From positions 9,963 to 73,962 of IMG/VR virus record IMGVR_UViG_3300009788_001732: 64,000 nt of DNA. One strand, written 5' to 3'. A program made the translations under genes and the position numbers. Of this stretch, positions 1-64,000 are shown one piece after another. The stretch comes from a virus (Duplodnaviria > Heunggongvirae > Uroviricota > Caudoviricetes). How positions within the stretch are numbered: the stretch's first letter is position 1; the number at the start of each line of letters is the position of its first letter. The notes under the pieces are model-generated. The model was given only the letters and a program-made list of their open reading frames with translations. It was not told the DNA's origin and did no database searches.

Positions 1-767
1 GAGGCTAGCGCCATGATTGCAGACGTCTTACCGTTGCCGGGCGAGCCGTAAAACAAATAGCCGCGTCTATACGGTAGACTACGCTTCATGTACCATTCTT
101 CGCTGTCAAGGAAAGTTTGGATATCACTGACTAACTCGTTCAACAAATTATCAGGTAGAATTACAGACTCTAGCGATCGCTTAAGAGCCCAAGTATTACT
201 GAGCCAATCACCATAATTTCTAGAGCGATGAATGGCTATTTTATCAACAGTGTGAGAGTGTGAGAAATCATATGCTTCTTGTATCAATTCTAGCGCAAGG
301 TTACGATTGCGACCTATGAGTCGTATTGTAAAATACTCGCGAAAAGGGTCATGGCCCATACCTGCCACAGCAGGCCCGTCATCACCACCCATCTGCTGGC
401 GGTTACGGTTCAATATCATAAGTCTGCGCCTGTACCACAACCAGTGATTACCAGGTGCGGGAGAAAAAATGATCTTTGGCTTGTCAAATTCACGATTAGT
501 ATGTTCAGTTTTAACAGTCAGTAACCGCGCCCGGTGTTTTGAATAGTTATGATTAGCAAGCCACAAATTTACCCAGTGGAACGCTTGATCCTTATCAGGT
601 ATATCAATAACAATCATCGATTGTCGTTTAATAAATTCCCAAATTCGCCCAGGCCACGCTCGAACTAGTGCAAGGAGAGCACCACCCACCATGAGCAACA
701 AACCCCCTTGAAACAATTCATTGTTTGCTACCTGGTCCTGGATAAACTGTACCAGTTGTTCTAACAT
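1..767 (-). CDS. BCS1-like AAA+ ATPase, N-terminal ~255 aa; C-terminus lies beyond the window start
   Basis: My own translation of the open minus-strand frame from ATG at 767 to position 3 has no stop codon. It shows an N-terminal hydrophobic helix and a Bcs1_N-like region (SPAPGNHWLWYRRRLMILNRNR; LESVILPDNLLNELVSD). These run into the Walker A motif PYRRGYLFYGSPGNGKTSAIMALA at nt 60-3, which closely parallels yeast/human BCS1 ([25 protein letters not shown]). The ORF is not in the supplied track because it runs off the edge. Confidence 0.8.
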   Translation of the reverse strand, partial: MLEQLVQFIQDQVANNELFQGGLLLMVGGALLALVRAWPGRIWEFIKRQSMIVIDIPDKDQAFHWVNLWLANHNYSKHRARLLTVKTEHTNREFDKPKIIFSPAPGNHWLWYRRRLMILNRNRQQMGGDDGPAVAGMGHDPFREYFTIRLIGRNRNLALELIQEAYDFSHSHTVDKIAIHRSRNYGDWLSNTWALKRSLESVILPDNLLNELVSDIQTFLDSEEWYMKRSLPYRRGYLFYGSPGNGKTSAIMALA

Positions 768-970
768 GATTTTCCCCATTTACACCATGAGAATACTCCC
801 ACGTCTACGACGAGTAGTTTAATTGCGAGTAGATCATATTGAGTCGTTGTGAATCCGCGCCAACACCACAGCAAACTCCCAACGATACCTAACATAAATC
901 CAAATCGCTTTTTATAAGCAATCGCAAGCATACCAGATATGATAAAAGCGTTGCCGATCCAACCAATCAT
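761..970 (-). CDS. small hydrophobic protein (two predicted TM segments)
   Basis: 69-aa ORF with two hydrophobic stretches (GNAFIISGMLAIAY; MLGIVGSLLWCW). Its stop overlaps the start of the BCS1-like gene (ATG 767, stop 761-763). Confidence 0.35.
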   Translation of the reverse strand: MIGWIGNAFIISGMLAIAYKKRFGFMLGIVGSLLWCWRGFTTTQYDLLAIKLLVVDVGVFSWCKWGKSC

Positions 971-1188
971 TCTGCGTGTCTCAATACAAGTATGAGTTGG
1001 GGTATCAAAGTATTTTCATCAGCAGAATCTCCTGGCTGCTGATAATCGATCGTAAAGACATTAGACATACCACCACATAGATTGGATTCTGTAGCCATCT
1101 TTTCAAACAACTGTGCGAGCCGTGGCCCGTCAATCGTCGCAGTTTGAATCCGTTTCAATGCTTCCATCTGGATCATCTTCATTATCAT
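967..1188 (-). CDS. hypothetical protein
   Basis: 73-aa ORF with no recognisable motif. It overlaps the next ORF by ~59 nt, so one of the two starts is probably wrong. Confidence 0.3.
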   Translation of the reverse strand: MIMKMIQMEALKRIQTATIDGPRLAQLFEKMATESNLCGGMSNVFTIDYQQPGDSADENTLIPQLILVLRHAE

Positions 1189-1468
1189 TATCTTCGATGT
1201 TAGGTTCTCTTACAATTTCAACTGCCGCGGGTAGACGATGCTTTTTATGAATGCCAAGGTCACACTTAATCAACGCACGAGCAGTTGAACGATTATCGGC
1301 ATAAACTACATCGCTCAACGAACCATATGTCCACATGTATTTGTAGAGCGGCGGTCGATTAGTAAAATCTTGCGCGATGCCGCGCTTTGTGGTGGCCTTT
1401 TTCTTCCGACCAAAATCACAATGTGCGCGTTTTCCGATTTGCTGAGTGTACCTATATTTGCGTGACAT
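1130..1468 (-). CDS. hypothetical protein with strongly acidic C-terminus
   Basis: 112-aa ORF ending in a DNDNEDDPDGSIETDSNCDD tail. Confidence 0.35.
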   Translation of the reverse strand: MSRKYRYTQQIGKRAHCDFGRKKKATTKRGIAQDFTNRPPLYKYMWTYGSLSDVVYADNRSTARALIKCDLGIHKKHRLPAAVEIVREPNIEDNDNEDDPDGSIETDSNCDD

Positions 1469-1469
1469 T

Positions 1470-1787
1470 CTACTCTGACTTTGGGAGGATTTTCAACGGG
1501 TCCTGAGCATTTAGGATAGTGATTGGGTTCACTTTTCCGCCCATTAACATTGATCCACTGGCTGTTGCCATGCGTCCCAATGCCTCGGTCAATTTGTCTC
1601 GATCAACAATTTTGTCATCATCGACAGACACAATTTCCCACGAAACATACACACCTATTGCTGCGGCCATATCTTGAATAGCCCGCAATGTTTCTTCTAC
1701 ACAAGTGCGCGCACCAAAGCTTTTACGAAGTCGAGCAGCGAGGTCCATGTCTGGTCGCATCTGCAACGGTTGTTGTTCTTCACTCAT
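1470..1787 (-). CDS. hypothetical protein
   Basis: 105-aa ORF, tightly packed with its neighbours in the same orientation. Confidence 0.4.
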   Translation of the reverse strand: MSEEQQPLQMRPDMDLAARLRKSFGARTCVEETLRAIQDMAAAIGVYVSWEIVSVDDDKIVDRDKLTEALGRMATASGSMLMGGKVNPITILNAQDPLKILPKSE

Positions 1788-2284
1788 ACTTTCACCTCGA
1801 ATACAAAGAGATATTGATCAAACTGTTGACCGTAGAGATGTACCTTGGTTGGAAGAATCATAGCCGCTTTGAAACCTAATTTATTGAGCCATCTGCTAAC
1901 ATCATCCTCAGAGCTTGGTTGGCACTGATATTCTGGCACAGAGATTGTCATGTAAGGACAGCCCTTCTTTCGGGCTTCTTCATGTCCATGTGCAAGCAAT
2001 TTTTGTCCGACATATTGATTTCGATGAAGTGGACGCACACACAACTTGTGAATATGCAGCGTTGTTAATTTTGCTTTGAACTCTGGTAATCTAAATGCTT
2101 GTCGTTCATAGATAAGCATCCCTATTGGTACTTGACTCTTGAGAGCGACGATACACCCAGCCTGAGGATTTTCTGCGATTTGTCCCCACCACTCTGAGTC
2201 GGCTGGCGATTGTTCGTGACATTTCAAGTCAATATCATACAAGTGTACCAAGTCATTGTTAGTAGCTGGACGAAAATGAATCAT
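1784..2284 (-). CDS. GNAT family N-acetyltransferase
   Basis: Acetyl-CoA binding motif A pattern HRNQYVGQKLLAHGHEEARKKGC (Q/RxxGxG/A). I set the start at the internal Met (MIHF...), which avoids overlap with the upstream gene; the track start is 2317. Confidence 0.6.
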   Translation of the reverse strand: MIHFRPATNNDLVHLYDIDLKCHEQSPADSEWWGQIAENPQAGCIVALKSQVPIGMLIYERQAFRLPEFKAKLTTLHIHKLCVRPLHRNQYVGQKLLAHGHEEARKKGCPYMTISVPEYQCQPSSEDDVSRWLNKLGFKAAMILPTKVHLYGQQFDQYLFVFEVKV

Positions 2285-3306
2285 CGGTACGCTGGTCTTC
2301 CCAATTGACTGAACCAATCTTCTTCTTCAGAGCCATTACTTGCCATCCCAGTAGCACGTTTCTGAAGCATTTCAAACGCTGCATTGCTGTCGATGCGCGA
2401 CATGTCTTGAAATATGTATCCGTTTGAGATAGCGTCCCACAGCTTTTTGATGCGATCAAATAATTCTGTTTGGAACTTACCACTTACACGAGCCTTATGA
2501 TTGGCAACACGTATGAGTGGGCGCTCACACTCTCCCATAAATTTGCTGACAATTTCATCGATACAGACTACAACATTCTCATCGCCAACATTTTCACCCA
2601 TTAGCCATCCGTATATAGACAACTGAGTCGCCCAATCTTCGTCGCAAGTTTCAAGAAAGCCTTGGTTTATTGTGAGGCCGTTAAAATTCATTGCGAGATA
2701 TTTAGTGTGTTCCTTGTTATGACTTCGGCTTGGCTTACCTTCAGATTGCCGCTTGGCTATATTTCGTCCAACCCAATCAAAACCATCCCGACACAAGGCG
2801 TAACCTTTCATAGGGCTAGCACCATACTTGGAACAGTAGCCGCGAACCTTCCAATCAAGAATGATGTGAATGCCATTTACATTGATGAAACGACAGTCGG
2901 GCTTACCGAAGAGAGGGACGCCGTCCACAACATTATTAGCATCGAACTCGAATTGCGGGTCTTCTTTGGCATCCTTCATCAAGACCAGTAGTTCATCGTA
3001 TGAGCCAGTCTCAACATAGTTGTCGAAACAATGCAGACCCATTTGACGAGCCTCATCACGATTATGTTCTTCAACTTGTTGTTCAAACAACGTATTGAAT
3101 TCAAATTTCGGATTATGTGTTGGACCGAAAAGAGCCGAGTATAGATTCGATTTGACCCATGCATCAAAAGCAGACCCGACTGAAGCTGGTAAGGCTTGGG
3201 GCGTCCGAGGAGGTTTGTTATCTACCAAATATCGTAAGGCATACTCGGTAGGGTCTTTTTCCCAAAGCATGAATGCTGAGGGAGATAAAGCACGTGGTGT
3301 TCTCAT
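2281..3306 (-). CDS. PD-(D/E)xK nuclease-like protein (putative exonuclease/recombination nuclease)
   Basis: GKPDCRF followed ~15 aa later by IILDWKVRGY gives a PD...DxK arrangement. It lies immediately beside the DNA ligase gene. Motif-level call only. Confidence 0.4.
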   Translation of the reverse strand: MRTPRALSPSAFMLWEKDPTEYALRYLVDNKPPRTPQALPASVGSAFDAWVKSNLYSALFGPTHNPKFEFNTLFEQQVEEHNRDEARQMGLHCFDNYVETGSYDELLVLMKDAKEDPQFEFDANNVVDGVPLFGKPDCRFINVNGIHIILDWKVRGYCSKYGASPMKGYALCRDGFDWVGRNIAKRQSEGKPSRSHNKEHTKYLAMNFNGLTINQGFLETCDEDWATQLSIYGWLMGENVGDENVVVCIDEIVSKFMGECERPLIRVANHKARVSGKFQTELFDRIKKLWDAISNGYIFQDMSRIDSNAAFEMLQKRATGMASNGSEEEDWFSQLGRPAYR

Positions 3307-3315
3307 AGTATTACT

Positions 3316-4443
3316 CTATGTTCCGCGGAAGTACCGTGCTTCCTTGGGTATTCCAGAGTCTGACAATTCTCGGTACTTGAATTGCACTGTGTCGCCGACT
3401 TTGAAATGCTTACCACTGAAGGCAGCAGGCATATCTGCGCCGGGCTTCGCCATTGCATATCTTGATTCCTCCCGCGTGGCAAACTCTCGTTCAGTATGTG
3501 TCAGACCAGCGATTTCTAAACATTTGCCGTTATAAACTGTAACCAAGGCGCCGATCTTACCAAGTAAGGTCCCTTCCTTACCCTTACGCCCTGACGTAAA
3601 CCCGGTCACTACAGCTTCAGCGTCGTGATGTGGTTTGTATTTTAGGATATGTTTCATACGCTTTGGAAACCAAGTAGCTTCGGCGGATCGAATAATTAAC
3701 CCCTCGCCACCTACGTCAAGGACCCTTTCAAGTAGTCGCTCAACTTCACACTCGGCCTTTAGATTATTGTTAGGCAACTTGGTCTGAGGATGCAAGTAAG
3801 CAAAATTAGTCGGTGTACTTAAAGCGTCATTTAGTAAGTGAAGTTCTTGATCGAAAGAGGAGCCACTCATTACTTGCTTAAAATCGTCTTCAAAGGGTAA
3901 TTCACCAATATGAAGTGCCAACCAAACCCTAATGCTATCCCACTGAATTGCACAATGGAAATTGGCGTTCTTAATTTCTCCATCACCAAAGATTGCCTGG
4001 AATGGCGGACTACTGTAAACGGCAAATTGAATGTCCTTCCACTCTGAGTCAATTGGATTGTCTTTACGAATGATTGACATTGTGGTCTGGAATTGACCTC
4101 GCCCAGCAAAGAGTTCACCATCCAGTGGGACGCACGGCAGCCCATTCAAGAACCAGTCCGGCGCCATTATTGGATTGCCATACCGTGACCACAGACCGGT
4201 AGCGACTGGGCGAATCTTCTTTTTTAGCTCGCCTGTCTTTGGATCAATAACGCTGGCCCAAGGCACATCCTTAGTATTCAAACCACGTGAAATGCCACCG
4301 TCCCAGAAGCAACGCCCTCCGTCAAGTTTCTCACTGACATACCAACCTGCAAGATTGTAGCCGCCACTAGGTGTCTTGGCTGGATCGTACTTGTTTGCAA
4401 GTTGAAGGAATTCGCGCCGCTTTAATTTACTTGCTGTCGTCAT
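3316..4443 (-). CDS. ATP-dependent DNA ligase
   Basis: Nucleotidyltransferase motif I EKLDGGR (KxDGxR), motif IV EGLIIR and motif V LKYKP are all present, at ~375 aa. Confidence 0.85.
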   Translation of the reverse strand: MTTASKLKRREFLQLANKYDPAKTPSGGYNLAGWYVSEKLDGGRCFWDGGISRGLNTKDVPWASVIDPKTGELKKKIRPVATGLWSRYGNPIMAPDWFLNGLPCVPLDGELFAGRGQFQTTMSIIRKDNPIDSEWKDIQFAVYSSPPFQAIFGDGEIKNANFHCAIQWDSIRVWLALHIGELPFEDDFKQVMSGSSFDQELHLLNDALSTPTNFAYLHPQTKLPNNNLKAECEVERLLERVLDVGGEGLIIRSAEATWFPKRMKHILKYKPHHDAEAVVTGFTSGRKGKEGTLLGKIGALVTVYNGKCLEIAGLTHTEREFATREESRYAMAKPGADMPAAFSGKHFKVGDTVQFKYRELSDSGIPKEARYFRGT

Positions 4444-4500
4444 TTGTTTCCTTGATCAAGTGTCTAATGACAAATTGATTGGGCACCTAACCTTGTCACA

Positions 4501-4971
4501 TTACGGGTCAGCCGGCGTAGGACTCCTGTCTTTCATATCAGGCTCAGGTACATTGATATTGTTGGCTTCCAGCACTTCAATCAACTGCACAAGGTATAAA
4601 CCCTGCCCTGTGATAATTATGTTTTGCATCTGAAGGTGTAAAGCCATGTCATTATAACCCTGACTTAACTGTGCATATCCCTTAATTAAACTTTCCATCT
4701 CCTCTTCAAGCTCATACACATGTTGCCGCTCCTCGTCAAGCCACTCTTCAAGCTCATGTACATATTGCTCAATGAAACTTTGCATTGTTTCTTCAAGCTC
4801 ATGCATATGTTGTGCTTCATGCTCTGTTAGCGCACCGATCCGCGCCGTACTGATTCGAGACTCATTTACCAGCCCCACAAAGGTACCTTCGGCCGACCAC
4901 ATGAGGAGAAGGCTCAAGCATGCTACTGTAAGACATACACTTATGCACAGTACAAAGATTTTCTTAGACAT
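4501..4971 (-). CDS. putative secreted/lipoprotein with HELEE repeats
   Basis: N-terminal signal-like hydrophobic segment ending in LTVAC (lipobox-like), followed by three ~12-aa repeats (HMHELEET / YVHELEEW / HVYELEEE). The repeats are visible as DNA repeats at 4680-4860. Confidence 0.4.
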   Translation of the reverse strand: MSKKIFVLCISVCLTVACLSLLLMWSAEGTFVGLVNESRISTARIGALTEHEAQHMHELEETMQSFIEQYVHELEEWLDEERQHVYELEEEMESLIKGYAQLSQGYNDMALHLQMQNIIITGQGLYLVQLIEVLEANNINVPEPDMKDRSPTPADP

Positions 4972-5584
4972 TCTGACACCTCCAAGCTAGTTCGTCAAAG
5001 CGATCACAGATTGCTATGTCCGTATCGTCGTTGTACAACGGGTTCCACGGGCGCGGTACAAGTAGAGATTCACCGCCTTCCGCGACAAAATTCTCACAGT
5101 TTTCTAGATGGTCGTCGACTAACATAACTCCCGGCTTCCCAAGAAGCCATTTACGAGGCGTGATGAAATATTGTCGGTGAATCCAATCAGGTAGGTTATC
5201 CCAAATCCAATGTAGTTTATCAGCATGAGACTGCGGGTCTTTTGTCGGTGTGGTCGCAAGGTACACCTCTTTAGGACCAACGAGTTCAGCCGCGCGTTCC
5301 AATAGCCAATTACATTGAGAGGTTTTAGGAGCTGTCCGCCATAGGTTTGCGTCTGTCACACCTTGCCAAAATGCAGGAATATTTGGGACATACCCACGCG
5401 TATTATCTTTGGTATACGGAACTTTGCCACCTAACATCTCGCACGCAGCTATAATGTTATAGCCTGCGTCTGTTGGAAACTTATCATAATCGAACGGCCC
5501 GACATCACATCCGTAGTGTTGTAAAACATGCAGTGTGAGACTGCTGAGCACATCATCGACATCTAGTATGATTCGTTTGATCAT
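4964..5584 (-). CDS. HAD-superfamily 5'(3')-deoxyribonucleotidase-like protein
   Basis: N-terminal ILDVDDVL (DxDxV/T HAD motif I) and a later VMLVDDH motif, as in phage and bacterial 5' nucleotidases. Confidence 0.65.
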   Translation of the reverse strand: MIKRIILDVDDVLSSLTLHVLQHYGCDVGPFDYDKFPTDAGYNIIAACEMLGGKVPYTKDNTRGYVPNIPAFWQGVTDANLWRTAPKTSQCNWLLERAAELVGPKEVYLATTPTKDPQSHADKLHWIWDNLPDWIHRQYFITPRKWLLGKPGVMLVDDHLENCENFVAEGGESLLVPRPWNPLYNDDTDIAICDRFDELAWRCQNV

Positions 5585-6198
5585 GTGTCTAATCTTTGTT
5601 TGAGTTCATTGTACCGTTGCAACAATTCATGACGCATAAAATTGATAGCTCGTCGCGGGATGTCAAGCCTATCTGCAATCTCTTGATCTGTGCTGCCATT
5701 TTCACGCATATCTATTATAATACGATCTTCTGGACTTTGGCAAGCAGCGTAAATCAAATCCTTAGAATCGACTAATTCTGTAGGATTTGCAACATCCAAG
5801 CCCGGCGGGACGTAGTTTTCAGGAATTTGCTGCTTCTTGTTATTCTCGACGAGTTTACATATGGCCCACACAATTCGATTCCCAATGAACCCAGTACAAT
5901 TGCCGCCGGATTCCGGCGTATCCATGTCAGCTAATTTATGGACTGCTGCTGTTAATGCTACCAGCCCCTCGCTAACAAGATCATCGAATAAGAATCCAAC
6001 ACCGCTATGTAGTTTAATATAAGTATCGACTTTAGCCATTACAAGAGGAACATTTGCTTCAATCATCGCGTCGATTACCGCCCCCCGGTCTGAAGCTGGC
6101 ACCCTCCGAATCTTTTCCATATTCTCTTGATTGCTGGCCGCTGTTGCGCCTCGCTGACCAGGTTTGATTAATGGGTGCTGTCTCATGCTATTCTCCAC
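5581..6198 (-). CDS. sigma-70 family (ECF-like) sigma factor
   Basis: C-terminal region-4-like HTH STDQEIADRLDIPRRAINFMRHEL and a region-2-like segment, at 205 aa. Confidence 0.7.
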   Translation of the reverse strand: MENSMRQHPLIKPGQRGATAASNQENMEKIRRVPASDRGAVIDAMIEANVPLVMAKVDTYIKLHSGVGFLFDDLVSEGLVALTAAVHKLADMDTPESGGNCTGFIGNRIVWAICKLVENNKKQQIPENYVPPGLDVANPTELVDSKDLIYAACQSPEDRIIIDMRENGSTDQEIADRLDIPRRAINFMRHELLQRYNELKQRLDT

Positions 6199-6674
6199 AG
6201 CATGACAAGAAAGCGATCTCGATACTCAGCGTCGGAAAGTTCGAGAAGCGGGAATATGTCTTCCGTGGCGGGGTCGTATATTATAGCGAAATCTCCTCGT
6301 CCTTCGTAAGCCATCGCATGCCCAAGACCAGCGGCAGTTCGGCATTCAATTACACCCTTGCTCCTGAACAAATTTTCACTAAACCAACGCCAATTCCCTG
6401 TGTCAAACACCTTGGGATTTGTAATAGAAGCCTTGCTAACAGCTTGCGGATATAATTCGACCGGAGTAACAGACATTTCATCTTGAAGGCACATTTTAAT
6501 CATCTCTTGTGGATGGAAGCCACGCCGACACAATGGCTCAGGCAACCCAGCGTGAGTGATTTCGCTTCCGTCGTGGCCCACGACGCCGAGTACAGCTTCG
6601 AGACTCACTTCGAGTGCAATTGCGAAGGCCGTAGGTAAACACGACCATGCGTTTGGGTTCTTTAGAGGTTTCAC
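6183..6674 (-). CDS. papain-like cysteine peptidase (C39-like)
   Basis: NAWSCLPTAFAIAL resembles the C39 catalytic-Cys motif (NDCGPAALAMIL). A downstream GLGHAMAY resembles the catalytic His motif. Confidence 0.4.
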   Translation of the reverse strand: MKPLKNPNAWSCLPTAFAIALEVSLEAVLGVVGHDGSEITHAGLPEPLCRRGFHPQEMIKMCLQDEMSVTPVELYPQAVSKASITNPKVFDTGNWRWFSENLFRSKGVIECRTAAGLGHAMAYEGRGDFAIIYDPATEDIFPLLELSDAEYRDRFLVMLWRIA

Positions 6675-6677
6675 GAG

Positions 6678-7232
6678 CTACATCACTCCCAGGTCAGTAA
6701 AGAAATTGCCAGACCCATCAGTGATAGGTGGGTTGGCAGGGTTCCAAAGTTCTCCGTTGACAAGTACATCAGGCGCACCTTCGACCACTCCTCCATGATA
6801 ACTCAATTGAACACCGGCTTCAACTAACATTTCCAAAGCTTCGTTTACTGAAGACTGCCAACGCTCTGGCGTCATTTGCATCCTCTCGCGGTGCATAACG
6901 ACAACCAAGACACCAGAGTTAATAATTGCTCTTGCACAATCACAGCAGGCTGCCCATGGTACATACATTGTAGATGCATAAACTTTACTGCCAGCCCGGG
7001 CCGCTTGATAAATAGCAGCACGTTCAGCATGTTCAAAGTAGCGATATTTATCAGGTCTAACTGTTGATCTTTCTTCAGTGAATTCCACGCCAGTCGGAAA
7101 GTTGTTGTTTCCCGTGGCGATAATTTCATTATTTGAAGACACCAAAACAGAGCCATTTTGGTTTGACTTATCTCTGCTCTGTGCCGCTATACAATACGCA
7201 TTCCGCAGGTATTCTTCTGTTTGTTCACTCAT
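6678..7232 (-). CDS. dCMP deaminase (cytidine/deoxycytidylate deaminase family)
   Basis: Zinc-binding HAERAAIY ... PCCDCARAI (H-x-E ... PCxxC). I placed the start at the internal Met (MSEQ...) to avoid overlap with the upstream gene; the track ORF runs to 7319. Confidence 0.85.
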   Translation of the reverse strand: MSEQTEEYLRNAYCIAAQSRDKSNQNGSVLVSSNNEIIATGNNNFPTGVEFTEERSTVRPDKYRYFEHAERAAIYQAARAGSKVYASTMYVPWAACCDCARAIINSGVLVVVMHRERMQMTPERWQSSVNEALEMLVEAGVQLSYHGGVVEGAPDVLVNGELWNPANPPITDGSGNFFTDLGVM

Positions 7233-7236
7233 TTGG

Positions 7237-7638
7237 TCAATACCTATCAATGGAGTCAAGTAATTCATCCAGGCTTGGTTGATTAAATGGGTCCCCATAC
7301 TTAGGCTTCCAATAATCAAACCAGTTTGGTTGTCGAAACAATCGTTTAACTTGCTCGTGTGTTCCCGCAGTCATAATCCAGATACCAATATTGTGTCGAT
7401 GCCACCTGGGCCACTTATCACGTTGTGCAGCCGTGTATTCATACTTGCCTTCGACTTTAACATCAACCCAACGTTGGCCATACTGTGAATGCCCCAAGTA
7501 CAAATCAGGGAACCCTTTCATGTACTTGTTGCCGTGCGTAACCTCAACTAACCAACCTAGGCCCTCAAGAAGAGGTCGAATCTCCCTGTCTCGAATTCTA
7601 GTTTCTTCTGAATTGCGGCTATATCTCTTGGCCATCAT
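7237..7638 (-). CDS. VRR-NUC domain nuclease
   Basis: GFPDLYL ... VDVK arrangement (PD-(D/E)xK, VRR-NUC-like). I set the start at MMAKRY, which gives an ATGA overlap with the polymerase stop; the track ORF start of 7719 lies inside the polymerase gene. Confidence 0.55.
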   Translation of the reverse strand: MMAKRYSRNSEETRIRDREIRPLLEGLGWLVEVTHGNKYMKGFPDLYLGHSQYGQRWVDVKVEGKYEYTAAQRDKWPRWHRHNIGIWIMTAGTHEQVKRLFRQPNWFDYWKPKYGDPFNQPSLDELLDSIDRY

Positions 7639-10388
7639 CCGGCCATCTCTGGCGGTTGAATCTTCAGAGTTCGGCTGCCACTCTTCTTCTCGGCCCAATT
7701 CTCTTGTTCGAGATTCCACGTCATACCGATGAGTGGTACTTGATCTCTGTAACTGACAACCTCGTTCTCAACAGCCTTACTAATACGCTCGGTCATCTCT
7801 GGTGTATTTACTACCATGATTTCATCATGGATATTAAATGGGGCCACCAATAATTTGTTGACGCCCGAGGGCTGCAAGTCCCAAATTTTACGCTGAACTG
7901 CCTTTGTAATTTGGCCGCCGGGTGATTGAATTTCGTGGTTTGCTGCTGCGCGAACATTGGCGCCCTGTAATCCAAATGCTGCTCCAAACAAAGCGGATGA
8001 GACAGCACCGCCCGCTGTCTGCACACCCTTGTGCATCGACCGCATGACTTTGACTTTCAGATTATTTCCTTGCCAGGCTTTAGGTACGTTGTGTGCCAAG
8101 TCATACAAAGCCTTACACACCATGTTTTCAAGTGCAAAGGATCGTTTAAACCCTAAAAAAGATGTCACTTCGTCTTCTGGATCATTCCAGATGATTTGTT
8201 TTCCATTGATTTGCCGCATGGATTGAAACATGTCAATGATTCTTTTGCGCGCCTTGGGTATGCCGGGAAACATATCGAAGAAGTTTTGCTCGGCAGCCTT
8301 AGCTGTTTCTTCATCGAGACCTTGTTTTCGTCTCAGAGTGGTCCAGTCGCCACCGTATATCAGTGCAAATACACCAGTCTTACCGGAGGTGTACATGTCG
8401 TGGCTTGTACCGTCTGACTCAATCACTTGATCGTAAGTGGCTGGCGGAAACATAGCCATGCCAAACAGCGCGTGAATCTTCTTTCTAAACCAGCCTTTGC
8501 CACCGCAGAGGCGACATTCTCGGAGGCCGTTTGGATTGCCATCCGCGCTAGTCTGACAATACATGCAGTTGAATTTGCCGACCCCACCAGTGCCGCCGCA
8601 TTTTTCGCATTCTTTACCGTGTAAACAATCCTTGCAATCTACTTTGTTGGTGAGCGCATTAAATAGGTCTTTGTCTTTGTATACAGCAGCAGCTAGCACA
8701 ACCTCGAATGAGTCAAAGTCGCCCCCGCTCAAGACCATTCCGTCCCATTTCAAAGGGAACATCGCTCGGACAGATTTATCGTGCTTAATCCCCTGTGCAT
8801 TAAGTCCCGATCCGCCAGACATTCGTGTCGAGAGTGTTCCTATAACATTGAAATCAGGATGAAACTTCTTGGCATAGAGAAGTTTTTGGTAGAGTTCGAC
8901 CTCTTTGGCGGCTGTTTTGATATCTAAGATTTGTCGTGCTCGTTGAGCGGCGGGGTGATTTCCGACTTTGATACCACCAGACTCATCGAATTCAGTCTTT
9001 CCAGAAGCGTCAATGCGGCCTTTTCCGTCACAGCGGAGGCACTTTGTATCGTGCGCATTGCCTGTTCCACTGCACCGAGTACATTCCGTATTGTGTTCTT
9101 CTTCCGTAAAACAATCTTTTGAGATATCCTGCAATACAGCCTTCTTGGTGGATTGTTCCAATACCAATGCTTCCATTTCGTCCATGCACTCAGTTATATA
9201 CGCACGAACTTCAGAAGGTCTGTTGATGTTGATTGGAGACGCCTGTAATTTGTGCCATGCATCAGCATACAATTTTTGTATACCAGTTTCATTGATCTCA
9301 AAACCATGCCAGCGCACTGCACCAACCATGCAAGCTAGTTCGCTGTCATCATCGCCGGGTTCCGGATTGTCAAAGTAACGACACAGCGCACGAGTGTACA
9401 CAATATCATCGTAAGCGTACTCTTGCGCATTTTCATTTGTATACCAATGGTCGATGTGATGTTCCAACCAATATGGCCACGCATTGCCGCGGGCCTTTTT
9501 CTTCTTATCGTAGATTGTCCAAGAATCATCAGCTCCGCTAGGTGCCATACCAAGGGCCGTAGGAATAAAACCTAGCCGCTTGTCGGGTGGGGATTTTCTC
9601 CGATCTACTTCAACATCTTTAAAATGATACTTTGGCTGCCAACCCAATGCATATTCGGCTAAGTATTTCAAACCGCCGGCTGGATTGAATCGCAAACAAA
9701 CATCCTTGAAATAAGCGTCCATATTGCCATCGTTATCTATTCGATCAAATACTTTCCACCGTGGACCATACGGGTCTTTCGACTTCGCAAAACAAATGCC
9801 GGGGAATTCAATACGCTGCTCCAATTCACGGGCTAGCGCATATGCCAAAACAGTGGGCACACGACGAATACGGATGTCACTTCGGGACATGGCGGTCTGA
9901 AATTTGCCCTTGCGCGACCACAGCATGAGATCACACGCCCGCTTCGGTTTAATGCATGGTCCATCTTGGCCAGCGTATTCATATTTAACTGCAATCTCTT
10001 CGATATGCTCCTCGGGAATCCAATCCGATGGAAGCAACTTCCAGATTGTGTAAATCTTCGCCACATGAAAATGATCAAAGGAAAGATTGAACCCGATGTA
10101 ATCGAGTTCCATCAACATTTCAAAGAGTTCGAGCGTCTTCCAGACAGGCTCTTTCCAGATGTGGTACAAGTAAATTGGGCCATCATCAATAGCAAATTGC
10201 CATAGCACCATGATGCTGTGTAAACCACAGGTCTCAGAGTCGATGAAAACTGCTTTACCAGCATCCACTTGTCGACGAATCTCATACAGATTCAAACCGA
10301 CCTTAATCTGGTCGATCACTTTCGCGCGATTGAAGGACTCGCGCGTAAAGACGGGAGCCTCTGATTGTATTTGATCAGTATCAAACAT
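7635..10388 (-). CDS. family A DNA polymerase with 3'-5' exonuclease domain and Cys-rich insertions
   Basis: Exo I FIDSETCGL; motif A GGDFDSFEVV (D.S..E); O-helix/motif B KTGVFALIYGG; motif C NIHDEIMVV. Two insertions carry CxxCxGxG repeats (see findings). Confidence 0.9.
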   Translation of the reverse strand: MFDTDQIQSEAPVFTRESFNRAKVIDQIKVGLNLYEIRRQVDAGKAVFIDSETCGLHSIMVLWQFAIDDGPIYLYHIWKEPVWKTLELFEMLMELDYIGFNLSFDHFHVAKIYTIWKLLPSDWIPEEHIEEIAVKYEYAGQDGPCIKPKRACDLMLWSRKGKFQTAMSRSDIRIRRVPTVLAYALARELEQRIEFPGICFAKSKDPYGPRWKVFDRIDNDGNMDAYFKDVCLRFNPAGGLKYLAEYALGWQPKYHFKDVEVDRRKSPPDKRLGFIPTALGMAPSGADDSWTIYDKKKKARGNAWPYWLEHHIDHWYTNENAQEYAYDDIVYTRALCRYFDNPEPGDDDSELACMVGAVRWHGFEINETGIQKLYADAWHKLQASPININRPSEVRAYITECMDEMEALVLEQSTKKAVLQDISKDCFTEEEHNTECTRCSGTGNAHDTKCLRCDGKGRIDASGKTEFDESGGIKVGNHPAAQRARQILDIKTAAKEVELYQKLLYAKKFHPDFNVIGTLSTRMSGGSGLNAQGIKHDKSVRAMFPLKWDGMVLSGGDFDSFEVVLAAAVYKDKDLFNALTNKVDCKDCLHGKECEKCGGTGGVGKFNCMYCQTSADGNPNGLRECRLCGGKGWFRKKIHALFGMAMFPPATYDQVIESDGTSHDMYTSGKTGVFALIYGGDWTTLRRKQGLDEETAKAAEQNFFDMFPGIPKARKRIIDMFQSMRQINGKQIIWNDPEDEVTSFLGFKRSFALENMVCKALYDLAHNVPKAWQGNNLKVKVMRSMHKGVQTAGGAVSSALFGAAFGLQGANVRAAANHEIQSPGGQITKAVQRKIWDLQPSGVNKLLVAPFNIHDEIMVVNTPEMTERISKAVENEVVSYRDQVPLIGMTWNLEQENWAEKKSGSRTLKIQPPEMAG

Positions 10389-10426
10389 TCTTTTATTTTA
10401 GCAGAATCAGACTTTCTTGTCAAGCA

Positions 10427-10451
10427 TAAAAAACTCCGCACAAAGGCGGAG
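10427..10451 (-). terminator. rho-independent terminator
   Basis: On the minus strand, the stem cuccgc/gcggag with a 6-nt loop is followed by a U-run (plus-strand aaaaaactccgcacaaaggcggag). It sits between the ParB-like gene end and the polymerase gene start. Confidence 0.6.
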
Positions 10452-10478
10452 TATTCAATAAAACTACAGTATGGCGGA

Positions 10479-11456
10479 TCAGAATTTTATCTCGCTTCCG
10501 TCGCTGTCTTTGAAGCCGATGATTTTGTCCAATTTATCAACTAAGACACACCTGCTCGGATAGCCTAGTCTATTTTCCAAGAATTCAGGAGATTCGATTT
10601 CTTTCATGACCCAGGCAAGTGTGGAAGTGATAATTTTCCTATCTTCAACACTTAAACACGCCCATTCATATGACTTGTAGATGATTCCGATCGTCTTCTT
10701 GATCTCATCTTTACCACGAGGTCTATTACCCCAACGGTACCCGCGAACGCCGCAGGGCTTTTGACTGGTTCCCTTGGTGGCAATAATCACCTGGAAAACA
10801 GATTCAATCTGATTTGGAGGAAGCCCTGCCAATCTCTCTACATCATACTGGCTCAAGCCACCTTTATTCTGTGCTACAGATTTCTGGATGTACCCGGGAA
10901 GAGCAAGTAAATCGAAGCGGGATTTCACCCATCGCTTAGGCTTACCAATCATCCGTGCGATGTCTTTAATATCCTCTACTGGCCACGTGCGCTCAAGAGC
11001 TAGCGCTTCTTCAACCATATTTAAGTCTTTGCGTTGTAGATTCTCCGTGAAGTTTAACGCGCGAGATTGTTGCGGCGACAGTCCTTTCTCAACAATACAC
11101 TTGGCACGGTCCTCTGCTGTCCAATTATCAATTGCTGTGTACCGACGATTGCCAGCAATCAAACGGAAGGACCAAGCACATGGGTCAGGACGCTCATCAT
11201 TCGGCACATCTTCGATAGGCTGAATGAGGAGCGGCATTCTCTGCCCTTCGGCCGTTATACTCTGCCCAAGTTCATATACCTCCTGAGGTGCAAACTGACC
11301 CCGACAATTGAATTCAGGATCAACATAAATGTCTAATAACGGCACCCAAATGATTTCACCAGCAACTTCATACATAGCGTTATCCTTGGTGGCATCATAT
11401 ATTAGCGGGCCTGTCAGTAGGTCAGTATAGGGAGGATGCCGCAACTTCCCCAACAA
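10479..11456 (-). CDS. ParB-like nuclease-domain protein
   Basis: FRLIAGNRRYTAI matches the ParB/Srx GxRR box. Confidence 0.55.
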   Translation of the reverse strand: MLGKLRHPPYTDLLTGPLIYDATKDNAMYEVAGEIIWVPLLDIYVDPEFNCRGQFAPQEVYELGQSITAEGQRMPLLIQPIEDVPNDERPDPCAWSFRLIAGNRRYTAIDNWTAEDRAKCIVEKGLSPQQSRALNFTENLQRKDLNMVEEALALERTWPVEDIKDIARMIGKPKRWVKSRFDLLALPGYIQKSVAQNKGGLSQYDVERLAGLPPNQIESVFQVIIATKGTSQKPCGVRGYRWGNRPRGKDEIKKTIGIIYKSYEWACLSVEDRKIITSTLAWVMKEIESPEFLENRLGYPSRCVLVDKLDKIIGFKDSDGSEIKF

Positions 11457-11496
11457 CCACCGGCGGCTTCGCGGTTACCCGGCCCGCTCTAACTTG

Positions 11497-12039
11497 TCAC
11501 GTGAAGATGCTGTATCCATATTTATGTATATCTGGATAAAGCACTTCAAGTTGTTTTGCTTGCGCTACTGTCAACAGCGTGCGCCAGTCTGGCTTATTCT
11601 CAGTAACACCCACCTTATCAAGTGCGACGAACGGTATGTTGTTTATCAAGAATCTATGATTCAAATTTTGTTCTAAGTTCTCGAATGCCAAGTTGAAATT
11701 GGTCCGTTCATGGTATCGCCAAAATAATGTTTCTCTTTTCTTGTGCTTCAAACCCTTATTGAAGACCCATGTTTTGAATGTTGTGTGCTTAGAATTTCGT
11801 AGCCAACAGGTTACAAGCCAATCATAAGGGTTGCGGACGACGCGGAATTTCCAATATGTATCGAACTGTTTGGCGGTGACACATCCGCCGTCGAGCATTT
11901 GGGTCACACTAATATGATGATCGCCATTAAAGTTTTGACTCCCTTCATGTTGACTCATGAGAGCCGCTTCAATTGCTCGACCGCCAGTGTGAGGCTCATG
12001 ACAAAATATATAATGATGTTTGTGATTAACTACACTCAT
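11497..12039 (-). CDS. sulfotransferase-fold protein, paralog 1
   Basis: HEPHTGGRAI (5'-PSB-like loop) and FRVVRNPYDWLVTCW (RNPxD..VS motif of sulfotransferases). Confidence 0.5.
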   Translation of the reverse strand: MSVVNHKHHYIFCHEPHTGGRAIEAALMSQHEGSQNFNGDHHISVTQMLDGGCVTAKQFDTYWKFRVVRNPYDWLVTCWLRNSKHTTFKTWVFNKGLKHKKRETLFWRYHERTNFNLAFENLEQNLNHRFLINNIPFVALDKVGVTENKPDWRTLLTVAQAKQLEVLYPDIHKYGYSIFT

Positions 12040-12575
12040 TAGAATTCGTACCCGTGTTTCACCAATTCATCGTTGAACTTTTCCTGAATCAATTGAATAA
12101 GCCCGGGCCTATAGTAAGTTTGGTATGGGCGGGGTTTCTTTGGTCCTACTTGCTCAAGTTGAGGTTTCGGAAATCCATTGTTCACCAGTGCGTCGGTGAA
12201 ATCTTGTTCGATGCGCTCGTACCGAAGGATAACGGTGGACAATGGGGCGTACTTCCAAAACAGTTCGTAACGAGTACGATCAGGGTTTCGGCGAATCCAT
12301 TCCGATTTACGACAGAGCTTCGGTACGTAGCGATCGAACGTTTCAGGACAGTGATTAAGATACCAGAAGGAAACAAACCAATCAAAGGGATTTCTCACCG
12401 ATGACATAATTAGGTCGCCCTCCTGGACTACTGTCCTGAAGGTTGAAATATCATGGTGGCTAACGTGAATTACTGCGCCAAGCCGCTGCATTGCATTCTG
12501 GCAAGCTTTGGATGCTGTCCGAGGCATCGCAAGAAAATGCGCGCGGCGTTCGCCGAAGTAAAGTGTGTACATCAC
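12039..12575 (-). CDS. sulfotransferase-fold protein, paralog 2
   Basis: AMPRTASKA and SSVRNPFDWFVSFW. It is co-linear with paralog 1 (HHISVT/HHDIST; LFWRYHE/LFWKYAP; C-terminal KYGY/KHGYEF), and the start/stop overlap at 12039. Confidence 0.5.
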   Translation of the reverse strand: MMYTLYFGERRAHFLAMPRTASKACQNAMQRLGAVIHVSHHDISTFRTVVQEGDLIMSSVRNPFDWFVSFWYLNHCPETFDRYVPKLCRKSEWIRRNPDRTRYELFWKYAPLSTVILRYERIEQDFTDALVNNGFPKPQLEQVGPKKPRPYQTYYRPGLIQLIQEKFNDELVKHGYEF

Positions 12576-12578
12576 TCA

Positions 12579-13862
12579 TCATAACTCCACGTGATATCGT
12601 TTTGGGCCGTTCCGCTCTTCCTCATGTTTCAAATCAATTGGCAATCGCCATGTGACGCCGTTTCGATCATGTACGCCATGTATCAGTTGACAGGGAGCAC
12701 GATAACCAGAGAATGAATTGTAACTGAATGGATCATTACCAAGCCAAGCACCGTTGAGCAGCAGCTCACCATCCAAGTCAGACATGCTTCCTTGCACATG
12801 ATGGTGCCCCATACAAAAGTAACGAATCCGTGTGCCGCCAGTAATGTTATTCAGCGCCATCAAGTTCTTTTGCTTACGAATCAGACCATAGAACGGGATA
12901 CCGAGGCTACCACGAACATCGTCGCCATGACACATATGAAAACCGTGCCCACGGATATTCACATTGATTGAAAATGCATTTGGGATTGTAAACTTAACAT
13001 TATCAACGTCGCGAAGCCACAGCTCTGTGGTTTTCGCAACCATGTAATCCCAATTCTCATGGGCACCATAATGATCTTTCTTAACCGTACGTCGTCCGTG
13101 ATTTCCAGGGACATACACACAATACACATTCTCAAAATACGGAGCCAAGTCTCGAATCATCAAAGCATGAAGTTGGCCGATAGCCAAAGTATTCTTCATC
13201 TGATTTCTAAAGTAACTCCGTTTCTCGTGGCCATGAATTTCGCCACTGGTGTGGTCACCGTTGGCAAGAATCCATAGATTCTCGAATTTATAGTTAGTCA
13301 GATGTTCCTGTGAATGTTCAATTACTGTGTCAATCAATTTCTCTGCACGAGCACAAGAGATGCGAAAGTCATATTGTTCAAGTTCGCCAGTCTCTTCTAA
13401 TGTGACAATCTGATCGTGATGGCCGTCACTCAGGTGCAATACGAGGTCTTCGTTGATCGTTTGTTTTTTGCCAGGTTTTCGTGCGGGGGGCAGTTTCTTG
13501 AATGGTTGTATTTTCTCATCAATGACTTCACATGCAGCTTTCCAAAGACCGCCTTTTTTAACGGCAGCTTTGGCCACTCGTTTATAGTGATTTTTTTCAT
13601 CAACAAGATGAGCGACCTCAGCTTCCAGCTCCAAGATGTGTTTGTTTGTTGCGTCATGCTTGACTCTCTTCCTCGTTCCGCCCTCCATATTTATCCGGTG
13701 GTAACCTTTAGGCCAGGGTACATCAGTTCTTGTTCTACCATTTGCAATATCAGAAACATATCCACGACTCACGCCAAATTCTATCGCGAGTTGAGAAAGT
13801 GATTTGTCACCTTTCACGATGCGTTTCTTAAGAGTCGCAACACGCTTGTCACTTAATATCAT
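12579..13862 (-). CDS. HTH domain fused to a calcineurin-like metallophosphoesterase
   Basis: N-terminal HTH LSQLAIEFGVSRGYVSDIANG. Phosphoesterase motifs LHLSDGHHD (DxH), ILANGDH (GDxxD/H), VPGNHG (GNH), GHHH. Confidence 0.75.
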   Translation of the reverse strand: MILSDKRVATLKKRIVKGDKSLSQLAIEFGVSRGYVSDIANGRTRTDVPWPKGYHRINMEGGTRKRVKHDATNKHILELEAEVAHLVDEKNHYKRVAKAAVKKGGLWKAACEVIDEKIQPFKKLPPARKPGKKQTINEDLVLHLSDGHHDQIVTLEETGELEQYDFRISCARAEKLIDTVIEHSQEHLTNYKFENLWILANGDHTSGEIHGHEKRSYFRNQMKNTLAIGQLHALMIRDLAPYFENVYCVYVPGNHGRRTVKKDHYGAHENWDYMVAKTTELWLRDVDNVKFTIPNAFSINVNIRGHGFHMCHGDDVRGSLGIPFYGLIRKQKNLMALNNITGGTRIRYFCMGHHHVQGSMSDLDGELLLNGAWLGNDPFSYNSFSGYRAPCQLIHGVHDRNGVTWRLPIDLKHEEERNGPKRYHVEL

Positions 13863-13871
13863 ATGCGCCCT

Positions 13872-16800
13872 TTAGTCATTTAGTCCGGATAACACGCCCA
13901 GCGTCAGTAGTTCAAGTTTCCGATTTTGTCGAAGCACTTTATGAACGTTCTCGTCGCTTGGGAGATGATAAATATCGACGATTTTACAACCTTTGTTCTC
14001 GTCCATTCCCTTACGATGAATTCTGTCTTCAGCCTGTGATCTCGACTCTGGATTGAAGTCATTACTCCAAAACACTGCCATGCGTGCTTCAGTCAGATTA
14101 AGACTCAATCCGCCTGATTGTGGATGAGCCACAAACGCCACCTGTTGATGATGCTCTAAATCTGCCCAATAGTGTAGAGGTTTGTCAGTCCTAATTGATT
14201 TTCCAGTATTATCAAATACTTGCCAACCACGGCCGTCGCACTGAACCACGGCCCAACCTTCCTTTTTACAGATTTGTCGAATACGATCATTGCTTCCTTG
14301 GAAGCCAGAGAAAATTACAATCCTGCCTGTTTCTTCACACTGTGCCAACCGTGCCTTTAGTTTGGCCTCCTTCGGGCACGGGGCTTCACGTGCGATCCGC
14401 TTGTACTTGGTGGTTTGACGAGTCCCTTTACATCTCGGACACGCTATGTATTTCTCTTCCAGAATATCAACGTACTCTTGGTCAAGCATGTCAATGGCTT
14501 GAATTGGGTCACTGGGCGCAGCAGGATCAAACCATGCTTTAACTTCTCCCGGCCGCTCTGAACCTGCGCAGGTTGGACAATTTCTAAGGCCATCATGTAT
14601 ATCTTTGTATATGAATCCGTCACTAAGCTCACGGAGCCATGTGATGCCTGTCATTACATTCGGAGCGCCCTTAGCAATTGTTTTTGCAACCCTAAGCATC
14701 GAAGGTGAGGGTTCACATATGTCAATCTCGTATACTTTGTCAGGCAAATCAAGAACATCCCGCTTGTGGATAACTGTAACTAAACCCGCGAGACGTTCGT
14801 ACATGTAGGACACTTCATCACTAGACCTTTCAAAGTCATGCACGGCTTTGTCAGGGTCGTCGATGTCCCACGCATGTGCGCCTTCATCTTTCAACTTAGC
14901 ACATTTCATGCACTTGTCCGGATTGTCTTTCCAGCCAATGCGTACATTGATAACGTTGTCGGGAAGTTCTTGCCGAACCATAAAACCTAAACGGGTTTCT
15001 AATTGATCCTTTGAACCCTCTTTCAGATAGCCCGGCCATGCAATTTCACACTGTTTCCACCAATCCAAGGGAGATTTTGGACTTGGGGTACCGGACATCA
15101 GAATCACGTAGCCATTATCAGTACCATACGTAATCCGAATCAAGTCTGCCAAATCTTGCGCGGCTTTGGATCGCTTTGCAGTCGGAGACTTCAGCTTTGA
15201 CGATTCATCAAAGATCACACCGGCTGGTACAGGATCAGAATCCAATCGCATCTCCATGAATTTGACCAGGCGTTCATACGTGGTTAAATAAATATTGTGT
15301 TCATTTGCATGGACAGTCTCGACGAGCGTATTCCCATCTTTGGGCTTGATCCATGAGAGCGGAAGTTTCCACTTTTCCCACTCTCGTTCAATATTTTCAA
15401 GCGATTTCAGCGGGCCAACCCAGAACCATTGGTCACAACCAGAACGTTCCATGACGGCTTGTGCTGCCATAGTATTATGCGTGACAATAAACTCATCTGT
15501 CACATAACAATGAGAATCAGAATTTACTCTTATACAAATACATTCCTCAAAGCCAATAGATTCAACTGATACAATGGCTCGGGTCGGTTGATACTTTGTT
15601 GGTGTCGTGTAAAGATTAGCTTTTCGAGACAAGAGGAAGGGTTTTGTACGGCTCCAAAATGATCCATTTATTCTATGGCTTGGTTGACCTATTCTTGACT
15701 CACCTTTATAAGTATAAATTGGTTTCTCTTTAAGACCCCGCGAACATGTACCACCAAATGATTGGATGAGAAACACCATTGCTGAGGCGAGTTTGTCTGA
15801 TGCTGAAGAAAATTCAATCCCACAAGTATTTAATGGCGTACCATCTGAATCTAATAACCCCTGCATCAAACATAAACGATTATCAACTGTATTGAAGAGA
15901 AATTCATTAGGGACAAATTTAGTAGCGGCTCTACATTCTTTTAGACCGTATGAATCAATAGCAGCACGAGTCCGAGGGCATCGAATTATATAAGCAATGT
16001 TTTCACCTTTCTTTGTTTGAGATGTAGGAACCAGGGGTGTGTCCATAAAGAAATTCAAACGGTCTATTGTCTCCTGATCAGGTACAGCCACACTATATGC
16101 GGGCAAATGCCCATTGCCCAGAATATACCCCATAACATATGGATGACATTCTAAGGCTTGCTTATCAAAATCAACCGGTTCCACCATTGGTATGAACCAT
16201 TTATTGTTGCCATTCCTATGCTGAAGACCCTTTGCTACAAGCTCTTGTAACTTGAAGACTTTATAACCTTGTCCCCGCCATTTACGCAGTGGTGTAATTA
16301 CTCGCCAAAGATGTTCTCCATCACATTCTGTAGATGACCTATCCGTAAAAGTAACTTTGAATATTTCTCTGCGCCCCTGTGGATGCAAACTCAAAACTTT
16401 GCACTCACCACCTTCTGGATCAACAAGACGTGATCCAACTTTCAAAGCACCCATAGTTGTCCAACCAGAGGGCGTAAGAACCGGCGTGGTTAATTGTGCG
16501 GCTTTCCCAACGCCCATTTCGGCACCCCAGATTTGATAATGATAAGTCAAACCTGTGTCAGCCATTAACTTTTGATGGTCCATCAGTGGCAAATGATCAG
16601 AATATTCACGTTGAATCAATTCCCGATCGAACCATTCGTAGGGGTCGGCGCCCATCAGATATTTCAACTGAAACCAGTTGCGCTGGCAGTTATCAACCGT
16701 CCAGACCTTTCGTGGCTGCTCACGATCGTAGCCATGCCACTTGGCGCCCGTCATCGCTTTGATTTCATTTTTGAGATGAAAGGGTGATTTCTTGAATTCA

Positions 16801-16913
16801 ATCTCTGTCGGGCTTACAACTAACGTGACCGGGTTTCTAATCCGCAGTCCGCCCTTTGTCTCTGTGTAGAGAACAGTTTCAAGAATCTTCTTTTGGGTCA
16901 TACCCATAATCAA
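13872..16913 (-). CDS. SNF2-family helicase (precursor containing an intein)
   Basis: Walker A GAEMGVGK|...|TMAAQA is split by a 343-aa insertion. Downstream are DESS (motif II), zinc-ribbon-like CxxC pairs and the helicase C-domain motifs QSGGLSLNLT and SQAEDRIHRKG. Confidence 0.85.
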   Translation of the reverse strand: MIMGMTQKKILETVLYTETKGGLRIRNPVTLVVSPTEIEFKKSPFHLKNEIKAMTGAKWHGYDREQPRKVWTVDNCQRNWFQLKYLMGADPYEWFDRELIQREYSDHLPLMDHQKLMADTGLTYHYQIWGAEMGVGKAAQLTTPVLTPSGWTTMGALKVGSRLVDPEGGECKVLSLHPQGRREIFKVTFTDRSSTECDGEHLWRVITPLRKWRGQGYKVFKLQELVAKGLQHRNGNNKWFIPMVEPVDFDKQALECHPYVMGYILGNGHLPAYSVAVPDQETIDRLNFFMDTPLVPTSQTKKGENIAYIIRCPRTRAAIDSYGLKECRAATKFVPNEFLFNTVDNRLCLMQGLLDSDGTPLNTCGIEFSSASDKLASAMVFLIQSFGGTCSRGLKEKPIYTYKGESRIGQPSHRINGSFWSRTKPFLLSRKANLYTTPTKYQPTRAIVSVESIGFEECICIRVNSDSHCYVTDEFIVTHNTMAAQAVMERSGCDQWFWVGPLKSLENIEREWEKWKLPLSWIKPKDGNTLVETVHANEHNIYLTTYERLVKFMEMRLDSDPVPAGVIFDESSKLKSPTAKRSKAAQDLADLIRITYGTDNGYVILMSGTPSPKSPLDWWKQCEIAWPGYLKEGSKDQLETRLGFMVRQELPDNVINVRIGWKDNPDKCMKCAKLKDEGAHAWDIDDPDKAVHDFERSSDEVSYMYERLAGLVTVIHKRDVLDLPDKVYEIDICEPSPSMLRVAKTIAKGAPNVMTGITWLRELSDGFIYKDIHDGLRNCPTCAGSERPGEVKAWFDPAAPSDPIQAIDMLDQEYVDILEEKYIACPRCKGTRQTTKYKRIAREAPCPKEAKLKARLAQCEETGRIVIFSGFQGSNDRIRQICKKEGWAVVQCDGRGWQVFDNTGKSIRTDKPLHYWADLEHHQQVAFVAHPQSGGLSLNLTEARMAVFWSNDFNPESRSQAEDRIHRKGMDENKGCKIVDIYHLPSDENVHKVLRQNRKLELLTLGVLSGLND
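15474..16502 (-). mobile_element. intein with LAGLIDADG homing endonuclease domain inserted in the helicase P-loop
   Basis: The intein begins AAQLTTPVLTPSG (block A-like, Ala1) right after GVGK. It carries the LAGLIDADG-like motifs VMGYILGNGH and LMQGLLDSDGT and ends IVTHN, followed by Thr+1; removing it restores GxGKT. I verified the nucleotide codons at both junctions. Confidence 0.8.
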
Positions 16914-17262
16914 TCGTTAATTCTCTATTCTTAGGAATGGAACGTAATGCAGTCACAATCAAAATTGAGTTGCCCTTGGCCTCTTCTGGTTCTACAACCT
17001 CACAATTCGGGTCGTTACTGTGATTCAAGTAACACCATGGGGCGAAAGGAACAAATCCGCTATCGTTGTCCCACTCGAATCCATATGTCCAGGCTTGCTC
17101 AAAGTCTTTCAGTGCCTGCGTAGCGCTTTCTTTGGCGCGTCCCCAGACAGGCTTGTATTTATAAATCCAGCCATAAATACACTGCCATTCATCTTTCTTG
17201 ATACATGAATATGCAAATACACCCTTACCATGTATCGGTGAATTATCGATGTAGATGTTCAA
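16879..17262 (-). CDS. minimal SET-domain protein (putative protein lysine methyltransferase)
   Basis: IHGKGVFA (GxG), YLNHSNDPNC (NHSxxPN), ELTIDYGYD (ELxxDY); only 127 aa. Confidence 0.8.
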   Translation of the reverse strand: MNIYIDNSPIHGKGVFAYSCIKKDEWQCIYGWIYKYKPVWGRAKESATQALKDFEQAWTYGFEWDNDSGFVPFAPWCYLNHSNDPNCEVVEPEEAKGNSILIVTALRSIPKNRELTIDYGYDPKEDS

Positions 17263-17780
17263 TGGTGTTTGTACTCCAGCAGCAAATAGGTACCGTCAGC
17301 CTGTGATTTCTGCTCATAGTCATTCCAGACAGCAGACAGTCCTTCTTGGACAAACAAGTCGTGCATCTGATTGAAACCGGCTCGTATAGTTAGCTGGCTA
17401 TGATTTGTTCCTGTAACAATAGCGTCGCGCCATTGCTGGATCGTCCCCGAAAGAATTACTAACAATACCTGTCGTATCTTTGTCTCCGCGCGCGTAAAAG
17501 ACATCCCGGAACACGATTCCAGAATGTCCAATATATCAATTTCATCCACGACAGTCAATACCGAGAATGAAACGTGCGCAAGTAATGCGGGTGGCAAACT
17601 AGCTGGAGCTTCTACATCCTGTGTCGCAGCTAGAATTGATAGAAAACGTTCAGCATTACTGAGGTTCTTTGCCGTATTATCGACGCCGTGAGTAACTTTG
17701 TGATCCAACACTTCATCACAAGCTTGTAACAATACATCGAAGTCCACGGCAGGTCGGGCGATAAAAGTTGAGCGCATCAT
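17259..17780 (-). CDS. hypothetical protein
   Basis: 173-aa ORF with no recognisable motif. Confidence 0.4.
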   Translation of the reverse strand: MMRSTFIARPAVDFDVLLQACDEVLDHKVTHGVDNTAKNLSNAERFLSILAATQDVEAPASLPPALLAHVSFSVLTVVDEIDILDILESCSGMSFTRAETKIRQVLLVILSGTIQQWRDAIVTGTNHSQLTIRAGFNQMHDLFVQEGLSAVWNDYEQKSQADGTYLLLEYKHH

Positions 17781-17856
17781 AACCCTTTTATCCTACCCTA
17801 GTGTGTTAACTGAGTCAACCATAAAAATTGCCGCGGAACGTATAAGCAACACGCGG

Positions 17857-18531
17857 CTATTTACTACTCCGAAACGAATGTCGATCGAAACCTTTCGCTA
17901 TGATTAAATCACGGTCTGAAACCTCTGAACTTATCAATTCGCCTTTGTATTTGGTCTTGTGATCGCCGTGACTTCCCAAGACGCCGCCCATGTACATGGC
18001 AATTTCTTGAAATGTACGATATGTGTCCATTTGTGTAAAGAACTCTACGCTCTTTAAGGACGCATTAACTACTAGCTTCTTGGGACTTGTGACAAACACA
18101 GGGGTGCGATGCAGGCGGAACAAATGCTCGTAGTTGTTTCGCCGCTGGTTGCATACAACAAAGAATTCTTCAAAGAAGGCGCGGCGGCAAGTATAGTTGA
18201 AGCCACGCGTCCATCTGGTTGTATTGTAGGCCCGTAGCTGAGACTTATTCAAATTGTCTTTCATGGACTGATCAACATCTTCAATTGACCAGCAGCGGCG
18301 CGGCTTAACATTACTGTCAGAATACAATTCCAGCATCGGTATGATTGTTCCGCAAAACCCAATGATGCGAGATTTTGTCAAAGGGTGTTTCCAACTTCCA
18401 TGATCGCCTTGGCAGACGGGGAATGGATGGCCGTCAACTGTCGCTTGCTTTCGCAAGTACACTAAGGTTTGATCCTGGCCCAAACGTTGGATACAATCAT
18501 AGTAGTCATGGAAATCGGAAATAATTCTCAT
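17857..18531 (-). CDS. hypothetical protein
   Basis: 224-aa ORF with no recognisable motif. Confidence 0.4.
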   Translation of the reverse strand: MRIISDFHDYYDCIQRLGQDQTLVYLRKQATVDGHPFPVCQGDHGSWKHPLTKSRIIGFCGTIIPMLELYSDSNVKPRRCWSIEDVDQSMKDNLNKSQLRAYNTTRWTRGFNYTCRRAFFEEFFVVCNQRRNNYEHLFRLHRTPVFVTSPKKLVVNASLKSVEFFTQMDTYRTFQEIAMYMGGVLGSHGDHKTKYKGELISSEVSDRDLIIAKGFDRHSFRSSK

Positions 18532-18808
18532 TGCTTACCATCTGTCTGGATACCATGATTCTTTGAGTAAAGCATATTTAGCACTCTTGACCGCTTTACA
18601 AACACCTTATCTTACTCATGCTGTTTGACGAAATCTTGAATTTCCTTAGCCTCGGTGTCTTGATGCTTGTGGAAAAGGTTTACATACGTGATGATTTTCG
18701 GCTCGGACATATTGTGACTTTTTCTTTGGTCCCGTACGGCAGTCTTGAGATGCTATCCTGAGGACTGTGTCTGGACGTTTTGACTTCCAGAAACGCACGC
18801 ACATGGCG

Positions 18809-19552
18809 CTAAACGGCAAAACCTTGCTTACGCATGAGTCTAAGATGCTCGTTACGAATAGCCTCTCCGCCAACACTGAATTTACCAGTCTCAATGCCAA
18901 TTTCAGTTGCCAACATCTTCAAGACCAACTCATCTGGATTCAAATACAAATCACCAGGCTTGGCATCTGCATACTCAGTGTCCAAAGGCAACGTGCCAAT
19001 TGGGTGTGCGAAATTGATCAAGCCAATAAGTTTCGCCACGGCGGCTGCTGGACGGTTTGGCCGACCGAAATTTGGCACAGTTACGAGGCCAGCAGAGCCA
19101 CCACCTGTTAGATTGGAGCCGTCGATTATAGTCAGCGCGAGTCTCTGACTTCCTACACTGCCCATAAAAGTAAAAAGCATCTCGCCAGCGCTCAAGGCGG
19201 CACCGCCTACAGATATGTCATTGTCCACCCAGCCAGTAACCACACCATTGGCCGCTGAGTTGATACCTGTTTTAACAGTAGCGGGCGTTGCATTAAATGC
19301 AATCCCTGTTACAGAAAAAGTTTCGCCGATGAACGTTTCAAATGTCAAATCATAGGTACCGGCCGAAACAGTCGGGATATGCTGTGCTATAGCATTCACT
19401 TCGTTATTTGCAGCCACCTCATTGATGTATGCAGGGTCACCAACCCTTGCTTCAAGGTTTTCGATGTATCTTTTCAAAACTCGCTTTGTTGCAACTGCGT
19501 CGAGAGTAGGATCAACTGAACTCAAGTTCTTTAAGTCTGAAATCATTCCCAT
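18809..19552 (-). CDS. paralog family A, member 1 (unknown function)
   Basis: Conserved N-terminus MGMIxDLKNLxSVxPTLxAxATKRVLKRYIExLE and conserved C-terminus NFGRPNRPAAAVAKLIGLI...LVLKMLATEIGIET...RNEHLxLMRKQGFA, with a divergent middle. An AAGGAA SD precedes the start; the second Met may be the true start. Confidence 0.5.
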   Translation of the reverse strand: MGMISDLKNLSSVDPTLDAVATKRVLKRYIENLEARVGDPAYINEVAANNEVNAIAQHIPTVSAGTYDLTFETFIGETFSVTGIAFNATPATVKTGINSAANGVVTGWVDNDISVGGAALSAGEMLFTFMGSVGSQRLALTIIDGSNLTGGGSAGLVTVPNFGRPNRPAAAVAKLIGLINFAHPIGTLPLDTEYADAKPGDLYLNPDELVLKMLATEIGIETGKFSVGGEAIRNEHLRLMRKQGFAV

Positions 19553-19564
19553 GTGGTTGTTTCC

Positions 19565-19604
19565 TTGTATAAGCCTGTGCAGGAAGGATTTGAACCTTCA
19601 TCGT
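19565..19604 (-). pseudogene. tRNA-Asn 3'-half fragment (partial duplicate)
   Basis: A 40-nt segment identical to the 3' part of the tRNA-Asn at 20393..20464 (acceptor 3' strand, T-arm gaagg-ttcaaat-ccttc, variable loop, part of the anticodon stem). No 5' half is present. Confidence 0.45.
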
Positions 19605-19623
19605 AGCGGTTAACGGCCAATCG

Positions 19624-20373
19624 CTAGATAGCGAAGCCTTGCTTACGCATAAGTTCCAGATGCTCGTTACGGACACCAGCGCCATTGTCGCTTACGCCAA
19701 GTTCATCAGTCTCAATGCCAATTTCAGTTGCCAACATCTTCAAGACCAACTCATTTGGATTCAAACGCAAATCGCCTGGTTCACCTATGTAATCATTAGA
19801 GATTGGCAATAAGTCAATCGGTTGTGCGGCGCCGATTAAGCCGATCAGTTTCGCCACAGCGACTGCTGGTCGGTTTGGCTGTCCATAGTTGATGACACTT
19901 ATTGGGCCGAACGGCTCACTTAGGCCCGTGTCATCAACTCTAATCAGTGGCTGTCTTTTATTTGCGAAGGGGCCAGTTGCAAAAGAAAAGTCCGTGTCTT
20001 CGACATTCAAAGTGCTTCCAGACACTATAATGTCATCGTTTGTCCAGCCAGTAATTTCAACAGCGGTGGCGACGGCGTTAATACTTGTTTGAAATAGACT
20101 AGCTGATGTCGAAGTAAATAATGTCGGAATAGAAATAGTTTCACCATTAGCTAAATCTATTATCAAAGTAAATTCACCACTAGGTAGACCCTCTGTAAAT
20201 TGTGGTAGGCGGTGTACTTCGATTCTTTCAGATACATCCTCATCAATATATTCAGGGTCACCATGCACTGATTCAAGATGCTCGATGTATCTCTTCAAAA
20301 CGCGCTTTGTTGCATTTGCATTGAGAGTCGGATTAACTGAATCCAAGTTCTTCAAGTCTGCTATCATTCCCAT
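19624..20373 (-). CDS. paralog family A, member 2
   Basis: Shares the family N- and C-termini. Its 5' and 3' flanks are about 85-90% identical at DNA level to member 1 over ~150 nt. Confidence 0.5.
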   Translation of the reverse strand: MGMIADLKNLDSVNPTLNANATKRVLKRYIEHLESVHGDPEYIDEDVSERIEVHRLPQFTEGLPSGEFTLIIDLANGETISIPTLFTSTSASLFQTSINAVATAVEITGWTNDDIIVSGSTLNVEDTDFSFATGPFANKRQPLIRVDDTGLSEPFGPISVINYGQPNRPAVAVAKLIGLIGAAQPIDLLPISNDYIGEPGDLRLNPNELVLKMLATEIGIETDELGVSDNGAGVRNEHLELMRKQGFAI

Positions 20374-20392
20374 GTTGTTGCCCTATGCAAAG

Positions 20393-20464
20393 CTGTGCAG
20401 GAAGGATTTGAACCTTCATCGTAGCGGTTAACAGCCGCCCGTCTTACCATTAGACCGCCGCACA
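20393..20464 (-). tRNA. tRNA-Asn (anticodon GTT)
   Basis: Manual cloverleaf: acceptor tgtgcgg/ctgcaca (one G-U), D-arm gtct-aatggta-agac, anticodon arm ggcgg-ctGTTaa-ccgct, T-arm gaagg-ttcaaat-ccttc, 72 nt, no encoded CCA. Confidence 0.65.
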
Positions 20465-20948
20465 TCAAATAGGCTCTTGTTTTCTGTACTCATACCAATT
20501 ACTGCGTTTACGATTCAAGTTACATAATGCCTCGTCACGCTGTCTCTCAGTATTGTAGCGCCGATACACGCACCAATCAACGCAAACCCACGTTTGTCGA
20601 CCACAGTAACGGAACTCAATGGCAAATAGCTTTTTCTTAGATTTCTTCCTCCGCGGACGTTCTCGTTCCTCAATCTGAGGTCCTTTATCGCGGAGAGCTT
20701 CCCAATCATTCCGACTCATGTTTCTGGCACGCCCTTTCGGCTGGACCACGCTTACTATGCCGACTGATGATTGACTCGCCGCCAGCTATATTAACTGCAT
20801 AGTATCTAGTCCCCATCCCTGGGAGTTTTCCAACACTTTCGACTATCTTATAAAGACCACAGCGTGACCTCCAAGTGCGTCGTTTTGCACAAGGTGTTTC
20901 ATCTTTCTGTGCCCTCATCCAATCGAGCTTCTGCTTTGTCTTGGACAT
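20465..20948 (-). CDS. two overlapping small ORFs; possible degenerate homing-endonuclease-like gene
   Basis: ORFs 20706..20948 and 20465..20749 overlap in different frames. The first has CGLYKIVESVGKLPGMGTRYYAVNIAGGE, which is loosely GIY-YIG-like. The pair lies between tRNA genes. Confidence 0.25.
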
Positions 20949-21018
20949 CTTGAAGTACCCTACAGCAGTTTCGATCCGCTTTCTCCGGGATGAAAGCCCG
21001 ACGACATAGCCATTAGTC
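20947..21018 (-). tRNA. tRNA-Glu (anticodon TTC), candidate
   Basis: Manual fold: acceptor gccctac/gtagggt (G-U closing), anticodon arm tcggg-ctTTCat-cccgg, T-stem agcgg/ctgct (one G-U) with an atypical T-loop atcgaaa, D-stem only 3 bp. Confidence 0.45.
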
Positions 21019-21046
21019 CAGTAGGGCTGAAGCTAGCGGAGGGACT

Positions 21047-21119
21047 TGAACCCACAACCTGCTGATTACAAATCAGCCGCTCTGCCAATTGAGCTACGCT
21101 AGCTTATATGGCGATTGGT
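21047..21119 (-). tRNA. tRNA-Thr (anticodon TGT)
   Basis: Manual fold: acceptor gctagcg/cgctagc, D-arm gctc-aattggca-gagc, anticodon arm gctga-ttTGTaa-tcagc, T-arm with one T-T mismatch, 73 nt. Confidence 0.65.
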
Positions 21120-21255
21120 GTGTTGACTACACGACCCAGCAGAGTCCCTTTTCTATAATCCCAACCATGCGCCGTCCTGCCGGAGACCGGCGCCAACCTC
21201 GTCAACACTTAACCGTTATCCGATGCACCAGATAACGGCCAATCGCTAGTAATTG

Positions 21256-22014
21256 CTAGACAGTGAAGCCTTGATCACGCATAAATTTCAGATGCTTATT
21301 ACGGACAGCCGCGCCGCTACCGCTTATGCCAAAGTCATCAGTCTCAATACCCATTTCAGTTGCCAACATCCTCAAGACCAACTTATTTGGGTTCAAATGC
21401 AAATCGCCAGGTCTAACAGCGGCGTAATCATTAGATATTGGCAATAAGTCAAGTGGTTGCGCAGCACTAATTAAGTTAATCAGTTTCGCCACTGCGGATG
21501 CTGATCGGTTTGGTTGTCCGAACGTAGTTATGCTTACAGCGCCGGCTAAACCACCGCCTGTCAGGCTTGTACCGTCGATTTGAAGTAGGGGCTGCCTTTT
21601 ATTTGCGACAGGACCAGTTGCAAAAATAAACTGCAAGTCGTCGGTGTTCAAATCGGCGCCGACTACTGAAATATCGTCATCTGTCCAGCCAATAATGCTG
21701 GCAGTAGTGGCGGCAGAGTTGATAGCTGTTTTGATCGTGGCAGCGACTGCATTATAGGCAAGAGCTGCTACAGTAAAAGTTTCACCACTAAACAAATCAA
21801 ATATCAAATCGTAGGTGCCGCCTGAAACAGTCGGGACATGCTGTGCTACAAGATGTGTTTCGACTCGTGCAGATACATCTGCGTCCGCATATTCAGGATC
21901 ACCGGCAATTTCTTCAAGGTATTCGATGTATCTTTTCAAAACTCTCTTTGATGCACTTGCATTGAGCGTAGGATTAACTGCACTCAAGTTCTTTAGGTCT
22001 GCTAGCATTCCCAT
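21256..22014 (-). CDS. paralog family A, member 3
   Basis: Same conserved termini, with the start at MGMLADLK preceded by AAGGAA. The 33-aa N-terminal extension in the track ORF (to 22113) is probably not translated. Confidence 0.5.
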   Translation of the reverse strand: MGMLADLKNLSAVNPTLNASASKRVLKRYIEYLEEIAGDPEYADADVSARVETHLVAQHVPTVSGGTYDLIFDLFSGETFTVAALAYNAVAATIKTAINSAATTASIIGWTDDDISVVGADLNTDDLQFIFATGPVANKRQPLLQIDGTSLTGGGLAGAVSITTFGQPNRSASAVAKLINLISAAQPLDLLPISNDYAAVRPGDLHLNPNKLVLRMLATEMGIETDDFGISGSGAAVRNKHLKFMRDQGFTV

Positions 22015-22073
22015 GTTGTTTCCTTGACAAGTAAATTCAGTCAAACCGTCTTGTAACAGGTTACACGCTTTGA

Positions 22074-22337
22074 TTATCTGTTGATGTTGATTGGCAGTCC
22101 ACGGCTTTGACACTCTTCAATCAGCCCCTTGACCCTTCCAGTAAATGTCATCTTCGTACTGTGAGCATGACATATTGAAATATCATATTCATCGCTATTG
22201 GCAAGTTGCCTCAAACATTCGTCAAGGAAGCGTCTGTGTGCATCAACCATGCGTTGAGTGTCATCGAGTAACTTCTCATTTGTTAGTGTTGTCAAATTGA
22301 CCGCTTTCCCGTTCCCATCTGGCCACTTATAACTCAT
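22074..22337 (-). CDS. hypothetical protein
   Basis: 87-aa ORF; its stop overlaps the next gene's start. Confidence 0.35.
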   Translation of the reverse strand: MSYKWPDGNGKAVNLTTLTNEKLLDDTQRMVDAHRRFLDECLRQLANSDEYDISICHAHSTKMTFTGRVKGLIEECQSRGLPININR

Positions 22338-22599
22338 CTGCTTCTTTCTGTGTCAGTGGTTCAATTGAAACATCGGGTTCAAGTTCATCGGCAATTTGTT
22401 GCTCTATTGCGAAATCAAGGGAGCAGCCTAAAGCAGTGACAACTCTTATAACTGAGCTGAGGCGGCAGTTTGTCGGATTATTGAATACTCGACGCAGTGT
22501 ATTGTAACCCAACTGCGTACGCTGTTGAATATCCTTATAAGATAGGCCGAGGTTCTTTTGACGCTCAACCAGTGCCGCCCTGAATTCAATGTCTTTCAT
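22327..22599 (-). CDS. XRE/Cro-CI family HTH transcriptional regulator
   Basis: LSYKDIQQRTQLGYNTLRRVFNN is a typical HTH_XRE; 90 aa. Confidence 0.6.
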   Translation of the reverse strand: MKDIEFRAALVERQKNLGLSYKDIQQRTQLGYNTLRRVFNNPTNCRLSSVIRVVTALGCSLDFAIEQQIADELEPDVSIEPLTQKEADEL

Positions 22600-22614
22600 T
22601 ACTGAACCCCTAGA

Positions 22615-22653
22615 ATAAAAAAGCCCGGGAGGGCTCTCTGTCCCCTGCCGGGC
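22615..22653 (-). terminator. putative rho-independent terminator
   Basis: On the minus strand a GC-rich hairpin (gcccgg ... ccgggc with internal pairing) is followed by uuuuuuauu. It ends a structured 3' region downstream of gene 22827..23561. Confidence 0.45.
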
Positions 22654-22826
22654 TTGATCGTCGGCTGGTTGATCCGAGCAAAAGAGTCCCGGACGGGCGG
22701 ACGGCTGATAACTGCTGCCCGTCAGGCGAGGCGACCTTTTACGGCGAGGCGGAAGGTAGTTGCTGCTGGTGCAGCAGGGCGTCTTATAAACTCCTGAGTC
22801 CTGGCCAGGATTAGGCTATTAAAGGG

Positions 22827-23561
22827 TTAACGGGGTCGTGTCTTTTTACCACTGGGTTCAACTTCGGGCTTATTTCCGTCGTCAGGATTCAAGAACTTCG
22901 CGATCTCTGCCTTCAGCACGTCAGCGGACGGTATTTGGTTTTTGGTAAACTTGTTACTGCATGGTTTTGTAACCATGACAAACCACGACCAACCCTTCTT
23001 CTTGTTTTCAACTCGCTTAGACTTCATAGTCAACGACAGAGGACCATGCGACTCCTGACCGGTTAAGTCGCGACGCTTGATATCAACATCGCTGAGCGGT
23101 AAGAAGTCAGACACAGCACCCACTTCGCGACGGTTCGATGCCGACCCAAGAAATAGTTCATACAGTTGCCCGGTGCTTCGCTCCACTACCAAGAAACTAG
23201 CTCCAAACTGACATCGACTATTAGACTGCCATGACCTCTTCTCGATGTCCTTAAACAGGTCGCTATTGCGGTCGTAAGTAACCACTATCTGCTCATCGTC
23301 ATTCATGTCAATTGCCTTTGGCCGCCTAGCCAATGGCAAAATATCAATGGAATCGCCGAGGTCATCAGCCTCTTCTTTGGACTTGATAATACAGTAGTGA
23401 CCGGGCTTAACCTTGCCGGTGTCAATGAGAGCGCCCTTAGATTTCAACTCGATACGACGCAGAAACGTCGAAGACGCTCCAAGATTGTCGAAATCTTCAT
23501 CCGTCGCAACTTGAGTAGAAATGTCACCAAAAACATCAGCAGGGATGAGTGATTCACTCAT
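22827..23561 (-). CDS. hypothetical protein
   Basis: 244-aa ORF with no confident motif. Confidence 0.4.
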   Translation of the reverse strand: MSESLIPADVFGDISTQVATDEDFDNLGASSTFLRRIELKSKGALIDTGKVKPGHYCIIKSKEEADDLGDSIDILPLARRPKAIDMNDDEQIVVTYDRNSDLFKDIEKRSWQSNSRCQFGASFLVVERSTGQLYELFLGSASNRREVGAVSDFLPLSDVDIKRRDLTGQESHGPLSLTMKSKRVENKKKGWSWFVMVTKPCSNKFTKNQIPSADVLKAEIAKFLNPDDGNKPEVEPSGKKTRPR

Positions 23562-23632
23562 AGGTCAATTCTCCAAAGCTCGATTCTCAAAACGGGGCCT
23601 TAACTTTTGTCTAGTGTATCTCATGATGAGAC

Positions 23633-24550
23633 TCACGTCAATGATTCTTCTGATTTTCGCTTTTGGTCACGATCACGCTGACGCCGCTCAGCATCGTTAA
23701 TACGCTGGCGTTCATAGTTTAACATCTTTTTCTTACGCTCAGCAATACTTATATCATCAACGCGAAAGGCCCACCTAAGTGCAAAGTTTGCTGCTTCAAT
23801 TGGATTCTCTATTTCAGCCGCTGCAATTATTACAGGTAAATTTGTTGGTGTGTCCAATTCAGCCTCTATAACACGCAAGTCCCGCATCATTGGCCGAAAA
23901 TCATCAATACCAAGCCGATCTAATTTACCCTGTTTCACGGCTTCACGATAGTCATTAACCGCGCGTTTCATATGTCTCACAAACTGAGACACTGGCATAA
24001 CCATAGCATCAGCAATATACTTTCCTTGCTCATTCCGAGGTAAGCGCGCCAGCCAATGTGCGCTGCCGATTGGCAATTCATTACGCTGGACGGCCGTTCT
24101 GACTTGCTCGGAAAGGTGGTTCAAACTGAGGACTTTCCTAATCCATGAAGTTGCTTTATTACAGAGGGTAGCCATCTCGGCAAGTGTCATTTCCTCATTA
24201 TGCAATGTACGCAACCGCTCAAGGTGTTGAGCAAAATCGATCCAATTGGTTTCTTTATGCTGCGAGTTGCACGCAATTTGGGCGGCCAGATATTCTGAGT
24301 CATTCAGTTCCACGATTCGCAGCGGCATCTTGTCAAGCCCTGCCTTGAGCGTAGCCTTATACCTCCTGTAGCCGTCATTCAATTGGAATCGTCCGCCTGG
24401 GCGAGGGCGCGCTGGTGGTGCTTGTAGACACCCATTATGCTGCTTGATCTGGTCTACAAGCTCAAGGAACGAAACGTCGGATTCGCTGAACTGCCGCAGA
24501 ATCGGATCAGGTGGGTCAATTTGTAAAACAGGTACAAATGTCACTGTCAT
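23633..24550 (-). CDS. ParB N-terminal domain protein
   Basis: QLNDGYRRYKATLKAG matches the ParB GxRR box. The track start at 24619 is a TTG with no SD; the first ATG is at 24550 (MTVTF...). Confidence 0.5.
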   Translation of the reverse strand: MTVTFVPVLQIDPPDPILRQFSESDVSFLELVDQIKQHNGCLQAPPARPRPGGRFQLNDGYRRYKATLKAGLDKMPLRIVELNDSEYLAAQIACNSQHKETNWIDFAQHLERLRTLHNEEMTLAEMATLCNKATSWIRKVLSLNHLSEQVRTAVQRNELPIGSAHWLARLPRNEQGKYIADAMVMPVSQFVRHMKRAVNDYREAVKQGKLDRLGIDDFRPMMRDLRVIEAELDTPTNLPVIIAAAEIENPIEAANFALRWAFRVDDISIAERKKKMLNYERQRINDAERRQRDRDQKRKSEESLT

Positions 24551-24894
24551 AATATAGTATAACCAGAATAACCCGCTTTTGGCGAAAATTTGCGCGGGGA
24601 AGGAGGGTTGGAGGGTCAATTAAGGACAGAAGGAGCGCGCCCTAAAGAAAATGTGTACCTAGGTTTATGAATAAAAGGGTCGATCAATGGTCTGTTAGTA
24701 TATAATGATTGATCCTAAAGAAAAGTCGTATTCAAATTTAAGTAGTACAGTAAAGTAAGCTTGTCGGATTTTGGAAAGATTTGACATAACTTTTACCGCA
24801 TGCAGAACTTAAGGGAGGGTCGATACAAAATATCCGACCCTTGTTTGACCCTTGGCTTGCCAACCATGGTAAGTTATACTATGATCAGGAGCCG

Positions 24895-27688
24895 TGGAGA
24901 TCATATGAGTAAGACCGTACGAACTGTCATTGCCGATTTCTTATCGGCCGCCTCAGAGGGTCGATTACCCTGCGACCCACTTAAGCCAGATGGTCAGAAG
25001 GTACCGGCCGTCAATAATCCAGACACTCTGGACTTGTACAATCCTAACATGGAGGTTCAGGTCTATGTATCATCGACCGGCGCAGAGCCAATTGAAGGTC
25101 GTCGCAACACGTGGACCAAAAATGGTCAAACATTCTGGCACATTCGTGTTCCAAAGAATGCAATGAGTGATCCACAGTGGCAAGATTATCCATTGAAGTT
25201 CTCGCTCACGCATCACGCTGAAGCAATAGGTATGACGGGGTGGGACTGGGCAAACAAATGCTCACGCTGGGTTGCATTCGATTTTGATGCTATCACCGGC
25301 CACGCACCGGGCGTCGGCATCACAGACGAAAAGCTTCAGCAAGTGCGCGACGCCGCTATGAGCATCCCGTGGGTTCAGACCCGCAAGTCTACGCGGGGCG
25401 GCGGCATACATTTGTATGTGTTTTTCAATCCAGATGAATCTATTACAACTGAGAACCACATAGTACATCAGGGTCTCGCTCGTTGCGTTTTGAGTAAGAT
25501 GAGCCAAGAGGCAGGCTTCAATTTCGCCGCCGCTATAGATTCTTGCGGCGGTAATATCTGGGTGTGGCATCGAGACGCAACAGCCGCCAACGAGGGCTTC
25601 AGTTTGTTACGTGAGGCTACAGCAACTCTCGGACTGAGTGACTTCCCATCAAATTGGCGCGATCACATCGAAGTGGTGACCCGCAAACGAACCAAGATTA
25701 AGGTCCGTGGGATTCCTGATTCCGAGGACGAAGACTTTAATGTCATGGCCAGCGCTCGAAACATTATTCCGCTGGACGAGACACATAAAGATATTATCGA
25801 TTTACTAGGTGAAGAGGGATGCACCACAGTATGGGTGGCTGAGTACAATCTATTACAAACTCACACAACTGGGTTTGCTAAACTTAAAGAAGAACGCCCT
25901 GACAAGTATGTGGGCTTCTTTGAGACCAATTCTGATGGCACTCAACCTGCTGAACCAAATTGCTTTGCATTTCCGATGCCAGATGGTGGTTTCAAAGTGT
26001 TTCGCTTCGGTAAGGGTCACCGCGAACATTCATCGTGGTCTCAGGATGGGCAAGGCTACACGTCGTGCTACTTTAATTGTCGACCCAACCTCGAATCTGC
26101 TGCGCTGTCTATGGGTGCCGCTGAGGTTGCCACAGGCTATCAATTTGAAACATTACGCCACGCCGCAAAGGCCGCCAAGGCACTTGGTGCCGATCTGTCA
26201 CAGGTTGACGCCTGGATGGATGAAGGTCGTGAGACTGAGTTGCAATGTGTAAAACAAACGGGTCGTCTCAAGATCAGAATCGAAAAGCGCCCTAATGATC
26301 GCAAACCTGGACTCGGCTGGTCAGAGACTCGGAAATATTGGGAGAAGATTTTCAAGGTCGAGTGCGAACCGCGTGAGATGAAAAACGCCGAATATCCGGA
26401 ATTTGATAACATGTTTCGGGCAATGGTAACACCGGGCGGCGAACAGGCTGGTTGGGCTATGTGGGATGTGTCTCAGAAAGATTGGGACACCGGCCCAGCA
26501 AATCACGTCAAGTTGATTTTACAAGCGGATGGTTATACCAAAAGTGAAGCTGAGCAAGTGATGGGCGCCGTGCTAAAGAAGCGGTGGCGACTTGTTAATA
26601 TGCCCTTCATGCCTGAGTTCCCAGGTAATCGTCAGTGGAATTATAAGTCTCCGCAGTATCGATACACGCCTGCAAGTTTGACAGACGATGAGTGTCCAAA
26701 GCATCCATACTGGGATATGATTTTGGATCATGTATTTGCTGATCTCGACGAGGCACTGGCTGAGAATATATGGGCTATTCGGTTTGGTATCAAGACCGGC
26801 CGTCAGTATGGCCAATTGTGGATTGCCTCGATGCTCCGTGAGCCGTTTGAACCTCTGCCCTACCTATTCCTTCATGGACCACAAAACAGCGGTAAGTCGA
26901 TCCTACACGAAGCAATTGCCAAACTCATCACAGGGGGCATTTGTCGAGCCGACAAGGCCCTTACATCGACAGGGGAGCATAATGGTGAATTGGCCAATGC
27001 TGTCTTGGCTGTGGTTGAAGAAACCAACTTGAATGGACGCGGCGGAGAACGAGCCCTGAATCGTATGAAGGATTGGGTGACTGCTGAGTTTATTCAAATT
27101 CGACGAATGCGGACAGATTCATACTTGCAGCAAAACACACTCAAGTTCATCCAATGTTCAAATGAACGAAATCACTGTTTGATTATGCGCGGCGACACCA
27201 GGATCACGATGCTGTATGTGGCTGAAATTGATTTGGATGATGAGATTCCAAAGACCATGTTGAAAAAGGCTCTCGAAGGTGAGTCATCCCACTTTATGCG
27301 AACTCTTTTAGACCTTGAGATTCCGCCGCCACGGGGTCGGTTGCGCATTCCTGTGATTGCTACACGGGACAAAGAAAACCTAGAAGTTGAAAATATGAAT
27401 TGGCTACTTCGCTTTATCAGTGAACGTACTTTTGAAATAAAGGGCGCAAAGATTCCTTATAAGGAATTCTATATTCGTTTCCAGGATATCTTGCCTGAGG
27501 AAGATAAGAGTTATTGGACCCACAAACAAGTCAAGATTTTCTTACCACGACAACATCCCTCGGGCCGTGCCGGCGGCGCTGGAGAAACGTTTATTGCAAA
27601 CATGGCTTGGGACCCAAATACAAAAAGCGACGGAGTTGAACTCATATTAAGAGAAGGGCGGCTCAAACCTAAGCCTGATGTTGATTAG
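24895..27688 (+). CDS. DNA primase-polymerase (AEP) fused to SF3/D5-like helicase
   Basis: AFDFDAITGH and STRGGGIHLYVF (AEP catalytic motifs); C-terminal Walker A FLHGPQNSGKS. GGAG SD lies upstream of ATG 24895; the track ORF start at 24800 is probably spurious. Confidence 0.85.
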
Positions 27689-27717
27689 TTGACATTCTTG
27701 CTGATTCAAATTACAAT
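27689..27717 (+). promoter_or_regulatory. near-consensus sigma70-type promoter
   Basis: TTGACA (27689-27694), 17-nt spacer, TACAAT (27712-27717), immediately after the primase stop and upstream of the gene starting at 27742. Confidence 0.5.
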
Positions 27718-27741
27718 TGAATGTTGAGAGGAGCGACCTTA

Positions 27742-28266
27742 ATGAAAAAGAGCGACCACACTATGCACGACGATCCGAGGACGGCCGAGCGTATACTCTG
27801 TAATGTCACTAGCACAAAGAACGCTAATACTGACCGCGATGATGTTATGCACGGCGATTTAGCTAGCACAGCGAAGGGGAGTGGCGCCCGCCGAAGTATT
27901 GGCAAGCTTTCTTTATCACTTGTACCTTTTCATCTCTTGGCTGGATGTTGCCGAGTTTTCATGGGCGGTAAGATTAAATATGCCGAGTGGAACTGGGCTA
28001 AAGGGATGAAATGGTCATATTGTTTCGACTGTACGCTGCGCCACCTATTTAAATGGTGGTTCTGTGGCGAAGATATTGATCCAGAGTCTGGCGAGCATCA
28101 CCTGGATCATGTACTTTGCAATCTGTTTATGCTTCGCCACTATGTGACCAATTACAAGGAGGGAGATGACCGTCCGCCAACCTACGCCGGGTTTTCAAAC
28201 TCTATGGATGATTTCTCGAAGTTATTTGACGAAGAAGATTACAAACGACGCAATGGTTACACATAA
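27742..28266 (+). CDS. hypothetical protein
   Basis: GAGGAG SD 7 nt upstream of ATG 27742; the Cys/His/Trp-rich core has no motif I can name confidently. Confidence 0.4.
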   Translation: MKKSDHTMHDDPRTAERILCNVTSTKNANTDRDDVMHGDLASTAKGSGARRSIGKLSLSLVPFHLLAGCCRVFMGGKIKYAEWNWAKGMKWSYCFDCTLRHLFKWWFCGEDIDPESGEHHLDHVLCNLFMLRHYVTNYKEGDDRPPTYAGFSNSMDDFSKLFDEEDYKRRNGYT

Positions 28267-28877
28267 TGGCACGTCCAGGTTTTATACATCTTAACGGCCA
28301 TATCCTTGCCGGTGTCGATGTTGAAACAACTGGCAGTGTTCCTGGCTGGCATGAAATTATTCAAATAGGCGTCCAGCCATTGAATTCCCATTGTGATCCG
28401 ATGCCCAACGTGAGTCCATTCTACTTTACAATCAAACCAGAGCATCCGGAGAGGGCCGAACCAAAGGCCACGGCTGTTCATAATCTAGACCTTAATGATA
28501 TCTGCCTTCATAGCCCTGATAAATGGCAAGTGTCTGATTATCTAGAAGAGTGGTGGACCAATTTAGAGTTGCCTCTACGGAAAACCATCATTCCGGTTGC
28601 ACAGAACTGGCAGTTTGAGGCGGGCTTTTTGAAACACTGGTTAGGAATTGAGTCATTTAATCAATTTTTCTATTGGGCTGTTCGGGACACAATGGCGATC
28701 GCTATTTATCGAAACGACCTTGCCTATTCGCGCGGCCTCGCCGTACCATTTCCGAATGTCGGACTCACATCATTGTGTAGCAAGTTTGGAATCATCAATG
28801 AGAATCCTCACGACGCCCTAGCCGATGCGCGCGCCGAAGCGGCCGTGTATAAACAACTGATAGAGATGGGCAAATGA
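28266..28877 (+). CDS. DEDDh 3'-5' exonuclease (DnaQ-like)
   Basis: Exo I GVDVETTG and Exo III HDALADARAEAAVY. Confidence 0.8.
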   Translation: MARPGFIHLNGHILAGVDVETTGSVPGWHEIIQIGVQPLNSHCDPMPNVSPFYFTIKPEHPERAEPKATAVHNLDLNDICLHSPDKWQVSDYLEEWWTNLELPLRKTIIPVAQNWQFEAGFLKHWLGIESFNQFFYWAVRDTMAIAIYRNDLAYSRGLAVPFPNVGLTSLCSKFGIINENPHDALADARAEAAVYKQLIEMGK

Positions 28878-29575
28878 CAGACAACAAAGATGTCACACGT
28901 ATGTCAATTAACAAACATACGGGTGAATTTGTTTCTAGTGGTACAAAACAACCCCCGCCTGAATGGATTCCTTCGGGATGGGTTCAAATTGCTGTCAATC
29001 GGTGGGGGCCGCGGTGGCCGGCGTGTATTTATCGCCGCCTTAATGTAATTCCGTGGCAAGGAAAGCCGCCAGAGGTCCAGGCTCTATGTATCAAGTACAA
29101 CAACTATGGGGAAGAGATTGTGCATCAAACTTGCATGGGCTGTACTGTGTACAAAGCGCCGCAAGGTTTGACTCTTAGTCTACCGTCCGATGTGAGTATT
29201 GATGATCTATTCAAACGCACTTGGCGAAAACCACTTCATGGAGGGGGTGAAGCGATATACAAATACTCTCATCCATTAGATGCCTTTGAGGAAGATGAGC
29301 TGGACGCTTTAGAGGAGCGGACACTACAATTGGAGATGTTGACAGCACCTAAACCAACATATGATCCTAAGCACAGCAGCAGAGTGCAAAATAAATGGAA
29401 GATTCCGTGCATCCATCGTATATCGGTACCAAAGACAGATGTCGAAATACAGGACTGCGGGGGCTGTACAAGTTTGTATAATATTGTTTGTAGTCAGCCT
29501 GAAGCAAAACACTTCGGTAAGAAATTACGTCGTAAACTGTGTGCTGAATGCCCCCTCGCAGAGGAAGCCAAATGA
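28874..29575 (+). CDS. Cys-rich hypothetical protein
   Basis: Several CxxC pairs (CMGC, CGGC, CAEC); 233 aa. Confidence 0.4.
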   Translation: MTDNKDVTRMSINKHTGEFVSSGTKQPPPEWIPSGWVQIAVNRWGPRWPACIYRRLNVIPWQGKPPEVQALCIKYNNYGEEIVHQTCMGCTVYKAPQGLTLSLPSDVSIDDLFKRTWRKPLHGGGEAIYKYSHPLDAFEEDELDALEERTLQLEMLTAPKPTYDPKHSSRVQNKWKIPCIHRISVPKTDVEIQDCGGCTSLYNIVCSQPEAKHFGKKLRRKLCAECPLAEEAK

Positions 29576-30081
29576 TCGCTTATTTGATTCAAGGCCCGCC
29601 GTCCACTGGTAAAACAACTTACGGGCGTAAGATGGCCGATCTGGGCGGCGTGTGTATCTCATTTGACGACTACTTTTATACGGTTGCAAACCCGACTGAA
29701 CCAGAAGTATACAATTTTGATGCCAAGAAGAAACGCAGCTCGTCAAGATGGTTCTGGTTGAAATTGAAAGAAGCAGCCGATGCAGGCACAACACCAATCT
29801 ACGTCGACCAAAACAACGCCTTTCAGGCACACACATGGCGTACTGCTGCTTTTCTTATGGAGCGGTATGGGTATGATATTGAATTAGCACATCCTGTCAG
29901 TCCACAATGGAGTATCATACGCCTACTTCTTGAAAATAAAGAGGAGAATGCGCAAAAACTCGCGGAGTGGTCTTACAAATTGTCAAAAGACACTGACAAA
30001 CAAATCACGCCGGAAAAAATGCTTGACCGTTTTCTAAACTGGGAAGACTATACGGTTGATGATCTTATCGATCAATTTTAG
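29572..30081 (+). CDS. P-loop kinase (polynucleotide-kinase-like)
   Basis: Walker A GPPSTGKTT at the N-terminus in a T4 Pnk-like arrangement. The start MIAYL overlaps the upstream stop (ATGA). Confidence 0.5.
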   Translation: MIAYLIQGPPSTGKTTYGRKMADLGGVCISFDDYFYTVANPTEPEVYNFDAKKKRSSSRWFWLKLKEAADAGTTPIYVDQNNAFQAHTWRTAAFLMERYGYDIELAHPVSPQWSIIRLLLENKEENAQKLAEWSYKLSKDTDKQITPEKMLDRFLNWEDYTVDDLIDQF

Positions 30082-30139
30082 GGCACTGATATGCCAAGCT
30101 ACTACACTGTGCTTGTTGCGAGAATTAGGAGTCGACGCC

Positions 30140-30343
30140 ATGAGCTTTCCAACGAAGCCAATGCCAGAGGAAACTTGCGGAAACCATTGTCCGTTATGCG
30201 GAAAGTTTGGGCATGATGCAGGGGCTGCATCATATAAGGACCACTGTTGTCCAGAGTGTGGCATACTATGGAATAATAATGACTTGGTAGTCGACTTCAC
30301 TGACACCCCACTGAGCTGCAAGAGTGATAAGAACCACGACTGA
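30140..30343 (+). CDS. small zinc-ribbon protein
   Basis: CGNHCPLCGKFGH ... CCPECG; AGGAG SD 8 nt upstream of ATG 30140. Confidence 0.35.
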   Translation: MSFPTKPMPEETCGNHCPLCGKFGHDAGAASYKDHCCPECGILWNNNDLVVDFTDTPLSCKSDKNHD

Positions 30344-30380
30344 CGGCCGGGTGAGCCAGATATATCAGTAACAATTTTAG

Positions 30381-31703
30381 TCAACCTTCGCTGCCGCCCT
30401 CGCCACCCTCGTCATCTTCGTCACAAGGCCCGCCATCTTCAGGATTAAAATCGTCAAATGTCCGTGGCGGGAAAAGCTTTATTCTCACTTCATAAGTTAT
30501 TGGACCTGGAAAAGGATGTGGTCCACAAGTGGTAGTGTCATCGGGATCACAGTCCCCGGGGTCGCACGCACCTCCATCTTTTGTACAGCAGCATCTAAAT
30601 ATAGCCGCGCATTCGCATCCAGTGCCGCGATGTTCCTGAGCCACTATTCGATCATCGTAAGTATAGAACCCCTTGTAACGTGTCGAGAAGTCTTGTTGAT
30701 TTGGATTCCCTGTAAACAAGCGTTGTCTTTGTAGCTCCCAACTAGTGTCACAACTACCGAAGCAGTTGTCACACTCAAAGTTTTGGTCTTTCATTTCCTC
30801 ACATGAGCAATTGGAAGGGCCGCCAGCGGGGTTTGAATCGGGCAGAAGATCAATCAAACAGGCTCCACAAACAGTGTCATCACAACAGCTAGACCAACAA
30901 TTGCGGAGATCATCTGATAAACCGGTCCACGAACTTTCATGTGAATCACGCTGCCCTTCTAACACTTCCTTATCGGACTCCCTTTCTTGCTTCTCTTCTT
31001 CTTTCTCTTCTTTTTCATCTTCTTTCTCTTCCTTCTCGTCTTCCTTCTCGTCTATCTGAGCTTGAATCGAGGCGCGGCATGCGTCTCCAGACGCACCTGG
31101 ACCGCACTCCGATAACGCAGCTTCAAGCTGATCTATGTCCTCCTCAAGCTGATCTATTTCATCTTGTAGATCATCAATCTCTTCTTGAAGTTCTTCAATC
31201 TGAGCTTCAAGTCTACAAACCCTAAACAAATCGCTTCTCCATTTAAGATAATCAATGAGAGGTTTGTCCAGTGGCGAGCATTCATTACTTTGGCACCCCG
31301 CACAAAAGTCGTTTGGGCAAGGTGTATCACATCCTACACAGCACTCTTCGGAACCTATAAAGTGGTCAAATTCATCTGCGGCATTTGAGCATTGCTTACA
31401 GCAAGTGTCTCCGCAGTCACACCACGCTTCACCGAGTTGATCTTCAATGTCCTCAATGATGGACAGCTTCCATAATTCAGGGATCGACTCAAACTCAAAG
31501 CAATCCCCCGGCATCTCATTCAACCGGTCATGAATTTCTTCGATATCCTCCTTGCTCCATATATGATCTGCTGGCGGCGGTTCAATCGGGGGCAATGCAT
31601 CACAGCCGGGTTCCGGATTTTCCAGCTCCTCATTCACTTGGTCAAGAAGCTCTTGCCAAGAGTTGGCCCCCTCACGTCGATATGGTGCTGCTGTATTAGC
31701 CAT
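30381..31703 (-). CDS. highly acidic Cys-rich protein with central coiled coil (function unknown)
   Basis: About 50 Cys in three blocks (CDCGDTCCKQC..., CWSSCCDDTVCGAC..., GCECAAIFRCCCTKDGGACDPGDCD), a leucine-zipper-like heptad EELQEEIDDLQDEIDQLEEDIDQLE, and a KE-rich low-complexity run. Confidence 0.5.
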   Translation of the reverse strand: MANTAAPYRREGANSWQELLDQVNEELENPEPGCDALPPIEPPPADHIWSKEDIEEIHDRLNEMPGDCFEFESIPELWKLSIIEDIEDQLGEAWCDCGDTCCKQCSNAADEFDHFIGSEECCVGCDTPCPNDFCAGCQSNECSPLDKPLIDYLKWRSDLFRVCRLEAQIEELQEEIDDLQDEIDQLEEDIDQLEAALSECGPGASGDACRASIQAQIDEKEDEKEEKEDEKEEKEEEKQERESDKEVLEGQRDSHESSWTGLSDDLRNCWSSCCDDTVCGACLIDLLPDSNPAGGPSNCSCEEMKDQNFECDNCFGSCDTSWELQRQRLFTGNPNQQDFSTRYKGFYTYDDRIVAQEHRGTGCECAAIFRCCCTKDGGACDPGDCDPDDTTTCGPHPFPGPITYEVRIKLFPPRTFDDFNPEDGGPCDEDDEGGEGGSEG

Positions 31704-31711
31704 GTAATCTC

Positions 31712-32284
31712 CTAGTCTTCATCAGCAATACGACTTGTATCCGCGCCGAGAACTTTGTAAACACGGCATGTACTGAAATCCGTCAATCCTGCTCGGTCTA
31801 CATAAACGCCAAACTGACGGAGTTGCTTTCGACAATTAGCAGTTAATTTCTTAGTAAACTCCCCCTCTACGCCGAGTGAAATTGATTCCAACAAACCGTC
31901 GAGTTTTTGTTGCATTACTTCTTCGAGTATCGCGGCCATAGTGATGTCACTAACGGTAGAGTCTACGTCCCAATTCTTTTCGCCAATGGCTTGAATCACA
32001 TCATTGATATGGTACACAACAAAACCGCCCGCGACGACTTGTTTTTGATCCTTTGTCATTAACACTTGTGTTGCGAAATTAACAGTTTGCCGAGCAATAA
32101 CAATTGTCTCAATGTCGGTTAGTAAGGGCCAGTACCATGTACGGCGACCTCTGTTAATCTCAACTAACTTCCCGCCCACTTTCCATTTCACAGCTTGGTG
32201 TGTATTACGAACAATAACAATGCGCGGAATAAATTGTAGTAGGCCCTCAAAGATTTGACCCAACCATCCGAATGCAGTTTCCAT
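31712..32284 (-). CDS. SPFH/band-7 domain protein
   Basis: The pattern ...QAVKWKVGGKLVEI...TIVIARQTVNF.TQVLMTKDQKQVVAGGFVVYHINDV...LDGLL... follows the stomatin/HflK-C SPFH fold. Confidence 0.5.
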   Translation of the reverse strand: METAFGWLGQIFEGLLQFIPRIVIVRNTHQAVKWKVGGKLVEINRGRRTWYWPLLTDIETIVIARQTVNFATQVLMTKDQKQVVAGGFVVYHINDVIQAIGEKNWDVDSTVSDITMAAILEEVMQQKLDGLLESISLGVEGEFTKKLTANCRKQLRQFGVYVDRAGLTDFSTCRVYKVLGADTSRIADED

Positions 32285-32287
32285 TGT

Positions 32288-34993
32288 TTATTCACCCTTT
32301 AAGAACGCGGTACCGGCTCCAAACTTGTCCCCACTCCCGTCAAACTTAAAGTCAAACTCACCTTCTTCACCTTCACCAGACTTCCAAAAGGCATCTGTTC
32401 TGCCTTTCAATTTACCGGACGTAATCTCACTAAAGAATGAATCCAAAGTTGTTACCTGACCAGGATTCTGTGAGTCTCCAATTTCAGTCGCACGAATGTC
32501 AATCCAGAACGTGCCCCCCGGGTCAGTAATCTGTCCTTCATTGATACCGGGCGTTGGAGGCGGCGGTATTCCTTGGTTCGCGTTGCCAGACGCATTTGAA
32601 TCTGGCGTACCTGGGCTAGTATCATTTCTGTCAGACGGTGTTTTACCGCCCGCGTCTCGTTTCAAGTTTCCACCAGCACTATGAACATTTGGATCGGCGA
32701 CATTATTAAATGTTACAGTGGCACCTTGCTTACGTCCTACTCGATTGATGTTTCCACTCGCACTATTCCCAGGACCATCGCCGCCCTCAAAGCCCGCCGC
32801 CTGAGCAATCTGGTCCGGCCACTGTATGAACGTGTCAATATTCTGTGGATATGCTGCTTCATACTGTTCCATATCACCAGAACGAACGCCGGTCCACACG
32901 ACGATGTCCAGTGTATTTTCATTCGGGTTGTAAGTTGCTTCTTCAACATACGCCAGTACGGGGTCGTTTGAGGCGTAGTCACCATCAAAGTCTAGCGTCA
33001 CACCATCAAATGTTTCGACATTTAGCGCATCTAGCGCAGCTTGGAATGATAATTTCTTCCACGTATGACCACGCCGATTGATCCAAAAAGATAACGTCTT
33101 GACTACAGCAGCCAGGTAGTTGTAAGCATAGAAGTCGATGGTCTGTTCATGAGTTCCATACTTCTTCACATTGTATCGAATAACAACTTTATTGTCTTCA
33201 TCTTGAGCACCGTGGGCTCGCCAAGTAGCGGCGTATTTTGTCACAAGGTCTTCCGTGCTAGTGAAGCCTAATTCAATGCTCTGTGTTAAAACATTATTTT
33301 CACTAAACGTAAATGTCGAGGGCTGTGCTGCCGGTAGATATCGGCAAAAGAATTTTCCACTCTTAATATATACTGCCGTGCGTGACATGAAGGCTAGTTC
33401 CTTCAATACAGTCACGATATTCTTCTTCTGTGTCAAACAAAAGTGCATTGGGTATGCAGCAAGTGCAGAGCGACACGTATTAAATGATGCTGTATCGGCT
33501 GGGATATCTGCGTACTTACCAATCAAGTACAACATAATATCAATTGGGTTCGGCCCAACGGCCGATTTATAAGTTACATAGATTGTGTCTTCAAACGGCG
33601 GCACACGCTTAGACAGTGCATCAGTTACTCGAACGACTTTGACATTAACGCCCCCATAACTCTGTGTGAATACTGTGTACAAGTTGCGCGGTACATCAAC
33701 TAATACACGCTCACCGCTCTCAAAGGTAGCGAACGCTGTCACTTTCAGCACTGTGCCGGGTGTGATACTTATAAAGTATCGGATGGGTTCGTTTGAGAAT
33801 ATTGTTACTGATGAACCCCCCTGAGCGAAGAATGCGCCTGCTTGATCACCCGGAATGTTTCCAGTTGGGATAAAGAATGTATCCCCGCCGACTTGAGTTG
33901 CGCTGAAACCTTCGGCAAAGGGGAAAGTTTTACATGTGCCGACTGCACAGCCAGGGTTACCACACGGGGTAGAGTTGAGATGAAAGTTCTTTCTCTCTGG
34001 GTGGTCTGAACAAGACACGTGAAATATATTTGACCCCGCCCGACCTTGTGTTCCACTGAATGATCCAGTGAATACGCCCCCATTGATAAGCAGTTTGAGG
34101 GTACCACGAGGAAAATGTTCACCGCCAATGACTCGGAATGAATTACGTTCCGTACTTTTCTGTGCAGCCAGCAATTCAGTCAAGCTTAAAATCTCTTGCT
34201 CTTTTTGGGCCGCTTGAGCAAAGAATGCATTGGCTTTGTTTTCTAATTGTTGTTTGGCCTGACCCAGGCCCAAAATGCCAGCAAAGCCTGCGGCAGTGGC
34301 GTAAAGAATACCTAGGCTAGTGAGAAATGTTTTAATGGTCTCATGTGCGGCTAAGGTAGATGGAATTGTGAAATCATGTAAACCCACCGGGTCGGCTAAC
34401 GAACCATTATGTTTGAAGTCTACTTGAATTGCTTTTTGATGAACACTGGTACCGAAGCACTCCGGCCATAACTTGCCTACCATATCATTTGGTAGGTCGG
34501 GGAAGTTACCTTCTTCTGGTGAGAAACCAACATCTTTATCTTCGAGTTGAGATACCGCATTAAATTTCACTGTGCGGTCAGTCTCACTCCATGTAATTGG
34601 CGAGTTGATCTTACCTTGAAAGACTAGGAATCGATCTTCCCATTCAAGGCCCTCAAACCATTGATAAATTTTCACATCCCTCAACATGATATCGTTAACA
34701 TCAATAATGTCTTTGATACTATTGTCAGTATCATCTAGCACCAAAGAAACTTCTTCTGAAGTTTCATTCAGAGAGATTGCGACCACAGAATCGACAGTGC
34801 CAATCTCCATGATTTTACCCGGCACATTGATCTGCGATATGCCCCCTTGTGAGGGCGCTGAGATGTCTTTGGTTGCATACTGAATAAATGTTTGGCTGCC
34901 TACCACCCACGCAATCTCTACGATGACGACTGGCTCTGTCGCATGCGTCTGTGCTAGTTTAGCCAATGAGGCTTGTGAAATTTGTCGTGCCAT
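32288..34993 (-). CDS. large tail/baseplate structural protein
   Basis: 901 aa in the distal tail gene block; no specific motif. Confidence 0.45.
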   Translation of the reverse strand: MARQISQASLAKLAQTHATEPVVIVEIAWVVGSQTFIQYATKDISAPSQGGISQINVPGKIMEIGTVDSVVAISLNETSEEVSLVLDDTDNSIKDIIDVNDIMLRDVKIYQWFEGLEWEDRFLVFQGKINSPITWSETDRTVKFNAVSQLEDKDVGFSPEEGNFPDLPNDMVGKLWPECFGTSVHQKAIQVDFKHNGSLADPVGLHDFTIPSTLAAHETIKTFLTSLGILYATAAGFAGILGLGQAKQQLENKANAFFAQAAQKEQEILSLTELLAAQKSTERNSFRVIGGEHFPRGTLKLLINGGVFTGSFSGTQGRAGSNIFHVSCSDHPERKNFHLNSTPCGNPGCAVGTCKTFPFAEGFSATQVGGDTFFIPTGNIPGDQAGAFFAQGGSSVTIFSNEPIRYFISITPGTVLKVTAFATFESGERVLVDVPRNLYTVFTQSYGGVNVKVVRVTDALSKRVPPFEDTIYVTYKSAVGPNPIDIMLYLIGKYADIPADTASFNTCRSALAAYPMHFCLTQKKNIVTVLKELAFMSRTAVYIKSGKFFCRYLPAAQPSTFTFSENNVLTQSIELGFTSTEDLVTKYAATWRAHGAQDEDNKVVIRYNVKKYGTHEQTIDFYAYNYLAAVVKTLSFWINRRGHTWKKLSFQAALDALNVETFDGVTLDFDGDYASNDPVLAYVEEATYNPNENTLDIVVWTGVRSGDMEQYEAAYPQNIDTFIQWPDQIAQAAGFEGGDGPGNSASGNINRVGRKQGATVTFNNVADPNVHSAGGNLKRDAGGKTPSDRNDTSPGTPDSNASGNANQGIPPPPTPGINEGQITDPGGTFWIDIRATEIGDSQNPGQVTTLDSFFSEITSGKLKGRTDAFWKSGEGEEGEFDFKFDGSGDKFGAGTAFLKGE

Positions 34994-35008
34994 TATGTGT
35001 TCTCTTAA

Positions 35009-36430
35009 TTAAAAGGCCACTATTCCAAGTGGTATCCCCCACCGTAAAGATAGATAATTTTCAACCAGCGCAACTTCAAAACTATCGAGATTCCGATTGT
35101 ACGTTAAAATCTGTCCCCACTCACCCTCAATCTTTGCATTGAACTGAGGAATCCATGCTTGGTCATTTATAAAGAACTTGCCAAAACGACCGGGATTATT
35201 CAGGATTGGTGCACCGCTCCGCTCAATGCCATTGGTTCGTAATCGAATTTGTGTATCTGAGTCACGCATTGCCATGAAGATATTTGGATCAAGTGCACAT
35301 ACAGGCCCATTGTTCGATGTTGCTAAACGAATGTCATTGTTTATATCGACCGGGTTAAACCGTAGATTGACCGGCGTGAATTGGCTTCCTGATCCGGCAA
35401 AATGAAGCTGTTCAACCACAGCACCCCCTGACGTATCTTGCAGTGCCCATACACCACGCTCAGTAGCACTTGAGTCGTCGCAAATTGGCGCCGTTTCAAG
35501 AGCGATTTGTAGTTGTTGTTCGGCAAGTTCAGGTGAAAATAATTGTGGGAACCGTGTTGCGAGATCGTAGAATGCATAGGCTTCGCCACCGACAGTTGTC
35601 ATCACCCAGAAAATAGTTCCACGCCTCGCTGGAAACAACGACATATTACTAGTGGTTACCATTGAGGCTGTGTCGGAACCAAATTGGTTATCCACAGTCC
35701 CAAAGGAAACTACAGGGCGGTTGTTGAAGATTACACTTGCTTCATTAAAGATGGGAGACCGGTCCAGAGTAGGATTGAATACTCCGCCGATGCGACCAAT
35801 TAGATTATTACCAGCCGGACCACTGTCAGCCCATGGGGTAAGAAGACTTCCACTTGTCACACCTGTAATTTGTGTAGCATCCCAATTATTCTGCAAGGCG
35901 CCAAATGTTGGCAATGGTGTTTCAATGGACAAATTTTGCCGTAACAGAGACAATTCTGACTGTGCATCGGAGGCATAAGTAGTTGAAAATTGCTTAGTGT
36001 CGCCGTCCAGTGTTGCTTGACTCCGGACCCCTTCAAATTCGATGGTCACTGCGCAAGTTTCACCCACCGGCCAATCTTGTTGAGTGGGCAGCCCACGGCG
36101 TGTCACCTCAATCTCGAATGGATTATTGATGATATTTCCAACCCAGGCGCGTTCTTCATGGTCTTCTATAAAGACGGTTTGCGCATGATAAGACCGATAG
36201 AACTCTAAGAGTTCCAATGCTTTGTTGCGTGTCAGGACAAAATCCCATTGCAATCGTCGGCGGCCACCACGACTCTTGACATATGTTCTACGATTACCTT
36301 GTATAGTGCGTAGGATATTCAGAGACCCTGTAGCCCCCTCTGAGTTTCCAAACTGTGGGTTTGGAAGTACAGTTGTCGTTTGAATCAATGGGTATGGACC
36401 CACAAATGTGAATGCCATTATACACCCCAC
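35009..36430 (-). CDS. tail structural protein
   Basis: 473 aa; call by position only. Confidence 0.4.
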   Translation of the reverse strand: MGCIMAFTFVGPYPLIQTTTVLPNPQFGNSEGATGSLNILRTIQGNRRTYVKSRGGRRRLQWDFVLTRNKALELLEFYRSYHAQTVFIEDHEERAWVGNIINNPFEIEVTRRGLPTQQDWPVGETCAVTIEFEGVRSQATLDGDTKQFSTTYASDAQSELSLLRQNLSIETPLPTFGALQNNWDATQITGVTSGSLLTPWADSGPAGNNLIGRIGGVFNPTLDRSPIFNEASVIFNNRPVVSFGTVDNQFGSDTASMVTTSNMSLFPARRGTIFWVMTTVGGEAYAFYDLATRFPQLFSPELAEQQLQIALETAPICDDSSATERGVWALQDTSGGAVVEQLHFAGSGSQFTPVNLRFNPVDINNDIRLATSNNGPVCALDPNIFMAMRDSDTQIRLRTNGIERSGAPILNNPGRFGKFFINDQAWIPQFNAKIEGEWGQILTYNRNLDSFEVALVENYLSLRWGIPLGIVAF

Positions 36431-39400
36431 TTCGCTTCAATAAGTCCTTCAACCGTGAGTACGTCTTCATCACTTAGAATATCGTCGTAGAAAAGCACCT
36501 GTGCCATGTCAAGATCAACACTATTGCCAGCGCCACTAAAGCCACCGAAGTACAGATCTTCATTCCCGGGAGTCGGATTGGTACTAAAGGTCGTTCCGTT
36601 TTCATCTACTTTGTTGCGTCGAAAAAACAGATCATTGCCATTACGCCTCAACACCAAGAGTTGAGTTGAGCCACTAGCAAGAACACTCTGCGGTGTCTCC
36701 AATGCTACGGCGCCCTCACTTGATAGTAGCGCGACAGGTCGTTCTGCGGCTGTTGAGCCGCCCAAGAATATCTTGTCAATGTTGTTACCAAGAACAACTT
36801 CATTACCACCTCCTAGTACCTCTCGAACAATCATAATGATGAAGATTGTACCAGTCTTGTTTGCCAAATTCCATAGAGGTACTTCTGCGGATGTCAACAT
36901 TCGTTGTACAGCCACGCTGTGTCGAAATTCAATTACACGTCGGTTATTCAACACGCCGTCTCGCGCGGTCGGCTCTTGTGCAACAGTCGCATTCAAAGTA
37001 ACGGGGGCGCTACCCAGGTCTCCCCAGGTTGGGACTGGGCCGCCGTCCGATACGCCTGAAGTATTTTCTGCATCCCAGTTGTGAATCAGGTTACCGAAGT
37101 CATTGAAATCCAATTCTCTAACCATGTCACTAACTGGGATAATTGATGAAGCTGCCTCAGAGAAGAATGAGTTACGAACCGCAAATGCAGACAGCACAAT
37201 ATCGTTAGAACCGAGACTAACCGGAACTTTAGTATAATCGCTAGCGTCTACAAGTGCAATAGGAGAATTTCCAGGCGCAACTGGTTCTAAGACAAAGTCC
37301 CCGTCATCTGCTATAGAAATTGCCGACAATGCTAGGGCCTCGTCTTGGCCCGCCACGTCGGCCACACCGAGGTTAGTCCGAGCAACACGATTCAACTGAT
37401 GAACCCTCGTAGCTTCGATATCCAGGTTTGCTGAAAAGCTTTCATGGCCATCATGAGTCACAGCCTCTTCTGGATTTGTAATCACGCCCTTCCAGATGCG
37501 CCCTTCATGATCATAGATGCCAATTTCTTGACCCAGCCACCGTTCCAAGAAGTTCAGTAATTGGCGGGCCTGCGTCTTTTTCAATGCAGCAAAAGTCATC
37601 TGAAGGTTTTGTACTTCTGGCCAAATTGGGTCGGCGAAAATTACAAGGGTCCCTCCCTGAGATTCTCGGTTGATCCGTGTGGCATCAATCTGTTCTCGAT
37701 TGCCAAATTGCGGCGCACGCATATCAATGAAGTCTACTGTTGTCCCAGTATCAAACGGCGGGTACGCCAGTCGGAACCGCACGCCCGGCAATTCAGGTAC
37801 ACGGGCCTCAGGCAAGATAGGTCGAGGTGGTATTGTCCCGGCATCGGATTCACTAACAAACGGAGTATAATCGCAAACTGTGGTATCACGAATCAATGAA
37901 AATCCGACTGCATGTTTCAGTGTCAGTAGGCTTTCAGTCGGTAAGTTGGCACGATCTAGCGTGAATAATGCTCGATCACCCACCGTGATTATAGTGGGCG
38001 CATCTTCTGCATTGAGTATAGCAATTGCTGATACTTGCAATGAATCAATAATTGTCTCAGCGGCTGCATCGATGCTCTCATTTGCAAATTGTATCAGTCC
38101 AATTACAGATTCAGCTGTAAGATCAATTCCATCAACTAAGAGATGAACGCCTTGCGCTTGGTCAGCAATAATGATGAGCGTAGCAGGATTACGCAGTGGA
38201 TCAGTGTTAACTGTAACTTCATCTGACATACCAAACGGAATGCCAGGAATGATTGGACCAAATGGCGGTAAAAAGATATCGTCAGTTACGCCGCTAAGCT
38301 TGTTTTCACTTGCAACAAGGTACGGCCGAAGAACATTGATATCTTGATTGATTGGGATGGCACTATTGGCATCCAGGTGCTGAATACTGGATGTAATAGT
38401 TTGCACAAGAGTGATGATATTTTCACTAAAGCGCTCATATGCACCCGGGCGAGCGATGTGCTCTAACTCAATGATCGAAGTGGCTTGTAATGATACGAAG
38501 CCTTCAGACGCCGCTGTTGTTATAGTTAGTGTGTTGACGGCTGAATAAACTTTAAAGACTGTCGCAGTGTGTGTCAACGAGATCGGAGACACCACGTTGC
38601 GTGTCTTAACATTGTTATCAGCAAAATCCAGCAAAGTTAACGAGTTTTCAGCACTAACACTTCGCTTACCAGTTGGCTGCGGTAAATCTTGTGTTACCGT
38701 AATGGTACTACTGGTCGATGCTTCAAATGTATCGGCAAGTCGAGCCGCGTTAATCCAATTATCTGTGAACGTTGGCAAATCGTCCGCATCATCAGATTGT
38801 GGATCAGGCGTGATAGCCTGTAAGTTTCTAATATTGGTGTCAACGATTTGAGACCAAGTGTCGTCGATATCTATTTCGGTCTCGACTACTCGACCAAACG
38901 TGCTAAAATCAACAACAGCCGTATCGCTAACAGCAATTGTATTATTGGGAGTAAGTTCAATCGGCCCAGCAATCGTTTCATCCTGAGCCAACGTAATAGT
39001 GCTTGTAGCGCTGGCTTCAAGAATATTATTTGCTACCACCCCCGCTATAGTTATGTTAGTTTCGGCATCAACTGACAGGATGGTAGTTTTTTTATCAGCA
39101 CTTTGAGACAAACTGATTGGGCTAGATGCAAAACCTTCGCTTATCCCTGAGTCAGAGTCGGCACCAACAAGTACGAGTGTATTGCTGGCGAACACCGTGA
39201 ACAGACCCGGCTGTACAGTTACCTGTAGGGTAACTGATGTGGTAGCACTGATCATGCGATGGTTATGATCACCGGTAACGCCCATAGCAGGAGTGCTAGT
39301 AGCAGACAATAATCTAATGCTAGACGTAACAGTTTGCGTCCAGTTTCCATCAATATCAATATCTGTTATAGCAGGCGCACTGATAGACTTCGCCACTATA

Positions 39401-39948
39401 TCTGCGATGTCAGTGACTGCAATCGTGTTGTCGGCGCCGGTCATAAGCATACCAGGGCCAGTAGCTTGTGAGCCAGCAGCTAGCATAAATGAGAGACCAA
39501 GGATAGAGTCCTTGGTGGCGAGTTCCCCAGTATCCTGTGGAACATCAGCATTTGCCGGATGCCCGATCTGCATAGTGAGACCGGGCAGAGAATTCTGAGA
39601 ACCAACCTTGCCCGTGGTTTCAGGTATTGTGAGAGAGGGACCTTGAGCGCCAGCTCCTGGCTGCAACGTGTCTGTTGCAAGACCAGATTGTTTTGTGCCT
39701 AGCACACCAGTAAGACCGCGGTGATCATTGGCGCGCAGAACTTCTACATAATGCGCCGTCATGCGCAATAGGCCAGCTGTGTTCGCACCGGAGCCAGCGA
39801 CTTCGATGTGCTGCGCTTCGACTCGAATCTTTGTCCCGAGATCGACGACGCCTGCAATTTCGACGTGTTGAGCTTCAACACGAATGCCTTTTGCAGCTAC
39901 GCCGGCTACCGCGACTTCAATGTATTGGGCAGTTAAACGGAGCGCCAT
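36418..39948 (-). CDS. large tail fibre/spike-like protein with N-terminal tandem repeats
   Basis: 1176 aa. The N-terminus has four ~19-aa repeats (IRVEAQHVEIAG-like), mirrored as DNA repeats at 39727-39948. Confidence 0.45.
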   Translation of the reverse strand: MALRLTAQYIEVAVAGVAAKGIRVEAQHVEIAGVVDLGTKIRVEAQHIEVAGSGANTAGLLRMTAHYVEVLRANDHRGLTGVLGTKQSGLATDTLQPGAGAQGPSLTIPETTGKVGSQNSLPGLTMQIGHPANADVPQDTGELATKDSILGLSFMLAAGSQATGPGMLMTGADNTIAVTDIADIVAKSISAPAITDIDIDGNWTQTVTSSIRLLSATSTPAMGVTGDHNHRMISATTSVTLQVTVQPGLFTVFASNTLVLVGADSDSGISEGFASSPISLSQSADKKTTILSVDAETNITIAGVVANNILEASATSTITLAQDETIAGPIELTPNNTIAVSDTAVVDFSTFGRVVETEIDIDDTWSQIVDTNIRNLQAITPDPQSDDADDLPTFTDNWINAARLADTFEASTSSTITVTQDLPQPTGKRSVSAENSLTLLDFADNNVKTRNVVSPISLTHTATVFKVYSAVNTLTITTAASEGFVSLQATSIIELEHIARPGAYERFSENIITLVQTITSSIQHLDANSAIPINQDINVLRPYLVASENKLSGVTDDIFLPPFGPIIPGIPFGMSDEVTVNTDPLRNPATLIIIADQAQGVHLLVDGIDLTAESVIGLIQFANESIDAAAETIIDSLQVSAIAILNAEDAPTIITVGDRALFTLDRANLPTESLLTLKHAVGFSLIRDTTVCDYTPFVSESDAGTIPPRPILPEARVPELPGVRFRLAYPPFDTGTTVDFIDMRAPQFGNREQIDATRINRESQGGTLVIFADPIWPEVQNLQMTFAALKKTQARQLLNFLERWLGQEIGIYDHEGRIWKGVITNPEEAVTHDGHESFSANLDIEATRVHQLNRVARTNLGVADVAGQDEALALSAISIADDGDFVLEPVAPGNSPIALVDASDYTKVPVSLGSNDIVLSAFAVRNSFFSEAASSIIPVSDMVRELDFNDFGNLIHNWDAENTSGVSDGGPVPTWGDLGSAPVTLNATVAQEPTARDGVLNNRRVIEFRHSVAVQRMLTSAEVPLWNLANKTGTIFIIMIVREVLGGGNEVVLGNNIDKIFLGGSTAAERPVALLSSEGAVALETPQSVLASGSTQLLVLRRNGNDLFFRRNKVDENGTTFSTNPTPGNEDLYFGGFSGAGNSVDLDMAQVLFYDDILSDEDVLTVEGLIEAKWGV

Positions 39949-39961
39949 TGTCTCGCTTTCG

Positions 39962-41074
39962 TTATGCTACATGACGAACGCCAAACTGGGCGTTATTTAT
40001 ATCTTTCACAGTCCACTGCTGTCCGTTGCGTGGTTCAGTTTCAAAAATTGATGCCTCTCCAAAATAAACATCTTCAATTCTTGATTTGTTAGAAAGTGAA
40101 CTAGCGTTAAGTGGAAATAGCCCCACCGATTCTTTATTCTTAGATCGAACAATGTTGTTCAATCCCCTTGGTTCGCCTGCGTTGGTAATCTTTACAATGG
40201 GATGTACTAGGACGCCAAAGATTGGTGTGCTTAATTCTGAAGGCAACTCTGCATATTTGAATAATTCTGTGTTATCAATTATACCAGTTTCTACATAATC
40301 GGTATCTTCAGGCACCGCTGTGAATGGAACATCATCGATGTGAGCTACATGATCTGCGCCTGTGTTCTTTGACCATTGTGTGAAATCTCCATCAGCCACG
40401 GGTAAAATAGTTTCAATAGCTACATCACCCAAGAAATCATTGTTTATTGTGCCGCCAGTATCACAAATATAAAGATCATCAGTCAGCGCGTTTAGAGACA
40501 TCCGAGTGAAATCGAGTCTAAGAGTATCCCATCCCTCTCCGGATATGTCTGCTGAATCAAGAGTTGTTGCTGACTCCCATACAATTTGTCCATTAAGACG
40601 CATGATAATGAAACCAGTGGTATCGTTAGTTCTGATCTTAACTTCCATGTAATACCAAGTATTCAAATTGATTAAGTCAGCCGGGCTTGTAGCCAGCAGC
40701 GTGCCATTCGCTCGTAAGAATCGGAACGTATTGTCACTGGTTTCATAGCGCACAACACTTTGTGAGTCTACTCCCAGCATCACAGAAATCCAATTGGCAT
40801 TATCAACGAAGGCAGTTCCAATCTTCACTGCAAAACCTATGATAAGATCATTGTCATTATTGCGATCTCGAAGAGAAGTAAATTGTTGAAACTGTCCGTT
40901 GGCGCCCCATTGCAAAGCATTTCCACGACCTCCTCGGCCAGTTACAACTTGTGCATCGGTGCCGAGCAAAACGTCAATTTCTCGACGCGCTTTTGATACC
41001 ATTGTATCTTCAAAGACTTGCCCAGTTAAAGACTGATCAAGCCATTCATAACCGTCTAACCATAGCAGAGACAT
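39962..41074 (-). CDS. tail-fibre-like paralog family B, member 3
   Basis: Shares N-terminus MSLLWLDGYEWLD and C-terminal ...AQFGV... with the next two genes. Confidence 0.45.
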   Translation of the reverse strand: MSLLWLDGYEWLDQSLTGQVFEDTMVSKARREIDVLLGTDAQVVTGRGGRGNALQWGANGQFQQFTSLRDRNNDNDLIIGFAVKIGTAFVDNANWISVMLGVDSQSVVRYETSDNTFRFLRANGTLLATSPADLINLNTWYYMEVKIRTNDTTGFIIMRLNGQIVWESATTLDSADISGEGWDTLRLDFTRMSLNALTDDLYICDTGGTINNDFLGDVAIETILPVADGDFTQWSKNTGADHVAHIDDVPFTAVPEDTDYVETGIIDNTELFKYAELPSELSTPIFGVLVHPIVKITNAGEPRGLNNIVRSKNKESVGLFPLNASSLSNKSRIEDVYFGEASIFETEPRNGQQWTVKDINNAQFGVRHVA

Positions 41075-42219
41075 TAGGGCATCTCCACGCCGAACTCGGC
41101 GCTATCGATTTCGGCTGGCGTCCATGCGGCAGCCGTATCAGGATTCTGTTCAAAGACAGTTTGATTAGTAAACATATCATTAGTTTGATCATGACGCACA
41201 GTGTGATCAACACGGCTTTCGGTGATATTTTCTCTTGCTACGATTCCTAACGCAAGAGGCTGCTCGGCAGTGATACGTCTCCATGTAGAAACTTGAACAC
41301 CGTGGATCAATGAGGCAGTAGCAAGAGTTGATAGATTTTCGTATGTAAACAAAGACTTCTCGCCCGTCGCGTCTCCTTCCAAATAGTCTGCTTCATCTAT
41401 CGGCGTAGTCATTGATTGGGCTTCGTCCACTAAAGCAGAATGATTAGTGCCGGAGCTAGGTGTAAATGTGGACGTTGTACCATCGGCGTCTGGGTTAAGA
41501 AATTCAACTACGGTGTCTCCTAGATAATCATTATTGACGGTCCCCGAGCCATCGAGGATATACACGTCGTCTAAGAGCGTATTAGTTGCTAAGGCAGAAA
41601 GTTCTATTTGAACACCATCCCAGTAAAAATCGCCCGCAAACACCTTGGTGTCATACGTACCGGCAGTCCAAACGGTTGTGCCATCGATCTTAAATTCCCA
41701 CGTGCCTAATGAATCATGAATGCGCCATTTTATCTCAAGATACATCCAACCTTGGTTTACAAAGAACAGCACGGGACTTTCTTCAAGAAATGTCACGTCA
41801 TCACGGTATGCCGATACTGTTCCGGTCTGGTTGATACGAAATGTTAGGTTGTCTCTACCGCCGGTGTAAACACCAAAGAAAGTATCATTGTTGCCGATAA
41901 CAGTATCATTGTGCAGCTTAATACGCATGCCACAAACACCGATCTGGTCGACAGTTTGATCGCGAAGTGAGCCTGTACGAATAAGCTGTGCAATATTTCC
42001 AAATTGAAGTGCATTTCCGCCGTGTGCTCCCGTGACTGAGATACCATCTTCAAATGTCAGTAGGTCTACAAGAGCCCATTTACGTCGCAATAAATCGGCG
42101 TAATTTATAGATGTGATTGTTGGAAATACATCTGCGTAATCGAATGAGTCCAAGAATAATAGTGACATTATCCTACCTCCACTCCGGCTTGGAGTGCATT
42201 CAAATTTGCGATTGTCCAA
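41074..42219 (-). CDS. tail-fibre-like paralog family B, member 2
   Basis: MSLLFLDSFDYAD...EIDSAEFGVEMP. Confidence 0.45.
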   Translation of the reverse strand: MDNRKFECTPSRSGGRIMSLLFLDSFDYADVFPTITSINYADLLRRKWALVDLLTFEDGISVTGAHGGNALQFGNIAQLIRTGSLRDQTVDQIGVCGMRIKLHNDTVIGNNDTFFGVYTGGRDNLTFRINQTGTVSAYRDDVTFLEESPVLFFVNQGWMYLEIKWRIHDSLGTWEFKIDGTTVWTAGTYDTKVFAGDFYWDGVQIELSALATNTLLDDVYILDGSGTVNNDYLGDTVVEFLNPDADGTTSTFTPSSGTNHSALVDEAQSMTTPIDEADYLEGDATGEKSLFTYENLSTLATASLIHGVQVSTWRRITAEQPLALGIVARENITESRVDHTVRHDQTNDMFTNQTVFEQNPDTAAAWTPAEIDSAEFGVEMP

Positions 42220-43265
42220 GCGACTGCTGTATCTGGGTCAGTATCTCGGACATTGAATAGACTCTCAAATGTTTGGCCTGCAATTGCTTGAGCCGCTTCT
42301 GGGTAATTTATGCCGCCTGACTTGAGTGCGTTTATGAGAGTAAAGTCACTCGCGTCTGTTTCTCGTACCACTGAGTTGATTTGAATACCATGAACAGCCG
42401 TGTAGTTTGTTGATAGGTCATCGTAAGTGAACAAGGTCCTGTTTGTTGATACAGTATCTTGTATGTAATCACTATCATCATCATGCGGGGCTGTTTCATT
42501 TACTAGAGCGAAACTGTCAATGCCGCTGCTAGTCGTCCAAGCTTCGTCATCGCCGTCTGCATCTGGATGCAATGATTTGAATGTCGTTTGTCCAGGGTAA
42601 TTTGTGAGATCGCCGCCGTCGTTATCCCACGCAATGCAGCCTGCATATTGTGTACGATTAGCTCCGCCTAGGAGGCCATGAATTTGAATTGCGGAAAAGT
42701 CCCCGTTACCAGCGTTGCGGGTGTCGACACCCGCCACTGTCCAGATAGTGGAGCCGTCGACTCGAAATTCGTATGAACCTGTTGAATCATTGATGACTGT
42801 TTTATATTCCACCCAGTACCATTGGTTGGTCTCAAAGATAAAATCGGTAATGGTTTCAATAAAAGTGGTCCCTAGATACACAGAAATAGTGCCGGAAGAA
42901 TCCATTCTTGCATTGATATGAAACCGGTCGCCTAAGGAATCAACAAGTCCGAACCACGAAACAGGGGTTCCCCAGCCTATTGTGCTAAGTCCACGGAACC
43001 AAAAACCCATTCCAACTTCAGCAGTTGAGGTAGTAGTCTTGGGTAGTGGTAAACGTATGACATGTGATGTCTCAGCAAAGGATAGAGCAGCACCATTGCC
43101 GCCGACACCCGCAACAGTTGTTGCATCATCTGCGGCTGTGAAATTGAAATTATCTCCGCGCCCTTTTCTATTCCCTAAATGAGTATCCAATTGAGGACCG
43201 CTTAACCCGATATCCAACCAATCAAAAGATTCAACAAGTAATAGTGCCATTATTCCCCGCTCCAA
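42168..43265 (-). CDS. tail-fibre-like paralog family B, member 1
   Basis: MALLLVESFDWLD...LNALQAGVEVG. Confidence 0.45.
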   Translation of the reverse strand: MERGIMALLLVESFDWLDIGLSGPQLDTHLGNRKGRGDNFNFTAADDATTVAGVGGNGAALSFAETSHVIRLPLPKTTTSTAEVGMGFWFRGLSTIGWGTPVSWFGLVDSLGDRFHINARMDSSGTISVYLGTTFIETITDFIFETNQWYWVEYKTVINDSTGSYEFRVDGSTIWTVAGVDTRNAGNGDFSAIQIHGLLGGANRTQYAGCIAWDNDGGDLTNYPGQTTFKSLHPDADGDDEAWTTSSGIDSFALVNETAPHDDDSDYIQDTVSTNRTLFTYDDLSTNYTAVHGIQINSVVRETDASDFTLINALKSGGINYPEAAQAIAGQTFESLFNVRDTDPDTAVAWTIANLNALQAGVEVG

Positions 43266-44164
43266 GAAAATAGTTTGGCAAAGAAATTAGGCGGATTAGC
43301 TGCACCTGTTTTTCCATCCACAATCCAACAAATTTCATCTGGTCCACCGGCCATAAAAGTTATTCGACCGAAAGTTGCATACTCGATGAAATCAATCCCG
43401 TTCTTCGAGAGTCTGAACTTTAGGTCTGTGTTATTATCCTCAATTTCAAACCAAATGATACCGCTTCGTGCCTGTTGCCACTCTACAGCAGTGCCAAACG
43501 TGCCGTTTAACACAGTAGGGCTGTCGAAGTTGAAACCGTTGATATTAGAAGTCTCGTCGACACGGTTGCAAATAAAACTCAATTCACCAGTCGAATTTTC
43601 TCGGAAACCAAGCCCTACGAAAGGTCCATTGACTGCATTAGTGATAGTGCTTTGGATCATTGCCGCGCGGATCGTATATGGCGGTGTTGGTGCAGCTCGT
43701 AAAAGTACGCGGATATCGTTTGCTACTGTTTGAGGGTGTTCACAAACAATATTGCCATTTGCGTCAGTGCTATATGTAGCTGTGCCTAGGTTCACTTCTG
43801 TGAAGTTGGTATTATCAATGGTTGCTTGAGTAGAGTTAACAAGGCGATACGGCGATCTTATCCCAGCCAACGGATCGCTAAAATCTTTTACACGTTGAAG
43901 CAACGCATCTGTTGTAAGAATTGCCTTAACGGCCGCCCCCGATACATGGGCTACACCAGTGGTACTTTCGATGCCGCGAACTACAGTAAACACAGAGCCA
44001 GAGACAGCCGTTACTAGCAGCAACTCTTGTTCAATTAAGAGTCGAAAATCACCCTCAGTTGGAAACAGGGAAGTATCAAAAACAGTCAAAGAAGTTGCGA
44101 CATCTGTGATTGCACCGTTCAAGGATGTAACGGCGCTGTTTACAAATCGTTCTTGGCGTGCCAT
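43250..44164 (-). CDS. paralog family C, member 4 (tail-associated)
   Basis: Conserved N-terminus R(E/Q)RxxNxA...FPxEGxFRxxIxxEIMLVTAxSGNxLTVxRG and C-terminal VW(F/L)xxEDDxTD(L/I)xFR(L/V)SxDGxNF. Confidence 0.45.
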   Translation of the reverse strand: MARQERFVNSAVTSLNGAITDVATSLTVFDTSLFPTEGDFRLLIEQELLLVTAVSGSVFTVVRGIESTTGVAHVSGAAVKAILTTDALLQRVKDFSDPLAGIRSPYRLVNSTQATIDNTNFTEVNLGTATYSTDANGNIVCEHPQTVANDIRVLLRAAPTPPYTIRAAMIQSTITNAVNGPFVGLGFRENSTGELSFICNRVDETSNINGFNFDSPTVLNGTFGTAVEWQQARSGIIWFEIEDNNTDLKFRLSKNGIDFIEYATFGRITFMAGGPDEICWIVDGKTGAANPPNFFAKLFSWSGE

Positions 44165-45084
44165 TATGATTCATCCCATGCTACGAGTGTTGTTTGGAGA
44201 GGGACGGGATTACCAAAGTTATTGACTGAGATACCAATCTGGTCTGGAGTCAAAAATGTTAGGCGTGCTTCACGACCAATCTCGATGAAGTTTATCCCAT
44301 CTGCTGACAATCGAAAGATCAAATCGGTGTTATCGTCTTCTACTTGAAACCACGTGACGTTTCGGCTACTACCGCTCCAAAAGTCGCCTGGAATGAAGGC
44401 TGTTGCTGTCGCTGTCGGGCTGTTGAATTTGAAAACATTCGCCTTAATCGCGTCTAAACCTGATTGCCCAAAGTGATAGAATTCTCCGGTCATATCATCA
44501 CGAACACAGGCCCCGCAGGTCGGAAGATCAGACGCAGAGTCTGGTACAAATAAGTTTGGGATGAATCCAACTGTCCAGACCCATGGTGCAGCCGGAGCTG
44601 CAATAACCATGAGTCCAAAGTTATTTGCCGCACCCTGAGCCTGCTTTTCGACTAAAATCGAACCTTGTGACTGATCTGTCTTGGATGTAGTTCCATCGCC
44701 AGCAAAATTAATATCGGCGAAACTTGTGCTTGTTAAAACACCTCCAGCAGCATTGATCAACTGATGAGGGATAGCATTTGAGTCATCAAAGAACGGATTA
44801 TTCCAATCTCGCTGCATTCGTTGAATGCCCTCGCGGGTGATAATCTGGGCGACGTTAGCGCCGTCAGTGTGTGCAGCAGCAAGGCTTGACTCGGCACCCC
44901 GCGTGACAGTCAAGCTGTTACCGGCGATTGCAGTCACCAACATTATTTCCGAATCAATGATGATTCGGAACTGTGGGAGCGGCGAGAACACACTGGCATC
45001 GGCAACTGCGACCGTTGTAGTCGAGTTATCAATGGTACCGTTAAGTAAGGTCACCGATCCATTTTCAATACGTTCTCGCGCCAT
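44164..45084 (-). CDS. paralog family C, member 3
   Basis: Same conserved blocks; start/stop overlap with its neighbours. Confidence 0.45.
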   Translation of the reverse strand: MARERIENGSVTLLNGTIDNSTTTVAVADASVFSPLPQFRIIIDSEIMLVTAIAGNSLTVTRGAESSLAAAHTDGANVAQIITREGIQRMQRDWNNPFFDDSNAIPHQLINAAGGVLTSTSFADINFAGDGTTSKTDQSQGSILVEKQAQGAANNFGLMVIAAPAAPWVWTVGFIPNLFVPDSASDLPTCGACVRDDMTGEFYHFGQSGLDAIKANVFKFNSPTATATAFIPGDFWSGSSRNVTWFQVEDDNTDLIFRLSADGINFIEIGREARLTFLTPDQIGISVNNFGNPVPLQTTLVAWDES

Positions 45085-45087
45085 TGT

Positions 45088-45981
45088 TTACTCCTGCCAT
45101 GCCAATAATTGTACGTAGCCTTCATTGGTGCTCAAATTATTGATTGATATCCCCACTTGATCAGGCGCTCCACCTAATTCCACCGTGCGCCCTTGTGAAA
45201 AAATGTCAATGAAATAGATACCGTCGAAGGATACTCGCATTTGTAAGTCCACTCCATCATCTTCTAATTTGAACCAAACGATTCCAGCGGGACTGGGCTC
45301 AAATCGTCTAAATGCATTCACTCCATTCTGAAAGACATCTCCAAGGTTGTGCTCAACTCGCCATCGTTCACTAAGCTGGTCAAATGGACGATGCCGCCAA
45401 TTAAGAGTTGAGTTATTTGATGAGCGTCTAAAATGAGGCCCATAGATTCCACCTTCGGCACCCGTGACAGATACTGCGTTGAGTCGATATGCTCCTGTAA
45501 TCACATATGGAGTCGCAAGGGTGGGTCGTACAATCTGTGAGATTGTTGTTATTGCACTGTTAGGTTGTCGCATAATGATGGCCCCGCCAGGGTCATCGGT
45601 CAGTGTCAATGTCGATCCATTAACAACTGTAAAGTCTGAGGATGTTATAATGTTCCCATTTGTATCGGCGATTCGGAATGAGGGGCGTTGCGGCGACATT
45701 GGGAAGCATTGCTCAGCCAAAAATCGATCAATGCTTCCTTGGGCTATAACTGCCCGTACCTGAGAACCATTTACATGATTAACACTATCAGCACGAATCA
45801 CTGTGAAGGTGTTTCCACTTACTTGTGTAACAACCATAATTTCATTGTCAACAATGACATGGAATACACCCTCAGTTGGAAAATCAGAGGCGTTCAATAC
45901 AGAGATGCTAGTATCACTGGGGGCCGATGGTGCTGACAATACAGTTTCCGCACTGTTAGGAATTCGTTGTTGTGCTACCAT
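45088..45981 (-). CDS. paralog family C, member 2
   Basis: Same conserved blocks. Confidence 0.45.
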   Translation of the reverse strand: MVAQQRIPNSAETVLSAPSAPSDTSISVLNASDFPTEGVFHVIVDNEIMVVTQVSGNTFTVIRADSVNHVNGSQVRAVIAQGSIDRFLAEQCFPMSPQRPSFRIADTNGNIITSSDFTVVNGSTLTLTDDPGGAIIMRQPNSAITTISQIVRPTLATPYVITGAYRLNAVSVTGAEGGIYGPHFRRSSNNSTLNWRHRPFDQLSERWRVEHNLGDVFQNGVNAFRRFEPSPAGIVWFKLEDDGVDLQMRVSFDGIYFIDIFSQGRTVELGGAPDQVGISINNLSTNEGYVQLLAWQE

Positions 45982-46901
45982 TACTCACCGTCCCAAGCCA
46001 CCAGATTAACATATACATCGTGAGCTGTCACATCAGGGTTAATTACGAACCACCCTACTCGATCAGGTCCAGCACCTGTAAAACTTGCACCACGAAGTTC
46101 ATTGTGAAACTCTAGAAAATTCACTCCGTCTGTTGATAGTCGGAAGTAGATGCTCGTACCATCGTCTTCAATTTGCAGCCATACAGTTGCAGACGGCGAT
46201 GGTTCAGATCGTAAGGTTGTAATAATCGCCGAGTCAAAAACTTCAGCTATATATTTATTTATCCCCAGCCGACTTCCCAGCGCGTCAAACGGTCGATGAT
46301 GAATTACTAGTGTTTCATCGTTTACAGTTTCTCTGAAATAAATTCCAAGTGCCGGACCATCTTGAGCCGTATCTGAGACGCCAGTCATTCGTACAGCGGC
46401 AGTAATGATGTAGGGTGTTGATGGTGCATTACGTTCCAAACGTACAAGACGAACTGTCGGAGAGGGCGCAAGGAATTGAATGGTAATACTTCCATCGGCA
46501 TTATCTGAGATGGTTGCATTTGTTGTTGTAATCTCTGTGAAATCAGCCTTTGTCAAAAGATTTCCATTTGTATCTTGAATACGATACGGCGGTCGAGAAA
46601 ATGCAAACGGGTCTACACTCTCTCGAATAAGGATTTCCAATGCAGATTTGGTTAACGAATTGATTACTGTGGCGTCCATCGAATGGTTAGTGGCAACTGT
46701 ATTTTCTACACCGCGTACTACAGTTAGTGTGTTGCCTGAACGAGCTGTAACAAGCATAATTTCGTTATCTATAACGACACGGAAGTCACCTTCGGCAGGG
46801 AAATTACTGCCATTGATAAGAACTACAGCAGTCGCAGAAGTATTGATACTTGCGGCTAATGTAGATTCGGCATCGTTTGCAATTCGTTCTCTGCGAACCA
46901 T
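45981..46901 (-). CDS. paralog family C, member 1
   Basis: Same conserved blocks. Confidence 0.45.
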   Translation of the reverse strand: MVRRERIANDAESTLAASINTSATAVVLINGSNFPAEGDFRVVIDNEIMLVTARSGNTLTVVRGVENTVATNHSMDATVINSLTKSALEILIRESVDPFAFSRPPYRIQDTNGNLLTKADFTEITTTNATISDNADGSITIQFLAPSPTVRLVRLERNAPSTPYIITAAVRMTGVSDTAQDGPALGIYFRETVNDETLVIHHRPFDALGSRLGINKYIAEVFDSAIITTLRSEPSPSATVWLQIEDDGTSIYFRLSTDGVNFLEFHNELRGASFTGAGPDRVGWFVINPDVTAHDVYVNLVAWDGE

Positions 46902-46989
46902 GATGGCCTCGTGTAGTTATAAGGTGGGCGGGGCTAACCAGCCGTGACCAGCCCCGCCCCGGCGAGGGAGATTACGCACTCACCGTGTA

Positions 46990-47583
46990 TTGGTATACGA
47001 TTTGCTTCACTGTTTCATCATGAGAGGTAAAGAATCACGAAATGAATTGTACCGCTTGGCTGAAAACCAGCCAGACACAAACAATAAACGCCCGCGTATA
47101 CACAAATTGTCTGAAAAGCAATTGTGCAACTTTTGGAAGCGTGTTTACAAAAGTCAACAGACGTGTTGCTGGAATTGGACAGGTGGCCGCAATGGATCAG
47201 GGCGTGCAATCATCAAATTGTATGGTATCCAGATGCTCGCGCCACGTGTGTCTTATGCTTTACATAATGAAGTTGATCCTGGCCAGTGGGATGCGCTCCA
47301 TACTTGTGATAACCCCGGCTGCATCAACCCTGATCACATCTTTCTTGGTACACCACAAGACAACATGAAGGACTGCATTGAGAAAGACAGATTTGTTGCA
47401 TCTTGTGGTAATACCAAGATTAAACCGGGCTCTAAGGAAGAATCTATACTACTTGATGCATCGATACCGCCAACTGTTGCTGCGAAAATGTTAGATATAC
47501 ATCGTAAAACAGTGTGGCAACGACGCCGTGAAGCAGGAAAGGTTCCACAACCCCAGGACGGAAGCCTGGGGTGTGGAACTTAG
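46990..47583 (+). CDS. HNH homing endonuclease (HNH_3-type)
   Basis: CCWNWTGG...GYG...HTCDNPGCINPDHIFLGTPQDN; antisense to the surrounding structural genes. Confidence 0.8.
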   Translation: MVYDLLHCFIMRGKESRNELYRLAENQPDTNNKRPRIHKLSEKQLCNFWKRVYKSQQTCCWNWTGGRNGSGRAIIKLYGIQMLAPRVSYALHNEVDPGQWDALHTCDNPGCINPDHIFLGTPQDNMKDCIEKDRFVASCGNTKIKPGSKEESILLDASIPPTVAAKMLDIHRKTVWQRRREAGKVPQPQDGSLGCGT

Positions 47584-47591
47584 ATTCTTAA

Positions 47592-48227
47592 TTAGGCTGA
47601 CACAGTGTAAGTGACCTTCAATTGATCGCCATTCTGGACAGTTACGTCACCAGACGTGAACAGAGCAGTGGCCCAAAGGGTCGAACCAGCGGCGTGGTCA
47701 CCCTTAGTCTGAGGTGCAGCACCGCCGCCTACAGTAAAGACACCCTTCACGGTACCGGAGCCAGTGATGTTATACACAGCCACAGTTGAGTTGGTGATCG
47801 ATTGGGCGGATGCCGGGTCCGGTCCCCACGCTGGCCGGGTCGTGGTATTATCAGCGTTATTTCCATCCGTGTAATTCTTAAATTCATCCCAGCCATTACC
47901 AGCTTGATCGATGTCATCATATGTGTCATCGGCGGCCAGGGCTGTAAAACCGCTATTATCAACCAGTCCTAAGAACCACGATGAAATCTGGGTTGCCCCA
48001 TCAAACATTACATCCAACAACTTATCTTTGCCTTCATTGACAATACCGTTATTGAAGTGGTACTCGTTAAAACGCCGTCCATTACGCCAGTGTTGGACGA
48101 TGAATCGACCTTGCAACTTCACAAGGGAAGGTGCTTCAGGCTGAAAGTCAGTCGCCGGGACCATTGCGCCGGCACGAACCAACTGAGCCTTTGCGCTACT
48201 TCGCGCGGTCAGTCTTGATGCACTCAT
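47592..48227 (-). CDS. tail structural protein (hypothetical)
   Basis: 211-aa Gly/Thr-rich ORF directly downstream of the tape measure gene. Confidence 0.4.
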   Translation of the reverse strand: MSASRLTARSSAKAQLVRAGAMVPATDFQPEAPSLVKLQGRFIVQHWRNGRRFNEYHFNNGIVNEGKDKLLDVMFDGATQISSWFLGLVDNSGFTALAADDTYDDIDQAGNGWDEFKNYTDGNNADNTTTRPAWGPDPASAQSITNSTVAVYNITGSGTVKGVFTVGGGAAPQTKGDHAAGSTLWATALFTSGDVTVQNGDQLKVTYTVSA

Positions 48228-48243
48228 GGTGTTCTTTCTCCAT

Positions 48244-51200
48244 TTAGAGTGACGAGGTTCCTCGTCGCAGTTCTCGGCGAATGCTACGAGCTATTTGACG
48301 ACCTGTACTTGAGGATTCTTGTCCCCCAGATACAGTAACATTGATGTCACCGACATTAGTGACGGGGCCGCCATCTTGGCGGTACACAGGCTGACGGCCT
48401 GCATTGATTGCTTGAAGTTGTGAAAAGAATCTTTTTGAACTTCGAGCATTAACAACAAATTCTCCTGGCGACAACATCGCTGGAATAGTATCTGTTCCAC
48501 GAGAAGCGAAGCCTCCGCCTGCGAGGAAGCGAGGAAAGAATCTACCCATACGAGCCGTTGCGGCTGCTCCACCACTGGCCGCTGCCGCTGCTACTCCTTC
48601 AGCACCAGCTCTTGCTACCTGCCAGTTGCTTGCAATTTGCGCTGACGGACCCACTTGCGAAATCGTTGATGTGGCCGCACTTTGAATATTTGTCGCGGCA
48701 GCACCTGTGTTTTGGGCTTGCTTTCCAGTTTCGCTAGTAATTTGTTTTGCTGCCTCAGCTCTCTTAAGAACAGCATCAAAGAGTTGTTGGTTTCGTTGTA
48801 ATGCCTCCCCAGTGCCCTGTTGTTGTTGCAACTGGTTTAAGTTCGTTTGCTCATCTACTGACCTTGTTAGAGATGCCAGTAGTTCAGCGATAAAATTGGC
48901 AGCCGTACCCAGTCCTGTCGGGGCGGCATCGACGCCGCCGAGCGCTGTGAACACTTTAGTTAATGTTGCGACCTTAGCAGCTTGTTCATCAGTTAACTTA
49001 CCTGTTTTTCTAAATGAGTCAGCAATTGGGATCAATTCTGTACCAACAGCACGAAGACTTTGAGAAAATTCAGCGAGTCGTGGCTCAACACTTTTAGGTA
49101 AAAAACCTTCAAGCACACTGCGGGTTATTCTACCCGCGGCAGAAGTTACAGACTCTGTTCTTTTTGGAAGGCTATCCAATAGTTCTCCCACAACGTTGCC
49201 TTCCCCCGTTATCCTCGTGAGTGTGTCGCTGATCGCGTCCGCAAGCTGGAGTTCTTTTGGGTCAATCACAAGCTGCTGCGAGAATGCTGTTGCCAAGTCC
49301 TTTGGAGTCCGAATCGTAACGCCTTCTTGCAATTCAAATGCAGTGATCTCAGGCGTAAATTGGAGACGAAAATCCTTAAAGAATCCAGTGATATCATTCT
49401 CTAGATTAGCGAGTGCTCCTTTAGATATACTTAAGTTTCGGACGTCAATGCCGGTAAATTGTTTATCAAAACTACGAGCTAATGACCCAGCTTCAATAAT
49501 TTGACTTAAGTCTAGTGTTTTAGCACCTGCAAGTGTTTTCAGGAGGCTATCGACTGCTATGCGTTGTTCTTTAAGTGCTGCTTTCCGTTTTTCACCTGTG
49601 AGTGCCTCACCCTCAGCATCAAACAAACCTGGGGCAGCAAAGACTACCTGAGCGGCTTTTTTGACAGCGGCCAATTCTTTCTGTTGGCGTGCAAGGCGAT
49701 CCTTTTCAGTTGCTTCACGCCGCTCAGATGACCGTGTAATTGCATTTTCAGCATTCAATTTCTGTCGAATAATAGTTAGCAGAGTCTTTTCTATCTGAGC
49801 GACTGCGGTCCTGTTGCCTGTTTGTTCGGCGATCGATTTTGCTTCTTGAGCAGTTGCTTGTGCTCGCTCAATTGCAGCACGTGCCCGTTCTATATCTTGC
49901 TCAGTAGCCCCAGCACTTGTTGCCTTTCGCACAAGTTCAACGGCTGTTCGACGCTGAGCATTTGCGCGGGCTTGAAGATTACTAAATTGCTGCAATTGTT
50001 TGAAATTCTTATTCCGCGTCTTAAATTCAAAATCAGACAATTCTTGTGCAACATCCTCAGCATTACTCTGCGCCGTTTCCTGAATCTTTTGCTCTGTAGA
50101 TATCCTTTTCTGTGTCTGATTGACAATCCGTTCACCGGCGGCAACAATTGCCTTAACTACCCGTTCTTGATCTTTGATGATCGCATCATTAGTCTTTTTA
50201 GCAATTGCAAGACGTTTTTGGAAACCTTTATTAAATGCGGCAAGTTCTTCTTGACCTACTTTTATGGCTTCACGAAGATTCGCGTCGCGTAATTGGTTGG
50301 CTGCGGCATTTCTTTTTTGCTCAAATGTTAATATTTGTCGATTTAATTCTTTGACCGCTTCAATTTCTTTATCGAAATTGGCGATTTCAATATCTTCAAG
50401 AATGCTGACTGCCGCTAAAGCAACTAATGGTGCAAGGGCAATCGCAGCGGCGGCACCTAAGGCAACTAATGAGATGCCAAAAACCCCCGCGAGTGAGGTA
50501 GCCGCTGCTGCTATAATGTTGAATGAAACTATACCGGCTGTGAGCGCACCAATAGCTCCTACTGTAACAACAGCAATTGGAACAAGTGTTTTTAGTGACG
50601 TGCCTATATTGTCGAGGCCACCAATAAACTCAGTTGCTCGGGCCAATACTTTTAGTAAAGCTTGACCTAAATCTACAGTAAACAAGTTTTTCAGTTTGTT
50701 AACTTGTCGAGAAACTGTTTCAGCATCCGATGTAATAACCAGTTCAAATTTCTCTTTAAGAATGTCATCTGCCGATGCTCGAATGCGCTTTAAGTTTTCT
50801 TCAAATCGCTCAGCGCCCGAACCAGATAAGATCAAAGCGGCATTCAAACCACGCACACGCGGGATGAATTTAGACAATGCAGTGATAGAACCGCCAGCCG
50901 CTTCTCGCATCGCAACGAATGCACCTTGCATACCACGAGCTTGAATCAAAGCTTCACCGGAAGTAAATCCCAGTTCGGCGAGCAAATCTTTTGTAGCCGT
51001 AGTTGGCTTCAACAGCGCATTAAAAGCACCCCGCAATTGAGTTGTGGCTTCACTGGTTTTAATACCTGCGATAGTGACAGTTGCGAAACCAGCCAGAACT
51101 TCATCAAGGCTGACACCAAGTTCAGATGCAACGGGTAGCACACGACCAAGGCTGTTCGCCAATTCAGCAGCACGAGTACGACCGAGTTCGATCGTTGTGA

Positions 51201-51996
51201 ACAATTTACCGGCGATGTTTTCTGTGTCTGCTGCTGTTTTTCCGAAAGCATTTAGAGTACCAGATAACAAAAGAACTGACGTATCAATGTCAGTTACAGC
51301 GGCTTTTGAGAATTTAGCGGCGGTTTCAAGGAAACTAAGTGAAGTGGCAGCATCACCAATCTGATTCGAGACTGTCTGGTACAAACCTTCAGTCACGGCC
51401 GCAATAGGTAAATTGAAGGTATCAGACAATCTGCGCACAGATGCTGTGAGCGCATCAGCATTGCGCTGACCTTCAGGGAGAATTGTCGACACCTCACGAA
51501 TACTTCTTTGAAGTTGTGAGGATGTTGCAATAGTAGAAGTGATTGCCCGTTGTAGAGCACCAAACCCTTGGATTAAGATACGTGTTCCAAAGATACGTCC
51601 CAGTTGGGATAATGATCCGAACAAACCTCTAAATGCCGCACTGCCGAGAGCGCCAATACGTGAGAGGGGGGTTTGTGCCTGTGTAGCGGCACGCCCAGTT
51701 TGTTGCAACGCTGTCGCTGTTTTCTGGAAACCAGCAGCAACGGGGGCTTGTGTACTTTTTAGCTTGTTGCTACTGGTAGACAGCGTATCAAACGCTCGTC
51801 TCGCTTTATTAGCAGCGTCTGATGCTTTGCCACTGTCGATGTTGAATGCGGTCTTAGCATCACTATTGAAGCTCTTCAACTTTTGACCAAGACCATCGAT
51901 GGTATTGCCAAAGTTCTTCATCCGCTGATCAAGCGAATCAAGAGACGAAACAGCACCTGTAACATCTATGCTAAAGCGTTGTGTAACGTCGGCCAT
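48244..51996 (-). CDS. tape measure protein
   Basis: 1250 aa, Ala/Gln/Lys-rich and predicted helical, downstream of the chaperone-like genes and the major tail protein. Confidence 0.8.
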   Translation of the reverse strand: MADVTQRFSIDVTGAVSSLDSLDQRMKNFGNTIDGLGQKLKSFNSDAKTAFNIDSGKASDAANKARRAFDTLSTSSNKLKSTQAPVAAGFQKTATALQQTGRAATQAQTPLSRIGALGSAAFRGLFGSLSQLGRIFGTRILIQGFGALQRAITSTIATSSQLQRSIREVSTILPEGQRNADALTASVRRLSDTFNLPIAAVTEGLYQTVSNQIGDAATSLSFLETAAKFSKAAVTDIDTSVLLLSGTLNAFGKTAADTENIAGKLFTTIELGRTRAAELANSLGRVLPVASELGVSLDEVLAGFATVTIAGIKTSEATTQLRGAFNALLKPTTATKDLLAELGFTSGEALIQARGMQGAFVAMREAAGGSITALSKFIPRVRGLNAALILSGSGAERFEENLKRIRASADDILKEKFELVITSDAETVSRQVNKLKNLFTVDLGQALLKVLARATEFIGGLDNIGTSLKTLVPIAVVTVGAIGALTAGIVSFNIIAAAATSLAGVFGISLVALGAAAAIALAPLVALAAVSILEDIEIANFDKEIEAVKELNRQILTFEQKRNAAANQLRDANLREAIKVGQEELAAFNKGFQKRLAIAKKTNDAIIKDQERVVKAIVAAGERIVNQTQKRISTEQKIQETAQSNAEDVAQELSDFEFKTRNKNFKQLQQFSNLQARANAQRRTAVELVRKATSAGATEQDIERARAAIERAQATAQEAKSIAEQTGNRTAVAQIEKTLLTIIRQKLNAENAITRSSERREATEKDRLARQQKELAAVKKAAQVVFAAPGLFDAEGEALTGEKRKAALKEQRIAVDSLLKTLAGAKTLDLSQIIEAGSLARSFDKQFTGIDVRNLSISKGALANLENDITGFFKDFRLQFTPEITAFELQEGVTIRTPKDLATAFSQQLVIDPKELQLADAISDTLTRITGEGNVVGELLDSLPKRTESVTSAAGRITRSVLEGFLPKSVEPRLAEFSQSLRAVGTELIPIADSFRKTGKLTDEQAAKVATLTKVFTALGGVDAAPTGLGTAANFIAELLASLTRSVDEQTNLNQLQQQQGTGEALQRNQQLFDAVLKRAEAAKQITSETGKQAQNTGAAATNIQSAATSTISQVGPSAQIASNWQVARAGAEGVAAAAASGGAAATARMGRFFPRFLAGGGFASRGTDTIPAMLSPGEFVVNARSSKRFFSQLQAINAGRQPVYRQDGGPVTNVGDINVTVSGGQESSSTGRQIARSIRRELRRGTSSL

Positions 51997-52511
51997 TACC
52001 TAATCTCCCGCTTCTTAATTTTGAGCGGAACTTTGTCGGGCAAAGAGCCACGACTGGCTGCTCGTTCAAATGCCGAGTTACCCTTTTCAAGGAAACCGTA
52101 TGGTCCGGGATTCTTCAGACGTGCGAAAATCTTCGGATCACCACCAGCATTTGCATTATTAAATTCATTGAAAATTAAATGCTCAAGCGATGTACTATAT
52201 TCGGCTTTGAATATACCTCGCCGCTTGTCTATGTCGATCGTACCTGTGCTTTTAGCACGGCCCACTCCTGAACCGAGCCCTAACTTTGAACCAAGTGCGG
52301 TTGGTTGTATACGAAGTGCAAAATTGACTCTTGAAGCAAGTTCAGAGAATGTACCGAGAGAGGCACCACTCCAAACTGGAACAGGCGCAGTCGCAGCATT
52401 CAGCCATGCTACGAGCGCCCGTTCAAGTGTCAATTCCATCTCAACTGACATCAGACGTAGCCACGTCCGCATATCAATGCGAGGTTTATCTAAGGTGGCT
52501 ATGAATCTCAC
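51996..52511 (-). CDS. hypothetical protein (possible tail assembly protein)
   Basis: GTG start at 52511, directly upstream of the tape measure gene. Confidence 0.35.
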   Translation of the reverse strand: MRFIATLDKPRIDMRTWLRLMSVEMELTLERALVAWLNAATAPVPVWSGASLGTFSELASRVNFALRIQPTALGSKLGLGSGVGRAKSTGTIDIDKRRGIFKAEYSTSLEHLIFNEFNNANAGGDPKIFARLKNPGPYGFLEKGNSAFERAASRGSLPDKVPLKIKKREIR

Positions 52512-52686
52512 GGGTCAGGCCCACCTTTTGGTCATTTACCGGGGTTGGCTCGCCCGCCAACAAGATTGATATCATGCTCTACTTCATCATGTCCGACGAT
52601 CTGATCAAATCCGAGAATATCGGCTTGTTGAAAGGAATTCAGATCATCCCAGTTAGGGCGGTAACCACCAGTTATTCCGGGCGGAT

Positions 52687-53214
52687 TTATTCCGACCCTG
52701 ATGCAGGCGCGCCAGATCGCGAACTTTTCCGTTCGGAAGTCTGGGAATCGGATTCGTCTGCTACTCGCACCTGACCACGTATAAAAGACTCGCGCGCATC
52801 TTTCAGCTTTTGTTCATCAAGAGCATTAACTGACAAGACAAGTCCAAGAATCAAATTTCTTTCGACGCTTGAGAAGCCAGCTTCCGTCATGTCCTCTTCC
52901 CACTTGGTCCATGTTTTGGGATTGTTGATATCAACAGAATCCCATTCAACATCGACAAGTGAATTGATAACCATCCAACCTACACGTTGAAGACTGTGAC
53001 GCTCTGACTTTTGTTTGTAAGTCTCATCTTCAATGTCAGGTACAAAACCGTCCTTAGTAAGTTTGCCAGGCGCTTCCGGCATCGGGCACAACTTCTCGAA
53101 TTCTTCATAGTCCACAATAGCTTGTGCTTTGATAGCAATCGCAGCATCGCCGCGAGGAAGGACCAATACATCAGTATTGAGTTCCTTCGGGACTACTTGA
53201 CCAGCAATCTTCAT
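52687..53214 (-). CDS. putative tail assembly chaperone
   Basis: Acidic 175-aa protein between the major tail protein and the tape measure gene (gpG-like position). Confidence 0.4.
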   Translation of the reverse strand: MKIAGQVVPKELNTDVLVLPRGDAAIAIKAQAIVDYEEFEKLCPMPEAPGKLTKDGFVPDIEDETYKQKSERHSLQRVGWMVINSLVDVEWDSVDINNPKTWTKWEEDMTEAGFSSVERNLILGLVLSVNALDEQKLKDARESFIRGQVRVADESDSQTSERKSSRSGAPASGSE

Positions 53215-53230
53215 ATGTAATCTCCCTCAT

Positions 53231-53263
53231 AAAAAGGGCGGGCCGGGACGAACCCGGCCCGCC
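53231..53263 (-). terminator. rho-independent terminator after the major tail protein gene
   Basis: Perfect 11-12 bp GC stem gggcgggccggg/cccggcccgcc with loop acgaa, then a U-run on the minus strand. Confidence 0.75.
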
Positions 53264-53275
53264 AGTTAGTGAATA

Positions 53276-54385
53276 TTAGGCAGCCCGCGTGATTACAGGC
53301 TGCTCAGCGTTGCAGCGACCCGTAGTAGAGATGGTCGCTTCGTCTAGATCGAATTCCAATGAATCATGTCGGAAGTCTGGGAAGACAGTAATTTCCTTCT
53401 CAACAGCACCAGCGCAAGCACTGGGACTGTGCTCGACTTCTAAATCAATCGAGTACGGTTCACATGGATCAGCCGAGGAACTGGTAAACTCGGCAGCACC
53501 TCGAATACCCTTGAGAGCATCAACAGGTGTGATAGCCTCTCCGGTACCGGTACTAACGAATTCGTAAACGAAGTCGATCGTTACGTCCATTGGTTGGTCG
53601 TCACCCTTCTTAACAGTATCAAGAAGACCTCGGTCCAACTCATATTCGTATTCAATGTTTTCGGTGTAGGTTAGATTCCCGTCTCCGATCTTTACTTCAA
53701 CTTCGATTGGCTGGAAAGTAATGGTGTCATCATCAGCAGGCGTCGGGGTTCCCCAAGCCGGGCTGAAAGTGATATTAGTCACTTGGTCAACAAACTCACC
53801 TTCAGTGGTAGTGGTTGCAGTTTCTGTACCGTCGTATCCGCCAGAACCAATCACGCTGACACTGTGATTTGCTTTGGAAACAGATGCGCCATCATAAGTC
53901 AGAGTTACAGCAGCAGTGTTGAGAGCACCGCCAGCCGCAATGATATCACCATTGACATAGGTAGCCAATGCAGCACTAACGGCTGAATCAATTGCGGTTT
54001 GTACAGCAGCAGAAGCAGCATCAAACGCAACAGAGATTGGACCGACAACCAATGGAGTGGCTGAAGGTAGGGCCGGATCGGGTGCGATAGTCAATGTGAT
54101 ATCAATGTTTCCAGTTGTGGCGCCGGTTCCGGCGACTTCCTGGATTTCATCAACACCTACACTGAGCACACGGCCCGTCACTGTGTACTCAGTAACATTC
54201 CCGGCTGTAGAAACAGTAAATTTCGCACCTACGGGTACTTTCAAAACATTTGGACGATTGACGCTAATAGCGTCAATATCCACATCGGTGTCGGTCGCAC
54301 CGGGAGTAACCTCATTTATGAGGCTAGTTCCCGAAAGACCATCCTTAATGCGGATTGTCGCGTCACGTAATTCAATACGTGCCAT
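53276..54385 (-). CDS. major tail protein (candidate)
   Basis: 369 aa, Thr/Val/Gly-rich and beta-type, followed by a strong terminator and then the chaperone-like gene. Confidence 0.55.
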   Translation of the reverse strand: MARIELRDATIRIKDGLSGTSLINEVTPGATDTDVDIDAISVNRPNVLKVPVGAKFTVSTAGNVTEYTVTGRVLSVGVDEIQEVAGTGATTGNIDITLTIAPDPALPSATPLVVGPISVAFDAASAAVQTAIDSAVSAALATYVNGDIIAAGGALNTAAVTLTYDGASVSKANHSVSVIGSGGYDGTETATTTTEGEFVDQVTNITFSPAWGTPTPADDDTITFQPIEVEVKIGDGNLTYTENIEYEYELDRGLLDTVKKGDDQPMDVTIDFVYEFVSTGTGEAITPVDALKGIRGAAEFTSSSADPCEPYSIDLEVEHSPSACAGAVEKEITVFPDFRHDSLEFDLDEATISTTGRCNAEQPVITRAA

Positions 54386-54409
54386 ATCAGGTTTCTCCCA
54401 AATAGGGTG

Positions 54410-54916
54410 TTATTCAAAAAGGTACATGGAGTATCGCGCATCCACTTGTGACTGCTTTATGCGATCGGTCTTGTGAACCTGTCCAAAATGGAGGCTACGA
54501 ACACTGTCATTTCTTCCCGACCTTGGCGACAGATAACCAAGTAGAGTATCGTTGTTTTCAGCGGCTTGAGCAGGGTCACCGTAACGAAAGATAGGTATGC
54601 AGGTGTCTGCAAATTCGTGAAACTTTCCCAAGTTAATCTCAAGTGTGTAACGGTTCTTGGTAGCACCGTCTAGATTTGATGTGACGAGAATATTTACATC
54701 AAACCAAATACGCCAATACACCTTACTCAATTCTTGAGTAAAGGGACCGTTGTACCGCAACTCTGCACGGTCGGGTGCTTGCTCAAAAATGTCATCCCGA
54801 TCGTCCAACCCTTCGACGAGAAATGGAAGGCTGAGTGGAGTTGCGACATTGGTTTTGAAATGATCAGCGACCGACGAAATAATCCAACGTGTCCAATGTG
54901 GATTCGGTGCAGACAT
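54410..54916 (-). CDS. head-tail/tail completion protein (hypothetical)
   Basis: Call by position only. Confidence 0.35.
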   Translation of the reverse strand: MSAPNPHWTRWIISSVADHFKTNVATPLSLPFLVEGLDDRDDIFEQAPDRAELRYNGPFTQELSKVYWRIWFDVNILVTSNLDGATKNRYTLEINLGKFHEFADTCIPIFRYGDPAQAAENNDTLLGYLSPRSGRNDSVRSLHFGQVHKTDRIKQSQVDARYSMYLFE

Positions 54917-55017
54917 AATTAGACCTCTGTGCCCCAGGCGCTGTTCTCGGTCTCCGCCGATCGCAAGAATCTTTACTGATAAATTGATGAGAATTATACT
55001 TTATCCATGCCGATATT

Positions 55018-56298
55018 TTATGTTGTCATTGGGGTCCAGTTTGGCTCACCTACTCCCCCGCCCCATTTAGGGACAAGATAGTTCAGGCAAAGCGAATCGA
55101 TCTCCCCGAATGATAGCCGCCGCGTATAGCGAATGATGTCAGACAGCTCGCAGTCGTAGTTGCTTGACCCATTGCTACTTGCCCCCATATACATGGCGCC
55201 TGTCTCGGTCGATTGCTTCGTGTGAGTCGCTGTTTTGACCGAGGCGCCACCGCCTTCCCAAACAGTTAATTCACTATCGGTGGCGGCTCGCTTGCGACGA
55301 AAAACCAAGATGTGGTAGTCCGTCCCAGTCCACGCCCAGACCGTAATAGCACCTGAGTTGTCGATTGAATCCCCCCGACGGAAATTGCCGGTCCCACTGC
55401 GATAGAATGCAAATTCAAAGGTGTCCCCGCCAACCTTGGCCAGGAGATACTCGACTGTGGCATTAGCTGGAAACTTTCCGACGAGAATAAGAGTTTCTTC
55501 TTCGTTACTGAAATCCAACGCCGATGTGGTGAGCAGTTTATCATCAATGCCATCAAATCGCACAACTTGTCGATTATTTAGATCGGCGGGCGTCGGCGCC
55601 TTTTCTCTGTGTGGTTTGAGAGCATCAACCCCGAGCTGGCTGGCGACAATACCGCCGATTTTGTCCGTCCACGAATTGACGTCTGGTCCGGTCCCCATTA
55701 TGAAAGTAGAGGCGTCGTCGGCATCCCACCAGTTTTCCAAATTTGTGAAGCTGGGTGGAGTAATGCCATTTGGCATGTCCTCTGCGCTCTGATCTACGCT
55801 CTGATTTACACGGATCAAATTATCAGCATTAGGCAAGAATATCTGTTCGGGCACATCTCCTAGTACCGCACGCCCCGTAAAGACCCAAGCACTGTCGAAC
55901 TCAAATTCTGTAAAGTGTGTTATTTCATACTTGCGTCCTTTATAGACGATCCAATCATCAGGTGTTGGCTGAAAGTCTTTCAACTCCAAGTTAGGAACAT
56001 CCCGACGATCGACGATAAACATACGGGTGCTACTATCGTACGTTCCCCCTATTACAAATGCTTTGTTCGCGGAAATAATTGAAAGTGTTTGAACTGACTC
56101 CCGAATAACTTTGGCTGGCAGAATGATCCCTCGTTTAATAGGAATATTTGTCTTGTCTACTGTCACAACACCTGTCTTATGATTTGTTGCACCGTCTGGG
56201 CCGCGACGATACAAGTCAAAATCCCCACCATACCGCCGCTTGAGCATGTACAGGGTGTTTAGAACTTGGCGATTGAGGTTTCGATCCGTGATCGGCAT
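55018..56298 (-). CDS. structural protein with possible lectin-like C-terminal domain
   Basis: 426 aa in the head-tail joining region. The lectin-like C-terminal half is a weak impression only. Confidence 0.35.
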   Translation of the reverse strand: MPITDRNLNRQVLNTLYMLKRRYGGDFDLYRRGPDGATNHKTGVVTVDKTNIPIKRGIILPAKVIRESVQTLSIISANKAFVIGGTYDSSTRMFIVDRRDVPNLELKDFQPTPDDWIVYKGRKYEITHFTEFEFDSAWVFTGRAVLGDVPEQIFLPNADNLIRVNQSVDQSAEDMPNGITPPSFTNLENWWDADDASTFIMGTGPDVNSWTDKIGGIVASQLGVDALKPHREKAPTPADLNNRQVVRFDGIDDKLLTTSALDFSNEEETLILVGKFPANATVEYLLAKVGGDTFEFAFYRSGTGNFRRGDSIDNSGAITVWAWTGTDYHILVFRRKRAATDSELTVWEGGGASVKTATHTKQSTETGAMYMGASSNGSSNYDCELSDIIRYTRRLSFGEIDSLCLNYLVPKWGGGVGEPNWTPMTT

Positions 56299-56308
56299 GT
56301 GTCAACCT

Positions 56309-56605
56309 TTAGAAATAGTAGACGACATTAAGTTCAGCCGACGCCGTTGCCTCAATAAATCTAATCTTAGCAAAATCACCCGTATAGGGTCTTTCTACAC
56401 CAACAACCAACTGCATACCAATGGCTGCTGTCGGGTCTGTACCGGCATCTCGCCAGCGAATGTTTTGACCGACAGCTTGGAGGATAGCAAGGCGTGCTCC
56501 TTTCGGAACCTTTTTCAAGGACTGTGCTGTCGTCAGTGTCGTAATTTGTTCATCACCCGCTGGGTCGAGTTTGGCATCAACTACATATTGGCGTTGTTCA
56601 CCCAT
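56309..56605 (-). CDS. small head-tail connector-like protein
   Basis: 98 aa; call by position only. Confidence 0.35.
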   Translation of the reverse strand: MGEQRQYVVDAKLDPAGDEQITTLTTAQSLKKVPKGARLAILQAVGQNIRWRDAGTDPTAAIGMQLVVGVERPYTGDFAKIRFIEATASAELNVVYYF

Positions 56606-56646
56606 AATGCTCTCCGGTTAACGACCGATGGAGTCGTAAATATTTC

Positions 56647-56913
56647 TTACTGACCTGAAGATGCTTTTGCAAGGGCTCCAATGAGGTCAATACCGATTGT
56701 CTTAACTAAAACAGCAACGGATACTGATGCAAATACCCAGAACAATTTTGTCTTGAACATGTCTTTTCGTTCCAAACGATCAGTTCGGATTACAAGACCA
56801 GTCTTTCCATTTCCCAAGAGACATTCTTCGATCTTCTCACAAGACATTGTGATTTGGCTAATTTGTTCACCATGCACCGCTTGTGTTTTAGCAATACGTT
56901 CAAAGTCTGCCAT
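56647..56913 (-). CDS. small protein with C-terminal TM helix
   Basis: LFWVFASVSVAVLVKTIGIDLIGAL hydrophobic segment; 88 aa. Confidence 0.3.
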   Translation of the reverse strand: MADFERIAKTQAVHGEQISQITMSCEKIEECLLGNGKTGLVIRTDRLERKDMFKTKLFWVFASVSVAVLVKTIGIDLIGALAKASSGQ

Positions 56914-56929
56914 GCGATGCTCCTACAAA

Positions 56930-56980
56930 TTAAAAGAAGCCGCGCCTTCCACCGGCGAACCGGTGGAAGGAAACGGCTTG
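56930..56980 (-). terminator. rho-independent terminator after the major capsid gene
   Basis: Long hairpin ccttccaccgg-cgaa-ccggtggaagg (11 bp) nested in aagccg/cggctt, then a U-rich run on the minus strand. Confidence 0.7.
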
Positions 56981-56986
56981 TGAACA

Positions 56987-58402
56987 TTAGCCAAGCATTA
57001 CAACGCCCAGATCAGTATACAACACAGCGACACCAGCGAGCAGATCAAGGGTCACATCGGTGCCCTGCTCTCGCAAGTTGTACTGCATGGTTACACGCAT
57101 CGAGATGTCATTGTGAACGCCGACTTGAGCACGAACGCCCATGTCACCTGCTGGCAGCGCCAAAGGTCGGTTAACTAAGGCGATTGCTTCACGATGGAAG
57201 CCGAAGTTGTAAGAACCAGCCGGGCCTGGAAAAACTGCATCATCATCTGCTACAGCCAGTTCAAGAGGTCGGTCAAGCAGAATGCTTTGCTCAGTAGCAG
57301 AAACAACTTCACTTTCGATGATGGTGTACACACGTCGTGACGCACCAGTACCAATCGCAACCAGTTGGCCAACCTGCGGCGGCAAGGAAGTGTTGAAGCC
57401 GTCAACCTGGATTGGCAGATTCGAGCCAGCAGCATAGCCACCAACATTATCAACAGCAACTGGTCTGTAGTAATTAACTACGGCACCAGAGCTGGTGGCC
57501 ACAGTCAAACCACTGTCGATTGTGAGATCGTCGATATCACCAGCAGCATTAGTGAAGGCGGTGACAAAATGAGGCTGATCCTCACCAGCGATAGTCACCC
57601 ATTCGCCGCCAACCGCATTTTCACCAACAAGAGTAATGTCGATCAGGGTGGTACCGGCGGCATCTGCACCAGCGGTTACACCAGCGGTCACATCACTATC
57701 AACTACGCGAGTGTTTGGGGTATTCTGGTCAAGCCAGAAATCGAACCCAAGCAAACGACCAAGACTCGCCTCTTCCAAGGCGGTACCGTCATCACCACGC
57801 TCGTTGGCGCGAAGGAACAGATCAGTTTTTAACAGTGCCGTCTCACTCGAAGGTGACACGATCATGTTACGGCTCTGCACGAACGCCTTATTCTCGTTCA
57901 ACTTTTGTCGAGCATCGAGAATAGTATCGCGGGAATTCGCGCCGGTCAAAGCGTCCAACCCACCGACAGTATTCGCCAGGTAAGCATGAACTCGGCCAAG
58001 AATCGCACGATCAATCGCGCGAGCCACGTTCTGCATACCCGGAAGAAGATGTAAGTCAACCAAGTCCTGGAAGGACTTCGATGCTTCACCATCTTTAATG
58101 GTGAAGTGGGTATAGACATGTTGGTCAAGCGGCACGCGGATATTGACGGTATTAGCGTCTTGCCCGAGAACCGGATCATTGTCACCTTTTCGGCGAATCT
58201 TGAACTGACCAGGGCGACGAGTGTTAACCACGTCACCGAAGTTTGCAACCTCGTTTGAGAAATCACGGTGGACCAAAGCAGCCGCGACCATGTTCTCTTC
58301 CAAGATTGCCAGACCCATGTTTGCCCAAATCTCGGGAACCATGGCATCGTTGTCGTTCACGTAAAGTGAAACGGCAGCATTAGCAAGATAGAGAGGATTC
58401 AT
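56987..58402 (-). CDS. major capsid protein (candidate)
   Basis: 471 aa immediately downstream of the scaffold gene and followed by a strong terminator. No sequence-level proof of the HK97 fold. Confidence 0.6.
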   Translation of the reverse strand: MNPLYLANAAVSLYVNDNDAMVPEIWANMGLAILEENMVAAALVHRDFSNEVANFGDVVNTRRPGQFKIRRKGDNDPVLGQDANTVNIRVPLDQHVYTHFTIKDGEASKSFQDLVDLHLLPGMQNVARAIDRAILGRVHAYLANTVGGLDALTGANSRDTILDARQKLNENKAFVQSRNMIVSPSSETALLKTDLFLRANERGDDGTALEEASLGRLLGFDFWLDQNTPNTRVVDSDVTAGVTAGADAAGTTLIDITLVGENAVGGEWVTIAGEDQPHFVTAFTNAAGDIDDLTIDSGLTVATSSGAVVNYYRPVAVDNVGGYAAGSNLPIQVDGFNTSLPPQVGQLVAIGTGASRRVYTIIESEVVSATEQSILLDRPLELAVADDDAVFPGPAGSYNFGFHREAIALVNRPLALPAGDMGVRAQVGVHNDISMRVTMQYNLREQGTDVTLDLLAGVAVLYTDLGVVMLG

Positions 58403-58476
58403 TAGTAGTCTCTCAGAAGGAAGTTAGATGTCAATCACCCACACAACATATGTAGGTAAAACTTTGGAACCCGGTT

Positions 58477-59364
58477 TTAATGCTTCCTGTCGCGAAGACC
58501 TAATTTGGTCCGGTCTTCCTTATAAATCTTCATCCATTGCTCAGTGGTAAGATCACCCTGATCAATGCGACCATCAGCACCCGGTTGGATACCACCGGTG
58601 GTAGAGTTGCCGCCAAGGCCAGAAACAACATTAGATTTGAACAGGTTGGGTTGCAACTTTTCCTTCAACCGTTCTACTGCTTCCAATGGCGTCCGTTGTG
58701 TGATGATTGGCTTGCCCGTGTCTGCATCAACATCGGGTAGGTCAACCACCGGCATCAATTGTCCAGTTGGCTTACCGCTCTCGTCAACGGCATCGACCAA
58801 TTTAGTCCATTTCCGAACAATATCGTAAATTTGATCAGGCATGAAAGCATCATGCGCGATAGCAGCATCAGTCAATGACTTTTGGATCATGTATTCTTTG
58901 TGCTGCGTTTCCCATTTGGCAGCGTCATCTTTGTACTGCTGCAATTCACCTTCATACTTTTCTTGGAGTTTCAGCTTATCGTGTTTCGCCTGTTCATCTT
59001 TTGTACGATGCTGCTTCTGAAGGTCTTCATATTGAACTTGAATTCGTTCACGCTCTTCTTCAGACAGTGAATGGTTGCCCAACAAATCTTCGTAGTTTGT
59101 CTTCAGGGCATTGTACTTTTCTTCATGCTTTTTACGGTCTTTTGCCAAACGATCCTGAACAATTTTATTCACAGCGTCCTGGTCAAATCGTGCGGACGAG
59201 TTGACATCAACAGGCACGTTTGGATCATCACTGTTCAAACCAGTGCCGGCGGGCGGGGTGGGCGGTGCAGCAGGCGGTGCAGCAGGCGGTGCAGGTGGTG
59301 CATTGCCGTCATACAAAGAAATAACAGGGCGGGCGAGATACAATCTCTTCATTTGGGACTCCAA
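58477..59364 (-). CDS. scaffolding protein
   Basis: Coiled-coil KE/Q-rich core with an N-terminal PAAPP repeat; it sits between portal and capsid. Confidence 0.6.
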   Translation of the reverse strand: MESQMKRLYLARPVISLYDGNAPPAPPAAPPAAPPTPPAGTGLNSDDPNVPVDVNSSARFDQDAVNKIVQDRLAKDRKKHEEKYNALKTNYEDLLGNHSLSEEERERIQVQYEDLQKQHRTKDEQAKHDKLKLQEKYEGELQQYKDDAAKWETQHKEYMIQKSLTDAAIAHDAFMPDQIYDIVRKWTKLVDAVDESGKPTGQLMPVVDLPDVDADTGKPIITQRTPLEAVERLKEKLQPNLFKSNVVSGLGGNSTTGGIQPGADGRIDQGDLTTEQWMKIYKEDRTKLGLRDRKH

Positions 59365-59442
59365 TAATTCCCCACAGGTTATCTGCTGAAGTCGTCGTGG
59401 GTCTGCTACTCCAGCCCTCTTGCCACAGAGTGTTTCATGGCT

Positions 59443-59471
59443 TTGACAAACTTGACTGCTTATGTTATTAT
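59443..59471 (+). promoter_or_regulatory. near-consensus sigma70-type promoter for the HNH-AP2 gene
   Basis: TTGACA (59443-59448), 17-nt spacer, TATTAT (59466-59471). Confidence 0.45.
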
Positions 59472-59949
59472 GAGGAATATGAAGAAAATACCTCTAACAC
59501 AAGGCAAGTTTGCCCTTATTGATGACATAGATTATGCATTTCTAAGCCAGTGGAACTGGCGTGTTGATCCACACGGATATGCTATTCGTCATTCATTAAA
59601 AAGTGAACATGGTGATGGTCCGAGAACAACAGTCAAAATGCACCGAAGTGTTTTACAACGGGTTGAAACATTGATTAAGAATGTTGACCATATCAATCGA
59701 GACAAACTCGATAACAGACGATCTAATTTACGTCAAGCAACGGCTTCACAAAACGGTCAAAATACTAATCCTCGTCGGCGATTCAAGGGTGTCTACTTTT
59801 CCAAAGACCATCAAAAGTTTCGTGCAAGAATCTTTGCTAGTAGGTGGATTGATCTGGGTTATTTTGATGATATTGTTGATGCGGCAAAGGCTTACAATAA
59901 AGCAGCCTTAGAACATTTCAGAGAGTTCGCCAGACTCAATGATGTTTAA
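59470..59949 (+). CDS. HNH homing endonuclease with AP2 DNA-binding domain
   Basis: VDHINRDKLDNRRSNLR (HNH_3) plus FKGVYFSKDHQKFRARIF...YFDDIVDAAKAYNKAALEHF (AP2-like). The start could be 59470 or 59479. Confidence 0.8.
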   Translation: MRNMKKIPLTQGKFALIDDIDYAFLSQWNWRVDPHGYAIRHSLKSEHGDGPRTTVKMHRSVLQRVETLIKNVDHINRDKLDNRRSNLRQATASQNGQNTNPRRRFKGVYFSKDHQKFRARIFASRWIDLGYFDDIVDAAKAYNKAALEHFREFARLNDV

Positions 59950-60509
59950 TTGTTACGAGTTAGGATTATTGCATCCTCATCTCGCAAGAAAGGTTTCAAC
60001 CATCGCCATGCCAAAGCATTTGGCACATAATTGATCAAATGCTCGATTGGCACATGGGCGCGGTCATACGTGGTTCGCACTGATGCGTACCCCTGGCTGA
60101 TAACACCGAGGTTTTCGAGTTCGAGTTCTGGGTCTTTACCATCTAGTAGTGAGTGTGCAATTTCAAAACATGCACAAATGATAGCATCGGGAACTACAGT
60201 ATCGGAACCACGAGGAAACTCAAGAGCCTGCGCTAGCGAGGCGTCTTGAACTTGTTGCTGTGTAACACACCCATCTTCAATGGCTTGCCAAATTTCGCAA
60301 ATGCCGTCAAAACAATTTGCGTTTTTGATTAGTGTTTCTATTGTGGCTTTATTACCTTTGAAATTTAGTGTGTCGATAAGTCGTGTTGAAAAGATCAATG
60401 CTTTCTGTCGATCGACAGGCTTGGCATTAGTCCAAGCAAATTCATGTAATCTATTTGCAAAGTAATCGGTAGCGTCAGCGACAGTGCCGTAATGGTCTGT
60501 GAAATTCAT
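59946..60509 (-). CDS. hypothetical head-module protein
   Basis: 187 aa between portal and scaffold; no protease motif seen. Confidence 0.4.
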   Translation of the reverse strand: MNFTDHYGTVADATDYFANRLHEFAWTNAKPVDRQKALIFSTRLIDTLNFKGNKATIETLIKNANCFDGICEIWQAIEDGCVTQQQVQDASLAQALEFPRGSDTVVPDAIICACFEIAHSLLDGKDPELELENLGVISQGYASVRTTYDRAHVPIEHLINYVPNALAWRWLKPFLRDEDAIILTRNN

Positions 60510-62344
60510 TACTTATCCCCTTCGCCACGAACGCGACTCTTTCGATCGGCTTGCAGGTCTGGGTTTTGTGATTCTACTTTCTCTTGTTTAGCCTGGCTTG
60601 GGTCTGGATCAAGATCAGGGTTGCCACGAGCAGCTTGGTCCCCTGGCTCTGGAGCCTCGGGCGACATTTGTGCCTTTTGCTGCCGAGCAATCCTGGCAGA
60701 CATGTCTTTGCGCGCTTTATCAACCTCTCCCTGAGCAAAGCCAAGTGCTAATGATGCTGTTTCTTCACCTGATAATCCTGCCTCAACCGCTCGGATAATA
60801 ATGTCTGGATCACTCGTGGTGAAGCCGGCTTTCTCAATTTCATCATTGATCTGGTCGATCTTTTCGACACTGACACGACTACTAAGAAGAACTGCAATAA
60901 GACTCTTCCACATTTCTTTTCGGGCGGTATTTGACGGTGTAGTCTGAATCAGTTTAGACAACTCTTGAGCTTCTTTAATTCGTTGATCATCATCCTTAAG
61001 GCTGTACCGTTCTGGGTACTTAACAATCGCGACCTTACGCTTACGCGAATCGAATTGTTCATATGCAGCCCACATATCAGCGATACGTCGTTCTGCGCTC
61101 TCTAACACAAGCCCGATAAATGACAGTCCAGCTTCTAATCCTTGATTATCCAGAGACTTGCTTTCAGCCGATGCGCGGGTCGCAAGACTCTGCACAGCAA
61201 GATTGATCAACTTTCGGATGTCTTGCTCCAACTTTTCTTGGAGTTTCATCGAAGCGATCAATGGCTCCGGTGACGGGTGTATGAATCCAGGGCGATCAGT
61301 TTTGATGTCATACATCCGGCCTTGAGTCGGACCTATGTTAACTTGACGTAGGTGAGTTGGTTGTCCGCCCGCCTCGGCAGTCCCGTCTGGGGCGACATTA
61401 TGTTTCAAATGGTCGCCTACACCACGAGTATCGCGTTGTTCTGTGTAAAATGGAAAGTTAGCTTTGAGAGCATAACTCACGTCACTAGACACAAGATTCA
61501 ACAAAGCAACTTGATGTTGGCATACGTCAGTGAGCACACTACCATTAACGTCTGGCATTACAAATGGAATTCGATCAAGATTGAGTTCAATCGGCCCAGT
61601 TGATAGGTCCCCGTCGCGGTCGATATTGTTTCCCTCTGCATCTATAAACTGCATATTAACCAAGCCAGTTTGGTTGCTGATCCATAACAAACGGAAACGT
61701 TCAAAGTGATTTAACGGTAGCAAAGTGTCTGTATCAAAATCTAAACATGCATCACGAAGAAGTAGCGACTGAAACTCACTAGGCGAGTCAGGCTTTGCAC
61801 ACCTCCACGACAAAATGTCCTCCACTTGATATAGATACAAATAAGGTCGTACGCCTTGAACGTCAGCTAGGGAAGGTTGCGATCCATCAGCTCGGTGAAT
61901 AATCGGATTGTCGATGTAAATTCCTACTCGACCCATAACTAAAAGTTCAGTTAGCACATCCATACCCATGAAAGCATTCATGGTTGAGCCGCGCAGATTT
62001 ACACCAAGGTCGAGGCCCTGAATAGCTCGTTTATAACTATCGCTGCCTTCTCGACGGACAACATCTCGCAAACGTTGGAAAATGCTATTACGGATATCAT
62101 TAACTGCTGCCGCCGCAAAGGACGGAATAGGAGTCATATCCTTACGGCTTTGGAAATCTTTGTTATCTTCTTTCTTGGTGAATTTCTTCAAATATCGTTG
62201 CACATACTGACGACCGCCCTGATACGTGTCTCGCCACTTCTTCCAGTCTATCGAATCAGAGTGAAAGTTAGGATGCCGCGAATCTATGATCCGGTGGCTG
62301 CGGCTCCGAATGTTCGCTGTATGTGGTCTATCTTTATGTGCCAT
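60509..62344 (-). CDS. portal protein (candidate)
   Basis: 611 aa immediately downstream of large terminase with an ATGA-type overlap. Confidence 0.6.
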   Translation of the reverse strand: MAHKDRPHTANIRSRSHRIIDSRHPNFHSDSIDWKKWRDTYQGGRQYVQRYLKKFTKKEDNKDFQSRKDMTPIPSFAAAAVNDIRNSIFQRLRDVVRREGSDSYKRAIQGLDLGVNLRGSTMNAFMGMDVLTELLVMGRVGIYIDNPIIHRADGSQPSLADVQGVRPYLYLYQVEDILSWRCAKPDSPSEFQSLLLRDACLDFDTDTLLPLNHFERFRLLWISNQTGLVNMQFIDAEGNNIDRDGDLSTGPIELNLDRIPFVMPDVNGSVLTDVCQHQVALLNLVSSDVSYALKANFPFYTEQRDTRGVGDHLKHNVAPDGTAEAGGQPTHLRQVNIGPTQGRMYDIKTDRPGFIHPSPEPLIASMKLQEKLEQDIRKLINLAVQSLATRASAESKSLDNQGLEAGLSFIGLVLESAERRIADMWAAYEQFDSRKRKVAIVKYPERYSLKDDDQRIKEAQELSKLIQTTPSNTARKEMWKSLIAVLLSSRVSVEKIDQINDEIEKAGFTTSDPDIIIRAVEAGLSGEETASLALGFAQGEVDKARKDMSARIARQQKAQMSPEAPEPGDQAARGNPDLDPDPSQAKQEKVESQNPDLQADRKSRVRGEGDK

Positions 62345-62356
62345 CGCCTACTCCGC

Positions 62357-64000
62357 TTACAGGAACGACTGAATGTCTTGACCTCGCACATACGATGCTG
62401 CCAAAGGCAGTGCTATTTCAGAATAGCAACGTGCATGTGCGTAGTGATCTGCACCCATCTTGACATAAGTGGCAGTAAGATTACCATTCTTATCTTTCTC
62501 GTATGTTCGGACAAGATTCTTAAGATGTTCACGCACCTCCAAATTGACGTTCCTAGGTAGAGTAATTTTCCCTTCGACATGGAAACGGCCGAGCGCACAA
62601 TCGATCCAATTTGTTCGATCAACCGTGGCCATCATTACTTGGTTGAGGTCTTCTGCTAATTGAACTTCTTTTTGAGGGACCCCACGCCGATAACGACACA
62701 GCGTAACGTAACCTGGGAAACGTTGAGCGAAGCGACGTGCTTCCAATGTATTGGGATCAGCATCTACAACGCAGTGGAGTATCTGCCACTCCCTCATAAA
62801 TTTATCAAGAGATTCCCAGCCACCTTCAACTTTTGCGTTGAACTTGCTATGCCAAACGTTTTTGGCTTTCGCCACCGCATTGATATCTCGACTGAACTCG
62901 TCAAAAAACCATTCATCAATCCAGACATGGCACCAATCTCCTTGGTCAACACCCATTGTGATGAAGCGGTCTGCGCCTGTTTTTGGTCGTGGGTCCGATG
63001 TGGCATAAGCTGCTACACAGCGGTCAATCTTTTCATCAGTTATCTGACCACCGTCTGGAATATAAGGACGCCCGATCTTTGATTTATGAAACTCACACAG
63101 TGCTCCTTCATCACCCATCCCCCGCAGATACGCCACAGCAATTTTATGTGGAGAGACAGTAAAGGAGTACAACTGATTGATATTGAATCCCCGCATATCA
63201 GGATCAAACTCAGTTACAGTTGGTTCCCAGAATCCTTTAGTTAGGTATTCTGACTTTGCTTTATGTTCAAGTTTGTGATCACATTCGTAACACTTGATAT
63301 ACGATTTTGCACAATTAGGGTCTGTAACTGTTTCACCACACACCTCAAATGACTCAGGCCATATCAATTCAATTGACTTGCTACAATGTGGACACTTGAA
63401 AAAGAAATGTTCCTGCGATGTGGTCTGGAATAGTTTGTGAATCCCTCTGTTTGGTAGTGTCGGAGTCGAAATTGCCCAGATATTCTGGGTCACCTGACCA
63501 CTTAATCGTTCAAACGCCAACCAAATCTGATCCTGATCCATCTCATCCACTTCGTCTAAGATCAACTCAGATACAGGAATGGATTTCAGGTTACTGTCAC
63601 CGCGTGAACCACGGATATACAGTGTATTTGTTCCGGCTTGTTTTAAGTTCACCGTATTAGTGTCGGTGAACATTCGGTTAATATAAGGTGAGAATTTGAG
63701 AGCCGTTGCAAAACGCGACCTTGAAAAATCGCTTGCATTCAGTGCCGTTGGTAGTACGTAAAGTACGTCTCGCCGCAATAAGTCGAGAATGTAAAATGCT
63801 CGATTGATTCCAATCTCAGTAAAGCCCATTTGGGCTGCCTTCATGGAAACATTGAAACTCGCAAGCGAGTCATGCGGCTCTTTGGCCCAAGGGTGGTACT
63901 TGAACCCGAATGGGCCGTCAAAATCGCCGCCCATTATACGCCGCTCTTCCGCCCACCTAGAACAAGACGTGATGGTTTTCGTGCGAAAACCCGACACCAT
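62357..64000 (-). CDS. terminase large subunit (N-terminus may extend beyond the window)
   Basis: Walker A-like MKAAQMGFTE, Walker B LILDEVDEM, a C-terminal nuclease-like region and a CPHC...CYEC zinc pair. The ATG sits at the last 3 nt of the window. Confidence 0.75.
   Translation of the reverse strand: MVSGFRTKTITSCSRWAEERRIMGGDFDGPFGFKYHPWAKEPHDSLASFNVSMKAAQMGFTEIGINRAFYILDLLRRDVLYVLPTALNASDFSRSRFATALKFSPYINRMFTDTNTVNLKQAGTNTLYIRGSRGDSNLKSIPVSELILDEVDEMDQDQIWLAFERLSGQVTQNIWAISTPTLPNRGIHKLFQTTSQEHFFFKCPHCSKSIELIWPESFEVCGETVTDPNCAKSYIKCYECDHKLEHKAKSEYLTKGFWEPTVTEFDPDMRGFNINQLYSFTVSPHKIAVAYLRGMGDEGALCEFHKSKIGRPYIPDGGQITDEKIDRCVAAYATSDPRPKTGADRFITMGVDQGDWCHVWIDEWFFDEFSRDINAVAKAKNVWHSKFNAKVEGGWESLDKFMREWQILHCVVDADPNTLEARRFAQRFPGYVTLCRYRRGVPQKEVQLAEDLNQVMMATVDRTNWIDCALGRFHVEGKITLPRNVNLEVREHLKNLVRTYEKDKNGNLTATYVKMGADHYAHARCYSEIALPLAASYVRGQDIQSFL

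Follow-up and report, generated by a model that had tools for sequence, protein, structure and literature searches.

A predicted minimal SET-domain protein methyltransferase encoded by an accessory gene beside an SNF2-family helicase gene in a metagenomic tailed phage

SET enzymes methylate lysine residues of proteins, an activity characteristic of chromatin control in eukaryotes and also of certain bacterial effectors. The described proteins that most resemble the one reported here include vSET of Paramecium bursaria chlorella virus 1 (A612L; PDB 1N3J/3KMA), a virus-encoded SET core of ~120 aa whose PDB molecule name records histone H3K27 methylation, and the SET domains of the KMT2/MLL enzymes, which form part of proteins of several thousand residues, have WRAD partners and carry a zinc-binding post-SET cysteine cluster to which the Cys of their NHSC motif belongs. 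Single-domain SET lysine methyltransferases are also found outside eukaryotes, in cellular prokaryotes; these include Go1-SET of Methanosarcina, cpnSET and NUE of Chlamydia, and RomA/LegAS4 of Legionella. Several are secreted effectors that act on eukaryotic histones. The known substrates of prokaryotic SET proteins are DNA-associated proteins, and Go1-SET and cpnSET methylate such proteins of their own cells, MC1-alpha and Hc1, respectively (PMC3980110). Tailed phages encode single-domain SET proteins of 100–130 aa as well, among them gp259 of Stenotrophomonas phage Moby (103 aa), which carries a SET annotation, ORF62 of Stenotrophomonas phage Ps15, which has been annotated as SET (PMC9025141), and UniProt entries named "SET domain containing protein" from uncultured Caudovirales phage (A0A6J5L8Y2 and others). 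When we searched the literature for studies of what phage SET proteins do, we found genome annotations only.

Here, we describe a SET gene located on a 64-kb stretch of viral DNA (64,000 nt; hereafter, the window) taken from a contig whose length is at least 104 kb. The window encodes a tape-measure protein, a major head protein and a portal protein, in agreement with the original prediction that this DNA belongs to a tailed phage. A DNA search with the 8 kb surrounding the SET gene found no match among 50,697 phage records, and the virus is therefore not a known phage. The gene spans exactly 16879–17262 on the minus strand and encodes 127 aa; its TTG start codon is supported by homologs, which have ATG at the same codon. 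When compared with a homolog of 83% identity, it has a dN/dS of 0.17, indicative of purifying selection. We consider it probable that the gene is an accessory gene encoding an active, minimal SET-fold, S-adenosylmethionine (SAM)-dependent protein methyltransferase. Lysine is the most likely residue to be methylated.

The assignment to the SET fold is reached by several routes. A profile search, the kind of check proposed with the original prediction, returned Pfam SET (PF00856) with an E value of 3.2e-13 and 50.4 bits, relative to a curated gathering score of 22.4 bits. Residues 12–120 cover the entire profile (positions 1–105 of 105), and a match of this significance and completeness is not attributable to chance. 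Sequence searches of the PDB with the window protein alone identified the MLL3 SET domain (E 1.4e-7) and vSET (E 2.4e-3), and a profile built from the family gave E values of 6e-14 for an MLL SET domain and 4e-10 for vSET. The AlphaFold model of the 127-aa protein has a pLDDT of 86.8. When this model was compared with the PDB using Foldseek, the MLL1 and MLL3 SET domains ranked at the top (E 1.9e-9), and vSET aligned with a TM score of 0.75 normalised to vSET. There were 354 fold matches at E<=1e-3; the best 50 of these are all SET domains, and the nearest structures among them are all histone-lysine methyltransferases.

The three signature motifs that had been read from the sequence alone (GxG, NHSxxPN and ELxxDY) are present in the translation, and the residues for which misalignment had been raised as a concern, NHS and the Tyr of DY, align with their equivalents in MLL1 and MLL3. 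Motif I, IHGKGVFA (17212–17235, minus strand; residues 10–17), corresponds to the SAM-binding loop and matches SPIHGRGLF of MLL1; within it, GxG is H11-G12-K13-G14, which aligns with MLL1 IHGRG, and the YxG motif, Y30-G31, aligns with MLL1 Y.G. The predicted pseudoknot and SAM-binding segment, NHSNDPNC (17002–17025, minus strand; residues 80–87), matches MLL1 NHSCEPNC, with N80-H81-S82-N-D-P85-N86 aligned to INHSCEPN of MLL1 and MLL3. The third motif, ELTIDYGYDP (16894–16923, minus strand; residues 114–123), contains the putative catalytic residue Tyr119, and its E114-L-T-I-D118-Y119 aligns with EELTYDY and EELCYDY of MLL1/MLL3. Across 31 family members, G12, G14, G31, N80, P85, N86, C87 and Y119 are invariant, H81 is nearly so, and E114, L115, T116, I117 and G120 are at least 90% conserved. 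Conservation also extends to the aromatic residues by which lysine-methylating SET proteins are characterised, as well as to the catalytic Tyr.

By both sequence and fold, the KMT2/MLL SET domains (MLL1, 5F5E; MLL3, 5F59) are the closest solved relatives of the window protein, and their SPIHGRGLF, NHSCEPNC and EELTYDY motifs are nearly identical to its own. The window protein differs from them in having NHSN in place of NHSC, no Cys-rich tail, no WRAD partners and a length of only 127 aa. As judged from these sequences, it would resemble the KMT2/MLL enzymes in its working, while being placed outside the KMT2/MLL family. The similarity in size to vSET that had been pointed out holds (127 versus about 120 aa), and the two proteins share a core-only architecture and the GxG, NHSxxPN and catalytic-Tyr motifs. 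However, their pairwise similarity is weak (the E value of 2.4e-3 above), with MLL SET domains scoring better, and the C-terminal motif of vSET is other than the YGYDP of the window protein. Moreover, vSET is a protein of a eukaryotic virus, whereas the window derives from a tailed phage whose host presumably lacks histones. Relative to the SET proteins of cellular prokaryotes, the window protein is phage-borne, shorter and encoded in a replication operon.

The protein ends eight residues past Y119 and consists of the SET core, with neither a pre-SET nor a post-SET domain. In larger SET proteins, the lysine channel is completed by a C-terminal flanking segment; the window protein has no such segment and may therefore need dimerisation or a partner; vSET dimerises. 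Confidence in the AlphaFold model is lowest at residues 31–60 (means of 76, 55 and 75 for successive 10-residue blocks), a region that includes a helix at residues 44–60. This overlaps a 20-residue insert, VWGRAKESATQALKDFEQAW (17089–17148, minus strand; residues 39–58), which is predicted to be helical and lies in the variable SET-I region. Apart from the window protein, only P0001 and P0002 in the family have this insert; an insert of another kind occurs in P0004, and the remaining members have none. It accounts for the window protein being longer than is usual in the family. Variation of this kind in SET-I might tune substrate recognition.

The window protein belongs to a subfamily of ~47 clusters, mostly of 100–112 aa, that we found in metagenomes only. 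With the single protein as the query, word-indexed searching yielded just three homologs, and the family was identified by exhaustive profile search. Relatives are encoded on at least 116 contigs of IMG/VR. We considered that these might all be giant eukaryotic viruses, which is ruled out for the largest clade, where a tail sheath is encoded. After the phage subfamily, the next-best database matches are bacterial SET proteins of 130–175 aa. The best PHROGs match is phrog_28741, of unknown function (E 8e-5), and no annotated PHROGs family was found for the protein. Longer homologs include proteins with multiple SET domains and fusions of SET to NUMOD4-HNH or to MnmA; in none of them is SET joined with a helicase or with a DNA methyltransferase.

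Phage SET genes are rare yet have precedent. Two SET queries matched only 10 of the 50,697 deposited phage records, which bears out the rarity suggested at the outset; these comprise one 735-kb megaphage (two records) and Stenotrophomonas phages of the genus Menderavirus. Moby and its relatives were not retrieved from these records with the window protein as the query. They are 30–35% identical to the SET protein of a myovirus clade (L006), which is in turn ~35% identical to the window protein. Small early-type ORFs surround the Moby gene, which has no adjoining helicase gene, unlike that of the window. The window protein falls in a separate, metagenome-only subfamily, apart from the Moby-type SET proteins.

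The genes flanking the SET gene are on the same strand and are tightly packed with it. Upstream, the stop codon of a gene encoding a 173-aa protein (17259–17780, minus strand) overlaps the SET start (ATTGA). Downstream, the SET 3' end overlaps the first 29 nt of an SNF2-family helicase gene (overlap at 16879–16907, minus strand; helicase ATG at 16907), and the 1011-aa helicase was placed by the gene caller as beginning inside SET in loci L001 and L002. This overlap suggests that translation of SET and the helicase is coupled. An overlap with the SNF2/intein gene had been noted in the original prediction and is real, but it had been assigned to the SET start; it is the 3' end that overlaps the helicase gene, and the start overlaps the 173-aa gene. 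The helicase (13872–16907, minus strand; 1011 aa) has both PHROG (phrog_62) and Pfam matches and is 76% identical to its counterpart in L088 and 93% identical to the intein-less helicase of L003. It is interrupted within Walker A (GVGK|T) by an intein of 343 aa with LAGLIDADG-type motifs (15474–16502, minus strand). Alignment with the intein-less 668-aa L003 allele shows that the intein begins with Ala and ends at THN|T. Regions of the intein also match PHROGs for terminases, primases and helicase loaders.

The 173-aa protein has 88 homolog clusters and no Pfam or PHROG match. Its model (pLDDT 92) has ThyX as the best PDB fold match (E 5e-6, TM 0.5–0.66). We considered whether it could be a histone-like substrate of SET and ruled this out: it is acidic, has few lysines and is predicted to adopt a ThyX-like fold. 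Elsewhere in the neighbourhood are genes for PolA, two ParB-like proteins, an exonuclease, a dCMP deaminase and a ligase. The earlier impression of a eukaryote-like neighbourhood was not borne out, since these are ordinary phage replication and nucleotide-metabolism genes and the sulfotransferase-like matches fall below the Pfam cut-off. With this arrangement, the SET enzyme would be made from one operon together with DNA-replication and nucleotide-metabolism proteins of the phage.

The order 173-aa gene, SET, SNF2 is kept in L001–L004, L088 and L091, with frames that overlap or abut, and two partial contigs retain the 173-aa gene with SET (L089) or SET with SNF2 (L090). In a census of 89 related loci, the slot between the 173-aa and helicase genes was occupied by a DNA N6/N4 methyltransferase gene in 63 cases, by SET in five and by other genes in five, and was empty in 16. 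From this comparison, the conserved core of the window lineage appears to be the pair formed by the 173-aa and helicase genes, with SET as a dispensable accessory gene. SET may have been acquired at the junction of the two by a single sub-lineage within a phage group that is widespread. No other protein of the module has diverged as far: identity to the window copy is 83% for SET in L003, compared with 89–93% for the rest of the module, and 50–54% in L088 and L091, compared with 66–77%. Such divergence is what would be anticipated of a gene that is accessory or faces the host.

Proximity of SET to an SNF2 helicase gene extends beyond this group. In a separate lineage of jumbo myoviruses, SET lies directly 5' of a phrog_62 SNF2 helicase gene at 65 of 80 loci, with 62 of the 65 pairs no more than 20 nt apart. 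In other viral contigs, SET adjoins PolA or PolB genes, and many phage SET genes have unrelated contexts, such as the small early-type ORFs surrounding those of Moby and L005. Adjacency to SNF2 could reflect a gene order passed down by descent or a site at which insertion is favoured, not a functional link. Two aspects of the gene context, the use of one slot by SET and a DNA methyltransferase and the SNF2 adjacency in two lineages, point to a role that is DNA-related or lies in host interaction.

What SET might do in this position can be weighed against the same evidence. We regard it as very improbable that SET is a remnant that has lost catalysis or merely binds SAM, or that it is selfish cargo of no benefit to the phage. 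In favour of this reading, the gene is dispensable within the phage group, the protein is very small and lacks a post-SET segment, and homing endonucleases are fused or adjacent to SET in some relatives (P0015, P0027 and L091). However, the dN/dS of 0.17, the invariance of catalytic residues over ~50% sequence divergence and the retention of SET, closely coupled in translation, in several phages that have diverged from one another all argue against it. We give equally little credence to the idea that the fold acts on something other than protein lysine (histidine, a small molecule or a nucleic acid), which would include a true replacement of the DNA methyltransferase. To our knowledge, no SET enzyme is known to methylate nucleic acids; moreover, the window protein keeps the catalytic Tyr and aromatic residues of lysine-methylating SETs, and its nearest structures among the best 50 of 354 matches are all histone-lysine methyltransferases. 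On the other hand, SET and the DNA methyltransferase share a slot, SET is flanked by a helicase gene and a gene of ThyX-like predicted fold, the genome encodes many enzymes that modify nucleotides, and histidine methylation by a SET fold has been described for SETD3 (PMC11462206).

A counter-defence role is easier to entertain, if still rather unlikely. SET would here take over the role of the sister-phage DNA methyltransferase, namely protection against restriction or other defences of the host. It would leave phage DNA unmodified and instead methylate a host protein of defence or of the nucleoid, which would thereby be disabled. This would fit the occurrence of SET in the exact slot of that enzyme, the lack of a homolog of the slot methyltransferase anywhere in the 64-kb window, and the faster evolution of SET than of its neighbours, as is often the case for host-interaction genes. 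A common slot does not imply a common function, however, given the loci in which it is empty or filled by unrelated ORFs, and, with the window being only part of a longer contig, a DNA methyltransferase may lie outside it. SET has no match to any PADLOC defence-related model, and among its neighbours the only such match is a generic SNF2 similarity to ZorD and DpdE. We found no precedent in the literature searched. In a separate test for restriction avoidance, of which GATC depletion would be a sign, no depletion was seen (266 sites observed, 270 expected).

The reading we favour, that of a protein-lysine methyltransferase encoded by an accessory gene, can be extended to its target only tentatively. 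The original prediction had put forward a lysine of a host nucleoid or translation protein, or of a phage protein. Known prokaryotic SET substrates and the gene context lead us to suggest, as a possibility we hold with considerable doubt, that SET methylates a lysine of a DNA-associated protein during infection. On the host side, candidates would be proteins of the nucleoid or of defence; on the phage side, a replication protein, for instance the adjacent helicase. SET would then serve in interaction with the host or its takeover and would not perform an essential step of replication. As a separate observation that runs against a DNA-associated target, the predicted fold of the upstream 173-aa partner is of a nucleotide-metabolism type and not that of a chromatin protein. 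Bolder still, and decidedly unlikely, is the proposal that lysine methylation serves as an infection weapon, in which SET, having the slot of a DNA methyltransferase and perhaps its protective role, methylates a host nucleoid or defence protein, possibly together with SNF2. If that proposal were true, the recurrent SET–SNF2 pair in two unrelated phage lineages would mark a functional module, and no protein-lysine methyltransferase of a phage would have been described before with a part in host takeover or anti-defence.

If no substrate were to be found, the gene would simply add to the SET annotations already made in phages. The subfamily nonetheless offers compact proteins of ~100–127 aa with intact catalytic residues, which should be convenient for biochemical and structural work, and genomic context provides two leads: the presence of SET in the slot of a sister-phage DNA methyltransferase and its position directly before an SNF2 helicase gene in two lineages. 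Finding the substrate would tell whether phages use lysine methylation on host nucleoid or defence proteins.

Several independent results establish that the minus-strand gene at 16879-17262 encodes a real SET domain. Its open reading frame starts with TTG and specifies 127 aa, and the three signature motifs named in the original prediction are present in the translation: IHGKGVFA at residues 10-17, NHSNDPNC at residues 80-87 and ELTIDYGYDP at residues 114-123. Residues 12-120 match the whole 105-position Pfam SET profile (PF00856; E 3.2e-13, 50.4 bits; curated cut-off 22.4 bits). A sequence search of the Protein Data Bank (PDB) returned the SET domains of MLL3 (1.4e-7) and MLL1 (9e-5) and chlorovirus vSET (2.4e-3), and in these alignments the GxG, NHS and DY residues pair with their counterparts, removing the concern that the motifs were misaligned. 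A profile built from 31 relatives improved these matches (MLL1, 6e-14; vSET, 4e-10) and aligned SxIHGxGvF, NhsxxPNC and EeLtidY with SPIHGRGLF, NHSCEPNC and EELTYDY of MLL1. The AlphaFold2 model obtained from the 31-relative alignment (mean pLDDT 86.8) likewise adopts the SET fold: Foldseek identified 354 PDB matches at E<=1e-3, the best 50 of which are all SET domains, led by those of MLL1 and MLL3 (E 2e-9), and vSET aligned with a TM score of 0.75, normalized to vSET. With every testable defining feature present, the protein belongs to the SET superfamily. The TTG start is credible because homologs at four related loci (L088-L091) carry ATG at exactly this codon and can be aligned with it from the N-terminus (MN[IV]...). 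Comparison with the 83%-identical homolog of contig L003 yielded dN 0.085, dS 0.488 and dN/dS 0.17, indicating that the gene is under purifying selection.

The gene is tightly packed between its neighbors. At its start it overlaps the stop codon of the preceding gene, which encodes a 173-aa protein (...CA-TTG-A...), and its 3'-terminal 29 nt (16879-16907) overlap the start of the SNF2 helicase gene (ATG at 16907; 1011 aa). An overlap with the helicase gene had been predicted, and it exists, but at the 3' end of the SET gene rather than at its start. The protein terminates 8 residues beyond the catalytic Tyr119 and has neither pre-SET nor post-SET domains. Since it reads NHSN instead of NHSC and lacks a Cys-rich tail, the post-SET zinc cluster of MLL-type enzymes is impossible, and without this hallmark of the KMT2 family the protein is not a KMT2 member. 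Within the family, only this protein and its closest homologs have an insert of 20 residues (39-58) in the variable SET-I region; this segment is predicted to be helical and is where model confidence is lowest. Typical members of the subfamily are 100-112 aa, below the size of vSET.

A word-indexed search with the SET protein found only three homologs (99%, 83% and 41% identity). When 1.84 billion cluster representatives were scanned exhaustively with a profile, 983 SET proteins passed E<=1e-3 and 46 passed E<=1e-10; nearly all of the top-scoring ones are 95-130 aa long. With the 31-sequence profile as query, about 47 clusters scored above 100 bits, every one of metagenomic origin; below them came ordinary bacterial SET proteins (130-175 aa) encoded by metagenome-assembled genomes (MAGs) of Ignavibacterium, Pirellulales, Myxococcales and Planctomycetota. 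The window protein is thus a member of a distinct, metagenome-only subfamily. Some database homologs have unusual architectures (P0015, P0027, P0115, P0030 and P0045): SET can be fused to a NUMOD4-HNH homing endonuclease or a MnmA-type tRNA thiouridylase, five SET domains occur in a protein of 4152 aa, and eight SET matches occur in one of 799 aa.

Phage SET genes are rare, as predicted, yet they have been annotated before. With two SET queries combined, 10 of 50,697 deposited phage records matched, two of them from one uncultured megaphage of 735 kb and the others from Menderavirus phages of Stenotrophomonas. In phage Moby, gp259 (103 aa) carries the annotation "SET domain-containing protein", and ORF62 of Ps15 carries "SET domain protein" (PMC9025141). 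Relatives at roughly 30-35% identity are encoded on at least 116 IMG/VR contigs, and BFVD lists several uncultured Caudovirales phage SET entries alongside many from giant viruses. We found no functional study of any phage SET gene in the literature searched.

The order 173-aa gene, SET, SNF2 helicase is kept in diverged relatives of the window. At L088, the 173-aa protein is 66% and the helicase 76% identical to the window proteins, but SET only 54%, and SET has consistently diverged further than the other proteins of the module. Partial contigs preserve either the 173-aa gene with SET (L089) or SET with SNF2 (L090), and L091 has three additional small ORFs ahead of SET. L003 and L004 also keep the order, and their helicases are 668 aa and lack an intein. 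In the window helicase, a 343-aa intein with LAGLIDADG-type motifs (15474-16502, minus strand) splits Walker A between GVGK and T; it is also present in L088. The first residue of the intein is Ala instead of Cys or Ser, and its C-terminal THN precedes a Thr; the positions of its W (EHLW) and C (SHCYV) are reminiscent of class-3 (WCT) inteins.

The 173-aa gene (17259-17780, minus strand) is far more widespread than SET (88 clusters) and, throughout a large phage group, shows translational coupling to the helicase gene. Its product has no Pfam or PHROG match. The best fold matches to its model (pLDDT 92) are to the flavin-dependent thymidylate synthase ThyX (Foldseek E 5e-6, TM 0.5-0.66, ~13% identity); no canonical ThyX RHR motif was seen by eye. 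The protein is acidic with few lysines. From this composition and the ThyX-like predicted fold, it is probably a nucleotide-metabolism-type protein, and we rejected it as a histone-like substrate of SET.

What lies between the 173-aa and helicase genes varies. Among more distant relatives, a DNA N6/N4 methyltransferase (PF01555) occupies this slot at L092-L097, and at L098-L101 the two genes directly abut. We retrieved 80 further IMG/VR loci (L102-L181) with the 173-aa profile and classed slot content by HMMs. Among the 89 loci having both flanking genes, a DNA methyltransferase of 356-564 aa fills the slot in 63 (L092-L097 and 57 of L102-L181), 16 are empty (<150 nt), five hold unrelated ORFs and five hold SET (window, L001, L003, L088 and L091); SET occurs at no locus among the 80 from IMG/VR. 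The 64-kb window contains no homolog of the slot methyltransferase. The junction thus acts like a hot spot of gene exchange, and the census identifies SET as an accessory gene, gained by one sub-lineage at a variable, usually methyltransferase-occupied position. Two of the loci (L100/L101), from NCBI GCA_003389355.1, labelled a Planctomycetota MAG, represent a distant relative of the phage group on a 225-kb contig, with a 173-aa protein 45% identical to that of the window and an adjoining AbiE toxin-antitoxin pair; the binning is a weak host clue, or reflects a binned phage or prophage. Another relative of the group (L098/L099, from position 12482) has a gene near its replication module for a vWA-domain protein resembling TROVE/Ro60.

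A second lineage pairs the same two genes. One clade with a tail sheath accounts for 25 of the first 80 IMG/VR SET loci, and in it SET is followed immediately by a 584-586-aa SNF2 helicase that also belongs to phrog_62 but is only ~22% identical to the window helicase. With this helicase as query we found 284 contigs, some ~320 kb (up to about 321 kb). In the jumbo-myovirus loci examined (L182-L261), a SET ORF lies upstream of the helicase in 65/80, within 20 nt of its start in 62, and is missing from that position in the other 15. The window encodes a tape-measure protein and no sheath was seen, whereas the second lineage is a jumbo myovirus; two deeply diverged phage lineages therefore have an accessory SET gene immediately 5' of the gene for an SNF2 helicase. 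Elsewhere SET adjoins PolA (L029, L077, L084), PolB (L072) or terminase (L013), and in L005 and Moby it is surrounded by small ORFs of early type. Its association with DNA-metabolism genes is recurrent, not universal.

The 8 kb around the SET gene have no nucleotide-level match among the 50,697 deposited phage genomes; contigs nearly identical to the window (L001 and L002) occur in JGI metagenomes. The window encodes tape-measure, major head and portal proteins, a family-A DNA polymerase, two ParB-like proteins, an exonuclease, the SNF2 helicase (phrog_62), a DUF5906 primase-helicase, an RNase T-like exonuclease, an SPFH (Band 7) protein, a below-cut-off DNA ligase match and three tRNA genes (Asn-GTT, Glu-TTC, Thr-TGT; 20392-21104, minus strand). 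The description of this neighborhood as eukaryote-like finds no support: its genes form the usual kind of phage module for replication and nucleotide metabolism, and the sulfotransferase-like matches, to two adjacent small minus-strand ORFs (11497-12039 and 12039-12575), are weak (Sulfotransfer_2, E 2e-3, below the Pfam cut-off; phrog_3347, E 3e-6). This ORF pair is conserved in L001-L004. An NT5C-like nucleotidase (4964-5584, minus strand; below cut-off), a dCMP deaminase (6678-7319, minus strand), a dATP/dGTP diphosphohydrolase (27721-28266, plus strand; PF18909, E 1e-26) and the ThyX-like protein hint that nucleotide pools are altered or that the DNA contains a non-canonical base. A GNAT-family acetyltransferase (1784-2317, minus strand; Pfam E 7e-10) could be another enzyme of this phage, besides SET, that modifies proteins or small molecules. 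Tandem paralogs of 247 and 249 aa (18809-19552 and 19624-20373, minus strand) share N-termini (MGMI[SA]DLKNL…) and C-termini (…NP[DN]ELVLKMLATEIGIET…RNEHL.LMRKQGFA) and have no family match.

The catalytic core of the SET protein is intact and kept by selection, and its gene belongs to an operon with replication genes. The protein is probably an active SAM-dependent protein-lysine methyltransferase, and would work like the MLL-type SET core, the MLLs being its nearest solved relatives, and like vSET, to which kinship is only distant. As it has no post-SET segment, its lysine channel may become complete only on dimerization, as in vSET, or with a partner. More tentatively, its substrate might be a DNA-associated protein of host or phage. 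Prokaryotic SET proteins that act on such proteins include Go1-SET (MC1-alpha) and cpnSET (Hc1) (PMC3980110).

Other explanations are less likely. That the protein is an inactive remnant is improbable in view of the intact motifs and the dN/dS value. Activity on a substrate that is non-lysine or non-protein is also improbable, given its alignment with lysine-methylating relatives. Alternatively, SET could serve a counter-defence role equivalent to that of the DNA methyltransferase it replaced. The shared slot is compatible with this, but sharing a slot need not mean sharing a function.

What is new here is the comparative-genomic context, namely a slot common to SET and a DNA methyltransferase and SET-SNF2 adjacency in two phage lineages, and both yield testable hypotheses.

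Follow-up and report, generated by a model that had tools for sequence, protein, structure and literature searches.

The 440-aa, cysteine-rich and highly acidic protein encoded at the 3′ end of this phage's structural operon (hereafter, the target) belongs to a large family of uncharacterised phage accessory proteins known from metagenomes only. In relatives, its gene lies beside DNA-replication genes about as often as beside tail genes, and because the context flips between these modules, the target is probably not a tail part. We propose, with a probability of roughly 0.4, that it serves as an acidic accessory protein inside the cell rather than in the virion, stabilised by metal and acting together with a partner that resembles the product of the nearby gene h233. 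The features involved, all located within the 64,000-nt stretch of viral DNA that we analysed (the window), are listed in Table 1.

Table 1. Features of the target gene and its surroundings in the window
Feature	Coordinates	Strand	Basis or remark
Target ORF	30381..31703	(−)	440 aa, 36 Cys, net charge −79
N-terminal conserved domain, aa 1-105	31389..31703	(−)	Alignments, profile search, AlphaFold2 helices
First Cys-dense segment, aa 106-146	31266..31388	(−)	Cys conservation, AlphaFold2
Inserted antiparallel helical hairpin, aa 147-272	30888..31265	(−)	AlphaFold2 pLDDT >95
21-bp tandem repeat, 1.9 copies	31162..31201	(−)	Encodes acidic I/L heptads
21-bp tandem repeat, 3.2 copies	30991..31057	(−)	Encodes KE heptads of the return helix
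C-terminal Cys-rich beta domain, aa 273-427	30423..30887	(−)	Alignment, AlphaFold2, Cys conservation
Acidic Gly-rich C-terminal tail DEDDEGGEGGSEG	30384..30422	(−)	Like tails in many homologs
SPFH/Band_7 protein	31712..32284	(−)	Directly upstream of target; Pfam E = 1.4e−12
T901, 901-aa distal tail-module protein	32288..34993	(−)	Lineage marker
RNase_T-type (DnaQ-like) exonuclease	28266..28877	(+)	Upstream neighbour of target in opposite-strand relatives
h233, two-module partner-family member	28874..29575	(+)	Own HMM, E = 9e−35
67-aa uncalled ORF	30140..30343	(+)	AGGAG ribosome-binding site; CxxxCxxC...CCxxC pattern

Composition of the target protein

The target gene is real: it starts with ATG 8 nt past the SPFH stop codon, has a GGAG Shine-Dalgarno sequence 6 nt upstream, and occurs in identical-sequence copies on 4 metagenomic contigs. 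The encoded protein has 36 cysteines (8.2%), fewer than the approximately 50 given in a first-pass annotation. The three dense cysteine blocks described there are present at residues 95-142 (12 of 48 residues), 269-318 (10 of 50) and 363-393 (8 of 31), with local cysteine densities of 20-26% and with CC, CxC and CxxC spacings. The extreme acidity that had been noted is likewise evident, as Asp and Glu total 113 against 34 Lys and Arg (net charge −79, pI ~4.05), and the target is the most acidic protein of the window (−18 per 100 aa versus a window median of −2.3). This composition is far beyond chance expectation, both in comparison to the remaining ORFs of the window (P ~4e−18 for at least 36 Cys and P ~3e−14 for Asp plus Glu) and in comparison to base composition alone (P ~1e−6 for the Cys count).

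The N-terminus (MANTAAPYRREGANSW...) is hydrophilic, and the whole 440-aa sequence contains no signal peptide, transmembrane segment, lipobox or any other hydrophobic segment. The lysis role suggested earlier finds no support. A lysis or envelope factor, either spanin-like or a partner of SPFH, would suit a gene that closes the late operon and adjoins one for a membrane-scaffold protein, and the coiled coil does give a sub-threshold match to the Rz-like spanin phrog_739 (E = 1.4e−3). However, many relatives lack SPFH or have another gene in its place, the order of SPFH and target varies, and distant homologs lie in replication blocks, so that we regard the chance of such a role as close to negligible.

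Architecture of the target protein

The N-terminal domain consists of three helices, each followed by a conserved cysteine (C34, C68 and C95/C97) in the alignments and the AlphaFold2 model. It has invariant residues at W16, N24, P30, H47, W49, D53, W78 and W94, closes with the motif WCDC and is the part that defines the family. The first Cys-dense segment contributes a conserved quartet (C101/C105...C125/C129) and a beta-strand (residues 112-121) that joins the C-terminal sheet in the AlphaFold2 model. Conserved cysteines of the C-terminal beta domain are C301, C311, C318, C363, C385 and C427, and its last strand, TYEVRIKLF, is followed by a Cys-containing terminal "DGGPC" motif. Structure prediction indicates a compact core made of the three N-terminal helices and a beta-sandwich; for the short-form family members, this core is predicted confidently as a compact monomer (pLDDT 94.9).

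The helical hairpin, with arms of ~50-68 residues, is an insertion into this core that has been lengthened via 21-bp (heptad) duplications, and the whole segment is missing from the short forms, exemplified by the 232-aa P0046-like type. Its out-going helix (~164-197) contains the acidic heptad coiled coil recognised in the first-pass annotation, with four heptads (QIEELQE/EIDDLQD/EIDQLEE/DIDQLEA) that place I and L in a and d positions. The KE stretch (~217-250) interpreted there as a low-complexity linker is real, but it too has a 7-residue periodicity, with Lys in a/d-equivalent positions, and AlphaFold2 models it not as a floppy linker but within the E/K-rich return helix (~204-272). The apex loop holds the pair C200-x8-C209, which is kept in 19 of the 20 homologs that have the region and takes the form C-x(4-8)-C across homologs.

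Database searches

No significant match to the target was found in Pfam, PHROGs v4, NCBIfam, PDB sequences, or PDB and BFVD folds. Nothing in 50,697 phage genomes was matched by the window protein and two divergent family members (tblastn), by the 12 kb around the target (megablast) or by T901 (tblastn). Within these curated families, structures and genomes, the earlier statement that no characterised phage protein resembles the target thus holds. The lineage cannot be placed, because the best identity of its TerL in the same genomes is only ~27%. A word-indexed protein search based on the profile of the N-domain yielded just 7 fragments, all unannotated; scans near the target for terminators, promoters, Rfam families and inverted repeats were uninformative; and a literature search on DNA mimics and on acidic phage proteins rich in cysteine turned up nothing of relevance.

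Several candidate relatives were rejected. All sub-threshold family-profile matches fall within residues 160-265. Those to DUF4407 (24.1 bits versus a cut-off of 31.3), DivIC, the SbcC-like phrog_77, Rad50 (24 bits versus a cut-off of 1087), SMC and phrog_739 all cover the coiled coil only, and we attribute them to composition and heptad artefacts. Foldseek searches of PDB and BFVD with the full-length model gave nothing at E < 1e−3, and the top matches (EmrA adaptors, LXG, IpaB and PI3K iSH2) cover the helical hairpin only. The virion structural protein gp35 of phage Goslar (PDB 11lx_Bh) was matched by hmmsearch at E = 0.049 on the strength of a W...WCDC string; its hhalign probability is 18.7%, and gp35 is neither acidic nor Cys-rich. 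A secondary-channel binder of the DksA/Gre type has neither profile nor fold match, and the hairpin arms of the target are much longer.

Conservation across the family

A profile of the N-domain (first ~105 residues) retrieved 402 protein clusters (50% identity; a lower bound) at E ≤ 1e−3, invariably at the N-terminus, and no other domains were detected in the 91 family members checked. Negative charge is retained throughout, with net charges of −35 to −91 in close homologs and a family-wide median of −37. Among 22 close homologs, 17 of the 36 cysteines are conserved in at least 80% of sequences, though identity is only ~35%; the cysteine pattern is therefore not pure low-complexity drift, a prospect that the first-pass annotation had raised. 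The number of cysteines is even in 99 of 150 family members (P = 1e−4), a parity equally compatible with metal sites and with disulfides, the latter implying an extracellular life.

CxC and CxxC spacings exceed those in shuffled sequences across the family, and the CC spacing does not. These values bear on the possibility that the target is a metal-handling auxiliary, similar to a metallothionein or metallochaperone, and serves to buffer or supply Zn, Fe or Cu while infection proceeds. The density and spacings of the cysteine blocks would suit such a protein, as would the metalloenzymes (RNR, metallophosphatase and dCMP deaminase) encoded next to the homologs in distant clades. Given the unenriched CC spacing, the conservation of only about half of the Cys positions, the many conserved non-Cys residues in a defined fold, and a size and acidity far above those of known metallothioneins, we judge this role decidedly unlikely.

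The two parts of the protein differ in their divergence. N-domain identity among homologs is 31-65% where that of the C-part is ≤28% or undetectable, and at one locus (L001) the values are 69% for T901, 73% for RNase_T, 58% for the N-domain and 28% for the C-part. The N-domain evolves at the rate of core genes and the C-part much faster. This contrast fits a conserved docking module joined to a part engaged in an arms race. Receptor-binding proteins, however, also classically pair a conserved N-terminus with a hypervariable C-terminus, and as such the pattern counts against an intracellular role.

Genomic context in the window and in relatives

In the window, the minus-strand structural operon includes TerL, portal, scaffold, P22-like coat, tape measure and seven fibre-like paralogs, and then the 1176-, 473- and 901-aa proteins, SPFH and, as the 3′-terminal gene, the target. 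Its description as the last gene of the structural operon is accurate here but is not conserved in relatives. We used T901 as a marker for unbiased sampling of contexts, considering all ORFs in de-duplicated loci, and found that among 48 T901-selected loci the target is on the tail strand in 17, on the opposite strand in 20 and absent from 11 (present in 77% and missing from 23%). In opposite-strand loci, the target is co-directional with the RNase_T and primase genes and starts directly at the RNase_T stop. In ~10 tail-strand loci, where the homologs are all short forms, the gene begins 4-10 nt past the T901 stop; short forms occur in both settings. Throughout the T901 lineage, the target adjoins T901, SPFH or ClpP, with a 4-nt coupling to T901 in several loci, and the slot upstream of it is occupied by SPFH, by a ClpP-like protein or by nothing.

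Distant homologs are located in co-directional blocks of nucleotide-metabolism and replication genes, more than 10 kb from structural genes. One of them (P0021), which shares the coiled-coil architecture of the target and has a net charge of −78, lies in the order RNR-II, MazG, ThyA, target homolog, h233-like partner, RNA ligase and DHFR. A second (P0107) lies in the order SNF2, metallophosphatase, target homolog, h233-like partner, methyltransferase, GT41 and RNA ligase, and a third (P0083) in the order methyltransferase, target homolog, GT41, RNA ligase and Pol A. In a Planctomycetaceae MAG, by contrast, an apparent prophage ends with the homolog, which lies beside tail genes. These contexts come from ~55 loci of a family that comprises at least 402 clusters.

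The assignment of the target to the virion, as a structural component, adhesin or fibre tip, had been drawn from its operon membership, and it is undermined by the 20 opposite-strand loci, the 11 loci that lack the gene and the distant homologs in replication blocks. A virion accessory protein of the tail tip, of the adhesin or receptor-binding type, is nevertheless a serious rival, to which we would give perhaps one chance in several. In that case the N-domain would provide the attachment to the distal tail (T901 or a neighbour), and the variable head for binding would be formed by the Cys-rich beta-sandwich, which disulfides or metal would stabilise. The h233-like gene would encode an assembly chaperone, as in cassettes of a fibre and Tfa. 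The persistent adjacency to T901, SPFH or ClpP, including the 4-nt coupling, the hypervariable C-terminus, the homolog with tail genes at the prophage end, the even cysteine parity, the occurrence in most but not all relatives, as for accessory fibres, and the adjacency of target and small gene, as in fibre-chaperone pairs, are all compatible with this role. On the other hand, roughly every second locus has the gene on the opposite strand, abutting RNase_T, in three distant clades it lies in replication or nucleotide-metabolism blocks far from structural genes, the phage already possesses seven fibre-like paralogs, and a compact monomer is predicted for the core. Cysteine is also scarce in the virion proteins of this phage: the median is 0.57% for ORFs of the structural arm and 1.86% for the replication arms, so that the target, at 8.2%, would be a compositional outlier among them.

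Cysteine-containing neighbours

The h233 protein carries the motif W.PxC...C...CxxC and has no Pfam match; its gene is convergent with the target and 806 bp away. Of 52 non-redundant loci, 43 (83%) have an h233-like partner ≤2.5 kb from the target, and in 19 loci the partner is directly downstream on the same strand. The order of target then partner is kept in three arrangement types, including both unrelated contexts. Because the h233-like partner is also found in loci without the target, the linkage within the T901 lineage may partly reflect a shared location at the junction. The 67-aa ORF is the third Cys-rich gene of this junction and, like h233, is on the replication strand.

Proposed function

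We propose that the target, whose core combines a novel three-helix N-domain with an invariant set of four Cys and a His and the Cys-rich beta-sandwich, acts inside the infected cell. In the reducing cytoplasm, its many cysteines would bind metal, most likely Zn, in a structural role. The N-domain, being conserved, would serve to dock the target onto a partner that is likewise conserved, for which the h233-like protein is the obvious candidate. Of the roles put forward in the first-pass annotation, host interaction and metal binding come close to this proposal. The hyper-acidic hairpin and the fast-evolving C-part could then form a decoy surface that mimics nucleic acid and sequesters a basic host protein or a nucleic-acid-binding factor during replication or host takeover. 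The intracellular reading is suggested by the constrained cysteines, a context that is not tail-specific, the linkage to a partner, the outlying cysteine content and the acidity. It is also consistent with the lack of a signal peptide or transmembrane segment, and with a core predicted as a compact monomer, unlike intertwined fibre proteins. Arguing against it are the co-directionality with tail genes here and in 16 other loci and the prophage-like Planctomycetaceae contig in which the homolog stays with the tail genes. Known DNA mimics, moreover, are not Cys-rich and are much smaller (about 50-170 aa), which speaks against the decoy part of the proposal.

An intracellular location would also be shared by a non-virion assembly factor or chaperone for distal tail proteins, following the logic of T4 gp57A. 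The gene for a chaperone that acts in the cytoplasm could lie outside the late operon, and T4 gene 57A itself sits among nucleotide-metabolism genes. Such a role would explain why the target stays close to T901 while tolerating either transcription unit, and the helical, acidic protein could plausibly oligomerise through its I/L heptads. We consider it unlikely, since the target is absent from 23% of T901-bearing loci, the hairpin is missing from short forms, and a hypervariable C-part would be unexpected with a conserved client.

The cell walls of planctomycetes contain Cys-rich YTV-domain proteins (PMC8567305). With one member at the end of the Planctomycetaceae prophage, it is conceivable, if very improbable, that the family represents virion adhesins of a novel type, directed at hosts whose proteinaceous envelopes are Cys-rich. 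Such a hyper-acidic, Cys-dense tail-tip protein might attach to the wall through thiol-disulfide exchange or shared metal coordination, with the hairpin, through its I/L seam and apex Cys pair, serving as an oligomeric stalk.

The family is widespread within its lineage of uncultured siphoviruses with genomes of roughly 100-170 kb. If the target is an intracellular, metal-stabilised acidic decoy with a small Cys-containing partner, the pair would represent a new class of phage module for host takeover or counter-defence; if it is a virion protein, it would be a Cys-dense, hyper-acidic tail component without precedent. Either way, the N-terminal W/H/Cys domain and the beta-sandwich form a well-defined, confidently foldable core that has no annotation in Pfam or PHROGs. 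The case also calls for caution, because operon position in a single genome misassigned the target to the tail module, and comparative context alone revealed the flipping.

Comparison with known systems

Metallothioneins resemble the target in the 20-26% local cysteine density and in the CC, CxC and CxxC motifs. The target family differs from them in its defined fold, conserved non-Cys residues and large acidic chain, and in retaining no more than about half of the Cys positions; a chain of 440 aa is also at odds with the small size, nearly Cys-only conservation and lack of a stable apo fold that mark a metallothionein. The zinc hook of Rad50/SbcC and the twin-Cx9C (CHCH) hairpins share the antiparallel hairpin with a Cys pair at the apex (C200-x8-C209), and Rad50, SbcC and SMC share the coiled-coil profile matches. 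However, the hook of Rad50/SbcC is CxxC and that of the target C-x8-C, the profile matches lie on the arm rather than the hook, and the target has no ATPase head.

Tail fibres or receptor-binding proteins paired with a chaperone (lambda Stf/Tfa and T4 gp37/gp38) are similar in their conserved N-terminus and variable C-terminus, in the small gene directly downstream and, within the target lineage, in the distal-tail neighbourhood. In contrast to these, the target is encoded on the opposite strand in approximately half of its loci and, in distant members, within nucleotide-metabolism blocks. The target also has neither a fibre repeat nor a match to a PHROG tail family, has extreme cysteine content and is predicted to have a compact monomeric core. 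Among the traits that would be expected of a tail fibre or receptor-binding protein, the family shows the combination of conserved N-terminal and variable C-terminal domains, but it lacks consistent membership of the tail or late module. A further point of comparison is provided by the T6SS baseplate proteins TssK and IglD, which have a shoulder domain related to the shoulders of siphophage receptor-binding proteins.

Acidic DNA-mimic or decoy proteins such as T7 Ocr, T7 gp5.9, ArdA and lambda Gam differ from the target family in that the latter has no match to a mimic sequence or fold in Pfam, PHROGs, PDB or BFVD and that the hairpin is absent from many of its members. They are alike in extreme negative charge, in helical or coiled-coil acidic surfaces, in an accessory, fast-evolving distribution and in the location of the genes among early or replication genes, which for the target family is the case in many relatives. 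Strong negative charge, a defining trait of DNA mimics, is kept across the homologs of the target.

A large protein family with a conserved cysteine skeleton

The 440-aa ORF reported by the first-pass annotation is real, with an ATG start, a GGAG ribosome-binding site 6 nt upstream, and a position directly downstream of the SPFH stop codon. The three dense cysteine blocks described for it are present (12 cysteines in the 48 residues 95-142, 10 in the 50 residues 269-318, and 8 in the 31 residues 363-393), but the total is 36 (8.2%) instead of about 50. Its extreme acidity also holds: with D+E = 113 and K+R = 34 (net charge −79, pI ~4.05), it is the most acidic ORF of the window (−18 per 100 aa vs a median of −2.3). 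The differences from the other ORFs (1.28% Cys, 12.4% D+E) are highly significant (P ~4e−18 for Cys and ~3e−14 for acidity). ORFs of the structural arm are Cys-poor (median 0.57%), and the median in the replication arms is 1.86%. Among the three phage tRNA genes in the window, that for tRNA-Glu is notable, given that 13.6% of the protein's residues are Glu.

A protein search retrieved 22 full-length metagenomic homologs (E 1e−121 to 5e−11). From the N to the C terminus, their alignment comprises a strongly conserved segment of ~105 residues (the N-domain), a variable Cys segment, the coiled coil and E/K helix, a variable Cys-rich C-terminal part, and a terminus with a conserved "DC-DGxPC" followed by an acidic/Gly tail. 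The cysteine pattern is not the product of low-complexity drift: 17 of the 36 cysteines (34, 68, 95, 97, 101, 105, 125, 129, 163, 200, 209, 301, 311, 318, 363, 385, and 427) occur in ≥80% of homologs, and 26 occur in ≥50% with a slack of 2 columns.

The N-domain profile matched 402 clusters among 1.84 billion representative proteins at E ≤ 1e−3 (277 at E ≤ 1e−10), and the domain is N-terminal in 150 of the 150 best matches listed, whose lengths range from 93 to 561 aa. Its consensus is ..DWNxLIxxVNxxLxNPPxxGCxP..PLxEV...HxWxKxDIxxVQDKLxETCxDIxF.....LWKQSIIDEI......AWCDCE, with W16, N24, P30, C34, H47, W49, D53, W78, W94, C95, and C97 invariant. Across this wider family, the medians are 5.2% Cys and a net charge of −37, 99 of 150 full-length members have an even number of cysteines (P = 1e−4), and CxC and CxxC spacings exceed the shuffled expectation. 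The family is large, constrained, and previously undescribed. Within it, the N-domain diverges at the pace of neighboring core genes, and the rest of the protein diverges much faster: in locus L001, identities are 69% for T901 (a 901-aa distal tail-module protein), 73% for RNase_T, 76% for the primase, 58% for the N-domain, and 28% for the remainder, which is mostly undetectable in other loci.

A helical hairpin inserted into a globular core

The AlphaFold2 model of the full-length protein (pLDDT 75.7, pTM 0.61) has three N-terminal helices, a strand (112-121) that shares one sheet with C-terminal strands, and a long antiparallel helical hairpin (147-197 and 204-272, pLDDT >95). Short forms of the family (~200-300 aa) lack the hairpin, and one of them (P0046, 232 aa; pLDDT 94.9, pTM 0.71) folds into three helices plus a compact beta-sandwich with one helix. 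Therefore, the "coiled coil and KE linker" does not form a fiber shaft but has been inserted into a globular core. Of the 20 homologs in which this region exists, 19 retain a C-x(4-8)-C pair (C200/C209) at the hairpin apex.

The acidic heptads, earlier called perfect, are four near-perfect ones with I/L at a/d (residues 168-195, QIEELQE/EIDDLQD/EIDQLEE/DIDQLEA). The KE stretch (~217-250), described as a linker, also has a 7-residue period, with Lys at a/d-equivalent positions but without a hydrophobic seam. Since such a seam is missing from the return helix, oligomerization probably buries the first helix's I/L seam. Both stretches are 21-bp DNA tandem repeats, and therefore the helices were lengthened via in-frame heptad duplication. 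The architecture is thus a novel N-domain and beta-sandwich core with an inserted hairpin grown by heptad repeats and a conserved Cys skeleton.

A variable genomic position

In the window, the gene is indeed last in the structural operon, after the tail genes and SPFH; the left arm is devoted to replication and nucleotide metabolism. No hairpin terminator or inverted repeat was detected in the 37 bp between the convergent unit ends (30343..30381). The window's lineage has no cultured relatives (best TerL identity ~27%), and DNA and T901 searches of 50,697 phage genomes gave zero matches.

Features of the window and their relatives (L numbers denote metagenomic loci)
Feature	Position	Strand	Description
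tRNA genes	20392..21104	−	Asn-GTT, Glu-TTC, Thr-TGT
Block convergent on the 440-aa gene	24800-30081	+	DUF5906 primase, MazZ-like dATP/dGTP diphosphohydrolase, RNase_T exonuclease, h233, AAA_33 kinase
PF18909 (MazZ-like) enzyme	27721..28266	+	adjoins exonuclease and primase genes
h233 (partner family)	28874..29575	+	relatives in L007, L011, L016, L019, L024, L027, L112, L113
Uncalled 67-aa ORF	30140..30343	+	own AGGAG ribosome-binding site; CxxxCxxC...CCxxC, zinc-ribbon-like
440-aa Cys-rich protein	30381..31703	−	last gene of module
SPFH/Band_7	31712..32284	−	equivalents in L007, L009, L010, L011, L024, L031
T901	32288..34993	−	preceded by 1176-aa and 473-aa proteins
Seven tandem tail-module paralogs	39962..46901	−	four of ~300 aa, tail-fiber-like (N-termini); three of ~370 aa, phrog_2448; all Cys-poor
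HNH/His-Me endonuclease-like ORF	46990..47583	+	opposite strand within tail module
Siphovirus-type structural module	64000 down to 30381	−	TerL, portal, adaptor, scaffold, P22-like coat protein, 1250-aa tape measure, paralogs, then 1176 aa, 473 aa, T901, SPFH/Band_7, 440-aa protein

The HNH/His-Me ORF is probably a homing endonuclease insertion. Together with a dCMP deaminase and an NT5C nucleotidase encoded in other parts of the window, the PF18909 enzyme may point to modified DNA bases.

Close homologs share the window's gene order, and across 31 loci compared for synteny the gene always lies at the junction of the tail and replication modules, in two orientations; in L007, for example, a 275-aa homolog begins directly at the RNase_T stop codon, on the primase strand and convergent on the tail genes. 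To remove selection bias, we sampled IMG/VR by T901 alone (at least 121 loci, 80 fetched). In the 48 non-redundant loci with ≥4 kb downstream, the gene is on the tail strand in 17, on the opposite strand in 20, and absent in 11, so the tail-operon position from which a virion component had been proposed is not kept. About 10 of the 17 tail-strand copies, all short forms, start 4-10 nt after T901. None of the more distant homologs is near tail genes. One (P0021; net charge −78), which shares the N-domain and coiled-coil architecture, has ThyA on one side and RNA ligase/DHFR on the other, in a block that also has DNA ligase, PhoH, RNR-II, and MazG; two others are flanked by a metallophosphatase and methyltransferase/GT41/RNA ligase (P0107) and by a methyltransferase and GT41/RNA ligase/Pol A (P0083). 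The gene therefore flips between transcription units and, in distant clades, resides among replication genes.

Linkage to a small cysteine-containing protein

In the opposite-strand configuration, the small gene downstream is a homolog of h233, a 233-aa Cys-containing protein. This unannotated partner family carries one or two copies (two in h233) of the module ...NPWxFxPLWPEC...C...CxxC, is roughly neutral (median pI 7.2, ~8 Cys), and has zero Pfam matches. An HMM of the module places a partner within 2.5 kb of the Cys-rich gene in 43 of 52 non-redundant loci, and in 19 of the 52 it is immediately downstream on the same strand. This adjacency recurs in three kinds of arrangement: the opposite-strand configuration, a variant on the tail strand in which SPFH, the Cys-rich gene, and the partner follow T901 (e.g., L051, L074, and L080), and two unrelated nucleotide-metabolism contexts (L112 and L113). 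Because the partner is also found in some loci without the Cys-rich gene, the linkage within the T901 lineage is partly positional.

The partner family accompanies the RNase_T gene almost as constantly as it does the Cys-rich gene. An MCC or MSCC start is seen in some partners, and a basic Lys/Pro-rich tail in one. The 67-aa ORF, which has no Pfam match, lies within the 300-bp "intergenic" interval that separates the AAA_33 kinase gene from the 440-aa gene's stop codon. This ORF and h233, the other Cys-rich genes nearby, are both on the replication strand.

Possible function

We tentatively propose, with a probability of roughly 40%, that the 440-aa protein is a non-virion, intracellular accessory protein. 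We favor this reading because the gene is co-transcribed with exonuclease and nucleotide-metabolism genes as often as with tail genes, because the protein is a strong compositional outlier vs Cys-poor virion proteins, and because it lacks an export signal and belongs to a cassette of two genes that travel together. In this reading, the cysteines would serve to bind structural metal, the N-domain would dock onto a conserved partner, for which the h233-like protein is the candidate, and the hyper-acidic, fast-evolving part would be a decoy for some basic or nucleic-acid-binding factor of the host. Given the missing export signal, the lysis factor suggested earlier is essentially excluded; a tail assembly chaperone and a metal-handling protein are lesser alternatives.

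The main alternative, less probable but serious, is an accessory or adhesin protein at the virion tail tip, with h233 acting as chaperone. In its favor are a gene tightly coupled to T901 in many loci, the conserved N terminus with a variable C terminus, and weak TssK/IglD fold matches. So is a position at a prophage end. Among 185,579 species genomes, the only match, and with it the lineage's sole clue to a host, came from a Planctomycetaceae MAG, in a contig of 12.6 kb (L018; CAZISU010000062.1, 1..12569). There, a fragment of the 1176-aa protein, the 473-aa protein, T901, and the Cys-rich gene give way to genes that are clearly bacterial (sigma-54 response regulator, formylglutamate amidohydrolase, MATCAP-like peptidase, and glutathione synthetase). 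The boundary is marked by a flip in both GC and AT skew, and no tRNA is found at the junction. The contig looks like a prophage-host junction with the Cys-rich gene as the terminal phage gene, the alternative being a chimeric assembly.

Consistent with the earlier remark that no characterized phage protein resembles it, none has this combination of features, and no known family can be assigned by sequence or fold. A parallel with cellular systems concerns the slot next to T901, which is occupied by an SPFH/Band_7 protein, a ClpP-like (S14) protein of ~188 aa, or nothing. SPFH proteins of cellular genomes pair with NfeD/ClpP-class proteases, and the alternation of SPFH and ClpP-like proteins after T901 may be meaningful.
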